From the NCBI GenBank assembly GCA_965645245.1, contig OZ287067.1, positions 620,001-684,000 on the forward strand: a stretch of 64,000 nucleotides of DNA, read 5' to 3'. This document shows, piece after piece, positions 1 through 64,000 of this stretch. Numbering within the stretch: position 1 is the stretch's first letter; the number at the start of each line of letters is the position of its first letter. The notes under the pieces are model-generated. The model did no database searches and was not told the origin of the DNA. It was given only the letters and a program-made list of their open reading frames with translations. The position numbers and the translations under genes were made by a program. The DNA is from Massalongia carnosa (Eukaryota).

Positions 1-2246
1 GTACTTGGCCGTGCTGCCCCCGAGCAAGTCATGTTTCTGCGCCAGGGGCTGCATCGTGAACGGGTTCCGCTTGCCTTTTTTCGGCGTCTCAGCCGTCAGC
101 AGCAGCGGTGCATTAGGAGAGCTGCTTCCTGGGGAGCCGGTCACCCCGAGGGCGCCTTCATTTACGAAGCGGCGGCGTACGAGGTCAAGGTCCATGCGCG
201 TGCCCATGGATTCGACGGTCCGGTCAACGGGCGCGACGGTATTGGTCCCGGTCACTTTTAGGATGTGGTACGCTTTGTCGAGCTTCCAGCGTTTGCACAC
301 CGTGTCAAGAACTTCGGCAATGTACGTGTCGGTTGTGACTTCGACAGTTGTGATCTGAGTCAACGCCTCGAGACTTGTGAAGTGGATTTTGAGGATCTTG
401 GCGGGACCTATTCGCGGGGTGGAATGTATAGATTTGCCTGCTTGGCCGGCGGCTGGCTTATTTTTGGCAGTTGTGTAGAATCCCTGCACAGGAGGGCTGG
501 AGACCTCTTTCTTGTCCTTTGAACCTTTCAGCTGTGGATTTTCATGGATTACTTGCTCCTTGACTGAAGCCACTTGTTGGTCGTATTGGGGCGTTAGAAG
601 TTGGTTCTCCTTGAATTGAGCCTCCGTCGCCTCAACCAGAGCAAACTCATCGTATGGTTTATCACGTGTCCTCGCTCGAACTGCTCTGTTGTTATTTGAA
701 GTAAAGTCCATTATGGGTCTAGTCCGGCTCAATGCCGGAAAATCAAAATCAACCTCGTCGTCTTCAATCATCCGCATCGTCCATCGATTCACGTTCAATT
801 TAGATTCTTGTAAGGGAGGCGCCAGCCCTTCCTCATGATATCGCCAAAGACCCAATCCGATGGCATCAGCAACAATGACCTGAGACTTTTCTTTAGCGCT
901 TCCATCAGGTGCAAACCTTAGCAGTGGCATGTCGAATGGTTTCGTAGGCGCTTTCGAGAATGGGGCATATATTCTAATGTTGAGCGGATCTAAAGCCCCC
1001 TTTCCAGATAGCCTTGCAAAGGCTTCGATAGGGTTCTTCGGTTTCGATTGCCTCGCTTTAATCGCCTGGCCGAGAAGACTCACTGGCTGGACTGTACTGA
1101 TTGGTCGAGGGGGAGGGAGGGCTTGAAGCATGGCTGATGATGTATTCCGGGGTTTTCTCGGAGAATCGGGGCTTAGTGATAATGCTGGTCGAATATTGGT
1201 TAACGAAGTAAGTGGATCATGACCATCGTCCAGAAGAGAGCCAGAGTCTGCTGGCTCGGCAAATTCTGAAGATAGGCTAGTCCTATCAGAATCTTCTCCA
1301 GAGTCTTCGTCGATTGTATTAGCTATATTACGCGAGACAAGTAGTTCTTCTTCCTTGTGCTTCTGTGTCAAAAGATTATTATCTTTTGCAGCTTTCGTTG
1401 GATTAATCTGCCTTCGCTTGAAAAGCGAAGGATCAATCTCATTTTCAGAAGACATCTCGCTACTCGTTGTTGTGTCGCGCCTCGCGCGTTGCTTGACAGC
1501 CTCAACAGCACCAAGAGATCCTCTCCGCAGCCGTCCTTCTCCAGACCTTCTAGACGGTGAGGTAACTGAAAGCTCAACTCCAGCATTGGTTTTTGAGCCT
1601 CGAATAGGTGATGACCCTGATCTGTCTCGGACCGGCATCTTGGAAAATTTAATCTGCTGAGCAGCCCTTGTACGTTAAGTTTCAAGTCTGCACCTCATCA
1701 GAAGAACGGCCATACCGATGGTTGCCTTCAACATCTTCATCGCTATCATCACTTAAGTCACTACTATCATCCTCCTCCTGTTGCTCGCGTTGGCGTCTTC
1801 GTCTGAGATTTGGTCCTGGTCCAACAGTATCGGTGCTGCCGCGTCCCGTGACCATGCCGCCCTCGTCGTCTTCATCGTTGAATCCTGATGGGGCAAAGCC
1901 AGCGGATCTCGGTGGAGCAGAGAAATAATCTGATGTAATAGCAGTCGGTATTGGAGGGGAATAAGTCCTTTTGATGTCTGCTATATCGGCCGTCCAGCCT
2001 GCTGCTCGGAAACTGGGATCATTGAGTATCCCAGAGTCGACACTGATAAGGCGTTCACCAATACCGTCTTTGACATTCGCCAAATAAGAGGTCCGTAGCT
2101 GCCAGATAAGAAAACTGGATGGGAGAGAATTAACAAATCTTCAAAAACACTAAACAAAATCGCATCACTAATCATCTTATAGGTTAAAAGGGTATATCGT
2201 CGGAGAGAAAATGCGATTCTTACTCTTCGTTCTGCAGTAGAGACAT
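1..2246 (-). CDS. SIN1: TORC2 subunit Sin1/Avo1, 5' part; runs off the left edge
   Basis: ATG at 2246. GT-AG introns 2223-2115 and about 1715-1668 give MSLLQNEDFLIWQLRTSYLANVKDGIGERLI...RAAQQIKFSKMPVRDRSGSSPIR, which I recognise as the fungal Sin1 N-terminus. Confidence 0.85.
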
Positions 2247-2461
2247 AGATACAGTGATGATTTTTTATCTACTTAATACATTTCACGGGTGAATCTCTGA
2301 CTTTGGCCTGAGCAAACGAAAGAGTTCTACCTGGCGGTAAATTAGTTGATTGGCGTCTAGTCAAGCGCATGTATTTATGTAACTAGTTATCCCGCGCGTG
2401 CCGCGCGATTGTTTAACTAGTAAGTTACTAACTACGTCTTACGATTATTATCACAAGGTAT

Positions 2462-3676
2462 ATGGAAGGCCACGAACAGGCTAACATGGTTCTCGTGGAA
2501 TATTCAGAATCCGATGGCTCTGATGCGGAGACGAATCAAAAGACCCATCCCGCGGCCAAGGAACAACTAACCTCTCAAAAACCCACGTTCCAAAAAGTAG
2601 TCGATCGCTCGAATCCCCATAAAATCCGTGTCAACTTGCCTGGGTCTTCCAACCCCACCCCGGCAGATGGTGATGACGTCGTAGAGCCTGCCCCAAAACG
2701 AGTCAAAGTTGGACTAAATGCGTTCAGTGGCTTCAATTCTTTGCTTCCTGCTCCAAAGAAAATCGCTGGCTCGAGTGCAGGAAATGGGAATCGAAGAGGT
2801 GGCCTTGGAAGTGGTGTTAATTTGAAAACAGGCGCTACTCCAGGGTTCAGTCGAGAAGTGATACCTAGCGTGGATGAAGTCGACTGCGAAGACCAAGAGA
2901 ATGAGAATGAGACAATACAGACTAGCTCAGAGACAAATGGGTTTACCCATAACGATACAAAATACAATCAAGAATCAAAACTATCAGCTATAGTGAAGGC
3001 AGAACCCAAAAAGCATGGGAGCGCTATGATTTTCAAGCCTCTATCAGTGACTCGGAAACCCAAGAAGAAGCAACCTACCATTCCCGCTGGCCAAAACAGA
3101 AACGTATCTCAAGGATCAGAATCTTCACAACATGCTAAACCAATACCAAAACTCTCATTATTCGCCGTGGACTACGTGCAAGAAACCCAACCAGCAAGCA
3201 CCAGCGTAAAAGGAGAGTATCAGCCCATGATCTACCAAGCCTCCGATTCCATCTCCGAACCGCCCCAATCCAACTCCTACGAAGAAAGAAACCAGAATGA
3301 CCTCGGGCAATCCAACCAGTCAGGTCTAACCCCTAGCATCACCCTAATCAATCAATACCCACAATCTCTCGACACCATTGCCACAGACCTCAACCTTTCC
3401 GCATCCGCCAAACGCCAACTACTCGGCCGGCAAAAAAATAACCCTTCAGCCATCAACATTGTCAACTTCAATACCGACCAAGAATACGTGGCCAACGAGA
3501 TTCTCCGCCAGGCCGGTGACCAGGTCCAGCATAACCCCATCCGAGCCATCGCTCCGGGAAAACACAGCCTGAAGCAATTAGTCAATGCGGCCAGCAACCA
3601 GAAAGATGCGTTGGAGGAGCAGTTCGCGAGTGGGCGGAGGAACAAAAAGGAAGCGGGAAGCAAATATGGCTGGTGA
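2462..3676 (+). CDS. PRCC C-terminal domain protein (mitotic checkpoint/spliceosome-associated)
   Basis: Single 404-aa ORF ending GKHSLKQLVNAASNQKDALEEQFASGRRNKKEAGSKYGW, the PRCC C-terminal signature. Confidence 0.8.
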   Translation: MEGHEQANMVLVEYSESDGSDAETNQKTHPAAKEQLTSQKPTFQKVVDRSNPHKIRVNLPGSSNPTPADGDDVVEPAPKRVKVGLNAFSGFNSLLPAPKKIAGSSAGNGNRRGGLGSGVNLKTGATPGFSREVIPSVDEVDCEDQENENETIQTSSETNGFTHNDTKYNQESKLSAIVKAEPKKHGSAMIFKPLSVTRKPKKKQPTIPAGQNRNVSQGSESSQHAKPIPKLSLFAVDYVQETQPASTSVKGEYQPMIYQASDSISEPPQSNSYEERNQNDLGQSNQSGLTPSITLINQYPQSLDTIATDLNLSASAKRQLLGRQKNNPSAINIVNFNTDQEYVANEILRQAGDQVQHNPIRAIAPGKHSLKQLVNAASNQKDALEEQFASGRRNKKEAGSKYGW

Positions 3677-4349
3677 TGTTGTTGAAACTAGGGGAGGTTC
3701 TGGCCGGAAATCTAAATATGCCTCGGTCCATACCTTTTATAGCCTTACTATAGGGACTTTATCGATTACTCGAGAAATTTTTTTGAACAAGGTCATCCTA
3801 GTTGATCAATATCAAGTAATGAGACTACGTTAATAATATTATAAGTGCTCATCCAGATCTCGAAATAGCAGGACTTCGCGGAGACCACTTCTCATATTTT
3901 CACTAGTAGGTCTCTGGAACTCTAATCATTCCATACCGCTTACCAGTACAAAAGCGCTGTTGTGCTCTGGGGCGGCCGAGATGGAGGGCAGAATAAATGG
4001 GAATACACATTGATGGGATTAGGGGGGAGTTGGCGGGGAAGGGCAGAGCCCGGGTAGTTAAGCTGTGTAGAGAAGCTTAAACAAGAAACTTTTGGATTTT
4101 TTTCTTGCCCCAAATCTATCTCGCCCGGCACCATATCCACATATCTACTTTATGTGCGTGAGCGAACCATCTACAAAAATCTGATCCTTCTTCTCTTATC
4201 AAGATGTCTTGACTCGCTCCCTTCTCATCCAAATAGACACAGCATATACTTCCCCTTCCTTCCTCCCTCTCTTCCTGCTTCTATGCTTCGCTGGCATCAT
4301 GACATGCCCTGTTACATGCTCCCTTTCTCCAGCTTCTCAAATCAATCCA

Positions 4350-7300
4350 TCAACCTGAATAATTACCTGACTCCACCACTTCCGCAAACCACTGCTTCAG
4401 TGCTGTGGCCAGCACCCCCGGCAACTCCTGCACGTTCCCCACAACGATATAATACGCAAACGGGAAACCGTCCAAATATCGCTTGATCTTTAACTTGGTT
4501 CCCCCGACGCTGCCCACTTCAGCAGCAGCGCTATGATTGTTAATGCTTGCGCTGTCATCGGGCTCGAAAACAGCCTGGCTCATGTCCAGGATCGACTCCC
4601 CCTTGCCGGCGTCCACGATGACGAAAACGATAACAATTCGCTCTTCCTGCGCCCGTCGTACCAGCCGCCGGATCTCATCATGGCCCTCGCACACCCCGTC
4701 GCTGATGATAATTTCCAGCTGCCACAGATCACCTGCGCCTGCTCTAGTGGATTTGCCCCGCGCGTCTCGTAAGAGGTCGGTTGAACGCTCCACTAGCTTC
4801 CCTACATCGGTTCGCTCTTGCCGAAACGTGAACTGACGAAACACATCGACGCCCGCGTCGGCTGTGAAGGGTTTATCAAATTCATGAGCGATATGGACCT
4901 CGGCGCCGAAGCCTACGACGCAAATCTCGCCGACCTCGAGCATGCTCAAGCTCTTGGCGACGAGGGCCAAGGTCTCAAAGGCGAGGTGGCCGGCAGATGA
5001 TTCACTCATGGACTTGCTGTCGTCAACCGCGAGGAGGATCTGGTAGGCACGTTTGGAAGGCACGGAGCGGCGCATCCAGATTTTATCGCGCTTGTAGGAC
5101 GAAGCGATATAGGGGATAATACGCTTGATGTTGAGGCGCTTACCGGTGCGGAAATCGCCGCGCATCTTAGTAGCCAGGGTGGGTGCAAGGATGAGTCGAA
5201 GCTGTTCAGTGAGGGTTAGTGAGAGGGGGTGGGTCAGGGCGGAGTAATGGGTCCAGAGGCGGAGGGCTTCGGAGGAAGAACGATGATTGCTAGCATTGGA
5301 TTGGAGGTGGATCGTAGAGAGGTTATTGTCCAGGTGTGTGATATCGTCTTCTTGCTCCTCTAGATATACAGAGCTAGATTTAGGTAGATTTCCTTTTAGC
5401 GCAGTGTTTTCTATCATCAATGCTCCAGGTTTGGATTGCTCCTGCTGGTTTCCATTTTCCTCAGAGTCTCTTAGAAGCATCTCTTTTGCTTCTAAGGTTT
5501 CTGATGTCGCTTCGTCAAGCAAGTCGGGGGTGAAGTCTGGATCTCGATCTTCCACCTGTGACTCAAATGCTTGTTCGTTTAGGGCATGTGCTTGGTCATG
5601 CGTTGCTGCACCCAAAGCTTGCGTGTCGGCATTAGCTTCGTCACTATCTAAGTGTTCATAAATTTGATATGCCATGTCGATGTCTGCTGCCTTTTCATCA
5701 AGAGGTTCTCGTGACTCCTGAGCATCTTGAACTTGCTGCTGTTGGCGGTGCCACTTTTCCAGAGCATCTCCAAGCTTTTTGAAATCTTGACTTCTCCTGC
5801 CTTGCCTCGGTTGATTATCTGGTGTGCTTATATTCGCGGAACTCTGAGCAACGTGATCAAGCTGTCCCTCTTCGCTTGCAGCCTTGGGATCTTCTAAGTT
5901 GGCTGAATTTCCATTCGAACCTTCCTTACCCTGTGCGTGATTGGATTGGGTTTCCTCGTGAACCTGCTGATGATTACCTTCGCCGATACCCTGAGAATCA
6001 TTTGAAGGATGACCATCAATATCGATGACTGAATCAATGATATGGTCACGACGAAGATCAGTGTCCGTATTCATCTCATCATTGTCCGGTTCAGTGTCTA
6101 CTGGAGAACCTGACCTCTCTATTTCATCAGCATCGTCCTTAGCCTCAACGTCTTTCTCAGAGTCTAGAGCCACGGCTTCTACATCTGTGTATTCCTTCGA
6201 GTATTCTTGATCCGATACCTCATTACCAGAAAAGTCGGCTTTCTCTTCTTCGTCGTCCATTCCTTCCGTTACAGATGCCGGTCCAATATCATCCTCGTCA
6301 GATAAAGAGAATGCTGACATACGGTCGTTGCCATCAAAATTAAGGTCCTCTGGTAAATCTAGTTTTTGTCCTTCTTGCAGGTGAGGATCAATCTTTTCAT
6401 CTTCCTTCTGTCCAACATGCTCCCCTTCCTCAGTTTCATCGACATTATGATCATCATCCTCAACGTCATCTTCGTTAAATTCTTGCTTACGCTCTACGTC
6501 TGCGGCTACCTGCTCGTTGGTAGCTTTCCCTGCCGCTTTAGACCCTTCTTTCTCTTTGTCTGCGTTTTCTTCACGCTGGTTCCAGAGCTTTTCATTTACA
6601 GCTGATGGATCCAATCCATCCACATCACCAGTCTCTTCGTCTATTTGGGATTCCCCTTCATCATCTCCGAGCTGATCTTCCACATCATCTTCTGCAGCAT
6701 CTCCCATTTCACCTTCTAAGTCTTCTCGATCCATGTTCACCGCGTCTTCTTGATCTTCGATTTCGCTCTCGTCTTTATTCTTGGTGAGTTCTTGTGCAAG
6801 CTCAGTAAGATCTTCATCATCTTGAATATCTTTACTGATATCATCAACTCCTTCTCCTTCGCCGAGTCCGGTTCCCTTCTCAGGCATTTCTGAATTCTCA
6901 GCCTTAGGTGCTGAATCCTCAAAAGGACTGCAGAAGCCTTGTGACGCAATTTGATTAAATGACTGCGCTGAGATAGTGGCCAACCTGCACACCGATTTGT
7001 GAAGTTTTACGTAATGGTCTAGAAAACTTCGAAAAGAGTCGCGATACTGCTGGATAATTGGCATCGTCACTGCGCATAATGCTCCAACAACTTGGAGACT
7101 AGTTTCAGGAGGTAACTCGAGAAATTTTATTTTTGAAATCAAACCTTCAAAAAGTTTATTGATTCCCCTAGGATGCAAACTCAAAAGACAAGCAGAGTAT
7201 GCTTTATCAAGCTTCGTAAGCCAGCCATTCTCTTCATTAGATATTGGAAGGGAGGATAGTATCTTCTGTGTACGCTGGGTAGCTACTAAAATACAATCTA

Positions 7301-10300
7301 CAATCTTCCACATAGTAAGATCGAGCTCGGTTATATCTATTGACGGCAGTTTATTCTCATAATTGCTCGGAAGCTTGTTTTCTTCGCATTCGGTCCATAA
7401 TTCGATTTGCCGTAAAATAAAGCCTACATTCTTGTTCTCCTCAGATAGTTTTCTTAGATCAGCCTTCAGTTCTATCAATGACGACTTAGCTTGGCTGTCG
7501 ATTTCAGTCTGGGATGAACAAGATAGATCGATAGGCAACTTAGGAAGTCGGTTATAGCGATCGATAAGATCTATCATCCTATTTTTCCAGCTTGTGAGCC
7601 GTGTTACAACAGCTGTAGAATCCAAACCGCCGAGGTGGGAGGTTTTGATGACAATATTACTACCAGCTTCAAGAATACTCGGAAGCCACCTTACAGAATA
7701 ACTAATTCCTCTAACAGCAACTTCACAGCTTTGTTCTTTATGAATGGTATATGCCTGTGGTGCCCATAGATTTTGCATCAACTCCATATTTTTTTCGAGG
7801 ACATCAAGATTTTCACGGCTTTCAACGGATATAGCTCTTTGCTTTATTATCACGGATAAGATACTCTCTAGATATCCGATGCTTCGAGAAATCTCACCAT
7901 GACTTAGGTCATCCGAGTGTTTGTAATAATGTTGCCTTATTTGAGGCATGATATACAAAACCTGATGAAACTGATATTCTGCAGCCCAGAAATCAGCTTC
8001 CGTCGCAGCAAATTGGGATGCCGGGCTCTTCGTCAGTACAATTGCCGTAGATGCTTGCTGAGTACGAACATCTGCACTCAAATTAGATTTGAAACCCATG
8101 TGCCGGAGGGATTTTAATGATTCGGCAAAAATGTTCTTCTTCCGTGTTTTGAGGTGCTTGATTTGATCCTTATTCTCATTTGTTGCTTTTTTGGGCGTCT
8201 CTGTTTGCAGCTTCTTAATACTTTCTACCAAGTCAGTTGCCCAATTGTTGATGCAGAATGCACTGGTAAGAGAATTAAAGGGTATTTGGATGATATGTTG
8301 GATTTTTCTAGCAGTCAATATGGGATTTGTGAACCTTGCAGGCTTGAGATCCCAACCTGGTAAATGCTGCTGGCTTATTTCAAGTGCTTCAGGATCTACG
8401 ATAAGTGTTCGGGGAGGGTTTTTCCTGTGTGGTAGCATCTCAGGGCTTTCAGACTGATTAGGAACTCCACGCGCAAGAATTTGCTCGGCAGACGTGGCCA
8501 AATGTGCTCTATACCTCCTGACTACCTTGAAGAGTTTGTGATGTGACCGCTTGGCACTTTCCCTAAGCACACTGATATTAGTGTCCTTCCAGCTGGCTAG
8601 AAGTATGAGTTCCTTCATATCCTTTTCTAGCCCTAGTCGACCTTGGCGCAAAGAATCTTGTATCGTGCTTTCAAATCGAGAGTAAAGTCCCAAGAAATTG
8701 GCCAGAGTGTTCTGGATCGCCTTCATGTTTGGTTCCTCTTTTAAGAGCGACGCCACGTGCATTTCGAAGCATTCGATTAGACGAAGCCTTGGGGAGTATT
8801 GACCGATCGAACCTGTTGCTAAAAAATCCGTCAGGGTAGCAAAGAGCTCCTCAAGGTATGTATGAACATATTGGCCTGCATGAACAATTGAAAGTGGTAT
8901 GGCAATGATAACCTCATAAGCTAGGAACCACCAGGACTCGGCCTCATCTTTGCATTTTTTGTCCTCCATGTCTAGGAGCCTGGCCCACGTCGAGAGCTCA
9001 AGGCGACGCCAGTCCACAAGTAAACTTGTGAGCCGATCATACAAACCCTTTACCGAAAAGTCCTTGCTTGCAACTGTCTGCCATTCATGTATATAGCCAT
9101 GGACTTGTTCAGCCTTAGTCATAAGCTTTGCAATTGGATCTGTGTGCCGCAACGCCATCAACTCCGACAAGGTTTGAAGGACATCACTGATTGTTGCATG
9201 TTCGGGCCAAACTTCTTGGAGTTCAAAGAACTGAATCCGGATTTCCTGCAATAGAACAACGAGCTTTTTGACTTCTGCCAGGTTAGCATCAGCATAGAAA
9301 CTGTAGGTCTTTCCCAGCTCATATCCACCATTCAAATAACTTTGCTGTCTATCAAGGCCCAAGATGACCCCACACATTAAATTCTCAGCTGGCTCCTCGC
9401 TCACAAAGGTTCGTGACTCCCTTTGCCATAGTTTACCAATATCCATAGAAGCATCTTCGAGCATCTTAAGAATTTTTTCCGTCGCGGAAGTACTACACCC
9501 GAATATCTCCCGCTGACAGCCAGCAATTTTTCGAGCTAGTAATTTCTGATCATATGGAGGTATGTCAACCTCTGGGCAATCTTTGGAATTTTCAGAAAAA
9601 TCCGGGAACATGTTCAGAAAATCTTTTTCGTTGATCTTATCGTCATCTTCCTCTGCACCGCGATAGCGATACATCGAGCGCTTTGCCATGTCTTTCTGCT
9701 GATCATAACCAAGTCGCCCTTTCCAGTCTCTGTAAAAACTTTGAAATACCTCGTGCATGATCGATACCACACCATACTGCAAACATTGCGCAGTATTGCG
9801 CGAGAGCGCTACGGCACTCAAAAAAGACAGCCGTGGATCTAAGCCTTGTTCTTGATGAGGTTTCAATCCATTAAAAGTCACCTTGAAGAGATAGCTACTG
9901 CGCATACCTAGAAAGGGCGTAGATTGGCAAATATGTTCGAGGAAATTACCGTCTTGCTGTATCATGGTAGTCGCAAGCAAAGCAATAGCCAAGCCAATAT
10001 CAAGTCCTCGGAGCATTGCAATCAAAGGTTTTGTAATATCATCATAAGCACGATAATTAGCCGAGAATCTCGCAATAGCTTGCTCAACATTTGCCCTCAG
10101 AAGCTCAATGTCTTGAATTTGTGAGAAATCGCCTTGAAAAAGCGAGAGCAGTGAAAGTGAACTTGGAGACCTCTGAATAATTGTTTTCAGCACGTTGTTG
10201 AATTCCCCCTGCAGTTGAATAAGCTCAGAGATTCGAGGTCGGATTAGGGTGGAGACAGAGGGTTCCTGCCCCAACTCTTGCAGCTGTTCTTCCACGATTC

Positions 10301-13300
10301 GACATCGAAAGCTTGATCTTTGACCGGTAGATATCATTTCAAATTCTTGTAAAGCCTGTAGCTTTGCTTGCAACTCAGCCTTGCGTTTAAGGTGTCGAGT
10401 CCGGTCAATGAATAATTTCATCGCAGGGTCAAAAGGTTGGTCAGGAACATAAAGATGTAAAACGCCTGTAAAGAACAAAATCCAAGCTGAAGCTGTCCAA
10501 GTTAATCTATTCGATCCTTGCTGGAGAGTACTCCGAAGGTTTCTCAGCGAAGGATTAAGATATCCTTCCAAAATGCGAGAAAGATAATCTGATTCTGGAG
10601 TATTCTGTCTTGTACGGAGTATAGGAACGTTAAGAAGGAGTAGGTCTTCTGCCGAGCTTTGACAGTACTGGTTAACGTAGTTACTACACCTTTCCAGATA
10701 TGATGGATCGAGTTGTTGCCGATGGGCTTCATAGATCTATGAAAGTGAGCGTGAGATATTCACTGGGGCTAATACAGCCATGCTCACATTCATGTGCAGC
10801 ATGGCAAGCATGCGATTTAAACAATGTAGTTGATCATGACAGATTGCTGAGCTTAAACGCGCTACATTCTCTACCATAAAATTCAACTCAGTACGGAGCG
10901 AGGCTAGATTTCTAAGAGGAGCCTCAGATATGTTACATCTAAACAGAAGTCAGCCCTTTTCTAACTATCACGTTTTCCAAATTTCCAGATCACTTACATG
11001 GCAGCGAGAACGGAACATGGAAATGATTTTCGAAAAATCATAAGGGAATTGGTCTTGCTACAGATTCCCGTACCACTTTCAATTTGCGCAAGAATTCGCC
11101 AAGGGCTTGAAAGAGTGCTTTTTCCCATTAAATATCTAGTTGGCCGGTCTGAAAGTAAATCAAGAACTGAATGGTTACTATCATTTCCATGCAAGCCAAC
11201 CATCGCTTCGTACTGGCAAAGCCCTTCAAACTCGGCTACAAAGAATGGTATATCAGGCCTGTGAGATAGATTTGATGAGCTCTCAAGCTTTTCGAGCGCC
11301 TTTTGAATGTCCTACATTTGTTAGCTTCAAGGTGCAAGTTTCGCAGGAGAGGACTGACTCGAAATTGATCACCGGTAACGCTAGTTGATAGCGCTATAGC
11401 ATCATGAAAGCGAATAATCGATTGCCGCGATATGTCAAGTTCTTGAAACGAGACACCCGCAACCCATTTAAGAACATCAAACCGATCTGCAAGGTTTTCA
11501 GCACTAATAAATGTTTCCAATTGTTCCATGGTCTTAGCGGTACGGGGTCGAAATCCTTTCCAAATTGTTTCCATGCTTAGTCCTGTTGAAAGTTGCCAAG
11601 GCTTGGTGAACAGATCCAACATTGAAGAGAGCTTCTCGGTAATCAACCTGGTCTCTGGACCATGCACATGTCCCTGGGTGACTAATGACCTACCAATGAT
11701 CAAATAGGCCTGGAAAGCACCCTCATCAAACTCGGGGAGCACACAGAGATCAAATACTTCCGTAAGATAAGATAAAATTTCATGGGAAAGACTTGCGATC
11801 GCCTGAAACACATGTTAGAGATCTCTTTATATGTTCCTTGGAAGGTATCGTACCTGGTTGTTTTCCTGTGGTCCGAAATCTCTTTCATTTACAAAATACC
11901 GTAGAAACGTTCCCATTTCTTTCAGAAAATTTGCCAACTGCTTAGTCGATTCACGCCCGAAATGGCTCGACTGATGCGAGACCAAGGATCTTTCTAGTTG
12001 TGACAATTGAGATGCAGGTTTAACTATTATATTTTGATTCAATAGATCGAGCCTTGCTTCAAATGTGTATATCTTCAACAGGAGCTCAAAGTAGATGCCA
12101 AGCAATCTTAAATTGGAGGCAAATTTATGATGAGCGGTCAAGGAGATAAGCGGGCCATTATTGAGAGGGTTTATAGTCTGATTTACACGAAATTGTCAGC
12201 TATACAAGCCTTATATCTGGGTTCAGAAGCAAGCTTACCTGCATGTTACCAAAGCCTCCATCCAAGTTCAATTTTTGGCAAAGTTCTTTATAAGTTTTTC
12301 GCACACAATGCACAACACTACCTGAGCGGAGAATCTGCGTAAATATTGAAAGGATTGAATCTAGAGAAGCATGCTGCGGTGATGAAAGATTAATCAAACC
12401 TATAGCAACTTGTGCTCGCCACCGGCGGATCAATTCATGACTCGAGAGAGGAAGATGATCAAGGCAAACTAATGTGAATTCAGAGAAATGTACATCATCT
12501 GAAGTACTCCACTCAAGATTTCCGAAGACTTGAAAACGGGAAACAATGTATGTGTGCATAAACTTCATCTCAGCCTCTAACCCTGTTGATGGAGTAGCGG
12601 GCATGTATAGCTCGACACACCTGTTCCGCATTGCTCGAGAGAGCTCTCCGTGGCGTGGGTCCATCGTTAGAAACAACCTGAATGCTGGATTCGGCTGTAC
12701 AACGCTGGCACTGCCATCCGAAGAGCGGTGTTCATTGATACTAAGAACTCCATTGGGCTCCAATAAAGAATTCAGTCTGTCGAGCACTGATGGATTGCAT
12801 AGGTTCGCATTGTCCAGAACTAGCCAATGGCCTTGCTTCAATGCGTTGACGAGTATTCCATCAACCCATTCAAATTGAGCTTTCTTTTCTTCCGCAAATC
12901 TCCCGACCAAACTCTCACAATCATCAGCGATACTAAAGAATTCCAACGTTGGATCAACTGTGTTAATATTACGAATTAAAGTTAAAATCTGAAAAAAATC
13001 TGGCTCTGAGGACTGAAGCTGTTCTTGAAGTATTGCAAGATCGTTATTGAAGCTCAAACCAGACACGAGTTGATCAACAATGTTTCTGCGAGTAACTTTT
13101 CTTAACTTTCTGAGAAGGGCTGCAGATTCTCTCTGTAAGTCTACTTGCTCATATCCACCAACTAAGTCTGTAGTATCCATGTCAGCATTCAAAGGGAGAT
13201 CAACAATAACAGTGCCAGTTTGATCTGCTAGTTGCGAAAGCAAACTACTTTTTCCGCAGCCTGAAGACCCAACCAGTAAGCAAGGCCAGTTTTTTTGAAC

Positions 13301-16300
13301 GCATAACATTATAGATTCAATCAATGGTAAATTTTGCTGTTGCGTCGGCAGGCGCTGAGGCGGTATTGGTTTGAGTAAGATGTCTCTTGTTATTAAGCCA
13401 AGCCCAGCCTGAACGTAAGATGGGCCTATATTTTGAAAGAAGTCATGTATTTGTTTAGTTTGTGGTATATGTTTTTCGATAACTGCAAAGACAGCAGCAG
13501 TATCTTCCTTTGTTCTGAAACGCTGAAGGAACAGTAGATTTTGATAATCAGTTGTTTTACCTGCTGACAGGAGCCAATCGCGGGAAGTCACCAGTTGCAG
13601 CCAGCGAAGGAGATCTCGCAAGTTGATTTCCCATGGAGCTCCATGGATTCCATGTTTATGGTTCGTCCCAAATAGGCGTCCAATATCTGTGACGCAATTT
13701 GTCAGAGACTCTACCAACTGATCAGAGCAGGCTGGGTAACAGTGTTTGCAGATCATCAACAAATCCTGTGAAATGAAAGAATCAGCGTAGACTACAGTAA
13801 AACGATTAACAAATGAAGCTGGTAAGCCTTTCCTGCCGCCACCCTGGGAATGCGGGTTTTGTGCTGCAAAGACAGTAAAATTTGGATGTCTTGAAAATGT
13901 CTGGTCTAGTTCCGGAATATAGGCCTGCCCTCGGTGATCAAGACAAGCGTTTAGTCCCTCGAGAACTGCTTGCGAAGCTAAGTTCATTTCATCTAAAAGT
14001 ACCCATTCACCCTTCTGCATAGCGCGGAGAAAAGGCGCATCATGCCATGCAAATTGGCCTGCATCTGCTCCAGTAACCGGAACATCCGACCCAAAGAGGT
14101 CCATAAGGTCAGTCTGTTCCGAAAGGTTTATTCTCGTAAGAGGCATTCCAATCGATTTTGCTAATACAACAACTAGTGAGGTTTTACCAACTCCTGGACT
14201 TCCTTCGATTAGAATTGGTTTTGGTAGCTGCAGTGCACGGATTATTTTCAACACATTCGCTTTTGTAGTTGGAGCCTGTAGACTATAGTTAGAGCTTTCC
14301 ACCTGTTTGCCAAATATCTTAAGCTTAAATGGCCCTAATTTCAGCGCTTGTTCCTCAAGCAAAAACTCATGCTTTTCATCGTAGAGCGATGCCATATCAT
14401 AATGAAAAAGCATCTCTAATTTACGAAGACATACACGGCGTTGAGAATTAATTTCAGCTTCTGCTATGGAGACTTTTGTAGCTGGGTTTGCTCCAAGGCC
14501 ATCAATATACACCATTGCTGCACCATGAAGAATCCCTTCATAAGGGTTCTGGCCTGTATACATATTCAGAAATTGCACCCATGCAAGTATCTCTCGAATC
14601 GAAATAGCTGGTGCACCATGGTTGTATGTTACACCGTACCAAGCTGCGAAAGCTACGATGGAGGATGAGTAGCTGAGCCATGAAGCCGAGAGTTTGGCCT
14701 GCACAATTTCTAAAATTTCATCATGGCGTGTTACATGCGGTACCCATATTTCCGTGAAGCGATTACGCAAAGCTGGAGATAGCTCTCTTTTCCCATAGTC
14801 CCCTCCAGGGTTCATAGTCGACAAAAACTGAAACCCTGGTGAGGCGTTTACAAGATTATTTGTAGGCCCCTTTTCTGCAAGGAGTAGCGTTCGGTCCGGT
14901 TCCAGAACACTATTCAATCTTTCGAGTACAGAGTCATCGGCGAGGGAAATTTCATCGAGCAAGAAATGCTCGCTGTTGCGCATTGCATGAACAAGACTTC
15001 CATCAGACCATTCAAAGAGCGCTCTAGCTCTAGCCCGGGTACACTCTATCATTGAGCGTGTGATTGCTGGCACTGAATTTGCATCTCTTTGTAACAGCGC
15101 GTCGTATTCTGTAAGCAGCGTAGATAGGCTTTCCCCTGAGGTTTTCTTAAATACCCCATGGCTTTCTAAAATAATTCTGAGTTCTTCCTTCAACTGCATC
15201 TCTACCAACCCTCGATTACGGATAGGACGTTGGGAGCCTACCAAGTCGCCCGTTTCCATATTCTGGTGAGCATTCACAATATGTAGATTGGTGTTCATAG
15301 CTTTAGCAATCAACTGACATATTGAGGTCTTACCCGACCCTGTTTCGCCAACAAGAAGAACTGGTTCATCATTTTTCAACGCTTGAGTGACCAGTACAGA
15401 AAGACGTCGCATAGTTTTCGTCCATATAATATCCTGATCAGACGAATGAGCTAAAATAGATGGCATGAGTGGACTGTTGGCATGATATATTTGTATCTCG
15501 TCTATCTTTACCTTCATAACGTCCTCGATGATTTTTTTCACTGTCATACGTTCATTAGTATTTCGGACACGTTCAGCTAGCAAGAGGAACCCGTTGATCG
15601 CCAATTGTTGGCGATCGTCTGCATCGCGTAAAGCCCACCGAAACAGATCTCGAAGCGTAGCAAAACTATTCTTTTGCTCAAAAAGACGATCTCGCTGACG
15701 AAGTCTTGAGAGCTTTTTGTAAACGGTGACAATTTTCGAGCAGAATGAAGGAGCAATCTGACTTCTTTCACGGAGTATAGTTTCCAGCTCGTCTTCTGGT
15801 ATGTCATCAAAATGTAATTCGAGAAACCGATTTCTGAAGGCCCTAGACAGAACCTTACGCCCACCGTACATTCCTGGTGGATTTTGCGTGGCGAACAGCA
15901 TGAAGTTCTCATGTGGTTTTATCAACTGCTGAGTTTCGGGTATTAAAAGTTCTTTGTTATCATCTAATAAACGATTTAGGGCCTCCAAGACATCAGTTGG
16001 GGCCAGGTTAAGCTCGTCCAAAACGATCCAATGGCCTTCTTTAAGAGCATTGACTAGTACACCCTCTTGGTAGTGAAGCCGACCGTCAGGGCCCGAAACG
16101 TAAGATCCAAGGTACTCTTGGAGATCGGTATGTTCATGATTATTAATCCTGATAAACTTGTTGCCTGAAATTCGTGCTAGGTATTCAACCATACTTGTTT
16201 TGCCTGAGGAAGTTGGACCTTGCAGGAGGACGGGAAATCTACGAGTAGATGTTGCTCGCACCAGATTGAGAAGGTTTCGCTCAATGAATGGAGTAACGAT

Positions 16301-19300
16301 ATAGTGGGGCTGTGCTTGGACAGGAGATGCTCCTTGGGCTACCCAGTAATGCCGAAATTGAATGTACTTCTTATTGTCTGGTGGAGCTTGGGGCATTTGA
16401 CGCAGCAATGCATGACCATTCTTCTGTGAACCTAAGAGATACTTAAATATTAAAGGTATTAGCAGCATTTCCGATTCTTTGTTCAAAAGCGTAAGAAAAC
16501 TCATAGAGAATCCTTCAAACAAGGCTCGACGGAGCCCATAAATGGTTGTAATATCAGTCACATAAACTAACGTCCTAGTCAATGTGCGAAGGCTATAGTG
16601 CGGCTTCTGGTTGGCGCCGTCCACCAGCTGATTATTTTCGGCCAGCCGCTTGATCTCAAGATACAGCAAAGAGATATCAGAAGCAGCTCGAACATCTAAG
16701 TTACCGAGGCTTCCAAGGTATGCCTGAACCACTGACAAGAGGTTATCAAATCCTCTGTCAGGAGAATCGATATAAATCTCTGTGAACCTCGAGCGGAGAC
16801 TAATCGGTAAGTCCCGCTTGCCAATATCTGTTGCCGGATTCATCGCACCAAAGATACGGAAGTCTTTATGAATTGGTATTCGTTGATTATCTCCTTTCTC
16901 AGGAAGCATGAAGGACTGTGCGGTATCAGACCCGTGGTGAAGTAGGTCAGCCAGACTTTCAAGGGTATCTGGTGGCGCGAGATTGATTTCATCTAATAGC
17001 ACCCAACCTCCATTCCTCGCAGCCTTAACGATGTTGCCTTCAACAAATGAAATCGCAATTCCCTTTGAACTACCAGTAACAAGCACCTGAAGTTTCGTAA
17101 CTTCGCCTGCAAACTCATCCCATCGCAGCTTGAGTTTCTGATGCTTCATCGAATCCAATCTTCTTCTCTTAGGATGCGGCTCTAAAACACTGTCAACCAT
17201 TGCAAGCACTGGACGATTGTAGAGATCATCGAGCATACGCAATGCCTCTTGCCAAAGCGTCAACGCACGTAACCATCGGCCTTTTGAGATTGCTTTTCCA
17301 ATGGTTTCCAAGTAGTGCTGGTTTCTCGTGCAGGAGAAAGTCTTTTCGAATAGATCGTCAAACTCTTCTTTCATAGGTACTGCTATAGCTCGGATATTTG
17401 TAGGTTTATAGCCACCCAATAAATCTCCAGCTTCGCTGTTTTGTGACAGGTTAACAACCGTTAACTTAAAGCCAAGGGTGTGGGCAAGATATTGAATAAC
17501 TGCTGTTTTTCCTGTTCCTGTCTCGCCGACTAATAAACACGGCTCAGCCATTTTCACTGCAATCGCGACAGATTCAAGAACCCGAATGACTTGAGTCGTT
17601 ATTGCAAATGGATACTTTATAGTACGCTCACCTGAAGGTTTCGATTTTTGTGATATGTTTCTTCTCAAAATATTGATTCGCCCGATTCGAAGTCCCACAT
17701 CACCCACTACATACTCTGGCCGACGCGATTCCAGGGAATAATGAGCACGGTTAGCTGGAACATATAATTCTCGAGCGATTACATCAACAATCGAAGTCTT
17801 GCTAGATCCATCCGGCAGAAGACTGGTAAAGCAATCCACTGCTTCGAAGAAGATCATATCGCTGATGGCCTCTGAAATTCGCTCGTTGCTAAATTGTACC
17901 CCGGCAGTCAACAAAAGGTTCTCCAGCCTCCTACACCAACGGAACAAATCTCGAGGGCTAAGGGGCCTTCCATGACCTGAAGCTGCTTTTGTGTCAAAGA
18001 CATCGTTCCCACATCGGCTAGTAAGACTATGGTACACCCTCAGAATTTCAGGAACGTATACATGCAGAATGGGGAAACGATTTCGTATTATCTCTGCTAG
18101 ATCTTTACTGCTTGGAAAGAGAAGTGAAACTCTCAGCCAATGCCGAAACCCGAGGCTATTGGTTCCCGGTACTACCTCGTCGCCCCTTGCATTTAGGTAT
18201 GAACGTATTGTAGCAATGATTTTGAATCCAGGAGCAGCCCGGATCGCTTTTCCCCAATGAGAGACAAGAAGTTCGCGCCTCTCAAGCAACGGTAATATGG
18301 TACTAAGGATTTCTTGTGGTGCTCGATCTAAGTCTTCAATCATGACCCATCGACCTTCTGTAACGGCTTTGGTTAAAACTCCCGGGCGCCATGTGAAAGA
18401 GCCCGTTGAGCTGTCGCTAGCATACATGCCAATGAGTATTTTCGCATCGGTCTGTTCGTTAAGGTACAACGTAGTCATATAATCTCTTTTACCCAGCTCT
18501 CTTGCAGCATGCCTAACAAGTGAAGTCTTACCAGCTCCTGCAAAACCTGTCACAAGAAGCGCTCGGGAGGTGTTAATTGCTGTTGCAAGTTGACGTAAGT
18601 TGCGTTGAAAGTTATTTGTCTCGAACAAGTAGGAGGCCTTTTTTGGCTTCAGTTGAAGACATGGAACAAGAACGCCGCCAAGATTAGCAGTGGTCTTTGA
18701 CAAATCTCCCAAAACATATCTCGCCTTCGGCGTATTTTTCCCCTCACTTATACAATAAATGCGTCGAGCCTTTTCAAGCTCCTGACGAAGCTTCTTCATC
18801 CGCTTTTCCTCCCAAAGTGTAAAAAAGAGGTAGTCTATTATCTTTCCTTCCCATTCGCCAGGTATACTATCATTCGAGCAGTACTTTTCCCCCATCGTCA
18901 CCGTGGCCGAATCTGATGCATGGAGATATAGACATAATATTTTGATGGCGAGGTATCTGACGCATTGATGTGTATGATTTAAGAGAATCTGTAACTGCAC
19001 CGGGGAGATCAGAGAAGCAAAATTCTCGTTATCAAACATTAATAAGCGGCAAAGTGCTAGGAGAAGACGGTGGAGGGATTCATCTGGCAAATCCATCAAT
19101 GCTGTAGTTTCTCGAGAGGCGAACACATGCAGGGCTCCAGGCCGTTGACGGCATAGAAGCTCCTCAACGAATACCGATAAATGAGGCGCAAATGGCAGTA
19201 TTCGTGCAAGAGCCGCTATTATGGCCAAAGGATCAAGTTCTGAGCTTGAGCGCTGTCGTTTCTGCCACCTACTACAGATTTCGACAAAGACCACGTCATG

Positions 19301-19468
19301 GGTCGCAAATATTTCCGAAGTAAATTTTGGGTCGAGTGCCAGGTCCGAAAGGGTATCTAGGTATTGGGTATTTGTCCCATCTCGCAAGATATCTAGGCAT
19401 TTTTCAGGCACAGTCTGCACGAAACTATGATTTGACAGAAGTAAGGCGCTCTGTTGTGCAAAATTCAT
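4350..19468 (-). CDS. MDN1: Midasin (Rea1), AAA+ ATPase of pre-60S maturation
   Basis: Six Walker A motifs (GFAGAGKT, GETGTGKT, GPTSSGKT, GETGSGKT, GSPGVGKT, GSSGCGKS), a long linker, a D/E-rich tail and a C-terminal MIDAS/VWA domain (AVDDSKSMS). Five GT-AG introns between about 10740 and 12240 join the ORF pieces in frame. Start is probably ATG 19468 (alternative 19603). Confidence 0.97.
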
Positions 19469-20189
19469 CTTGCGGGAGAGTTTACAAAAAGTGTAAGCAT
19501 TCGAAGTTGATAAGATTGTAGTTTCGCATTGGAAAAGGGCGTTTGAATGTGTGAAAATGGAGATATCGGAGATAGTATTTGTGGCAGGCTTACTAATGAT
19601 CATTGATTACCTAACAGCATGATGTGTTCGAGCGTATGTTCTTCATTACATTTTCATGGGTTACGGTCAAGTCACCGTTTTCTTCTGCGTTTTGTACATC
19701 CTGATGGACATGACACAATCTCCTTCACCTCTAACTCTGACCGTTCTCTCCGAGACTCAACAAAACCACCTATACCGACTTTTGGAGTAACAAGTCTTAT
19801 CTTTGGCGTATATCGTCAGGCTCATTGGCTTGAGCATGGCCTATTATCTGTGTAATCTGGGCTTTAAATTCATTAACCATCCTATATCAAACGCAACCTT
19901 TCTCTTATCCCCTTTTGCATCAGCACGCGGCCATTAAATTAGATTCCTAATCAGCAAATCAAAATCAACAGCGACAATGATTATGAAAAAAATTTAAATA
20001 TTCATTTTCAAAGAGAGTACTCGGAACGTAGTTTGAGTTTATAAATATAGAATTTGAAGATTCTGAAGTTTTGAGACAATTACATAGAGGTTTGATATTT
20101 TTATGATCTAGTTAGTTTGAACTTTTTGATCCAGTATTCTCGTACTCGTATAGCCTAGCGAGCTAAACCTCAGCTCTTGATCTCAAGAG

Positions 20190-23189
20190 ATGGGACACGA
20201 CAACATGACCGGCCAATCTCCAGGAGTGCATACCAATTCTGGTCAAAGCTCGTCTTCTTCTCGCCCCATGCTTCGGAATTCTGACGACTCTAACTCCAAT
20301 AACCTAGAAGCCTCAAATCTGGACAAGGACCTTCTTAACGATGATCCCTTGGGAAACAACTCTGATGCTCAGTTGGTCATCTACATCTGCTTACAGTGAC
20401 CCAAGGCTAACGTGACTGAGTATTACGTTCAAGAGAAAGAAAAAACTTCAACCAGGCTTGTCGTTGCCCAAATTCTTGTCTCCCACGCCCTTGACCCACA
20501 ATACCCAGCGAACATATACCAACCTCCCTTTACCCACGGCAAGGAGTCGAAAGCTACGTGAGCTTTCTTCCAACAATACCTCAGAAGTTTCTTTGACTCC
20601 CAGTAACGGCCAGGTGGGTGAAGGGACGTTGAACGACTCCAAGGATGGTGGGGCTTTGGATTGGTACTTGGAAGGACCCGGGCGGAGAGTGGGCTACGAT
20701 GATCTTACCGCAATCGATTGGATTTTTGAATATACCAAAGAGCGTCAACGCTTGCGCTTGTTGTACTCAGTAGCTGGAGGTTTGGTTGGCTATTTACGAC
20801 AGGTCTATGATGCTAGCCAGGTTTGGTTAATCCTCATTGGTGCTGGACTCGCTTCTGGTGTGCTCGCAGCCAGCATCGATGTTGTGAGCGACTGGCTAGG
20901 GGATTTGAAGACAGGATACTGCCGTAAAGGCCCTGGGGGTGGGCAGTTTTATCTGAATAAAGGCTTTTGCTGTTGGGGCCATGAAGGTCTGTAAACCGAG
21001 TTATTTGGATGAAAGAGTTTAACGTTCTGTCAGCATTTTCTCAGTGTCAGGATTGGACGCCTTGGAGTACAGCTCTTCAAGTACGGCCGATTGCAGGTCA
21101 GTACATCGTGGAGTATATATTCTTCATCATATTCTCGGTATGTCCTTATCCATATCATTCGAGAAACAGAGCTAGATTTGATCCAGGTTTTCTTTGCCAT
21201 ATGTGCAAGCGTTCTTGTAAGAGACTATGCAATCTATGCTAAGCACAGCGGAATCCCTGAAATCAAAACTGTGCTTGGAGGCTTTATCATTCGTCGCTTC
21301 ATGAGTGTCTGGACGCTCGTTGTAAAATCTCTTGGTTTGGTATATGTTCCTTTGATCTTAAGATATTTAGCTGGGTACTGATCCACTTGCAGTGTCTTGC
21401 GGTAGCATCTGGTTTATGGCTCGGAAAGGAAGGACCCCTCGTTCATGTAGCATGCTGTTGTGCGAATCTTTTGCTGAAGCTATTCCCGACTTTGAATGAT
21501 AACGAAGGTGAGTACCCGAAGTGTGTAATAGTTACAGCATTTGAATAAAATCCATAGCTCGAAAAAGAGAGGTGCTTTCCGCCGCTGCGGCTGCTGGCAT
21601 CTCCGTTGCCTTTGGATCGCCCATTGGGGGTGTCCTATTTAGTCTTGAGGTAAGTCCTTCGGAGTTTATATCTGAACCCCCAATTTCAAACCCAAATCTG
21701 TGGAGCCAATCCTTACCATACCTAGCAACTATCTTATTACTTTCCGGACAAGACAATGTGGCAAAGCTTTGTTTGTGCAATGGTAGCGGCTGTAACTTTA
21801 AAAGGCTTCAACCCTTTTCGTACAGAAAAGCTTGTCCTATATCAAGTCACCTACAGCAGCGGATGGCATGATTTCGAGATAGTACCCTTTGCCATTTTAG
21901 GAATCGTTGGGGGTATGTATGGGGGACTTTTCATTAGATTAAACATGAAAATTGCCAAATGGCGTAGGGATTCTCGCTGGGTAGCATCGCCTGTGTATGA
22001 GGTACTTGTCGTTACCCTCTGCACTGCTCTTATCAATTTCCCCAACAAATTCATGAGAGCACAGTCATCAGAATTAGTATACATGCTTTTTGCAGAGTGT
22101 ATTGCTGTTACCGATGATCAGTTCGGCATATGCAAGACTGGAACTGCGTCAGCTGGTGTAATTGCACTTTTGCTAGAGGCGGCTGCTCTCGGCTTTCTGC
22201 TGGCTTCGGTTACGTTTGGTTTGCAAATTCCAGCCGGCATCATATTGCCGTCCATGGCCATCGGAGCACTCTACGGCCGAGCCCTCGGAATCGTCGTCGA
22301 GATATGGCAGGGGAACCATCCTAACACACTCATTTTCAGAGGATGCGAACCCGATATTCCATGCATAACCCCAGGGACGTATGCTATCATTGGTGCGGCG
22401 TCTGCGCTTGGTGGTGTTACAAGAATGACCGTTTCCATTGTGGTTATCATGTTTGAGCTAACTGGGGCTTTGACTTATGTTCTTCCAATCATGGTTGCTG
22501 TCATGATCAGCAAATGGGTGGGCGACGCATTCGGGAAACGAGGGATATATGAGACTTGGATACATTTTAATGAGTATCCGTTCTTGGACAATAGAGATGA
22601 AGCTGCAATTCCGGATGTTCCTGTTTCGCAGATAATGACGCAAATAGAGGATATTGCTGTACTGACCGCCACGGGTCATACACTCGAGTCCATTCGCGAC
22701 TTCCTTGTTGCTCAACCATATCGTGGCTTTCCCATCGTATCAGATGCGACGAACAACATCCTATTTGGCTACATTTCTCGCACAGAATTAATGTTTGCTC
22801 TGAAAACAGCAGCCGCCGAACCCAGAAACCTCCCACCCTCGACAGACGTATTCTTCTCTCACCAGCCAATGGTAAATCCCCAAATGACGCTTGATCTCAG
22901 GCCTTGGATGGATCAAACGCCGATCACGCTCAACAGCAAAAGCAGCCTTCAGCTGACAGTCAGCATGTTTCAGAAGCTCGGGCTTCGTTATGTATTGTTT
23001 TGTGAGAAGGGGGGGTTAAGGGGTCTTCTCACGAAAAAGGACGTGTGGTATGTGCTAGATAGCGCTGAGGATGGCCAGCCGAGGATGGGCACTGGGGTTT
23101 TGAGGGAAGACCAGCGAGGTGAAGCTAGAGGCTTGCTGGATCGAGATCATGACCGAGAGTGTATCAGTAGCCCAGCGTATGGGCGTTGA
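20190..23189 (+). CDS. CLC-family chloride channel/transporter with CBS domains
   Basis: Spliced (6 introns). Motifs [30 protein letters not shown] and GIILP, followed by a C-terminal CBS pair. Confidence 0.93.
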
Positions 23190-23793
23190 CCTCTTGGGAC
23201 ATAGATTAGTTCTTTCATATCCAGGTCTGGCATGGAGCCTCCCAAGATTCTGCACCGACTCTGGAGCGAACCAATCAAGGCAATTACATTGTTGATCGCA
23301 ACATTTTACCGACCGAAAGAGACTCACAGCACCGCTTTACGCTATCCCTAATTACGATCCACGTTCCGTGAGTCTGGTGCTACGTTCGGAATAAACCAGG
23401 CGCCGTACGACCCGGTTCTGTGTCTAATGATAAGCTTGGTTGGGCTTAGACACTAACAGGTCTTCAAGAATATACCTACCTTGGCTACCACGTCCTTTGA
23501 AATGAGTATAATGGGTAGAATTAATGCTCGTTGAGCTCTGACCACAAAGCTTTATGGGCGAAACTCAGTTGGGCTAGGTAGCCAGCTTACTTTGTCGTAC
23601 CACCAATTACCGGCTCCGATGGGCAACCGAGCGCTGCAACTTTTGGGATAGGGGAGGGGATGAAAGTAAATGGAAACTGTCCAATGGAAGCTAAAGCATA
23701 TTCCAACATCTGCAATGCTTCACCAGCCAAAAGTACACCAATACCCTGCTTTCAATGAAAGAGCGGTCCCAGTTCCTCCCTCGCACTCCCAAG

Positions 23794-24853
23794 TCAAAAC
23801 CTCGTCCCGTTAACCCCCTGAACCCCCTTCCCCAACTCCGCCGCCACAACCGCCGCTTCCCTGATCCCTCTCGCCAGCGTTCCCCGCACCTTGCCCTCTT
23901 CCAGCACCATCAAGCCCCCAATGCTACATCCACCCGGCGTGCAAACCTTCTCTCTCACCATGGCCGGATGCTCTCCACCTAGCACTAACCCCGAACATCC
24001 CTTCATCGTCTGTGCGGCCATCAGCTGCGCCTCCGCCCGTGGTAGTCCCATCGCCACCGCCCCGTCCGCCATGGCCTCCAGCATCAGTGCGAAAAACGCC
24101 GGCCCAGCGCCGCACAGTGCTGTGCTAGCGTCCATAACCGTCGTAGGAAGTTGTACCACACGCCCAATGCGCGTGAACATCCACATCACCAATGCGTCAA
24201 GGTCGGGGGGAAGCGGTGGCGTGGACGTGGCGATGACGGTCATTGACTCACGGATCAGTGCCGCGGTGTTTGGCATCGCGCGCACGACGATGCAGGGATC
24301 TTCTTCATGACCCACGTCGGTTTCACGCAGGATGTATTCAATCTGGGCCACGGGCACCCCGGCTAGAATGCTAACGAGGAGTTTGCCACGTAGTGCTTTC
24401 GAGACGCCGGGTTCGGATAAGATGGTCCGAAAAACTTGGGGTTTGCAGGCCAGGAGAACGACGGAGGCGGACCGCACACCGAGGAGGTTTTTGGAAACGT
24501 GAATTTCAAGGGAGGGGGCGAGGGCGGAGAGGGCAGCACGGATCCTCTTGGCGGATTCCGGGCGGGTTACGCAGGCTACGAAGTGCGTTGGAATTTGTGG
24601 AGCTAGGAAGGAGGGGGATGCGGTGATGGTGTCGCGAAGGGAGAGGAGAATTCCGGATAGAATGGCGATACCGAGGGTTCCTAAGGGTTTCAGGGTTAGG
24701 CAGTGCGGACCTTGGGGGGATCCTTAGGGGGGGTTACGCACCGCATCCTAGAACTGTTAGGGTTGCGCCATTGTCTTTCTCTTGCCCATCTTTTAAGGAT
24801 GCAGAGTGGTCAGAAGTCGCCTCGAAACGAGTGTTTGGGTCTGTTGCAGCCAT
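23794..24853 (-). CDS. PRO3: Pyrroline-5-carboxylate reductase
   Basis: ATG 24853 and one intron give the Rossmann motif VLGCGTLG; also LACKPQ, VRAMPNTAA, ALCGAGPAF and VCTPGGCSIGGL. Confidence 0.93.
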
Positions 24854-24903
24854 GGTGAAAGGTGCGGCATTGAAACAGCCCATAATTATAATTTATGGAA
24901 TTA

Positions 24904-27047
24904 TCCCTTCGTCTGGCAATTTGGCAGCCACCTTAAATAGGCTTAGTGAGATACCGTAGGGCTGAGTCGCGAACTTCAAAACATTCTCCCCTTTTTTTGT
25001 AAATAAGAAGGTAAACATCAGCTGAAAATCATTAAAAAATCTACAATTTCTTTAGAATAATCATGAGAGGCATTGAGATAGAAGTTCCTGACCAATCAGA
25101 CGCTTTGCCCCCCTCAATTCTGAAAGAACAGGCCAAAAAGAATAAACCCAGCGTACAAAGCATAATTGACTCCATGCCCCCTCCGTCATCAAATTATTGT
25201 CCAATTTCGATCCCATTTCGAAAACCACAGCCGGACGAGACGTTGCGCTTGATAAATCAGACTCCTTTCAGTTTATTCTGCCTCTTTTTTAGGTTTGAAA
25301 TGCTTGAAATCATAGCTAAAAACACCAATCTTAAAGCGAAAAAGAAGTATGCCCTAAACGACATCAAGAGACGTCAATGGCATGACACCTCTTCTTCTGA
25401 AGTAGGAGCTTTTCTGGGAATTCTGTTATATATGGGGTATACACTGATGCCACGTCTTACTGACTATTGGAACACGTCTCCTAAATTTGCCATACATGAC
25501 ATGGGGATTCAAGCCATGAGTCTTCGAAGATGGGAGCAACTCAAGCGATTTTTGAAGATATCCAACCCCGACGAAGATGAGATCATTGATACTCGAGGCC
25601 CTGATTGGTGGAAAAAGCTGGAACCATTGGCCACAGACTTTCGAAAAGCATCAAAGAAATACTGGATTCCTGGAAGTCATGTGTCAGTTGACGAGCAATT
25701 GATTTTATTCAGGGGTAGGAGCTGCCATACTATGCAAATAGCCACCAAGGCGGCTGGTGTAGGCTTCAAAATCTATAGTTTATGTCAGGAAAATTATCTT
25801 TTTGACTTCTTATTTACCTCCAAGGCGAGTAGAAAAGGCCTCAATTTGCATCGTACTAATTGCAAGACAGGTGTCCAAAATTAGTGAGTTAAAAACGCCT
25901 GGACAATTGAAATTTCCGACAACCAAATGGGATTTGTCTCCTTCCTCCCTAGTCGTCATTCAACTGGCTCGAAGTTTACCGTCTGATGAAGGCTTGAAAT
26001 ACGTCATCTTTCTGGACAACTTCTTCACAAATACGAAGCTATTCAAAGCTCTGAAAACCATTGGAATTGGTGCCTGTGGGACGGCTAAATCAGGATGCGG
26101 TTTTCCTGTTGATCTTCTACGTCTGAGGGTTGCAGCCACCAAGAATAAGGACTGGGGAAAGAAGGCATTGATGACGGTACCTGCAAATAAAAGTAAAAAA
26201 TCAAACATTGATGACGGGGACATTCTGTGTATGGCATGGGTGGATTTAAACACCGTGCAATTCATGACCACGGTTCATACAATTGAGGATTTGAAGACTT
26301 CTTTCTACAAGAATTCCCGTCGACGTCATGGAATTCCTGCAAATTCCAGAGTCATCGTTGATGATGAAGAAGAAAAGCTTCCATTTCCCATGCCCATCGT
26401 GGAATATAACCAGCACATGGGCGGGTCAGATGGGAATGCTCAGCAAAGAGCATATTATTCACCTCAAAGATCTGATCGTCGCTACTGGTGGTAAATTTTC
26501 ATCTTTCTTCTGGATGCAGCCGTTCTAAATGCCTTCAAATTGTGGAGAATTCTGTATCCGAATTCAACACTCAGCCATTTGGACTTTCAAAAAGAAATAG
26601 TAAATGCCCTACTATCCAATCAAGCCGGTGCCCTACGGAAACGTCCGACAGATGTCATAGTTACTACTAATCAAGACGTTAATAAAGACGTCGAGTCAAC
26701 TTGCAAATGGGAGCATTTGAATAAGAAGGACTATTGTTTGGCCTGCAAAAGGCAAGTGCCAAGACTCAAACGACGCCGACCACTTGCGGAAATTGATGAA
26801 AATTGCACCAAAAGACGACGTGCAAGTCAGACCAGATGGCAATGTAAGAGCTGTGGACCATGTTGCAAAAAGGAGGCATGTTGGGAAATTTTACATAGAT
26901 CATGAGGGGTGATTGAGGTGTTGTACCCATTATCGTTGAAAAGGGAAAATCTGATTGGCCAGATTAAAGTTATTAGTCATTACCCGGAGACGGCGCGTGT
27001 AAAATTGAATATTACCTAAATGGCTGCCAAATTGCCAGACGAAGGGA
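24904..27047 (+). mobile_element. piggyBac-like DNA transposon (element pB1), 2144 bp, 27-bp perfect TIRs, flanked by TA
   Basis: TCCCTTCGTCTGGCAATTTGGCAGCCA at 24904-24930 and its exact reverse complement at 27021-27047; TA at 24902-3 and 27048-9; encloses a piggyBac-type transposase. Confidence 0.92.
25063..26905 (+). pseudogene. piggyBac-type DDD transposase with one GC-AG intron (25825-25870) and one premature TAA (26492-26494)
   Basis: Motifs VSVDEQ, FLDNFFT, YNQHMGGSD and a C-terminal Cys-rich domain (CLAC...CKSCGPCCKKEACW..H). The frame continues unchanged past the TAA. Confidence 0.88.
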
Positions 27048-27667
27048 TAGCAGTATCAACTTGAGGGGTGTAGCGGCATAACAAAGGAGTGTAGCGATAG
27101 CGGTTCCCTAATGCACTTTTATCCTCTTCCCCTTTGTACTGTCCGTGAAAGCAAGTAGTTTTTTCAAATTTACAGTGCAAACACAACGTTTTGTGACATA
27201 TCTTTTCGGAAATTCAATCCTTGCATAGAGGCACTTATCCAAACGTCTAGAGATCGTAATTAAACAAACTGAAACGTTATTACATAACATGTCTGAAAGG
27301 ACTTCATCCACTTCGATAAAGATCTCTCATAGAGATCCTGCTTCATTTCTTTCATTACCTCGCCTATCTTCACCTCGCTCTCTTCGCCCTCTCCGGCCAT
27401 CTATATCTCCTAGTTGATCGGGCATAGTCTTCTCTCGCGACGTGTTTGTTGAGAACAGTAAACAGAGAGTCGAAACAAGAAAAAAACACATTGAGGTGAT
27501 GACCTCAGTTTCATAATGCTATGACGAAAATATGAAGAATTAAAGAGATGGAAGATTTTTGTTAAATGTCGAGATCTAAAATCTGAAAGATTTGATTGAC
27601 GAAGCTCCGCCTACTCTCAGGGGGGTAGCAGTATCAATTGAGGGGTGTAGTGATAGCGGTTCCCTAA
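27048..27667. repeat. Imperfect direct repeat pair (27048-27111 and 27626-27667) bracketing about 515 bp
   Basis: TAGCAGTATCAA(C)TTGAGGGGTGTAG..GATAGCGGTTCCCTAA occurs twice; the first copy has a 21-nt internal addition. Confidence 0.85.
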
Positions 27668-27851
27668 ATATACTCCACATTAGATTAATGTATTTATCTT
27701 TATACGTATTTAAATGTCTGAGTTGAGAATTAAAATTTTTCGTCATAAGGGTTTAGTTAGTACTTATAGTCCACCCTAGCAACGCCGGCCGCCTTTCTTT
27801 CTGCCCGTCACTACCTTCAATTGGTCGTTTTGCTGTCTATCTTTATCACCG

Positions 27852-28692
27852 ATGGCGGATCCATTCGAAGTTCGCATGCGTTTTACGCATCAGCTACAGC
27901 ATCTTAACGCATCTGCTAACTCGGCGCAAAAAGCCGCGCATTATGCGTTGAAGTACAGAGATATGGACGAGGATCTGCACTCGTGTATTCTCGAGCAATT
28001 AGAAAGAGTATGTGCACCGCTTTGAAGCTCTGCACATTCATGTTCTCAGGCTGAAAACCTTCTCCATTTCAAGAACTCGATGAACAACAGGGCGAATATT
28101 ATGTACTTCATCGAACACCTTTGCGATATGGCCCAGCGGGAGAACCACCTGGACTTCGTCCGGATGATGCAACGTGACATCTTGAGGGTGGTCGATGCTG
28201 TCGCTCCGAGTGACGGTTCAGGGGCTGCAAATGTTAAGGTAGTACGCAGAGTACGTTCTCCCAGGTTCATTATGCGCGTCCGTGGCTGCAGACTTATAAA
28301 ACCAGGTACTCAACGGTCTACAACATAAGTCGATTTTAGTCCAAGATACGGTCATTGAAATCGAAGCATGCTTGAAAGAGCGGGATAGCCTACCGGCGCA
28401 CCCAGCACTCTCCCCTATTGATCCAAATGCGCAGCGAGATCAGCAGCCTAGCCAGGGCGCAACGGCCAAGATCAATGGGGTGGCAAGACTTGATAAGAGG
28501 CAGATTGAGCAGAGGATTGAAGAGGACCGCGAGAGGCATAAGCGATTGAGGGAAAACATATGGGCGGTCAGTGACGAGGGAGATCAGGAATTTCAGAGAC
28601 TTTGGGACGAGGCAAGCGATATTGGAGAGGATGATTATATTGCGGCTGAAGAAGATGCCTTAGAGCGTAGGCGAGCCGTTGAGGTTGAGTGA
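27852..28692 (+). CDS. CTK3: CTD kinase I gamma subunit
   Basis: MADPFEVRMRFTHQLQHLNAS...DEDLHSCILEQLE and C-terminal RIEEDRERHKRLRENIW; 2 GT-AG introns. Confidence 0.9.
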
Positions 28693-29142
28693 TTTTCTTC
28701 ATGATTTTTCCATAATATGATACCCAAGGATCATGTAGAGTATATGCGGATTCCAACAACTTGCTGCTTTAGTTAGCGCTGGCAAATTGAAGTCGAGGCT
28801 TGCGTCTAAGGTGTCGATTAACGCTGCCTTTGAGTTCAAAGGAGACAGTTATTGGGTGTCTGAAGTCTCCTCGAATCGGTGACATATCTGAGCTCATACT
28901 TAAATTGAAGACTAACTCCGGCTGCTTAACAAACGAAACTCAGCTAACGAATTATGCAAACTCGGAGAATTCTCTTAGGTGTCCGATTTTCAGTATATGC
29001 TTATGCTTCCTATGCAAGAGTGGCTCTGCAAATAATACGTTTGTATACAACTGCAATCATTGTATCCCACAGCCCAAAGCACAACCTCACCCCTCTCTAG
29101 TTTTGCCACAGCAGTCCTCCTTCCCCACACAACGCCTTCTAT

Positions 29143-29796
29143 CTAATCCATCTCAACGACCCCTCCGAGCGCCTTTATTGCCTGAATAATCTTCTCCGAC
29201 TCCTCTTTTGGTACCCCATCCTTCATCTTCTTCGGCGCGCTTTCCACAAACTTCTTGCTGTCCACCAAGCTCAGGCCGAGCATGCTTTTGATTTCCTTGA
29301 TGATCTTCGGCTTTGAAGCCGGTTCGAAGGATTTCAGCGTTAGGGTAAATAGAGTCTTCTCTGGCGCTGCGGGCGCTACCTCTTCCTCTTCAACGGGCGC
29401 AGGGACGGCAGGTGCTGCGGCAGCGAATCCGCCCATCGGCATGTCAGGAATGTTAAGTCGGGACTGTAGGTATTAGCTTTATTAGAGATATATATTTCCA
29501 GCCAAGGGACGGTTGTTAAGACATGAACAAAGGGCGCTATGGCACAAGGGATTGATTGCGCATACCTTGAGGCTTGAGACCAAGTCTGCGGTTTCGAGCA
29601 GCGTCAATTGGCTTATTTGGTCCACTATATCCACGACTTTGGGGTTTGTAGCCGTAGCTGTAGATGCCCATCGCCGCGTAGGATTTCTCCGTTGACGCTG
29701 TGAGATTGAGGAGGGCGCAAAAGATGTAGCTTTTATGGGAGTGCGGAAAACGGTTCGGGCACAGCAGCGCGCTGAGTGAGTACAAGAGAGTGACAT
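29143..29796 (-). CDS. MRPL12: Mitochondrial ribosomal protein bL12 (L7/L12)
   Basis: Arg/Ser-rich presequence, IVDQISQLTLLETADLV, Ala/Pro hinge, KIIKEIKSMLGLSLVDSKKFVESAP; 1 intron. Confidence 0.92.
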
Positions 29797-30160
29797 GCTC
29801 TAAGAACAACTGCTGGCTATACTATGTTTGATAATTAAGAACGAGGGTCAAATGCTTGTGAAGGCTGTTGATGTATGGAGCATAGAATTATTTAGCGCCA
29901 TCTTCAATTCGCTTGCATGAGTAGACCGGGAGTATGTATTTTTTTAACCCCCGGTACATAAGCATATAGCTTTCAAACCACAGCCAAGTTTGTACCCCGA
30001 TGGATTTAACGCTATCGAGGCAGGAGTGGATGGTTCTTCAGGCTGTAACAATCACATACGGCTGCTATGAATGCTGGGGGTTAATCTGGGACCTGACTTT
30101 GATGTTGAAAAAGAGGGCTGTAGCACGCAACACAGCGGCAACTTCCACTGAGCACCAATA

Positions 30161-32247
30161 ATGGCTGCTCCAGTCTCAGAAACAGAACCTACTCGGGAAA
30201 GGACTCATAAGCAGGAATCTGGCCAAGTAAAATTAATTGAAGAATCGAGTTTACGAAAAGACCCCTCGAAAGGTCTTGATCAGACGCTGGCGCTCCTCAA
30301 AGCAACCGATGATACCTCTCGATTTGTGGGGTTGGCTTTGCTCAAGTCCATACTGGACCACCAACAAGATTTTCAGAAGGATCCAGAGGTGATCACAAGA
30401 TGCTGGGCTACAATCTCAGCCAGGTTTCTCGACCGGCTTCTCCGAGCATCAGCGAATGAAAAGCGGAGCAAGGAAGAATCTCAAAGTATGGTGGAACTTG
30501 CTGTTGCCATATTGCATGCTTTTACAGTGCTATTACCGCATGAGTTGAGGAATGATAAAAAATTTGTTGGGCGGATAGAGGGACTTCTGTGTGCTCTAGC
30601 TCAGAGGTATATATGCCATTGCTTCAAGAATGGTTATTTGTTGTTCTAGGTAGCTAACGAGACAGTGCGCCAGATTCAAAGACCCAAATATTGCAGATAT
30701 TAGTGACCCTTGCAAGCACGCGGCAAGGCGCAACAGCCTTGTTAAATGCTGAGCATTGGTCTCGACTTATAGAGTTATCAACGGAACATGATCTCGTCTT
30801 GGATGTGATTAAATGCGCGTTTACGATAATTTACTCGCAAAATCTTGCAGAGCCGAGTATTCAGCAGACTATGAATTATTCACTGGCTGTACTGATAGAT
30901 AAGTTCCAAGGCACTTCTAAACAAGCTCTATTGGTTCAAGCGTTTTATGAAATCCTCATTGTACTCCCTGCAGGTGTGAGTTCATGTGTCGAAAATTGTT
31001 TAATAGATCGGGTATTAATCCCCAAATAGGTCCCTTTTTCTTCACCTCCGTGGCTAGGTCCTCTCGCCGACTTAATCTGCCAGTCAACTCTTAGCCGACC
31101 TGGATCCACCTTAGCACGCTATAGGAGACTGGTTGTACTCCTAACAGCACTCCTGCTCTGTCTATTCCCCGTGGAGTTTACTCCCTTGCTTTTCAATGGA
31201 CCTGAAGCAAATCCAGTGTCTCAAGATTCGAAACCAGTATCCTACCTATTCGTTAAGCTGCTCCTCATTGACGTACGATCCACCATTCCCTCCCTCCATG
31301 AATCTATCAGTTCCGATGAATCACCGCCACTAGATGCATTGGCCGCTTCTTACGACATATTATCCGCTTTTATCGGATTCCTAGTCCGACTTCTTGACGA
31401 GGAAATTCCCTCTGCAGAAGATTTTAACAAAATCATTCAACCTTCCACATCTCCGTTCACGCCTTCCCTCCTTCTTCAGCTCCGCGTGGACATTTCAGAA
31501 GCAGTATCCCTCACCATCGAGTCCCTCCGCGACCGCTTCAACACCTTGCCCTCCCCACTCCTCGCAACCGCTGGTCCCTCCACCTCATACCCTTCCAGTA
31601 CCTCATCCCAAGACCCACTTGCCCTCTCTCAAACCCGTGCCTTAGCCCTCTGGCTCCGCGAAGACGACAACTACGCCCTTCGCAAAGAAGCCGCAAGCAT
31701 CACGGACATCCTACTAGGCTTCTATACCGTAGAAGACGATCCGACTCACGCCTTTCGCTCCCCGGTTTTGATAGCGTTAGAAGGCATTGTCGCCGTGCCG
31801 GAAGGCGTGGAAGCCTTTCTCGCAGCGGAGGGATGGGACATCTTAACGAAGGATTTATGCTCTATCCTCTCTCACGCTTTCGATCCCGCAGACTCCTTGC
31901 GCGGCATCGAGATCGTCCGCGTCCTTCTTGCAGTGGCAGAATCTGACGTCGTGGGACCAGTGAAGGAGGATTGGATGGTGATTGTCGATATGGTGACAAG
32001 TAGCATGGTTTCCGAGGACATGGAGCTGGAGCTGGAGCTGGGCATCGCGGTCGCGCAATTGGCTGTGGAGCTGTTGGTGCGCGTACCGAGGAATGTACGG
32101 CGGAGATGGATGGAGGCTGCAGACGGAGTGGCGAATGTGGCGAGGGAGATTTTGAGGAGGGGGTATGGGGGAAATGGAGTTCTTGAAGGAGCGAAAGAGG
32201 TGCTTGGCGCGTTGCAGGGGTTGGGTGTTGGAGTTGGTGGGGGATAA
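30161..32247 (+). CDS. Neurochondrin-like (DUF1941-type) helical repeat protein
   Basis: N-terminal LLKATDDTSRFVGLALL and FLDRLL; C-terminal RALALWLRED; 2 introns join three ORFs. Confidence 0.7.
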
Positions 32248-32342
32248 AGATGAGATTGTGGACGGTATGTAGGGTAAAATGATACAGACCTGTTTTGGGG
32301 GAGATGGGGAAGAAGCCGTTTCAACGTCCTCTCAGGTTGTAA

Positions 32343-32529
32343 ATACATGGCTGTAGAGGATACATGGCTGTAGAGGATACATGGCTGTAGAGGATACATG
32401 GCTGTAGAGGATACATGGCTGTAGAGGATACATGGCTGTAGAGGATACATGGCTGTAGAGGATACATGGCTGTAGAGGATACATGGCTGTAGAGGATACA
32501 TGGCTGTAGAGGATACATGGCTGTAGAGG
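32343..32529. repeat. Perfect minisatellite (ATACATGGCTGTAGAGG)x11
   Basis: 187 bp = 11 identical 17-mers with no spacers. Confidence 0.97.
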
Positions 32530-32878
32530 GGGTTTTGCATCATTAACGGTAGCTGTCATCTGTTCGTAATCGCAAATTTGCAAGGAGAATACTATATTTT
32601 CAACTCCCATGCATTCTCCGAGTGAGGTGCGGCGTGTTTATATGTCATTTATCACGCTCGGCATGCTAGTTGCGGCAGCTTCTTCGAAAATGCTAAAGGG
32701 TGTGACGTGCGATCAGTTCCATGACACCAACTTCTCATGCAAAGAAAAACTGTATGCCAAATCTATAAGTTCCCCCGCTTCGAAACGATAGAAACCCTTC
32801 AAAAATTAGGTACTCCCCAGTTTCCATCATTTAAACAAAATTCAATATCCCGCTTTCTCTCTCCTCCCTCTTCTGCAA

Positions 32879-34271
32879 CTAATGAGCATGTCCAATCTGC
32901 GTCACAAGCGGCAAAAGCATCCCCCCAACAGCCGCAACCACAAGCTTCGCGCTGCGCCTCCCGCCGCCCTGTTGGCCCCCTCTGATATGCGGGGCGCGGC
33001 CGCTGCCGTCTAGGTAGCCGTTATTATTATTATGGGTGGAGGAGGGTTCAAGGTCGAGGGATAAGGGAGAGGAGGGGTTATCGTGCTCGCGCATGGTGTG
33101 CATTGCTACGTATCTGAGAGGTGAGGGAAATTAGATAGAGCTTTCATAGGGGAAGGCGGAGAAGTTGGGAGATTTAAAGAGAAGACGAGGAAGGAAAGGA
33201 ATAATATTAGGGCGGCTTACAGAAAGGTACCACCAGAGAATAGTAACAAGACCCCTGTCCACCACCTCATTGTCACTTCCTCTCCGCCACCGCCGCCCAA
33301 CGTCCTCACAATCACCCACGTCCCCACTGCTCCTACAGGCGCCGCAAGGCTGAATACCACCAAATGAGCCCTAGCACCCCTCTTTCCAAGGCCCTGCTTC
33401 AGCAGCACGGACGTGAGCCCAAAGGCCGCAGGCGCTTTATGTACCATTATAGCGACAAAAATAATAAGGGAGAGGGAAGTAGTGGCGGTAGAGGAAGAAG
33501 ACGCGCCAAGAGCAATTCCGTCGGCCGCAGCGTGGATACAGAGACCAAGAGTTGTAGATAGGGTGCGGGAGGGAGGTGGAGGCGGAGGGGTGGAGGCGAG
33601 GTCGGAAAGGGAGTAGATGTTTGTTGTTGGGGCACGGGAGTTGGAGGAGCCGGAGAGGGCGGGAAGCGTGTCGAGAAGGTACATGAGGATGAAGCCGAGG
33701 ATTAAAGAAAGCCCAATCCAGACGTGTGGGGTACGGGGGGAGGGAGGTTTGGAGGGTGTTGTCGAGTTGGGGGTGGCGAGGATGTGAAGTTCGTCTGGTG
33801 AAGAGGGAGTTAAAGGGGGAGGGTGGTTTTCTGCGTCAGCAGCAGGGACCACAGGGCCCGGGAGGGCGTTGTATAGGCTTGAAGCAGGAATGTCGTCGTC
33901 TTTAGAATACAGGCTTCTCTTGGGGAAATCGAGAGAATGGACAATCGTTTCTGGATTGGAATGCAATCTTTGCGAGCGCGGGAACATGTCTCTTTGGAGG
34001 TGTGCGTGGATGGGGAGTTCACTGGCGCTGTAAAGAGTGTCGACGCCTTCGGGTATGATGACTATTAGGGATGTGCCCACCAGTACGCCCATGCCGATTG
34101 TCGAGATTAATCGCAGTCGCGACTGCGAGAGGGGAAAGGATAAAGGTAATGAGCCAGCGAAGAAGGATCTAGGATTTATTAACTCTAGGTTTTGTACACA
34201 AGAAGGAGAACAACCCACGCAACTGCCATCACTGTGCTCAAAGTGAGCAGCATGAACAGACCGTCCAGCAT
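32879..34271 (-). CDS. ATX2: ZIP-family metal transporter, ZIP9/Atx2 type
   Basis: GMGVLVGTSLIVIIPEG, IHAAADGIALG, MVHKAPAAFGL and GGTFLYVAMH after splicing 2 introns. Confidence 0.85.
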
Positions 34272-34549
34272 CTTGGGGAAAGGTGCCCCGAAGCCCCTGT
34301 TCTCTTATCTTCCAAAGAAAACCCCACTGGCTAGGCCAAGCCTAGAATTATTAGCTCTCTAGAGACCGCGCATACTGAAGATTGTACTTCGATTCGATGG
34401 TTGGAGCGTAGCATGCACGATTGGGTAAAAAACCACAGGTAAACCACAGGTAAAGAATACCTATTTAATTCTATTCCAGACGTTACATCGTACTCGGTCT
34501 TTTGGCGCAATGGGACCGGATTAACGTCAACGACCGGTCCTGTTCAAAT

Positions 34550-36681
34550 ATCCAAGCTAAACCATTGTTGGTTAGAAAGCGCTAAACCTTAAAATTTTGA
34601 CCAATCAATGTTATTCCTATTCACAAGAAGTTCATATTCATATGTATGTACGGCGGAGTATCAGATACCTATTTACTCGTCCCCCATCATATGAATAGCT
34701 TCCCAACAGCTGGCTTTCTTACAGCAGGGCCTGATTGGATTGCATCCTCCACAAGCCCATATAGTCTGAGCACCCCTTCGCCTTCTTTTTCGCCCATCGA
34801 CACTTATTTCAGCCAGTGGCTCTCCCTTCCGCTTTGAAGGTCGTTTTTTCTCGGCGTTACATTGCACACATCTTTTTCTGCCTTCAAGACGAACGTAATG
34901 ATGAATGGGAGATGGTACTAAAGCATCAATCGCGGTATTGATGCTTATCTTTGATGAGCCGGGCCTGATGCCCGCTTGATTTGACATCAGTTCAAGAGCA
35001 ATCCGATGAAGAAATTCAGAACGAGTAAATTTTATCTCCTCGGAATCGAAAGAGTTCAGCGAGTAAATTTTATAGGTATTCAATCCGGCTGCATATAAAA
35101 TAAAAATGAACAAAGGCCATCAGTAACGATCCGTTCGACGGTTGTATGAGTAAATCGCTCGTTGCTGAGCGTTTCCATCCGATCCCCCCATATGAAGATT
35201 ATACTCTTTGATTAGGGCTGGTATCGGTAATCCTAAGGGCCGTTGAACCTCTTGATTGAGCAAGGGAATGGAGTGAGCCAGAGTTGATGGGAAATACGAT
35301 ACAATAGTTGAAGAGAGGTCTCGGGAATTCCATATCTCTTGTGCGGATTTATATAGTGCATTTCGTACAAGTCCTGAGGAGAATGACCGGTGGTCATGTA
35401 CTGCACACCATTATTATCCACCCAGCCCATACAAAGCACCTTATCGTCGACCACCATATGGGCCTGAAGACCCCAGTCTTTTCCTTTTGAAGTGACGTCC
35501 CGTATGGCCAACAATTCTTCTGAAAAGCCCAAGCCCTTTTTAGCAGTTCCACTGGCAGCTATTCCGATTGATCGAAGTGCCTTGAATAATTTCGTACTAG
35601 TAAAGAAATTATCACAGAATAGATGACAATTCAGTGAGGATGGAAGTTCTTTACATAACTGAATCACTAGCAAAGCATTAGGAGTTAGTTTATCTTTTGG
35701 CAAAAATCCCAATTGTCTGATTGTTTTCAATTCACTTATTCTGCTACTTTTCGAGGCAAACATAAATGACAACAGATAATTATCCTGACAGAGACTGTAG
35801 ATTTTGAATCTTTATGGGCACTTTTTGTAGTAATCTGCAAGGTATGTCGAGAACGGCCCTTGAATAACCCCAGCTGTTCATCTATAGATGTCATACTTCC
35901 TGGTCTGCAATGTTTCAATGAAGTCTTTCGGAAATCAGTAGCCAACGGTTCCAGTTTCTTCCACCAATCAGGTCCTTGATCAAGTCCGATAGGCTCAGTC
36001 CGTCCATTATTGATTTTCAAAATCGTTTGATTTGTTGAAATCGACCAAGCGACATCGCTGACAGAATAGGCATGATGATTGGTTTGTCAGGACGTTGATT
36101 CCAATAATCCTCTGTAGCAGGTAGATGATCGAGTCCCATAAGAACTATTATGCCCAAAAAAACCTCAATTTCCGAGTCAGTAGTGTCAGTCCAAACCCGA
36201 TAATTGTTCTCCTTCTCCTTTTCCATGTAGTTATATGCCTTGATATTGGTATGATTTGCGATGATACGACAATGCTGCCTTGTTATAAATAACCGAAATA
36301 ATCCCAAAGGATTTCGAGAATCGTTTTCAACGAGCGGAACAAAAGGCCTGTTTTCAACCCGAATGGGGGTATATTTTGAGGAAATAGGGGGAAGGTCGAT
36401 TAAAATATCTCGAACACTTCTTTTGCGATTTATTTTATGTTGCTTTGCTGAAATGGGAGATTTGTCTGAATTGAGCGTCATACTTATAATATCAATTCCG
36501 AAGCTAGAAGAATAGTAATTTATGTGATTAATTTTGATTGAGTGACCGAATAGTATTCTTTGAAAAGTAAACAAACGCGCAAACACTCAAGAGAAAACTA
36601 ATGTTCTCATGACTCATCGGTGCGCAAGCTAATCCAATATAGATTAGCTTGAGGGGGGTGCTAGAATGACAGCGAGAGGGA
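34550..36681 (-). mobile_element. Degenerate piggyBac-like transposon (element pB2), related to pB1; only one terminus intact
   Basis: The right end reads TA|TCCCTCTCG on the minus strand (36681; TA 36682-3). A diverged copy of its subterminal CAAGCTAA...TTAG..GCGC block lies at about 34553-34582; the outer left TIR was not found, so the left boundary is approximate. Confidence 0.75.
34673..36481 (-). pseudogene. piggyBac-type transposase pseudogene
   Basis: Shares GPDWWKKLEPLATDFRK, SIDEQ, FCDNFFT, MGGSDGNAQQR and CCKK..CW with pB1. Frameshifts at about 36017 and 35810, a frame change or intron at about 35235-35300, and TGA at 35120-35122. Confidence 0.88.
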
Positions 36682-36689
36682 TACGAGTA

Positions 36690-38631
36690 ATCGTGCTAGA
36701 CCACTTTCGGAATGCAGAGAGCACCCCTTAGTGCTTACCGGCTCAAAGACGCTACCGGCTCAAAGACGCATTTTTCAACACCTCAACATTAAAAAAATCA
36801 GACCTTCATGAAAAGACGTCCAAATAGCTTCATTTCGGGTTTAAAATCTACTGCTCAGTCTGTTCTACTAACAGGCCCTGCCCTAGTAAAAATCGGACGT
36901 TGTCTAACTGGGTTGATGAGGCCTTTTTCCCCTTATTAGCCTCCCTTTGTTCCTTTCGTCTAGCCTTTTCTTCCTCTTTTTTTTGACGAATTGAACATAA
37001 TTCTCTACATTGACTGACTTTTATGACTCCACCCTTTGCAGCTACCTGACCCCCGAGAGCGGCCCGACTTTTACGCGATGTGGTGGCTTTTTGCACTTGC
37101 TGAAGGTCCCGCGTAGTCAAATCTAGGGTGTTGGCGGAGGTGATGGAGGCCCTAATAAATTTCTGAAAACCGTCCACTGTTTTTTTATCCATCCATCCAC
37201 CGATCGGCCCGGCCGCGGTCAATGCCCTTTGCAATTTGTGACCGAATTTTCTGATTGATTCGGGGCCTCGAGGGGTGCGCTCATGAAATTGAAGAGGTAG
37301 GGGGCTCGGGGTGCGGGGTTCATTCCTAATTTCCAAGGCTGCAGCTTGCTTCTGACGAATGACGTCGAGTACCATGTTCGGATTGAATGGGACGATGCCG
37401 GTGGTCCTGAATGCATGACGAATAGTAGATGATTTGAATGTCTTGTTGCGAAATTCCTGGAATGCGGCTAAAAATTCCAATTTTCCAAATTCCGTGTCTC
37501 CCATTCGTATCGCATGATCAATGGCCTCAGCATGATAGTGTTTGTACGGCTGAAAAACACCTACATCTAACGGCTGAGTCAAATGAGTAGAATGTGCTGG
37601 AAGACGAAATAGAACGATCTGATTTTCAGTGGCCAGCTTCAAAAACGGAATGGTTGAATGAGACCCAAACCCGTCGATGACTAGAAGTAGCCAAGCTCCA
37701 CGTCTTTTAGTCCGTGTATGCTCGATGAAATGACGAAGCCAATCCATGGCTAAATCGTCATTTGAATAGCCGGTCTCGCTGGTCCCAATCAACGTCTCTC
37801 CGTCGAGATCGTTGTGTTGACACCATTTATGAAGAATATGAATACCCGAAAGAATAAGTAATGGTGGAATAACGTCACCGGCCGAGCTGATACACTCTAC
37901 AGAAGTAATGTAGTCACGATTATCCGGATCAGTCATACGAAGAGGCTTTCGTGGGTCCAAGGTGATTACTATTTGAGCTCGTCCGCATCCAATTCGAAAG
38001 CCTGTTTCGTCCATATTCCATACATCCAGCTCCGTTATTCCCTTTTCCCTCATCACCCTTTCTAATTTGCTGAAATATTCAACCATATCGTTAACGTCGT
38101 GACTATTTTTTCGATCGACTGCGAGAGGCTTCTGTTTTCGTACATGAAGCTCGGGATTTCGATCAAGAAATCGCTTCAGCCACTGATGACCAAGAGTACG
38201 ATTCTCAAAACGAATCAGATAATTTGCAGCCCCCACGATCAATTTGGGTCGCGCACACATGTTGGCCTTGTCCAATCGCTCGATGTAGTCACGAACAGCT
38301 TGTTCTTGCTCATCCGTCAGAGCTTTGTTGGTACTAGGTCGACTGCTTTTGGAGTTGCCTCCATTCCATCGTTTTTGAACCGTACGAGGGGCAACGTCAA
38401 AAGCTATAGCTGCAGCTCGACAATTAGTATACAAACCATCATGTAACGCGTCAATTGCACTGTCAATTCGATCCTCGATAGCTGAATATGAATTGACCAT
38501 TATGTTGTTGATTGTTGACGTGTCGAAGTTGAGGTGTAAAATGTTGAAAATGCGTCTTTGAGCCGGTAGCGTCTTTGAGCCGGTAAGCACTAAGGGGTGC
38601 TCTCTGCATTCCGAAAGTGGTCTAGCACGAT
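36690..38631 (-). mobile_element. Fot1/pogo (Tc1/mariner superfamily) transposon, 1942 bp, 85-bp perfect TIRs, TA TSD
   Basis: 36690-36774 is the exact reverse complement of 38547-38631; TA at 36688-9 and 38632-3; each TIR has two tandem 17-mers TACCGGCTCAAAGACGC. Confidence 0.95.
36848..38500 (-). CDS. Intact DD35D pogo-type transposase (550 aa)
   Basis: ATG 38500. N-terminal HTH (AAAIAFDVAPRTV), CENP-B-type HTH (WLKRFLDR), then WNMDETGF, VIDGFGSH and QPLDVGVF with 35 residues between the last two Asp. Confidence 0.93.
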   Translation of the reverse strand: MVNSYSAIEDRIDSAIDALHDGLYTNCRAAAIAFDVAPRTVQKRWNGGNSKSSRPSTNKALTDEQEQAVRDYIERLDKANMCARPKLIVGAANYLIRFENRTLGHQWLKRFLDRNPELHVRKQKPLAVDRKNSHDVNDMVEYFSKLERVMREKGITELDVWNMDETGFRIGCGRAQIVITLDPRKPLRMTDPDNRDYITSVECISSAGDVIPPLLILSGIHILHKWCQHNDLDGETLIGTSETGYSNDDLAMDWLRHFIEHTRTKRRGAWLLLVIDGFGSHSTIPFLKLATENQIVLFRLPAHSTHLTQPLDVGVFQPYKHYHAEAIDHAIRMGDTEFGKLEFLAAFQEFRNKTFKSSTIRHAFRTTGIVPFNPNMVLDVIRQKQAAALEIRNEPRTPSPLPLQFHERTPRGPESIRKFGHKLQRALTAAGPIGGWMDKKTVDGFQKFIRASITSANTLDLTTRDLQQVQKATTSRKSRAALGGQVAAKGGVIKVSQCRELCSIRQKKEEEKARRKEQREANKGKKASSTQLDNVRFLLGQGLLVEQTEQ

Positions 38632-38730
38632 TAGTAAGTCCCTCTGCGCGAACGAGAACAAGTCTCCGCTTTTGGCTTCGTCTTTTCTTTACCTCCACCT
38701 TCATCGCATAGCTGACATTGATCACTAAAG

Positions 38731-40438
38731 ATGACTGACCAGGAAGAATGTTGGGTTCCGCGCCTTTTCTCAATACCTATAGACTTGCTAAAAATTCTAC
38801 AGGGTCAAGTGATTCGAGCGAAGCCGTACACATCTCAATAGTCCAAGCTGGGCAAACCTCCCCTGAGATACTCTCAACCTTCCACCCACAGTTCACATAT
38901 CCGATTTTTGGTGAAGAGGAGAGGATTTTTGGCTATCAGGGACTTCGGATTGCTCTGCAGTTTGCCGCGCACGACTTGCGCTCAAATGTGCAAATCAGTT
39001 ATGACAAAAAGTTTATCCCTGTTGGAGAGACTATGGCTACGGATATTCAAGAGACCTTGAATGGATGGATACCGTCAAGTGAATCACTACCTTTCCGTCA
39101 GGCTGGTAAGGTTGGAGGCTAAACAATTGGGTTAACAGCTACGTTCGACAGCCATACCGATTTCAAGACTCAACTCCAGAATGATTCCTTCGCTAAAGAC
39201 TGGAAACCACCTGGACAGCTCATTGAGAGCTACAGCAGCAGAAACAGCACTTTCGAAATATGGAGCGGTGAACTGAGGGATCCAGCCGTACGAGAAATCA
39301 TCAGCCGAATACAAATCTTCGTTTCCTTCTTTGTGGAAGGCGGGATGCCCCTAGACCTCGATGACGAGGAATGGACGCAGGCACGATGGCGGGTCTTCTT
39401 TCTGTAACTAGCTACCTTCTCCTTTCACATCGATGCTCGCTAATACACCGCCCCCACAGCTACGAGAAGCTTCCAGCATCCCCTCTCCCATACACTTCTC
39501 CATACTCCTTTGTTGGCTACTCAACCTCTTACCGATTCCTCACCTACGTCCCATGTCCTACCAAACCTTCCCTTCAAACCTTCACCCTCCCTGTCTTAAC
39601 GCCCATCCAACCTAGCTCTCTTCCCTCCCGCGCCCGTATCTCACAATTCCTCATACTGCCCCCCCACCAGCACCACTCGCAGGGCACGCACCTCTTCAAC
39701 ACTATGACAAACACCTTCTTATCAGATCCCACCGTCTCCGAAATTACCGTCGAGGACCCCAACGAGGCCTTTGACGACCTGCGCGACTACTGTGACTACA
39801 CCCGCCTTCAGAAAACCAATGCCTTCGCCCAAATTTCCCTCAATACCACCCCTCCTCCTCCAGAACTTTTGCGAAAGCGCGTCGTGCCCACATCCCACCT
39901 TCTCAATCTCGACCTCCTCGAATCCTTGCGCAAAAAGAACAAGCTCGCCCCGCGCCAGTTCTACCGTCTCATAGAGCTGTACCTGCTTAGCCGCATCCCG
40001 CCGCACAAGCGTCAGTCTGGTACGGCGCGCCTGACGCAGCGAGGTAAAGCAAGTGACGCTGACGATCGCGCGTTCTACTACTGGCGCCTGCTAGTGAAGC
40101 AGCGCGTGTACAAGAAGAACCGCGATGTGCTTATGCAGTTGGAAAAAGCCGAGCGGATCGATAAGGTGGAGCAGACTGTTGGGGAGGTGGCGGGGGATTA
40201 CGAGAGGCTTCTGAGAGGATTGGAGGAGAGAGCCGGGGCCGCGGGTGCGGGTGGGGCGGTGAATGGAGGCGGAGAGAGAGGGGTGAGGAGAGGGAAGAGA
40301 AAGGTTATAATGGATAACGATGAGGAGGAGAAAGAGAAGAAGGATGTGGAGGAGCAAGTGCATACTAGTGGCGACGATAAGGCGCAGGGAGATGGAGGGG
40401 GCGCAGAAAAGCCGGCGAAGCGAAGGAAGGGTGCTTGA
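38731..40438 (+). CDS. HAT1: Histone acetyltransferase type B catalytic subunit
   Basis: FHPQFTYPIFGEEERIFGYQGL, RARISQFLILPPHQ and EITVEDPNEAFDDLRDYCD; 3 introns. Confidence 0.95.
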
Positions 40439-40889
40439 TGGGGGGCTTGCATGCCTGCAGGCATGGAAGGAAGGAAAGGCGTCTAACGGTTCTGGGAAGG
40501 CCGGTGGAAGATATCTGCGCTCTGTTGCACGTCGGTGTGCATGTACGGGTCTCATACGATGATGATACCATTCTGTACCTTGCGTAGTAGATGCGAGGAG
40601 GCATTCCACTCACTACCTTATCCCTCGATACGGGAGCAGATGGGCGGCGGCTGATCACGCAAAGCGATTCTGCAAAACTTTTGAAATATCGGTCTGTTCT
40701 CAAGGCAGATACCTATTTACAAGAACGGCATATACCTATCGCAAAAAGGTCCGCTGCCTCGTCCTAATTCCCGTCTATACGAAGCCCACCCCATGAAGGT
40801 GTTACACATGCCTCCCTTATATAAACGCAAACACAACCTTGCCCGTTCGGTCCCCTTTTCCTACTATCCTCGTCCAGGGTGAGTGCTAC

Positions 40890-42315
40890 CTAGTAATAAT
40901 AATTCTCCTCGGGCACTCTCCCTCTCATAAAAGCTGGCTCACTACCCCTCACATAGATGTCCTCGTACAGATTGCGCTGAGTCGCCTCCGGCGGCTCCAT
41001 CGCCTCTGCCTCCTTGACCTCAGCATCCACCTCCGCGCGAGCATCCTTTTCCAGGCCCTTAAGCTCCTCTTCGGTCGTGACCTCCCAGTCCAGCAACTTC
41101 TGCTTCAGGCCGGCGATGGGATCGTTAGTACTGCGCATGCGCTGGATTTCCTCACGCGTGCGGTACGTGGTGCCTGGATCCGACATGCTGTGTCCACCGT
41201 AGCGGTAGGTGACGTATTCGAGCACGAGCGGACCGTTGCCGGCGACGGTATATGCTTTGCCATATTCGACCGCCGCTTTGACGGCGAGTACGTCCATGCC
41301 GTTCACTTTCAGGCCGGGGATGTACTGACCACGTTTGTAGTAGTCTGTTAGTGCGGCGGCGCGGTTGGCCGCGGTGCCCATGCCGTACTTATTATCTTTT
41401 ATCCCGGGGCAAAAGATTAGTGCTAGAAGGACGATTCCGGATGATGGAGGGGAAAAAAAAAGGAAAGAGGCTCACTTTCGCAACCGAATAAAACCGGCAA
41501 GTTCCAAAGTTTGGCCATGTTGAAAGCTTCGAAAACTTGGCCTTGGTTGCTGGCTCCGTCACCGTAGAGGCAAATGGTGGTATTTTTTTTATCCAAGTAT
41601 TGGTCCGCAAAAGCGATACCGGCTCCAACGGGAACTTGAGCCCCAACTATACCGTTACCGCCGTAAAATCCTGTTGCGAACATGTGCATGGAGCCACCTT
41701 TCCCGTACGCGATGCCCTCTCGTCGTCCAAGGAGCTCCCCGATGATGGACTTAACGGTGCCGCCGCGCATGAGTGCAAATCCATGGCACCGGTAGGCAGT
41801 AATGACATGGTCTTCCTTGGTGATGGCGTGTTCGATCCCTGCTGCCACTGCTTCTTGTCCGGTGGAAAGATGGCAGAAGCCTCGAATTAGCTTGCTTTTG
41901 TATAGTCTGTCCGCAGCCATCTCCATTCGTCTGAAGAGTCGTCAGCATTGACGCACTAAACATTCATTCGAGAACTGGCTTTCATGCCGTATCTTAACCA
42001 TATCGATATACATCTGCTTTAATTTCCGCTTGGTTGTGGAAAGGATATATGGAGGAGGATCAAGTTGATAAGTCTCAAAGCTCTCGTCTGATAACCTGAT
42101 CTCGAATGGCTTATCATCTTCCTTATTTTTCCAGACACATTTAGTTTGAACATAGTGGCTGCCATGCTCGCTCCTTCACTTACAGATGGAACATTTTTTT
42201 TCTCCGCGTGGGATGATGCCGCATCGGTTGTGACATTACGTTTCCATCGAGGATGAATGAGGTTACGTTTGATTCCCGGCAGGGCGCGATGAATTCTCAA
42301 AGATTTGCTCAGCAT
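40890..42315 (-). CDS. PDA1: Pyruvate dehydrogenase E1 alpha, mitochondrial
   Basis: [23 protein letters not shown] and [14 protein letters not shown]; 3 introns, the second GC-AG (41987-41931). Confidence 0.97.
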
Positions 42316-42506
42316 GGTTTGAATTCGGTTGGTGTTGTTGGAGTTCGAGCGTTGAATTCAATTCAATGATAAGAAAGACTAGGGCTATCAGGCTATGTAA
42401 GAGGCTAACTTCATCCGCTAAAGAAGCTAATCCCGATTGGATGATAGCGCCGGTCTTCCGTTATTCCTTCGAGAATCACGGGAATAACTTCACGTGCCTC
42501 GCTTGA

Positions 42507-42896
42507 TCATAGCAACATCCACGATTCCCCCAATAGGGCGGCCAGACACGCTCCATGAAAAACCCCGTGTATCCAGGGGCTTATCAATCTCTCCTGGAAT
42601 CCGTTGGCACTTGCCTCCCCAGCTCTAATTCTACCAATGGCCCGTACCAATGGCCCAGCATGGTACAATGCCAACGCGCCCGCAACCTGGCGCGAGGCTG
42701 TCGTCGCTGAAGGCTGAAAGAGGAACACGGTGGCGATGAGGTTGCTAGCAGTGAGAAGAAGAGCATACTGTCGGATAATCCCGTGTGCGATCGGCTGCGG
42801 GGTTCGGAGAGTAGCGGAAGGACGGAGGAAAAAGCCGAAGGATGCCGGGAGTTCGATCAGGATGTGGAGGGCAAAGGGGAGATGGTGAATTAACAT
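42507..42896 (-). CDS. Small hydrophobic multi-pass membrane protein of unknown function (129 aa)
   Basis: ATG-started ORF with about 4 hydrophobic segments and protein-like composition. Confidence 0.6.
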   Translation of the reverse strand: MLIHHLPFALHILIELPASFGFFLRPSATLRTPQPIAHGIIRQYALLLTASNLIATVFLFQPSATTASRQVAGALALYHAGPLVRAIGRIRAGEASANGFQERLISPWIHGVFHGACLAALLGESWMLL

Positions 42897-43872
42897 TTGG
42901 ATATCTGCTTGGGTGAGGGATGGACATATGTAGGGATACAGAAGAGGTACATTGCGGCGTTCAGATGAATACCGGTTTACAGAGGTACACAGGGCTTTTC
43001 ATGCAAGAGATTAGTCAACACGGTTCATTGGCACGTCGGGTTAATGCACGAGGAAAAGGGTACAACACGGTTCTGGCCGGCTGGAGATCTGAAAAGGTCA
43101 CGCATCGAGAGATGGGTCCGGCTTCTTATTAAGTATAAGCTACGACTGTTGTTTCCCGTGGAATATCTCACATGGAACTGACTCTCGGAACCAGCATAGC
43201 ACAGATTTCCAAAAAACGTAAGCTACATGGCATGGTATAGAGTAGGTATAGGGGACAAAAGTCAAATTATAAGTTCTATGAATCCTCGCCTACCTCACGG
43301 TGGGGAAATGGCTTGCTGATGTTTCCCCGTACGAGTACCAAACCCCCCTTCTGACTTGTAGGTACTTCCGTAAGTAGTTGTAAAAAAATACTCACCTAAA
43401 CGACAAGACGTCAAGGAATGCCAAGGTATAGACCGGCAGAGTGGAGAGGTGTTCAGAAGGAAGAGCTAGATGGATATGTGGGATATGTGGAGGTGGTGGA
43501 GGTGGTGGAGGTGGTGGAGGTGGTAGACGTGCAACAACGTGTCAACGATTGGGTGGAAGAGAGGATGTGTATGGTCTAACTATTACTGTTTGGAAACGGC
43601 CTGCTCGTAAAGGGTAACTTGGCTGACTAGTGAAGACTAGAACCAATAAAGCGTCGCGTCCTGCAGCGCCAAAGGATCTCTATCGCGGCGAAGTACGAAG
43701 TAAAAGGTAAGATACAAAAGGTGGAACAGATGTGCGAATCACAATCCTGGAGCTAAAAAATGGAGATAGAGAGTGTGGCAGGATCGTCATGACATACCGG
43801 GGACAGTGCCACTAGAGCGGGTTTGACAGCTGCAGGAGAGCTCTTAGCACCCGCCTGAATCCAGGGTCTACA

Positions 43873-44024
43873 CCTTGCATCCTTGCATCCTTGCATCCTT
43901 GCATCCTTGCATCTTAGCATCCGGCGGCGAGTATCCGGAGTACAGAGTACAGGGTACAGAGTACAGGGTACAGAGTACAGGGTACAGAGTACAGGGTACA
44001 GAGTACAGAGTACAGAGTACAGAG
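43873..44024. repeat. Adjacent microsatellites (CCTTGCAT)x5 and (GRGTACA)x~12
   Basis: Read directly at 43873-43912 and 43938-44024. Confidence 0.92.
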
Positions 44025-46224
44025 CAAGGTATTATTTATTACCCATCCCTTTTTCTTATCTTTCCGATCCCCCCGCGACCTCTGAAGCATGTGGAGGAAG
44101 GGTAATGACGCAACAGCCAATGGGGAGATGCCGCATACGAGAGCAACTGGGGTATGTCACTGACGAGAAAGAAATTCATAAGATCTTCCAGCTGCAGCAT
44201 TTACTTAGGTACCCGGTCACTGTAGAATACAGAGTACATACTTCAGATTAGTTACAGACTACGCAGTAGTGTTTGATGACCATCGAGTCACAGGACTCCA
44301 GGTATGTAGACCAGAAACCCATGATGCAATGGCGTTGCTGCTTGCCCCTAACTGCGAACTTGACATCGTCCACCGAGCAGATCTAAGCTTCTTCTGGGAT
44401 CGCATCAGCGCGGAGCAGGAGCCAATAGTTAGCGTGACGCGGAAAGCGGCATGATCCAGAAGGCTACTGCACTGCAATGTATGATGTCGAACCCAAGGTC
44501 GCTGGCTCACCGTTCATTTGTTGCACTTTACAGCGTACTGTTAGATACAGCATTTGAGCATGACCTAGGGTTGCATGATCACCTACCTCTGTACAGAATA
44601 CAAATAACTGGCGCTTCGAATGGCATTGTGTGTCTTTCGTTGCGAGGCTAGATAAGGCAAGGCAAAAAGGTGTACAGCTTGTTCTTGTCCTAGTTACCCA
44701 TCAGACGCAAAATGCTACCCTCCCCCCAAATCTAAGTTTGAAACGAGTCCATGGCGCGCCTCGCCGACGGTATTTCCGGGTTTGACACGAAAATTAGCAT
44801 GCACCAACACCAGAAGGTTGAGGCTCGTGGTTAGGGCATGAGCGTCATTGGTACTCCCCTTGTGGCTGCATGACGGAATTGCGTACATCCAAAGTCTGTC
44901 AATGACAGATATTGACAAAACAGATCGAACCCCGGAAAGACGCACAGGCAGCAGTGTCGAGCATCTGTTACAGCCCAGACGGGCATTCCGAGGATTGGAG
45001 CTTATTGGACGCCTAACACGCCTTGTGACGATGGAAAGGGTTGGACTTCTCGAAGATGTTACTTCCAGCTGTGATTGTGACTCGCTTGAACCAAGCAACG
45101 ACAGGCGAGTACCGCGAACATACTGCATACCCACGCATCATCGAACGAACAGGACGACAATAGTACTTCTCAGTGCAGAGCAGGTAAGTTAGGTGGTTAG
45201 GTAGTGTAGGAAGACAAAGCCAGACCCTCCAATACCTAGTCCGTTTCGGGGGCTCTGAGAAAGCCACTCCAAAAAGGAAAGCCTTTCCTGACTTTAGACC
45301 CGGTTCTTCCCTGTTTCCTACTCTGCGCGCTGGAGTTGCTGTGCGAGAACAGGAATGGCGTGACTTATCCGGTAGTCTCGCCCACACAAGGGATCATTGG
45401 GTTAGGTTCTCTTCTCCGACAGTCCAATCAACCACCCCTTTCGTTCCTGCCGTTTTGCCAGCGCTACAGACCCGCTGGCCGACAATCTTACAGATCTAGA
45501 TCGACCATCGCACTATGCAGGAGGTGTGTCTCCATACCTGGCAGGCCCTCCCAGCTACCTTGCAATCCGGGAAGATTTTCAACGGGGGGTTTGGGTTGTA
45601 TCATCGTGTTCATCATTCGTTGGTGGCCAGGTCAATCACTGTCCATCCATCGGTAGGTCAGTCCGAGGGTCCTTTGTAGTTAACTACCGAGCAACTGACT
45701 TACCTACTCCGTACTCTGTACGATGATTACTTTTCCGACGTCAAGTCATGCCCACAGCCTTCTTCCCCGCAAATGGCTTGCATATGAAGGGGGAAATGGA
45801 GATGCAATCGCTAGCAAATGCCACCATCGGTTGCTCTCGCGTTCGGGTAAATCGCCGTCTCTAGTGCAGCGAAGGCGCGTAAAGGCACGCAAGCAAGTAC
45901 CTAGATAGGTATCGAGGTATCAAGGTATCGGGCTATGCCCATGCCCCTAGGTAGGATGGATAGGGTGGATAAGGTGGGTAGGGTATTTAGGAACTCTGTA
46001 CTCGATACATACGGCATCTACCTATGGGGTGCTCGGCATGTGTCTATCATTTCGCGTCCATCACATTCACCTTTCGTTCGAGTTAGGGCGAGGAAGGGGA
46101 AGGTAGGGCAGGAAAGAAGTAAGTAAGTTAGGGCTAAAGTGCCGTTGGCGATCTTGTTTCTTTTTCATTCTTCCCCTATCTCTCTAGCGATGTGTCTGGG
46201 GTAAAATTACTGTAGGTTCCTGTG

Positions 46225-46299
46225 CCTGTGTGCTTGTGTGCCTGTGTGCCTGTGTGCCTGTGTGCCTGTGTGCCTGTGTGCCTGTGTGCCTGTGTGCCT
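46225..46299. repeat. Microsatellite (CCTGTGTG)x~9
   Basis: Read directly. Confidence 0.92.
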
Positions 46300-46818
46300 A
46301 CGTATCGAGAGACCTGACCTGCGTGCTCCAAGATGTTTTACGTACTTGCACGTTCAGAGGTAATGTAAGCAACAAAAGGAGTCAATATTGATATGCCCAC
46401 TAAGACAACCCCCAGGACCTTATCCCACTAACGAAAACACAACATGCCATATGTACTGTACCTACTTACCTATTCCCCCTTCCCCCTCCCCCCAAAATCT
46501 CCCACTCCATCTGCCTTGTCTTTCTCTACTCTGTACACGCTATCCATTCATCCTCCTCGCTTTTCTCAGTTCCCCCAAAATCCCTCTCCCCCCCACCAAG
46601 CCCAATCCAACCTAAACCCCCCCCCCCTTCCCCAGATAGCAACTCAATCCTATGTACCCCCTCCCCTACCTACCCTCTTACCCCCCCTACCACCCACCAC
46701 CCCCCCCCAAACACACACATACACATTACTATCGCTTTCAGTCCAATCCCTCGTCCTCGTCTCCTTTGTTTACTTCCTCGATATCTATTAGTAGTCGGCC
46801 GTTGCTCGCTCGATCTTA

Positions 46819-47185
<367 letters not shown>

Positions 47186-47191
47186 TGATTC

Positions 47192-48620
47192 ATGTCCTCC
47201 AGACTCCCTCCTCCAGTCCAGGCGGATCTTAAACAGAGGGCTTACGGCGCTCCAATTACTCAAAGCCATGCCTTGCCAGCAACGGAATTCGCTATGGCCG
47301 GCCCTCGTGCCCTACCGTTACCTTCCTTCCTAGCCAAACCGACCTCCAGCCTCCCGTCAATCTCGAGCGTTCAGTCGCCATATAAACCGCCAGTCTTACA
47401 AACACGAGCGGAATCTTCAGCCTTTGCTTCCCAGCATAGCCCTCTGTATCCCCTGATGCATCCGTACACCGAGCCTGCACAGCGGCGGGGTGATTTCCAA
47501 ACGCATGCGGCAGCGCCGTTAGATCGGCTTCTTCATAGCCGGTCCGACATCGTGTCGGGCATCACTAGAATGCCCTTTTATCCATCCCAGCATCGCATAA
47601 ATTCACCAGTCGAGGAGATTTCAGTACAGGATCACTACGATGCACCTCATCGCGTCAGCGTGCAGGAAGAAGGCAAATATCACTCGAATCGGATTTCGTC
47701 CGGGGGATACCAGCCTCCGCGGGTCACTGCCGGCCCGCATCCCGGGTCCGCGCCATCAATCGGGGGATTTGTCGCCCCTCTGGTTCATCTCCCTGCGCCC
47801 CCAGCACGTCATCGCAAACCGCAAGACATGTAAGCCATGGGCAGCAGCCGCCTGATCTGTTATTTTTACAACTAACGATCTTAAAAGCACAGATCGGTAC
47901 AACCTGATCATCCGGCAACAGCCCATCGCGGCACGAGCCTGTGGCTTTGGGGAGAGAGATCGCCGAGTCATTGACCCTCCGCCGATCGTGCAACTTTCCC
48001 TTACGAGCTTTGATCCCAATTCACCTTTGGATATTTCCGAGCTTCGGTGGCCGTTCAATGTGGTGCATTGCGCCCTTCTCTCAGTCCCAACTCAATCCTC
48101 GGTTTGCTTTTCGCAAGAAGATGTGACCACCGTCACGGATCCCAACAATGCTGGCCGGCAAAGCCGTCGGCTCATGGGTACGCTAGTTGCGTCGCCTTTT
48201 GTAGGGACGGATCCTGACGCTCCGCCTTCTCGCGACGCAAACGCACGGTTAGGGTGCTTCTTCATCTTTCCGGATCTCTCTTGCCGTCAGAATGGGCTGT
48301 ACAGACTACGTTTTACGCTTATGAAAGTCAACGTGGAGGTCATGCCTACAGGTGGCAGATCTAGCATGGTAGGTGCTGTTGAAAGTGATGTCTTCGAGGT
48401 CTTCAGCGCCAAAGACTTCCCAGGCATGCGGGCAAGTACGGCATTGACGAGAGAACTCAAACGGCAAGGTGCGACGGTCAGCGTCAAGAAGGGAAACGAA
48501 GCCAAGACTGAAAAAAAGGGCAAGAAGCGAGGCAGCACCATCAGCGAGAGAAGCGGCAGTGAAGGCAGCGACAGTGGCACTGCGTCTAAGAGCTCTTCGA
48601 AGAAGAAGCTGAAAGACTGA
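47192..48620 (+). CDS. velC: Velvet-family regulator, VelC-like
   Basis: Pro/Ser-rich N-terminus, intron 47830-47887, then velvet domain RYNLIIRQQPIAARACGFGERDRRVIDPPPIVQL...FFIFPDLSCRQNGLYRLRF...VFSAKDFPGM and a basic tail. The C-terminal position of the domain fits VelC. Confidence 0.82.
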
Positions 48621-50168
48621 ACGCCATTTCTGAATCCATCAAGCCCGAAGAGCGAAAGAGGGGCTGACTTACAATAACCCCTTCTTTGGTTTCTAAATCC
48701 GAATTTTCGTGCTTTCCACATGATGCCGACTCGAGAGATGATGAACGCCGTTTGCTAAAAATTCACGGACATACCCTTTGTTCAAATTATCTTCACACAT
48801 AATCGGTTAGAAAAGATGTGGCATGCATATTCAAACCGCGCTCGTGAGATTCCCAAACTATACGGCAACGTATTCCAGCACAGTTGTTTTGCTTCACATA
48901 TGCGAGCTGTTAGTGCTATGGTCTTTGCCTGTTGTATCATCGCCTCCTTTTGCGCAACCAACGACTCATCACTTGCGACACGATGATTTCCATTGCAGCA
49001 AATACGATCATCCAGAGGAATCAAACCTGACCGTGTGTTGCCTGGTAAGGGCGCATCGAGAGAGAACATCTCTCTGCATTTCTCGCATGATGAATGCCTT
49101 AGCCAGTGGGCTCGGCTCCACACGAAGTCTTTTTCGCACACTCTCTTAGGGCGCGTTCCGCGTCTAGTTGGCCATTTGAAACCTTGCGGGGCCTGTTTTC
49201 TTTCCTGTCCGGGTACCGATGCCTTCCGGGCGTCGGGAAGATATATGAGTGGATATTCCTTTTACACTCGCCATTCCTCGACAGAACCGGCCAAGTTATA
49301 CATAAACGACCAAGACACGAACTGATGATAGTCTCCTACGGGTCTCTTTTTTCCACTATCATCCAGAACTCAAAGCAATCAAGTTCGATAACCTTACCAT
49401 CCATCTGGGAGATCAAAAACAACATTGTCGTCCCCAAAGCGTTTCCATCTGTACTCTTTGTCCCTCCCTTCCTCCCCTCTGTGCTTTCGAAACACGATGA
49501 TAGAAAAGCGATACATCGACGCACATACATACAAAAACACACACGCATACACATATACACACACTCTCTCTCTCTCTTAGTCACCTAACCTCATGACATG
49601 CCTGCTCACCCACCACGAATAACTCACAGGTCCACTCCATTCCACCTCTTTTTTCTTTCTTTTTCAAAGCCCCCCACTATTTTGAAAAACAGAAAAAGAA
49701 ATAACCCAAACTCAACCACACATAACCCCCTTCCTCTCCCTATCCGCTTCCCTCATCACGCCCAATCTACATCTCACCACCAAGTCCACTTACTACCTAC
49801 CTATCTATCCTACCTACATAGATAGCTCGACCCCTCTCAGGCGGGTTTCCCCCGGGGGGGAAGAGGGGGGTCAAGCCGCCCCTTAATGAACGAGTGAGTA
49901 ATTTATTTAATTAATTAGGTAAAGCGATTAAATGATGGACTGATTGTCTTGACTTGGATTGGCTTGGCTTAACTAAATTTTGGCTGCGAAGGAAAGGGGG
50001 GAATATCCGGGGAGATGGTAGATGTTAGCTTGGCTGGGTTGCGTTGGCTGGGTTGCATTGCTTGTTTGTTGATTGGTGGATGGATGGATGGATTGGTAGA
50101 TAGATTTATACATTGTAATGAATTTTACGAATAAATGAGGAGAAGAAGAGGGAAAAGGGAATGGGACT

Positions 50169-50205
50169 GGAACGGAACGGAACGGAACGGAACGGAACGG
50201 AACGG
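50169..50205. repeat. Microsatellite (GGAAC)x7
   Basis: Read directly. Confidence 0.9.
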
Positions 50206-50377
50206 GGGAGGGGGGGGTTGGCAAGGGAGAGGGAGGGATTTTGGGGGTCAGGGACGAGGATATGTTGCATGTCGAGAATTTATTAATTGGTTGGGTTATT
50301 CAAAATTTCCCATTTCCGTTTATTTCCATTTCTACCAACCTAACCGCCCCTCTCCACCTCTCTTACTGAACCAGTTC

Positions 50378-52519
50378 TCACAGCCTCACCCCCTCTACCA
50401 AGTCCCCATCCCCCACCTCGCCACCGCCAACTACCCCCCCGGGACCATCGCCGCCCATAAACTGGCCCAAACAGCCAGCGCTTGCGGCGACGAAGCCCAA
50501 GTACGGCTTGCTGGGCCGCAGCACGCGGCTCAGATACTCGGGGTGGAACTGCACGCCGACAAACCAAGGATGGTCGCGCAGCTCGAGGATCTCCATGCGT
50601 TCGCCTGTGTCGTCCTTGCCGACGAAGGCGAGGCCGTGCGAGGCTAAGGTGGCGACGTAGGCCGGGTTGACTTCGTAGCGGTGGCGGTGGCGCTCCGAGA
50701 TGATGAGAGGGGGTTCTGCCAGGCTGTCGGGGACGCCGTTGGGAAGAACATGGCGATGATGATGATGATGATGATGGGTTCGGTCGGGGCGGGGGAGGGA
50801 AGAGGGATCTTGGGCGTAGAGGGCGCGGAGTTGGCTCCATTCGGTCTTGGGCTGGAAGTGGGTAGGGCGCAGGCCAAGGCGCATTGTTCCGCCGAGGGTG
50901 GTACGGTCGATTTCCGGCATGAAAATGATAACCGGGTCGACGGTGGTGGCGTCTAGTTCGATGGAGGCTGCCGTGGGGATGTTGCAAACGTTGCGCGCGA
51001 ATTCGATGACGGCAATTTGCATCCCGAGGCAGATGCCCAGGTAAGGGATTTTATTCTTGCGAGCCCAGCTGGCAGCCTTGATCATGCCCTCAGTGCCGCG
51101 AGCGCCGAACCCGCCGGGGACGAGAACGCCTTGCGCGGTGCAGAGTTCATGCCAGGCTTTATGGAATTCCGCCGGGGATTTGGCTTGTGTAGGGTCTTCC
51201 AGATGGGAGGCATCGACCCAGATGAGATTGAGCTTCCGAGAACATGCCATGGCGGCGTGTTCGAGCGACTTGATAACGGAAAGATAGGAGTCGTGAAGAT
51301 TAGTGTATTTACCAACCAGCACAATAGAAACAGATTGATAGAGATGCTCTTGTGACGTTGTCAGTGCTTTCCACGAACTCCACGTTTGCTTCCCCTTTTG
51401 TATTAGCTGTGGTGAAATGGCGAGGGTGTTAAGCTGGAGGATATCGCCGAGAAGGGGAATGAGGCCTTGAGTTTCCAGTAGTAGCGGGACATGATATGTA
51501 GATGAAACATCGTGCACAGCAACAACTTGGCTTGACTCGACTTGACAGAACTGGGCAACCTTGTCCGTGGTGGTTCTCTCTAGGGGTACGGCGCACCGAC
51601 ATGCAATCTGCTCATTGTCAGCTGGGCAGCACGAGTTGTACCGGAAAGATAATACTGACAAGATCCGGGCTCAAACCAGCGCTCCGTACATCACGTATAG
51701 CTTGTTGCGTGGGTTTTGTCTTCTGCTCTCCCCCAACCACTGGGATTAAGGAGACATGTATCTGTAGGAAATTGCCCTTCCCGGCTCTCCTTCTTAATTG
51801 TCGCATAGCCTCGATCAAGGGCCCACTCTCGATATCACCAACGGTCCCCCCAAGCTCAATGATACAAGCATCTGGTTCTTCGTTTGTATCATCAACAGGG
51901 ATCCTTGCAACGCGCTCGATCCAATCCTGCACGGCATCTGTAAGATGGGGGACAACCTGGACGGTGCGACCCAGATAGTCTCCTCTCCGCTCGCGCTCAA
52001 TGACGTGCTGATATATTTTCCCAGTCGTAATGTTGTTTTCTCGAGTTAGAGTGATGTTCAAGTAACGCTCATAGTTTCCAAGGTCTAGATCGACTTCCCC
52101 CCCATCATCTAGGACAAACACCTCGCCATGTCTATGCGCCTCTTAGCTCTGGACGCTTTGTAGATCGCCACCTCTCCAGATAAGCCTACTCTGTGGGTGC
52201 CATTGTTCCCGCATCAACGTTCATATATGGGTCGATCTTGATCGAAGTAACGTGCGGTGAGTGTTAGCCATTGTTTCTTTTATTAGAAGAGCTGTAGGCA
52301 ACATATCTTCAATCCAATAGTCTTAAGCAACAACCCAGTAGAAGAGGCTATTCATTCACGTCAGAAAAATCCGAGCTGGCTGCTGGTAGTGGATTCTTCA
52401 AAGTGTAAATACCAATCACGCCCTTCCCAATACCACTTATCACACCTAGAGGTCGTTAGCACCGTGCGATTCACTCATGAAGACTCAACAGTACCTCCAG
52501 ACACGAGAACGTATTTCAT
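50378..52519 (-). CDS. URA7: CTP synthase
   Basis: [58 protein letters not shown] and QFHPE; 5 introns, the third AT-AC (52306-52252). Confidence 0.97.
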
Positions 52520-52921
52520 GATGACGGCAGACCTATTTTCTGCAGCAAATGGTGCCGTTCCTGGCAGAAGCCAGGGGGAAGGAAAGAAAAAAGGATCTGT
52601 GGTGGGCGGCCATTTTATATGTGCTTCAACATCCCTGCGAACAGTATGTATGCACAACAATTCAAAGCCGGACTACGGAGTAAAGTGATGGCAATTCTCA
52701 TTCATCCTCATGTGTTTCCAATGTGTCCCCAGTGTGAATCTAGGATATGTACGGATAAGGTCTCAAGTGCTAGTCGCCTATTTGCTCAAATATCTAAGCT
52801 GACCTAGGCTGAGCCAAGGCGAGGTGCTCATCCAGCTACCACTTATGAATATGAGAACCCCCACTTGTAAATAAGCATTTCAACTACTGAGAGCACCAAC
52901 ATTGCTTTCCACAGCCTACAC

Positions 52922-55900
52922 TCATCTCCATCTTCCTGCCTCCCTTTCGCTTTCTACTCTGGTAGCTCTTGCCTCACTACTTTCTTCATCTTCGTATTTG
53001 TAGCTCACCCGCCTGGCTGTGGGTCCCGCTCGGCCCTCAACCTTACTATCTCTCTTCGTCCCGGTGGAGCCCTTACCTTCCATTGCCTCTCTTCTCTGTA
53101 GTTCCTTTAGTAGTCGTTCTCTATTGCGAGCTTCGCGTTCAAGTGTGTGATGGTCCGTCTCGGCCTTTTTGGGCGCATTTTTTGAAATCTCATCAGATCT
53201 CTCCTGAGTTTTTGAGTTTAGATCGACGCTAGAGCTCTTGTCTGCTTCGTCACGTGGTGCATGTTTGATATGACTGGCGTTCTCCTTATTGTCAATTTCA
53301 TCTGAAAACCCCTGCTTCGACCTTTTCCGTTCACGATAACGTTCATCGTCATCTCTGTCCCGCCGTTTACGAGACGAATGTGAGGAATCGTCATGCTTAT
53401 CCTTACGACGGCTATCGGTAGGGCTTGAAGGCTCATTCCCTTCCGACCGCTTCGTCCTATTCATGTCGCCGCCAACGGATCTTGAGCGCCTCCTGATGCT
53501 ACGTGACTCTCCATCCCGATCTCGACTTCGTTCCCGTTGTGAACGGTGAGAACGGTGGCTGCCCCGGCCTGCTTCTTTCTCTTTCTCATGGTCTCGATGA
53601 CTTCGATGTGAGGATCTCCTAGAAGAAGATTCAACTGATCTTTCTCTTGAATGCGCGTCTTTAGAGTCCTGGGGTTTACCATTGTCGATGACTTCATGGT
53701 GACGAGCATGACGACGGTGGCGCTCACGTCTTTTCTCATGATCGCTATCTTTCGAGCTGCTTTTAGAGCGATGGCGGTGAGTACGGTGGTGATGATGAAG
53801 CGGAGATCGGGAGCGAGCAGGTGAAGGGCTACGATGGCTGTTAATAAGGACACTGGTTGATGAAAGGCTTTAAGCATATCTACACACCTTCTAGATCTGG
53901 CACGCCCGTTCGGACGGCCTTGAGTCGCACTAGATGCACGGCCAATGATTGAAAACCCTCTACCACCTCTCATGCCTGTATTGGGCAAGCCTTCTCTCAA
54001 GGCTTTGGGGGCTTTGGGTGCGCCTTCAACGCCTAATCCTTTCGGTTCAATGGGTACAGTTAATGCAATATCCGCTGCTGGTACGGTTGGTACAGAGGAT
54101 GAAGGGACAACAGCGGTATTGGGATTAATGCTCGCGCTACGACCACGGAGGCCACCGCGATAGTCAGAACTCCCCTTGTAGAACCCACGTCCTCCACCTC
54201 GGCCTCGCAAGCCAAAGTCCTGCAGATGGTCCGCTGAATAAAGTGCTGCTGGTCCAAGGGGTATTGCAGGAGCTGGAGGGGGCATCATTACGGATGGGGC
54301 CATCATTGAATCGCTAACTTGGCTAACCTCTGGCTCTTTGGTATCGCTAGACACAAAAGTCTCAATAGGCGCTGGCTTGTTTTCCTTCTCTAACAGAAGG
54401 TTTTTGTCTGATTCCAGCTCTTCATTTTCCTTCATGATAGCTTTGAGAGGCTCTATGGGTGTGCTAGCGTCGTCCTCACCATTGGAAGGGTTGATTGGGG
54501 GAACTGTGCCATTATCATCGGCTGCATCATCTGCATCTCCTGGTTCCAACTCCTTCGCGAGCTGCTCGTCTTCTGCATGCCCCATGTTTGTCTTCGCATC
54601 AGAGGCTAGATGGGAAACATCAGCGGCTTGCTTCGGTTGTTCTTGGCCATTTTGCGCCTCCGACGATGGTGGCCGGAGAGAGGAATCTTGCTGGGCCAGC
54701 TGCTGTGGTATTTGATGATGAAAAGGCTCATAGTTAGCTTGATTACTTGGGGTTACCTGATGAAAGCCGCCCCGACCGCGGCTTGCATTCTGATAACCAC
54801 GCCCTCGACCACGACCTCGATTGTAAAAACCAGGGCCATTGTATCCACTCTGGAAATCATTATTCTGGTATTGATGGTGATGCATCTGGTTGAAGTTTCC
54901 TTGATGCTGTGGCATATTATATCCACCATATCCAGCAGCAGCCCCAAAATCACCACCCATACCGGTAGCACCATAAGCATTTTGATTGAATTTATCTTGT
55001 CCTGCGTTCCATGCTGCGGGTTGCCCATTGAACCCTCCAAATGCACTTTGCCCTGCATTGAAGCCCATACCAACATTCATGCTATTCATGCCCATCCCCT
55101 GCCCACCAAATCCACCGTACATACCCTGAGACAAGATCATTGGATCCATCCCAATTCCTGGCATACCTATGGATGCATGGTCAGCGGCACATACATGAAA
55201 GGTGAATGTTCATTGCTTAGAATCCTTACCCATTATGTTTGGCAAGGCTCCTAAGGAGCTAGCCTGCATGCCATTGGGCATGAACTGCATCATTTGGCTG
55301 AAGTCCCCAGCCCCGTTGAAACCCATGTTAGGGAATCCACCATTTGTTGACCCATCGAAGCCAAAACTACCATTGCTCATCACTGTTCCAGGCACATTGT
55401 TTGCTCCCCACTGCTCATGCCCAGCCAAAGGTTGTTGGGTATTTTGTTGATCCACGCTAGTCTTCTCTTGCCCTCCCTTCACGTCAGAAATGCTATTTTG
55501 AACGATCCCGTTCGGGACATCTCCGCTCCCAGACTATGTATGCGTTAGAACATTGCTACCACGATCGCAAGATATATTTACTTCTATAGAAGGCCTTGGG
55601 ATGTCCATCTGATCTACGCTAGATATATTCGCATCTTGGAATACAGAAGCCGAAACGTGAGAAACCTTATTTCCGTCTGTCATACCTTCGGTATTACCTG
55701 CAGATGACGTTGCAGAAGCTTCTGCTTCTGGGAGAACAGGCGTTGTTTCCGCCTGAGGTGATGCCGGTATGGCTGGGGTGGCCGCAACCTTCTCTAGCGC
55801 CTCTTTTTTTCGAGCTGCTTCTCTCTCTATACCCTTCTTTCTAAGAAATACCTTGATGGTGGTACGAAGTGCTTTATTTGGTCTACAGTCATCTGCCTTG

Positions 55901-56194
55901 ACCGGCTCATGCAAGCAAACTGGGCAAGCTTGAGGAAGTGAAGATTGACCTTTTTTTCATTAGCTTTTGGAAAACAGGCATTCTGGGCTAGAACATGATG
56001 CTTACAATCTTCACAGATAGATTGATCGCAGCAAGGCATACGAAACGCATTGTTTGCAAGCTGGTTACAAGCCGCACAACGTAGCTTCACCGGAATTTCA
56101 TCCATAGTGAGTGATCTGTTATGGTAGGGTGAGTTCCGTAGAGAGAGAAAAGTAGACAGCATACTCACGCTGCAATGTCGACCGGCGTAGCCAT
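52922..56194 (-). CDS. N-terminal RING-like zinc finger protein with RGG and RS/charged low-complexity regions (putative RNA-processing factor)
   Basis: CAAC..MPCCDQSICEDC..CPVC, RGRGRGRG repeats and an Arg/Ser/His-rich tail; 5 GT-AG introns join the ORFs in frame. Confidence 0.7.
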
Positions 56195-56992
56195 CGTGAG
56201 CAGATCCGGATTACGACCAGGACCGCGCTTGTTTGAGATTGAGCGGAAGCTTCAGACCTAAGAAAGAGAGGGAAGTTATGGGTTAAGCAAAGATATCCTT
56301 GTGGCTGAACGACGCTGTCCGAACCGTCATTGAGCACCTAGATTGAATTGTATAAAGAGTGAAGAAAATGAGTGTTTAAAGACTGACGTATATTATCAAT
56401 GGTCGACGTCTTAAAATGTGAAGTTAACGTTTCATGATTCAAATTTACAAGTGATACAATGCGAAATGGGCGTTAACGTTGGAACAATTTCGCGATGAAG
56501 CTTTCCCTTTTCGGGCCGATGACTCCTCCGGAACTAACTAACTTAAGCTAGAAAGCTATTGTACGCGAGAAAGCATCCTCAGCGGTGATCTTTAAGTTTT
56601 ACAGCAAAATGTGGAGCATATGCATCGATTTAGCCAGAAGGCAAGACAGGTAGTATTTTTCCATGCTAATAAAACCACAATAGAGTCTCTACTCTTCATT
56701 CAGTCTTCTTTTCCCATGATTACTATACTTTTACTTTCACTTCACTTTGCTCGGCTCCTGTTGAAGTTATCAGCGTTTTCACTCATCCAGGCAACATTTA
56801 TCCAAAGATTATAAAATCAGATGGGTGAATCTGGTAGCATTTCAATTTTTCACTCCAAGATATGGCAGGACCCCAATACTGTCTGCTAGACATCATTTCT
56901 GGAACTCGTAATCTGGAAGACTTCTTTGTTAAAGTGGTTGCTCTGCCATTCCTTCAATTATAGATGCTTCGATATGGCGTCGTTCGATATAA

Positions 56993-58340
56993 TGATTGGT
57001 TCTTGTACCGATCTGACACCGGCCGAAGGCCGGCCCATGCGGGCTATCTACTTATTCTTACAGGGAAAACCTTTTAAAGGGATAAAAACCATGCAGACTG
57101 CGCCATTATCCCAAACGTGTTCCGTTTCTGGACTGCATTCTTCGCTCGATGTTCTGTGAAATCCTTGACAAAATGAGAGTTATCACTCGTATAACAGTTG
57201 CGATGCTAGTGAAAATTGGGTCAGCAAATTTGCTTTTATTATCCATGTGGTTAGTTTTTTCAACATTTTCGACGAGCTCATGATCGTTCGATAGTCGTTG
57301 GTGCCTATTTGTTTTAGCACTTCGTATCTGCCGTCGATTAGCCTGCAATGTAGAATGATGTGTTTGGCTGTCTGCTTCTGCCATCCGCACGAGCAGGCCG
57401 GGGTCATAACGCCCGGTGCCCGACGATTGAACAGGAAGTTTGCCAAGCCTATTTTTCGGTGCGGATTTGCGTGGTTAGCGCGCTTTCCGCTTTCATCAGG
57501 TTGTTGTGAATCTTCAGTCTCGTCCTATTGAGAGATCCCAACTGTGCCTCTGTCGGGCGGGGAATGCGGTTCTGGTACGTCTTCCATTTGGAGTCCCAGC
57601 GTTCCTTGATGCGTTCTGTGGTGGCCTTTGTGTGTTTCTCTATGGTATGTCGTGTCGTGGTGCATTTTTCGAGGTGCGCCAGGTCGGGTGTGGACCAGGG
57701 CGGGGGTGATGGGGGCATTGTGACTGGTGCCTCGTTATTCAACATTTTGCTGGCCCATTCGTATTTCAATTCTCCTAGGGTGAGGTGTTGCGTTCTTTTG
57801 CGTCCTGCCTTACCCCGTAGCTTGTTCGCTATTGTGTTGCAGGCTTTGGAAATCAGTTTCGCCTGCCCTGCGGCCCGTAGACGATACCTTGCTTTTATCT
57901 GTAGATTGTCCAGATGCAACTCCATGGGGGCGATGAACGTTTCCGCTTCGAGAACTTCGACGGGTGTTGCCTTGAACGCCCCTGTCACGGTGCGTAAGCA
58001 TTTGTTCTGCATGACGCTGAGTTTGGATGTCGTGGCCTTGATTTTCTTGATTTCCCTGGGTGTGTGCCACACGGTGCTTCCATAAGTCATTGCCGGGCGA
58101 ACGACGGCGGTGTAAACCTGCCGGGCCTTCGCGAAAGAAGCTCCCCAGGTGGATGTCGAAATTTTGTGAGCGCCAGCGACTGCGACGTCATCTTTTCCTG
58201 TGTTTTCCGTATGTGGGCTCCCCATTTCAATTTGGTGTCGATTTGGAGGCCCAGAACTCGTATGTCCGTTTTCGGTTCTATTAGGTTGTTTTCTATTTGA
58301 ATAGTAGCCGACATGTCGAATTTCTTTGGATTTTGGATTT
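56993..58340 (-). mobile_element. 5'-truncated non-LTR retrotransposon (Tad1-like LINE) with 16-bp TSD
   Basis: RT C-terminal motifs RVLGLQIDTKLKWGAHI, QVYTAVVRPAMTYGS and TVTGAFKATP; CCHC motif CSCGWQKQTAKHIILHC; GCGTCGTTCGATATAA duplicated at 56977-56992 and 58341-58356; two -1 frameshifts. Confidence 0.92.
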
Positions 58341-59763
58341 GCGTCGTTCGATATAACTTACTTGCAGGAAATCAATTGATTGAGCTTAGCTATGCAGTGC
58401 TATTCATATTTATCTTGTGAATTTGTTGTAGGATACACGACCCGTCATAGACGCTTGATATGGCAGTTTGCTTATTGTCATGCAAGCCAAATCTTCACTA
58501 CTGTCTAAATAGCTATGATATGGTTCTTATCACTTTTCTCCTTTAGTAGGCTTCCCCAATAGGCTTGAGCTAATTTTATTGGAGATTTTCTCGGCATGGT
58601 ACTGTCTTCTGTGGGAAATCAGGTCCTATAAACCTTTCACATTTACTCTTAAATTACTCTATAGTATCAGAGGCCGCTTCTCCAGCTCATACCGAGCAGG
58701 TCGAATCTGAATATAGTTCCGTCGGCGCTATTGCCGCAGAGCCATCGCGTCTATGCATCGAGGGAGATTTCACAGGTGAGACAATGCTTTTGAGTCAGCC
58801 GCTTTACTACACAGAAGTGGGCCATGGTAGGATGCGCCTTGGGTACTTCACCTTGATTTCGTTTAACCAACTCGTATTGGCAGCAGAAATCGAAGCATTC
58901 TAAGTGATTATCTTGATGTTGGCGTTCTCCCATGATACGAGCGACAACAGTGTTAACAGAAGCTGATATTAAATAGCCTAGATGTTGCGCTAGATGTGTA
59001 AGGGCACGAACTGGTGACTAAGTGAACATCCTGTTGCTGGATCTGGTCCTATTACATGGGTCTGGGGAAGTATTCTCCTGAGAAATGGAATTTAATTAAC
59101 TACTTGGGAACAGACCTCGGGAGGGTAGTGTAAGAGAAAAGCCCGGAGCGAGTCAGGCTTAGCATGTGGCAACGCTATTTCTTTTTGATACCCAAGCAAT
59201 GAGGCCGAGGGTGTTGAAGGATCTTTACAAAAAGGATAAACAAACTCTATGAGTATGTCAAGCTTGGGAAGGGGATACTAAAACTCACTATTGGCTTTGC
59301 CGCCTTTTCGCCTTTCCTCCAAGTATTTTACAGCAACTGTACTGCAGCCGGCCTATTAAATAAGTAATCGTTTATCATCTCAACATATTCGTCTTGTTGC
59401 TTCGTTATTTTTGCTCAATAAATATTTATGATACAATAAGCACCAAGCGTTCATTGAAGTAACATTATTTCCATCATTTTCATAATCACGTTCGAATACA
59501 AGTCTTTGAGGAAGGGTTATCAGACTGCCACAGATATTTCGATAGGAGACGGCGATAATTGAATTTGGGCTTACTATCTAATCTTGTCGTAGCCCCAAAC
59601 GCCATGTGACGTCAGAGCTTGAATTCTGCTCTCATCCCGTATTTTGTTCCTGACCTAAGAACTGTCATTTTACTTTGTATCGAAAAGTATCCACATATTG
59701 GATTTAAGAGATTCTGTTCACTCATGTCTTGTCGATAGCTCTTGAACGTTGGACCTTCGTCCA

Positions 59764-60939
59764 ATGGCGGTAACAGGGACTGAAGGCCGTGGCCCTCCGA
59801 AAGGTGCTATCGAGCTCTACTCCCCGTCATATTTCGCGGCTTGCGCGTTGGGTGGCATGGTATCATGCGGCCCCACCCATACTAGTAACTATCCGAAGCA
59901 TTGGCTCTCTTATATCATCAACTAGCTAATGAAACGATAGCCGTTACGCCACTGGATCTTGTGGGTCTTCATCCTCACGGAAGGATCACCCTTAGCTGCT
60001 CCACATCTCTATAACAGCTGCTAAGTAGCTATGCTTCCAGGTCAAATGTCGGCGTCAAGTCGATCTTAAAATCTATAGTTCAAATCTGTCTGCATGGCGA
60101 AGCATATATGCCAAGGAGGGCATTCGCGGCGTCTTTTTTGGATGGTCTCCTACATTCATCGGCTATTCCTTCCAGGGAGCTGGCAAATACGGGTTTTACG
60201 AAGTATTCAAGCATCTTTATGGGGATAAGATATTTCCGAATATGAACAAAACTGTAGTCTATTTAGGGGCTTCTGCATCGGCAGAATTTCTTGCGGATGT
60301 CGCTCTTTGCCCCTTTGAGGGCATCAAAGTAAGGATGCAGACATCAATACCTCCATATGCTAGTACTCTCAGAGAGGGATGGAAGAAGGTCACTGCAAAA
60401 GAAGGTATATCTGGCTTATACAGGGGGCTCTATCCACTTTGGGGTCGCCAAATACCTTACACAATGGTCAAATTCGCAACTTTTGAAACAACAGTTAACT
60501 ACATTTACGCTACCTTGGGTAAACCAAAAGAAAGCTACAACGTGTTGCAGCAGACAGGGGTATCATTTTTGGGAGGTTACATTGCTGGTATTGGGTGCGC
60601 TGTGATTAGCCATCCAGCCGATGTAATGGTAAGTAAATTGAACGCTGATAGACAACGTAAGTTCACAATGCCACGTCGTTAATTTAGTGGGATAATGAAT
60701 AATGAATAATATAGCTGGGGAAAGTGGTGGTAAAGCAATGTCAAGAATTTATGGAAATATCGGGTTCAGGGGTCTATGGAATGGATTGCCTGTCAGAATT
60801 GTTATGGTTTGTAGTCTTAATCTTCCTAGTCAAACTCCTGCTAACATGTCTAAAGATTGGAACATTGACGGCCTTTCAATGGCTAATCTATGACAGCTTC
60901 AAAGTCTCCCTGGGTCTTCCTACTACTGGTGGTCATTGA
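59764..60939 (+). CDS. PIC2: Mitochondrial phosphate (and copper) carrier, Pic2-type
   Basis: [42 protein letters not shown] and [12 protein letters not shown]; 4 introns. Confidence 0.85.
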
Positions 60940-61496
60940 GTAAGGACCTCTGGATACCATTGTTTTGCGGTGTGAACATCGGGGCACAATTGAGGGTGCT
61001 CAAGGTTTCAACGCATTTGTAAATAAATATAACATGATATTTATATGCGCATTGACAAGGCGCTCTCCAAGCAATCATGTGAGGCTTGAAGTTGAATTTG
61101 ATGTTGATAGAACATTTATGAAACCTAAAGATAAGGCAGATATCGTTAAGCTACATCGAATGGCTAAAGCCAAAGGACTACATCTTAATGCTGCACAAAT
61201 ATCAAGTGCAGCTCTCCTAGATTTGTGGAGGGGCTCCTATTTCCTTATCTCCGACTATGCAGCTAAAGATCTAAAAATGGGGTTTGGAGCCTCGTTATCG
61301 AGGAGGCATAGAGCTCATTCCGGAACATTTTGCGAATTTGGTGTCCATTTCCATTACTCTGGTTCAAAAGAGTCTTTCCCAGAATTTTGTGGAGTAACAG
61401 TGGTAAACGCGCGTTAATTTAAGCGACAATTGTGGCGTCAACAATTATCAGAGAAATCTCACATCTCCATTTTCAGCTTGACCATTTATCACGGCA

Positions 61497-63320
61497 ATGT
61501 CTCTTTCAATACCCAGTGCGCCGAATAGTGGCCTTTTTAAGCAAGGCTACCAAAAGCACGTAATAAAAAGTTCAAGCTCCGAAGTAGAGCACTACTAACA
61601 TTTTCATATCTGTAGCTACGAATCCGAAGATGGTGCCGTGATTCGCAATATAGAGGCATGTCGCGCCATAGCGCAAACTGTTCAAACTTCCCTCGGTCCA
61701 TATGGGTGCAACAAAATTGTCATCAACCACTTACAAAAAATGATTTTAACCTCTGACGCCGCCTCCATTCTGCGAGAGCTTGATGTGGTTCATCCCGCCG
61801 CGAAATTGATAGTCATGGCGAGTCAGCAGCAAGAGGCGGAAATGGGTGATGCGACGAATATGGTCATTGTCTTAGCAGGAGAATTACTGAAGAAGGCCGA
61901 AGAGCTTTTGAGGATGGGGCTAAAGACCAGTGATGTGGTGCGGGGCTTTGAGAGGGCCCAGAACGAGGCTTTGAGGTGTTTGAACCGTGCGTATACTCTA
62001 CCTACAATTACAAAAGCTGTGGTGTACATAGAATGTGCTGACTGTGTCTCAGAATTGGTGGTGGATGAAGTTAAGGATATAAGATCACACACGGAACTCA
62101 CCAAAGCAATACGAACGGTAGTGGCCTCGAAGCAGAGTGGAAGTGAAGACTTTCTCGCAGGATTAGTTGCCGAAGCTGTCTTAGCTGTGCTCCCCAAGCA
62201 ACCTGCCAACTTCAACGTTGACAACATTCGCGTCGTGAAGATAATGGGCGGAAGCTTGGAGCAAAGCAAAGTAGTTAAAGGCATGGTCTTCGGCCGCGAA
62301 CCCGACGGCTCCATCAAGAAGGCTAAAAAGGCAAAGGTTGGGGTTTTCTCTTGTCCTATCGACATCAGCCAAACTGAAACCAAAGGCACTGTACTCCTGC
62401 ATAATGCCAAGGAAATGCTCGACTTCACCGCAGGCGAAGAATCTCAACTTGAGAATATCATCAAAGAACTGCACGATTCTGGGCTGCGCGTTCTCGTTGC
62501 CGGCTCCAACGTGGGTGAACTTGCCTTGCATTACCTTAACCGCTACTCTATCCTTGTAGTTAAGGTTCTCTCCAAATTCGAGCTGCGCCGTCTCTGCCGA
62601 GTCGTCGGCGCCACCCCTTTAGCCCGCCTAGGCGCGCCCATGCCTGACGAGATGGGGAAAGTTGACGTGGTTGAAACTCTCGAGATAGGAGGCGACCGTG
62701 TTACGGTCTTCCGGCAGGAAAATGACGCGACCCGTACGGCTACGCTGGTGATCCGTGGCGCGACGCAGAATCATTTGGATGACATCGAACGCGCCATAGA
62801 CGATGGTGTCAACGTCGTCAAGGCCATCACGAAAGATCCGAAGCTCGTTCCTGGCGCTGGTGCGACGGAGATGCAGCTGATCGCGCGCGTGTCGGCGTTT
62901 GGCGAGAAGACGCCGGAATTGTCACAATACGCAATTAAGAAGTATGCCGAGGCCTTTGAGGTGATCCCACGCACGTTGGCTGAGTCGGCCGGGTTGGACG
63001 CCACGGAGGTGCTGGCGACGCTGTATGCCGCGCATCACAACGCCGCTTCCGTGGGTAGCGACGACGAGAATGACGATGATGAAGAAGACGAGGATGAGGA
63101 CGAGTGGACGCTCGGCGTCGACATTGAGAACGAAGACGGCACGGGCACGCTGGACGCCAAGGACGAAGGTATTCTTGACCTGCTGGTTAGTAAGCAGTGG
63201 GCCATTCGGCTGGCAACGGAGGCGGCACGTACGGTGCTGAGCGTAGATCAGATTATTGTGGCGAGGCAAGCTGGCGGTCCGAAACCGCCGGGGCCGAACC
63301 CGAATTGGGATGAGGACTGA
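61497..63320 (+). CDS. CCT8: Chaperonin CCT/TRiC theta subunit
   Basis: MSLSIP..GLFKQGY, EDGAVIRNIEAC, GDATN, LSKFELRRLCR and QIIVARQAGGPKPP..WDED; GC-AG intron 61556-61615 and in-frame intron 61987-62052. Confidence 0.96.
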
Positions 63321-64000
63321 GTAGAGATGAGGGAGAGATTTGGGGGGGTTAGGGTTGATAAGATGATTGGCTTTGTGATACCAAGGTAGCATAGATTTTT
63401 TCGAGAAAAAAAACGGCCGATTTAACTTCTTCCAATTGAGATATTCATATTAGAGACATTTCTGTCTATGTTCTCTCTGTCATTCCTTCTACCGACCAAC
63501 CCCCCATCCTGGGTTCTCCCCTACCTCTCTCCATTTCTTTACTCGCCACTTATGTAGGTATAGGGGAAAGAACACATCATAAAACGAAAAATGATGTGGG
63601 GGAGGTTTTCTCGGTAAGGGTGGTAGTGAAATAGATTACAGGAACGACGCACAGCGAACAGGTGAGGGGAAGGGGGGCTAGGAGAAGGTGGGGTGAGCGG
63701 GAGGATAGGAAGCTTGGGAGGGATAGAGAACTTTACGATATGGATGTAGAATATCGTTTGGTGGGGGGGAAGGGGGTGGAACGTTAGTTAGACGGACGAG
63801 GAGATACTGAGAAATAATTGAGGAATTGGGATATCTGCAACAAACGAATGAGTAGATGAATAAGCCAGAGAATTAACGAGACCTACATTTTTCAGTACCC
63901 TAGAGTGAGGCACAAAAAGAAGGAAGGAGGTAAAAAATTCTCTCCTACAACTACCTATCTACGGGCTGAACGGGGCGAGCATTGAATATTGCTATTCAAA

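Follow-up and report, generated by a model that had tools for sequence, protein, structure and literature searches.

A disabled piggyBac-superfamily transposon with TCCCT...AGGGA ends and TA on both sides in a lichen-type ascomycete

The 64,000-nt stretch of Massalongia carnosa contig OZ287067.1 analysed here (the window) contains at positions 24902-27049 a 2,148-bp transposon of the piggyBac superfamily, pB1, whose PF13843 transposase gene is interrupted by one stop codon. The inverted ends of the element (TATCCCTTCG...) are perfect over 29 nt, i.e. the arms at 24902-24930 and 27021-27049 are 100% complementary to each other, with 2090 nt between them. Each arm consists of an outer TA (24902..24903 on the left, 27048..27049 on the right), which we regard as a putative target-site duplication, and a terminal inverted repeat, reading TCCCTTCGTCTGGCAATTTGGCAGCCA on the left (24904..24930, forward strand) and matched with 100% complementarity on the right (27021..27047, reverse strand). 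The first transposase exon (25063..25824, forward strand) encodes 254 aa with the first catalytic Asp in SVDEQ and matches positions 1-174 of the PF13843 profile (E 4.1e-31); the second (25871..26905, forward strand; 344 codons plus stop) matches positions 187-349 (E 1e-21) and contains the Asp residues of LDNFF and GGSD, the motif MGGSDGNAQQR and a Cys-rich tail. Between the two exons, on the same strand, lies an intron-like segment of 46 nt (25825..25870, GCGAGT...TACTAAT...CAG), and the two PF13843 halves are separated by a +1 frame shift. Excision of this segment fuses LFTSK to VSKISELK, so judging from the letters it is presumably spliced out, and the GC at its 5' end may have arisen from GT by mutation. 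At the same position pB2, a second family described below, is uninterrupted and the sequence P0019 has an in-frame insert. The copy is disabled by an in-frame TAA at 26492..26494 (forward strand, RRYWW*IFIF), at a position where all 15 relatives of alignment A1 carry a residue (P in 11, S in three and L in one). Taken together, pB1 represents a multi-copy cut-and-paste DNA transposon of the piggyBac superfamily in a lichen-type ascomycete host, in a copy that was inserted recently and has since been disabled, and for the host genome it is an ordinary, disabled, polymorphic transposon.

The assignment to the piggyBac superfamily, first made from the letters of the window, is borne out by PF13843 matches on both halves of the gene (2.5e-32 and 7.4e-16; the exon-wise matches together span profile positions 1-349). 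PF13843 was the sole domain found in pB1, and a DDE_1- or DDE_3-type transposase is absent. A profile of the clade matches the solved transposases piggyBat (9c0f, E 9.7e-13) and Trichoplusia ni piggyBac (6x67, E 6.3e-06), and exon 1 of pB1 matches residues 130-302 of 6x67 (E 1.2e-10); a search of the ESM Atlas returned only generic PF13843 clusters. The DDD triad can be aligned: in T. ni piggyBac numbering, the counterpart of SVDEQ is D268, that of LDNFF is C345-D346 and that of GGSD is D447. The Cys-rich tail of pB1 (CLAC...CKSCGPCCKKEACW..H) gives no Pfam zinc-finger match, and the alignment of the clade profile reaches piggyBat residue 574. As the sequence-only reading had noted, MGGSDGNAQQR is shared by both transposases in the window, and the HMMER alignment to 6x67 places Asp opposite D447 and Ala opposite D450; the second Asp of the motif PxxxxxxYxxxxGGVDxxD is thus replaced in pB1. 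Among 189 relatives, the motif was found in 148, and 79 of these have Ala at the D450 position.

The second, decayed piggyBac-type family, pB2, lies on the reverse strand at 34553..36681 (34553-36683 including TA). Its left tip is intact, the right repeat is without its outer ~32 nt, and the copy has a TGA stop and has lost single nucleotides at three or more places; other copies in the sequencing runs have one extra base at each of 36018, 35809 and 35306. A loose end at 36644 in the runs shows that an intact pB2 right end exists elsewhere. The TA adjoining the pB2 tip (36682..36683) runs straight into position 38634 onward in run X1. In the window, the interval next to the tip is occupied by E3, a pogo/Tc5-type transposon separate from the piggyBac elements (36690..38631, reverse strand), which has 93-nt inverted ends, is flanked by TA at 36688-89 and 38632-33, encodes DDE_1 (9.5e-21) and HTH_Tnp_Tc5 (9.3e-07) domains and is absent in run X1.

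The fungal branch that contains pB1 has ends of the form 5'-TCCCT...AGGGA-3' with TA on both sides. Read inward, the left end of pB1 is tTA-TCCCTTCG, its right end is cTA-TCCCTTCG and the pB2 end is gTA-TCCCTCTCG (36683, minus strand), just as originally read. Two distant relatives of pB1 were available with their DNA, both on metagenome contigs (L001, element at 211-2383, transposase 45% identical to that of pB1; L002, element at 2971-5277, 32-34% identical). Both have the ends TATCCCTT...AAGGGATA and thus read TA|TCCCTT on either side. A third contig, L003, was rejected as an independent locus, as it carries the same insertion as L002 (99.46% identity over 4643 nt). The TA|TCCC tip is therefore a trait of the lineage, being alike at the three ends in the window and the four ends of L001 and L002 as well as in the copies of pB1 from runs X6 and X7. 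The CCCT/AGGG core is present but set one base inside the tip (TCCCT...AGGGA), and the T beside CCC and the A beside GGG are invariant at all ends seen. Next to TA on its outer side stands T or G at left ends, and G, A, A, C or T at right ends. Because this outward base varies, a decayed TTAA or any other 4-bp duplication is excluded and only TA can be duplicated; indeed, the 4-mers beyond CCC and GGG in pB1, TTAT and ATAG, share nothing but TA, as the earlier reading had stated. The window has 14 instances of the short motif TATCCC and 17 of GGGATA, where chance would give about 15.6 of either, and the only pair to form a long inverted repeat is that of pB1 (29/30), two further pairs reaching 18/30; apart from pB1 no pair in the window shows the extended complementarity expected of miniature derivatives. 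An exact-match scan with the pB1 repeat across JGI metagenome contigs gave 0 matches, and no relatives of pB1 were found in prokaryote genome contigs and viral contigs. Nor did L001 or L002 offer an interrupted gene from which an empty site could be reconstructed, as no long open frame touches the insertion point of either.

That pB1 and its relatives are ordinary piggyBac elements whose flanking TTAA has mutated can be dismissed almost entirely. A 2017 survey, in the available part of its text, does list TTAT, ATAG, ATAT and ATAA among the sites of single-copy elements, with mutation as the explanation (PMC5381638), and pB1 and pB2 are themselves mutated copies. However, a TTAA flank was found at none of the seven directly read ends of the four families (both ends of pB1, L001 and L002 and the left end of pB2), nor in the X6 and X7 flanks, and the base beside CCC is T rather than A at all seven. 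The alignment of the pB1 copies from X6 and X7 extends across that T, and the 29-nt repeats of pB1 are perfect, so its flanks are young. The NTAT and ATAN sites of the survey look like misread cases of the TA|T...A|TA pattern.

A different possibility is that the canonical 4-bp stagger has been kept and is centred on TA (target NTAN or ATAT), with the T or A next to CCC or GGG derived from the target. Cuts of this geometry, a 4-bp stagger centred on TA, are made by the ciliate PiggyMac. Y439 and N440, the residues of T. ni piggyBac that touch the T and A at the centre of its target, are conserved, and the 4-bp offset is described in the accessible text of PMC7351741 as structurally imposed in that transposase. 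The paired 4-mers differ, however, within each element (TTAT/ATAG in pB1, GTAT/ATAA in L001 and again GTAT/ATAA in L002), and a target ATAT would need an A outside the left TA (seen at 0 of 5 ends) and a T outside the right TA (1 of 5 ends). We therefore consider such a stagger very unlikely.

The flanks of pB1 bear on the origin of the TA itself. The right copy of TA also forms the first two bases of a repeat, R1 (27048..27122, forward strand), which adjoins pB1 directly and is found inverted in run X1. A shorter direct copy, R2 (27626..27668, forward strand), likewise begins TAGCAG; over 26 nt, 27626-27650 matches 27048-27073 at 96% with TA first in both, which upholds the earlier statement that a second copy of the right flank starts with TA. 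An Rfam search of 24500-28000 for the repeat as a known RNA gave a single chance-level match (E 0.95). The pB1 site, which separates a pyrroline-5-carboxylate reductase gene from its neighbour, shows presence/absence polymorphism between run X1 and the window. An X1 contig without pB1 (depth about 26, differing at four letters over the 1333 nt that precede the site on the left) matches the window through GGAAT-TA-T, i.e. through position 24904, and then diverges; window positions 24905-27119 are replaced by 319 nt of other sequence, including the inverted copy of 27048-27122. The empty site that the sequence-only reading had predicted, GGAATTAGCAG, was thus not seen, the sole pB1-free allele being GGAATTAT followed by the 319 nt, and no clean filled/empty pair was recovered for pB1 from runs X1, X5, X6 and X7. 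In X6 and X7, copies of pB1 align exactly from 24902 to 27049 and continue into unrelated flanks, the right-flank consensus of X6 being a mixture of two contigs (agreement 0.62).

Since TA is a palindrome and no end lacks it, flanks alone cannot separate a duplication from the outermost bases of the repeat. The TA could accordingly belong to the terminal inverted repeat (TATCCC...GGGATA), the element inserting without any target duplication: like a base of the repeat, TA does not vary from one end to another, nothing beyond it is duplicated, and the sequencing runs examined gave no clean empty site. We regard this as improbable, as the X1 allele without pB1 still carries TA(T) after GGAAT, and the other copies of the right-hand repeat (R2 at 27626 and the inverted copy in X1) start with TA as well. 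Furthermore, cut-and-paste DDE elements that make no target duplication are rare. In a Tuber indicum element, TA was called a duplication from a strain-specific insertion, according to the part of the paper available (PMC3864998). We thus favour the reading that TA is a 2-bp target-site duplication, which is likely. The transposase would then join its ...GGGA-3' ends to TA with a 2-bp stagger, whereas canonical piggyBac joins ...GGG-3' ends to TTAA with a 4-bp stagger; what we infer here is the target origin of the TA and the 2-bp stagger. In T. ni piggyBac the positions of the active sites in the dimer are said to mandate the 4-bp offset (PMC7351741, available portion), so a 2-bp stagger would need a different synapse geometry.

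A possible basis for the changed target lies in the residues that contact it. According to the same portion of PMC7351741, Y283 of T. ni piggyBac makes a stacking contact with the outer A of TTAA, while the inner A is recognised by N440. Tyr is present at the 283 position in both TTAA-specific solved transposases; its equivalent is Q in pB1 and pB2 (aligned by eye for pB2), R in L001 and L002, and Tyr in none of the nine database relatives (of 189) that cover the region. Y439/N440, in turn, appear as an invariant YN in a 16-row alignment. Loss of the Tyr283-type contact to the outer TTAA base, with the Y439/N440-type contacts kept, could leave TA alone to be recognised. By comparison of the aligned sequences, the TA|TCCCT tip is found together with absence of the Tyr283-type residue and is independent of the D450 change. 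While D450 is Ala in the sub-branch of pB1, pB2 and L001, L002 has the same tips and retains the D450-type Asp (NAVDLADQ) across a split with 99% support. Because one TA-ended relative keeps this Asp, the D450 change does not track the TA ends, and the link drawn earlier between the two finds no support. A D450A mutant has been reported to be active in vitro (PMC2533014).

The TA-flanked type is not new. Belfiori et al. (2013, PLoS One 8:e82353, PMC3864998) reported, in the part of the text available, Ti_tr1 of Tuber indicum, a strain-specific 2,351-bp PF13843 element with TA instead of TTAA at its borders; Talaromyces proteins are named in the same part. The implied novelty of the lineage is thus not upheld: a TA duplication in a PF13843 element had already been described, in what may be a related element, so that the refuting condition set in the earlier reading, a prior description with this duplication, applies in part. 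With a PF13843 transposase and TA at both borders, pB1 is a further case of a known but poorly recognised TA-flanked piggyBac-like kind. Both elements reside in ascomycetes, are about 2.2-2.4 kb long, carry a PF13843 gene that contains introns, have long terminal inverted repeats, show TA in place of TTAA and are polymorphic between strains. They differ in repeat length (52 bp in Ti_tr1, 29 bp in pB1), exon number (three and two) and protein length (566 aa and about 598 aa).

TTAA is regarded as a hallmark of piggyBac. One large survey ascribes non-TTAA sites to mutation (PMC5381638, as far as its available text goes) and another selects TTAACC-like ends (PMC13461360), so a TA-flanked fungal branch is easily missed or misfiled. 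It is conceivable, and we propose it tentatively, that the whole fungal piggyBac neighbourhood has shifted from 4-bp TTAA to 2-bp TA, including both branches of the deepest split in the set of 88 nearest relatives. One base pair would have been absorbed into the transposon tip, the Tyr that reads the outer TTAA base would have been lost and the transpososome would have a different spacing of its active sites; if so, it might yield a vector of piggyBac type for which many more target sites are available. With a tip that persists to a transposase identity of about 32%, independent of D450 and accompanied by loss of the Tyr283-type residue, the truffle remark of 2013 becomes a testable claim on how piggyBac target choice can change, of relevance for the annotation of fungal transposons and, provided that bench work confirms it, for tools derived from piggyBac.

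Compared with the well-studied systems, pB1 shares with piggyBac (IFP2, T. ni; 6x67/6x68) and piggyBat (Myotis lucifugus; 9c0f) the Pfam family, the aligned DDD triad, the YN...GG.D motif and, within its ends, a CCCT...AGGG core; its Cys-rich tail may correspond to their Cys-rich C-terminus. In contrast, IFP2 and piggyBat have TTAA flanks with CCC first, while the pB1 group has a TA flank and an extra T/A at the tips, Q or R at the Tyr283 equivalent and, in the sub-branch of pB1, pB2 and L001, Ala at D450. Tc1/mariner-pogo elements such as E3 resemble pB1 in their TA flanks, fungal host and similar size, but their transposase is unrelated (DDE_1 plus HTH_Tnp_Tc5 in E3, PF13843 only in pB1).

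The piggyBac-type transposon pB1 (24902-27049) is bounded by a perfect inverted repeat of 29 nt, TATCCCTTCGTCTGGCAATTTGGCAGCCA, and in a Pfam search two of the three stop-to-stop frames between its arms matched PF13843 (DDE_Tnp_1_7, the piggyBac transposase family; 2.5e-32 and 7.4e-16). Starting with an ATG at 25063, exon 1 (25063-25824) and exon 2 (25871-26905) jointly cover PF13843 profile positions 1-349 and are separated by an intron-like segment of 46 nt (25825-25870; GCGAGT...TACTAAT...CAG). Once this segment is taken out LFTSK|VSKISELK is restored; pB2, a second piggyBac-type family, reads uninterrupted at this point, and one relative (P0019) carries an in-frame insert there. From the sequence we infer that the segment would be spliced; GC at its 5' site could have arisen from GT by mutation. 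An in-frame TAA at 26492-26494, opposite which a residue is present in all 15 aligned relatives (P in 11, S in 3, L in 1), inactivates the window copy, which is an ordinary disabled transposon. One contig of the public sequencing run X1 (depth 92) skips 57 nt directly upstream of the start codon (24999-25055), a piece with GT at its start and AG at its end; some copies may lack a 5'-UTR intron here, or the gap may reflect RNA in X1, a run labelled 'DNA?'. A pB1 copy in run X7 with a 479-bp internal deletion (25462-25940) is likely a non-autonomous derivative.

The TA|TCCCT tips described in the sequence-only reading were confirmed well beyond the window. Within it, the TA|TCCC tip is found at all three intact ends, i.e. 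both ends of pB1 and the left end of pB2 (34553-36683, minus strand; gTA-TCCCTCTCG), the right repeat of pB2 missing its outer ~32 nt. For pB1 copies at other sites in runs X6 and X7 the alignment starts precisely at 24902 or stops precisely at 27049, and unrelated sequence lies beyond (...GAATG|TATCCC, GGGATA|TTAGCC and GGGATA|CCAACC, the last a two-contig consensus with an agreement of 0.62). When metagenome contigs were scanned with protein guidance, 56 stretches matched, three of which encode a relative; L002 and L003 proved to be one locus (99.46%), which leaves two independent elements, each with long inverted ends: cag|TATCCCTTAACCTG...CAGGTTAAGGGATA|atg for L001 (element at 211-2383) and agg|TATCCCTTTGACCGG...CCGGTCAAAGGGATA|act for L002 (2971-5277), and their transposases share 45% and 32-34% identity, respectively, with the pB1 exon 2 protein. 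As their tips match those of pB1 and pB2, TA and TCCCT are common to four families, with divergence past about the eighth base. The T adjoining CCC and the A adjoining GGG are invariant and the base outside TA is variable (left T or G; right G, A, A, C or T). The tip is conserved across a wide fungal branch. At 25539, a contig of X6 fuses ACG-TATCCCTCTAGCGCCATCCG... to the pB1 interior, as if a truncated pB1 copy had been joined to the tip of yet another family, with TA|TCCCTCT.

The flanks rule out a 4-bp target duplication. A decayed TTAA flank would put A next to CCC, where the observed base is T; any 4-bp duplication is contradicted by the differing 4-mers of the two sides (TTAT/ATAG, GTAT/ATAA, GTAT/ATAA); and an ATAT duplication by the bases outside TA, with A at none of five left ends and T at one of five right ends. 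We consider it probable that TA is a 2-bp target-site duplication and that the true tips are T...A. The rival that remains is that TA is part of the repeat and no target base is duplicated. Contigs of runs X1, X5, X6 and X7 were aligned to 20000-39999, and pB1 was absent from an X1 contig (depth ~26) that is nearly identical to the pB1 flanks (left, 4 differing letters in 1333 nt; right, 31 in ~5.2 kb). Its absence there shows that the insertion is polymorphic, or at least young. This contig still matches through 24904 (GGAAT-TA-T), which speaks for a target origin of TA, as do the short repeat right of pB1 (27048-27122), whose copy at 27626 and inverted X1 copy share the initial TA, and an insertion in Tuber indicum with published TA duplications (PMC3864998, in the part available). 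Against it, the X1 allele is more complex than an empty site would be: 319 nt, 75 of them an inverted copy of 27048-27122, separate the contig parts matching ...24904 and 27120..., and the predicted empty site GGAATTAGCAG was not seen. The earlier interpretation is probably right on TA, is wrong in seeing the cause in the Asp motif, and is not novel in kind. The repeat, starting TAGCAGTATCAA, has two direct copies (27048-27122 and 27626-27668) 578 nt apart; the first, with TA at each side and lying inverted within the 319-nt segment of X1, could represent one end of a different element flanked by TA.

A profile built from 16 members of the clade matches the structures of piggyBat (9c0f, 9.7e-13) and Trichoplusia ni piggyBac (6x67, 6.3e-06); pB1 exon 1 matches the latter at 1.2e-10. 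In T. ni numbering, D268, D346 and D447 are each aligned with Asp in the pB1-type transposase, and Y439/N440 with YN, invariant in all 16 alignment rows; opposite D450 and Y283 pB1 has Ala and Gln. The downstream Asp of GGVDxxD is indeed missing, as had been noted. Among 189 collected relatives the D450 position holds A in 79, D in 48, N in 9, S in 5, Q in 4, V in 2 and L in 1, the motif not being found in 41. In a quick maximum-likelihood tree, 88 rows (pB1, L001, L002 and the 85 of the 189 proteins that contain the second as well as the third Asp motif and extend 60 residues or more beyond) split with 99% SH-aLRT into a set of 41 containing pB1 and L001 (35 A, 4 Q, 1 S and 1 D, the last on a long branch) and a set of 47 containing L002 (42 D, 4 N, 1 S). 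In L002 the Asp is retained (NAVDLADQ), yet this element shares the tips of pB1, so the proposed tie between motif and TA ends is wrong and the tip is independent of the D450 change. An Ajellomyces protein without the full GGVDxxD motif had already been noted (PMC2533014).

The Tyr283 position, Tyr in both solved TTAA-specific enzymes, tracks the TA tips better. It is occupied by Q in pB1 and, aligned by eye, pB2, by R in L001 and L002, and by N, S, K, R, R, K, T, D and T, never Tyr, in the nine of the 189 database relatives covering the region; in these alignments, where the TA|TCCCT tip occurs the Tyr283-type residue has been lost. According to the available part of PMC7351741, Y283 of the omega-loop is stacked on the outer A of the unpaired TTAA in T. 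ni structures, N440 makes a base-specific contact to the inner A, and Y439, V414 and L416 form the inner-T pocket. Inner contacts kept and the outer one lost would be compatible with recognition of TA alone. By the same account, the 4-bp offset is dictated by where the active sites lie in the dimer, so that a 2-bp stagger would require a changed synapse.

As far as the available excerpts go, piggyBac surveys regard TTAA as universal. In literature searches on piggyBac with TA or fungal duplications, piggyBac in lichens, D450 and transposase structures, TA for a piggyBac-type element was found only in the truffle paper (PMC3864998); in its accessible part, a 2,351-bp insertion in the MAT1-2 idiomorph of one Tuber indicum strain encodes a PF13843 transposase and has 52-bp inverted ends 'integrated at TSDs represented by TA nucleotides', not TTAA, its classification being left 'unclear'. 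TA-flanked piggyBac elements are therefore not new in kind; what is added here is a tip conserved over a wide fungal branch, independent of D450 and coincident with a missing Tyr283-type residue. The portion available of PMC5381638 puts rare non-TTAA sites down to mutation, since the two sides differ, and mentions that one Paracoccidioides element has a 50-bp repeat; we infer that its NTAT/ATAN forms are the TA|T...A|TA pattern read four bases outward from CCC. In the excerpts at hand, PMC13461360 retained elements only with TTAACC (at most 2 mismatches), and PMC5751038, which does not take up duplications, assigns the PiggyBac elements of fungi to Mucoromycota, Microsporidia and Pezizomycotina.

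Parts of 24000-28000 were found in seven public runs, one labelled lichen metagenome, and housekeeping genes of eukaryotes lie on the flanks (CLC channel, pyrroline-5-carboxylate reductase, ribosomal protein L7/L12). The window pB2 has a TGA stop and at least three frameshifts, because other copies in run contigs have one extra base each at 36018, 35809 and 35306. Its tip adjoins E3 (36684-38633 region), a pogo/Tc5-type transposon with DDE_1, HTH_Tnp_Tc5 and 93-nt inverted ends. X1 lacks 1950 nt at 36684-38633 and reads GGGA-TA-GTAAGT, where the window has GGGA-TA-CGAG-TA-[E3]-TA-GTAAGT; a simple TA duplication thus leaves six bases (CGAGTA) unexplained. pB1, pB2 and E3 are multi-copy, their summed depth in X1 and X5 lying far above that of the flanks, a measure that supports this statement only and does not equal copy number. 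A 17-nt unit, ATACATGGCTGTAGAGG, forms a tandem array of ~12 copies at 32292-32563, where X1 is shorter by 153 nt (nine units), so the array length is polymorphic.
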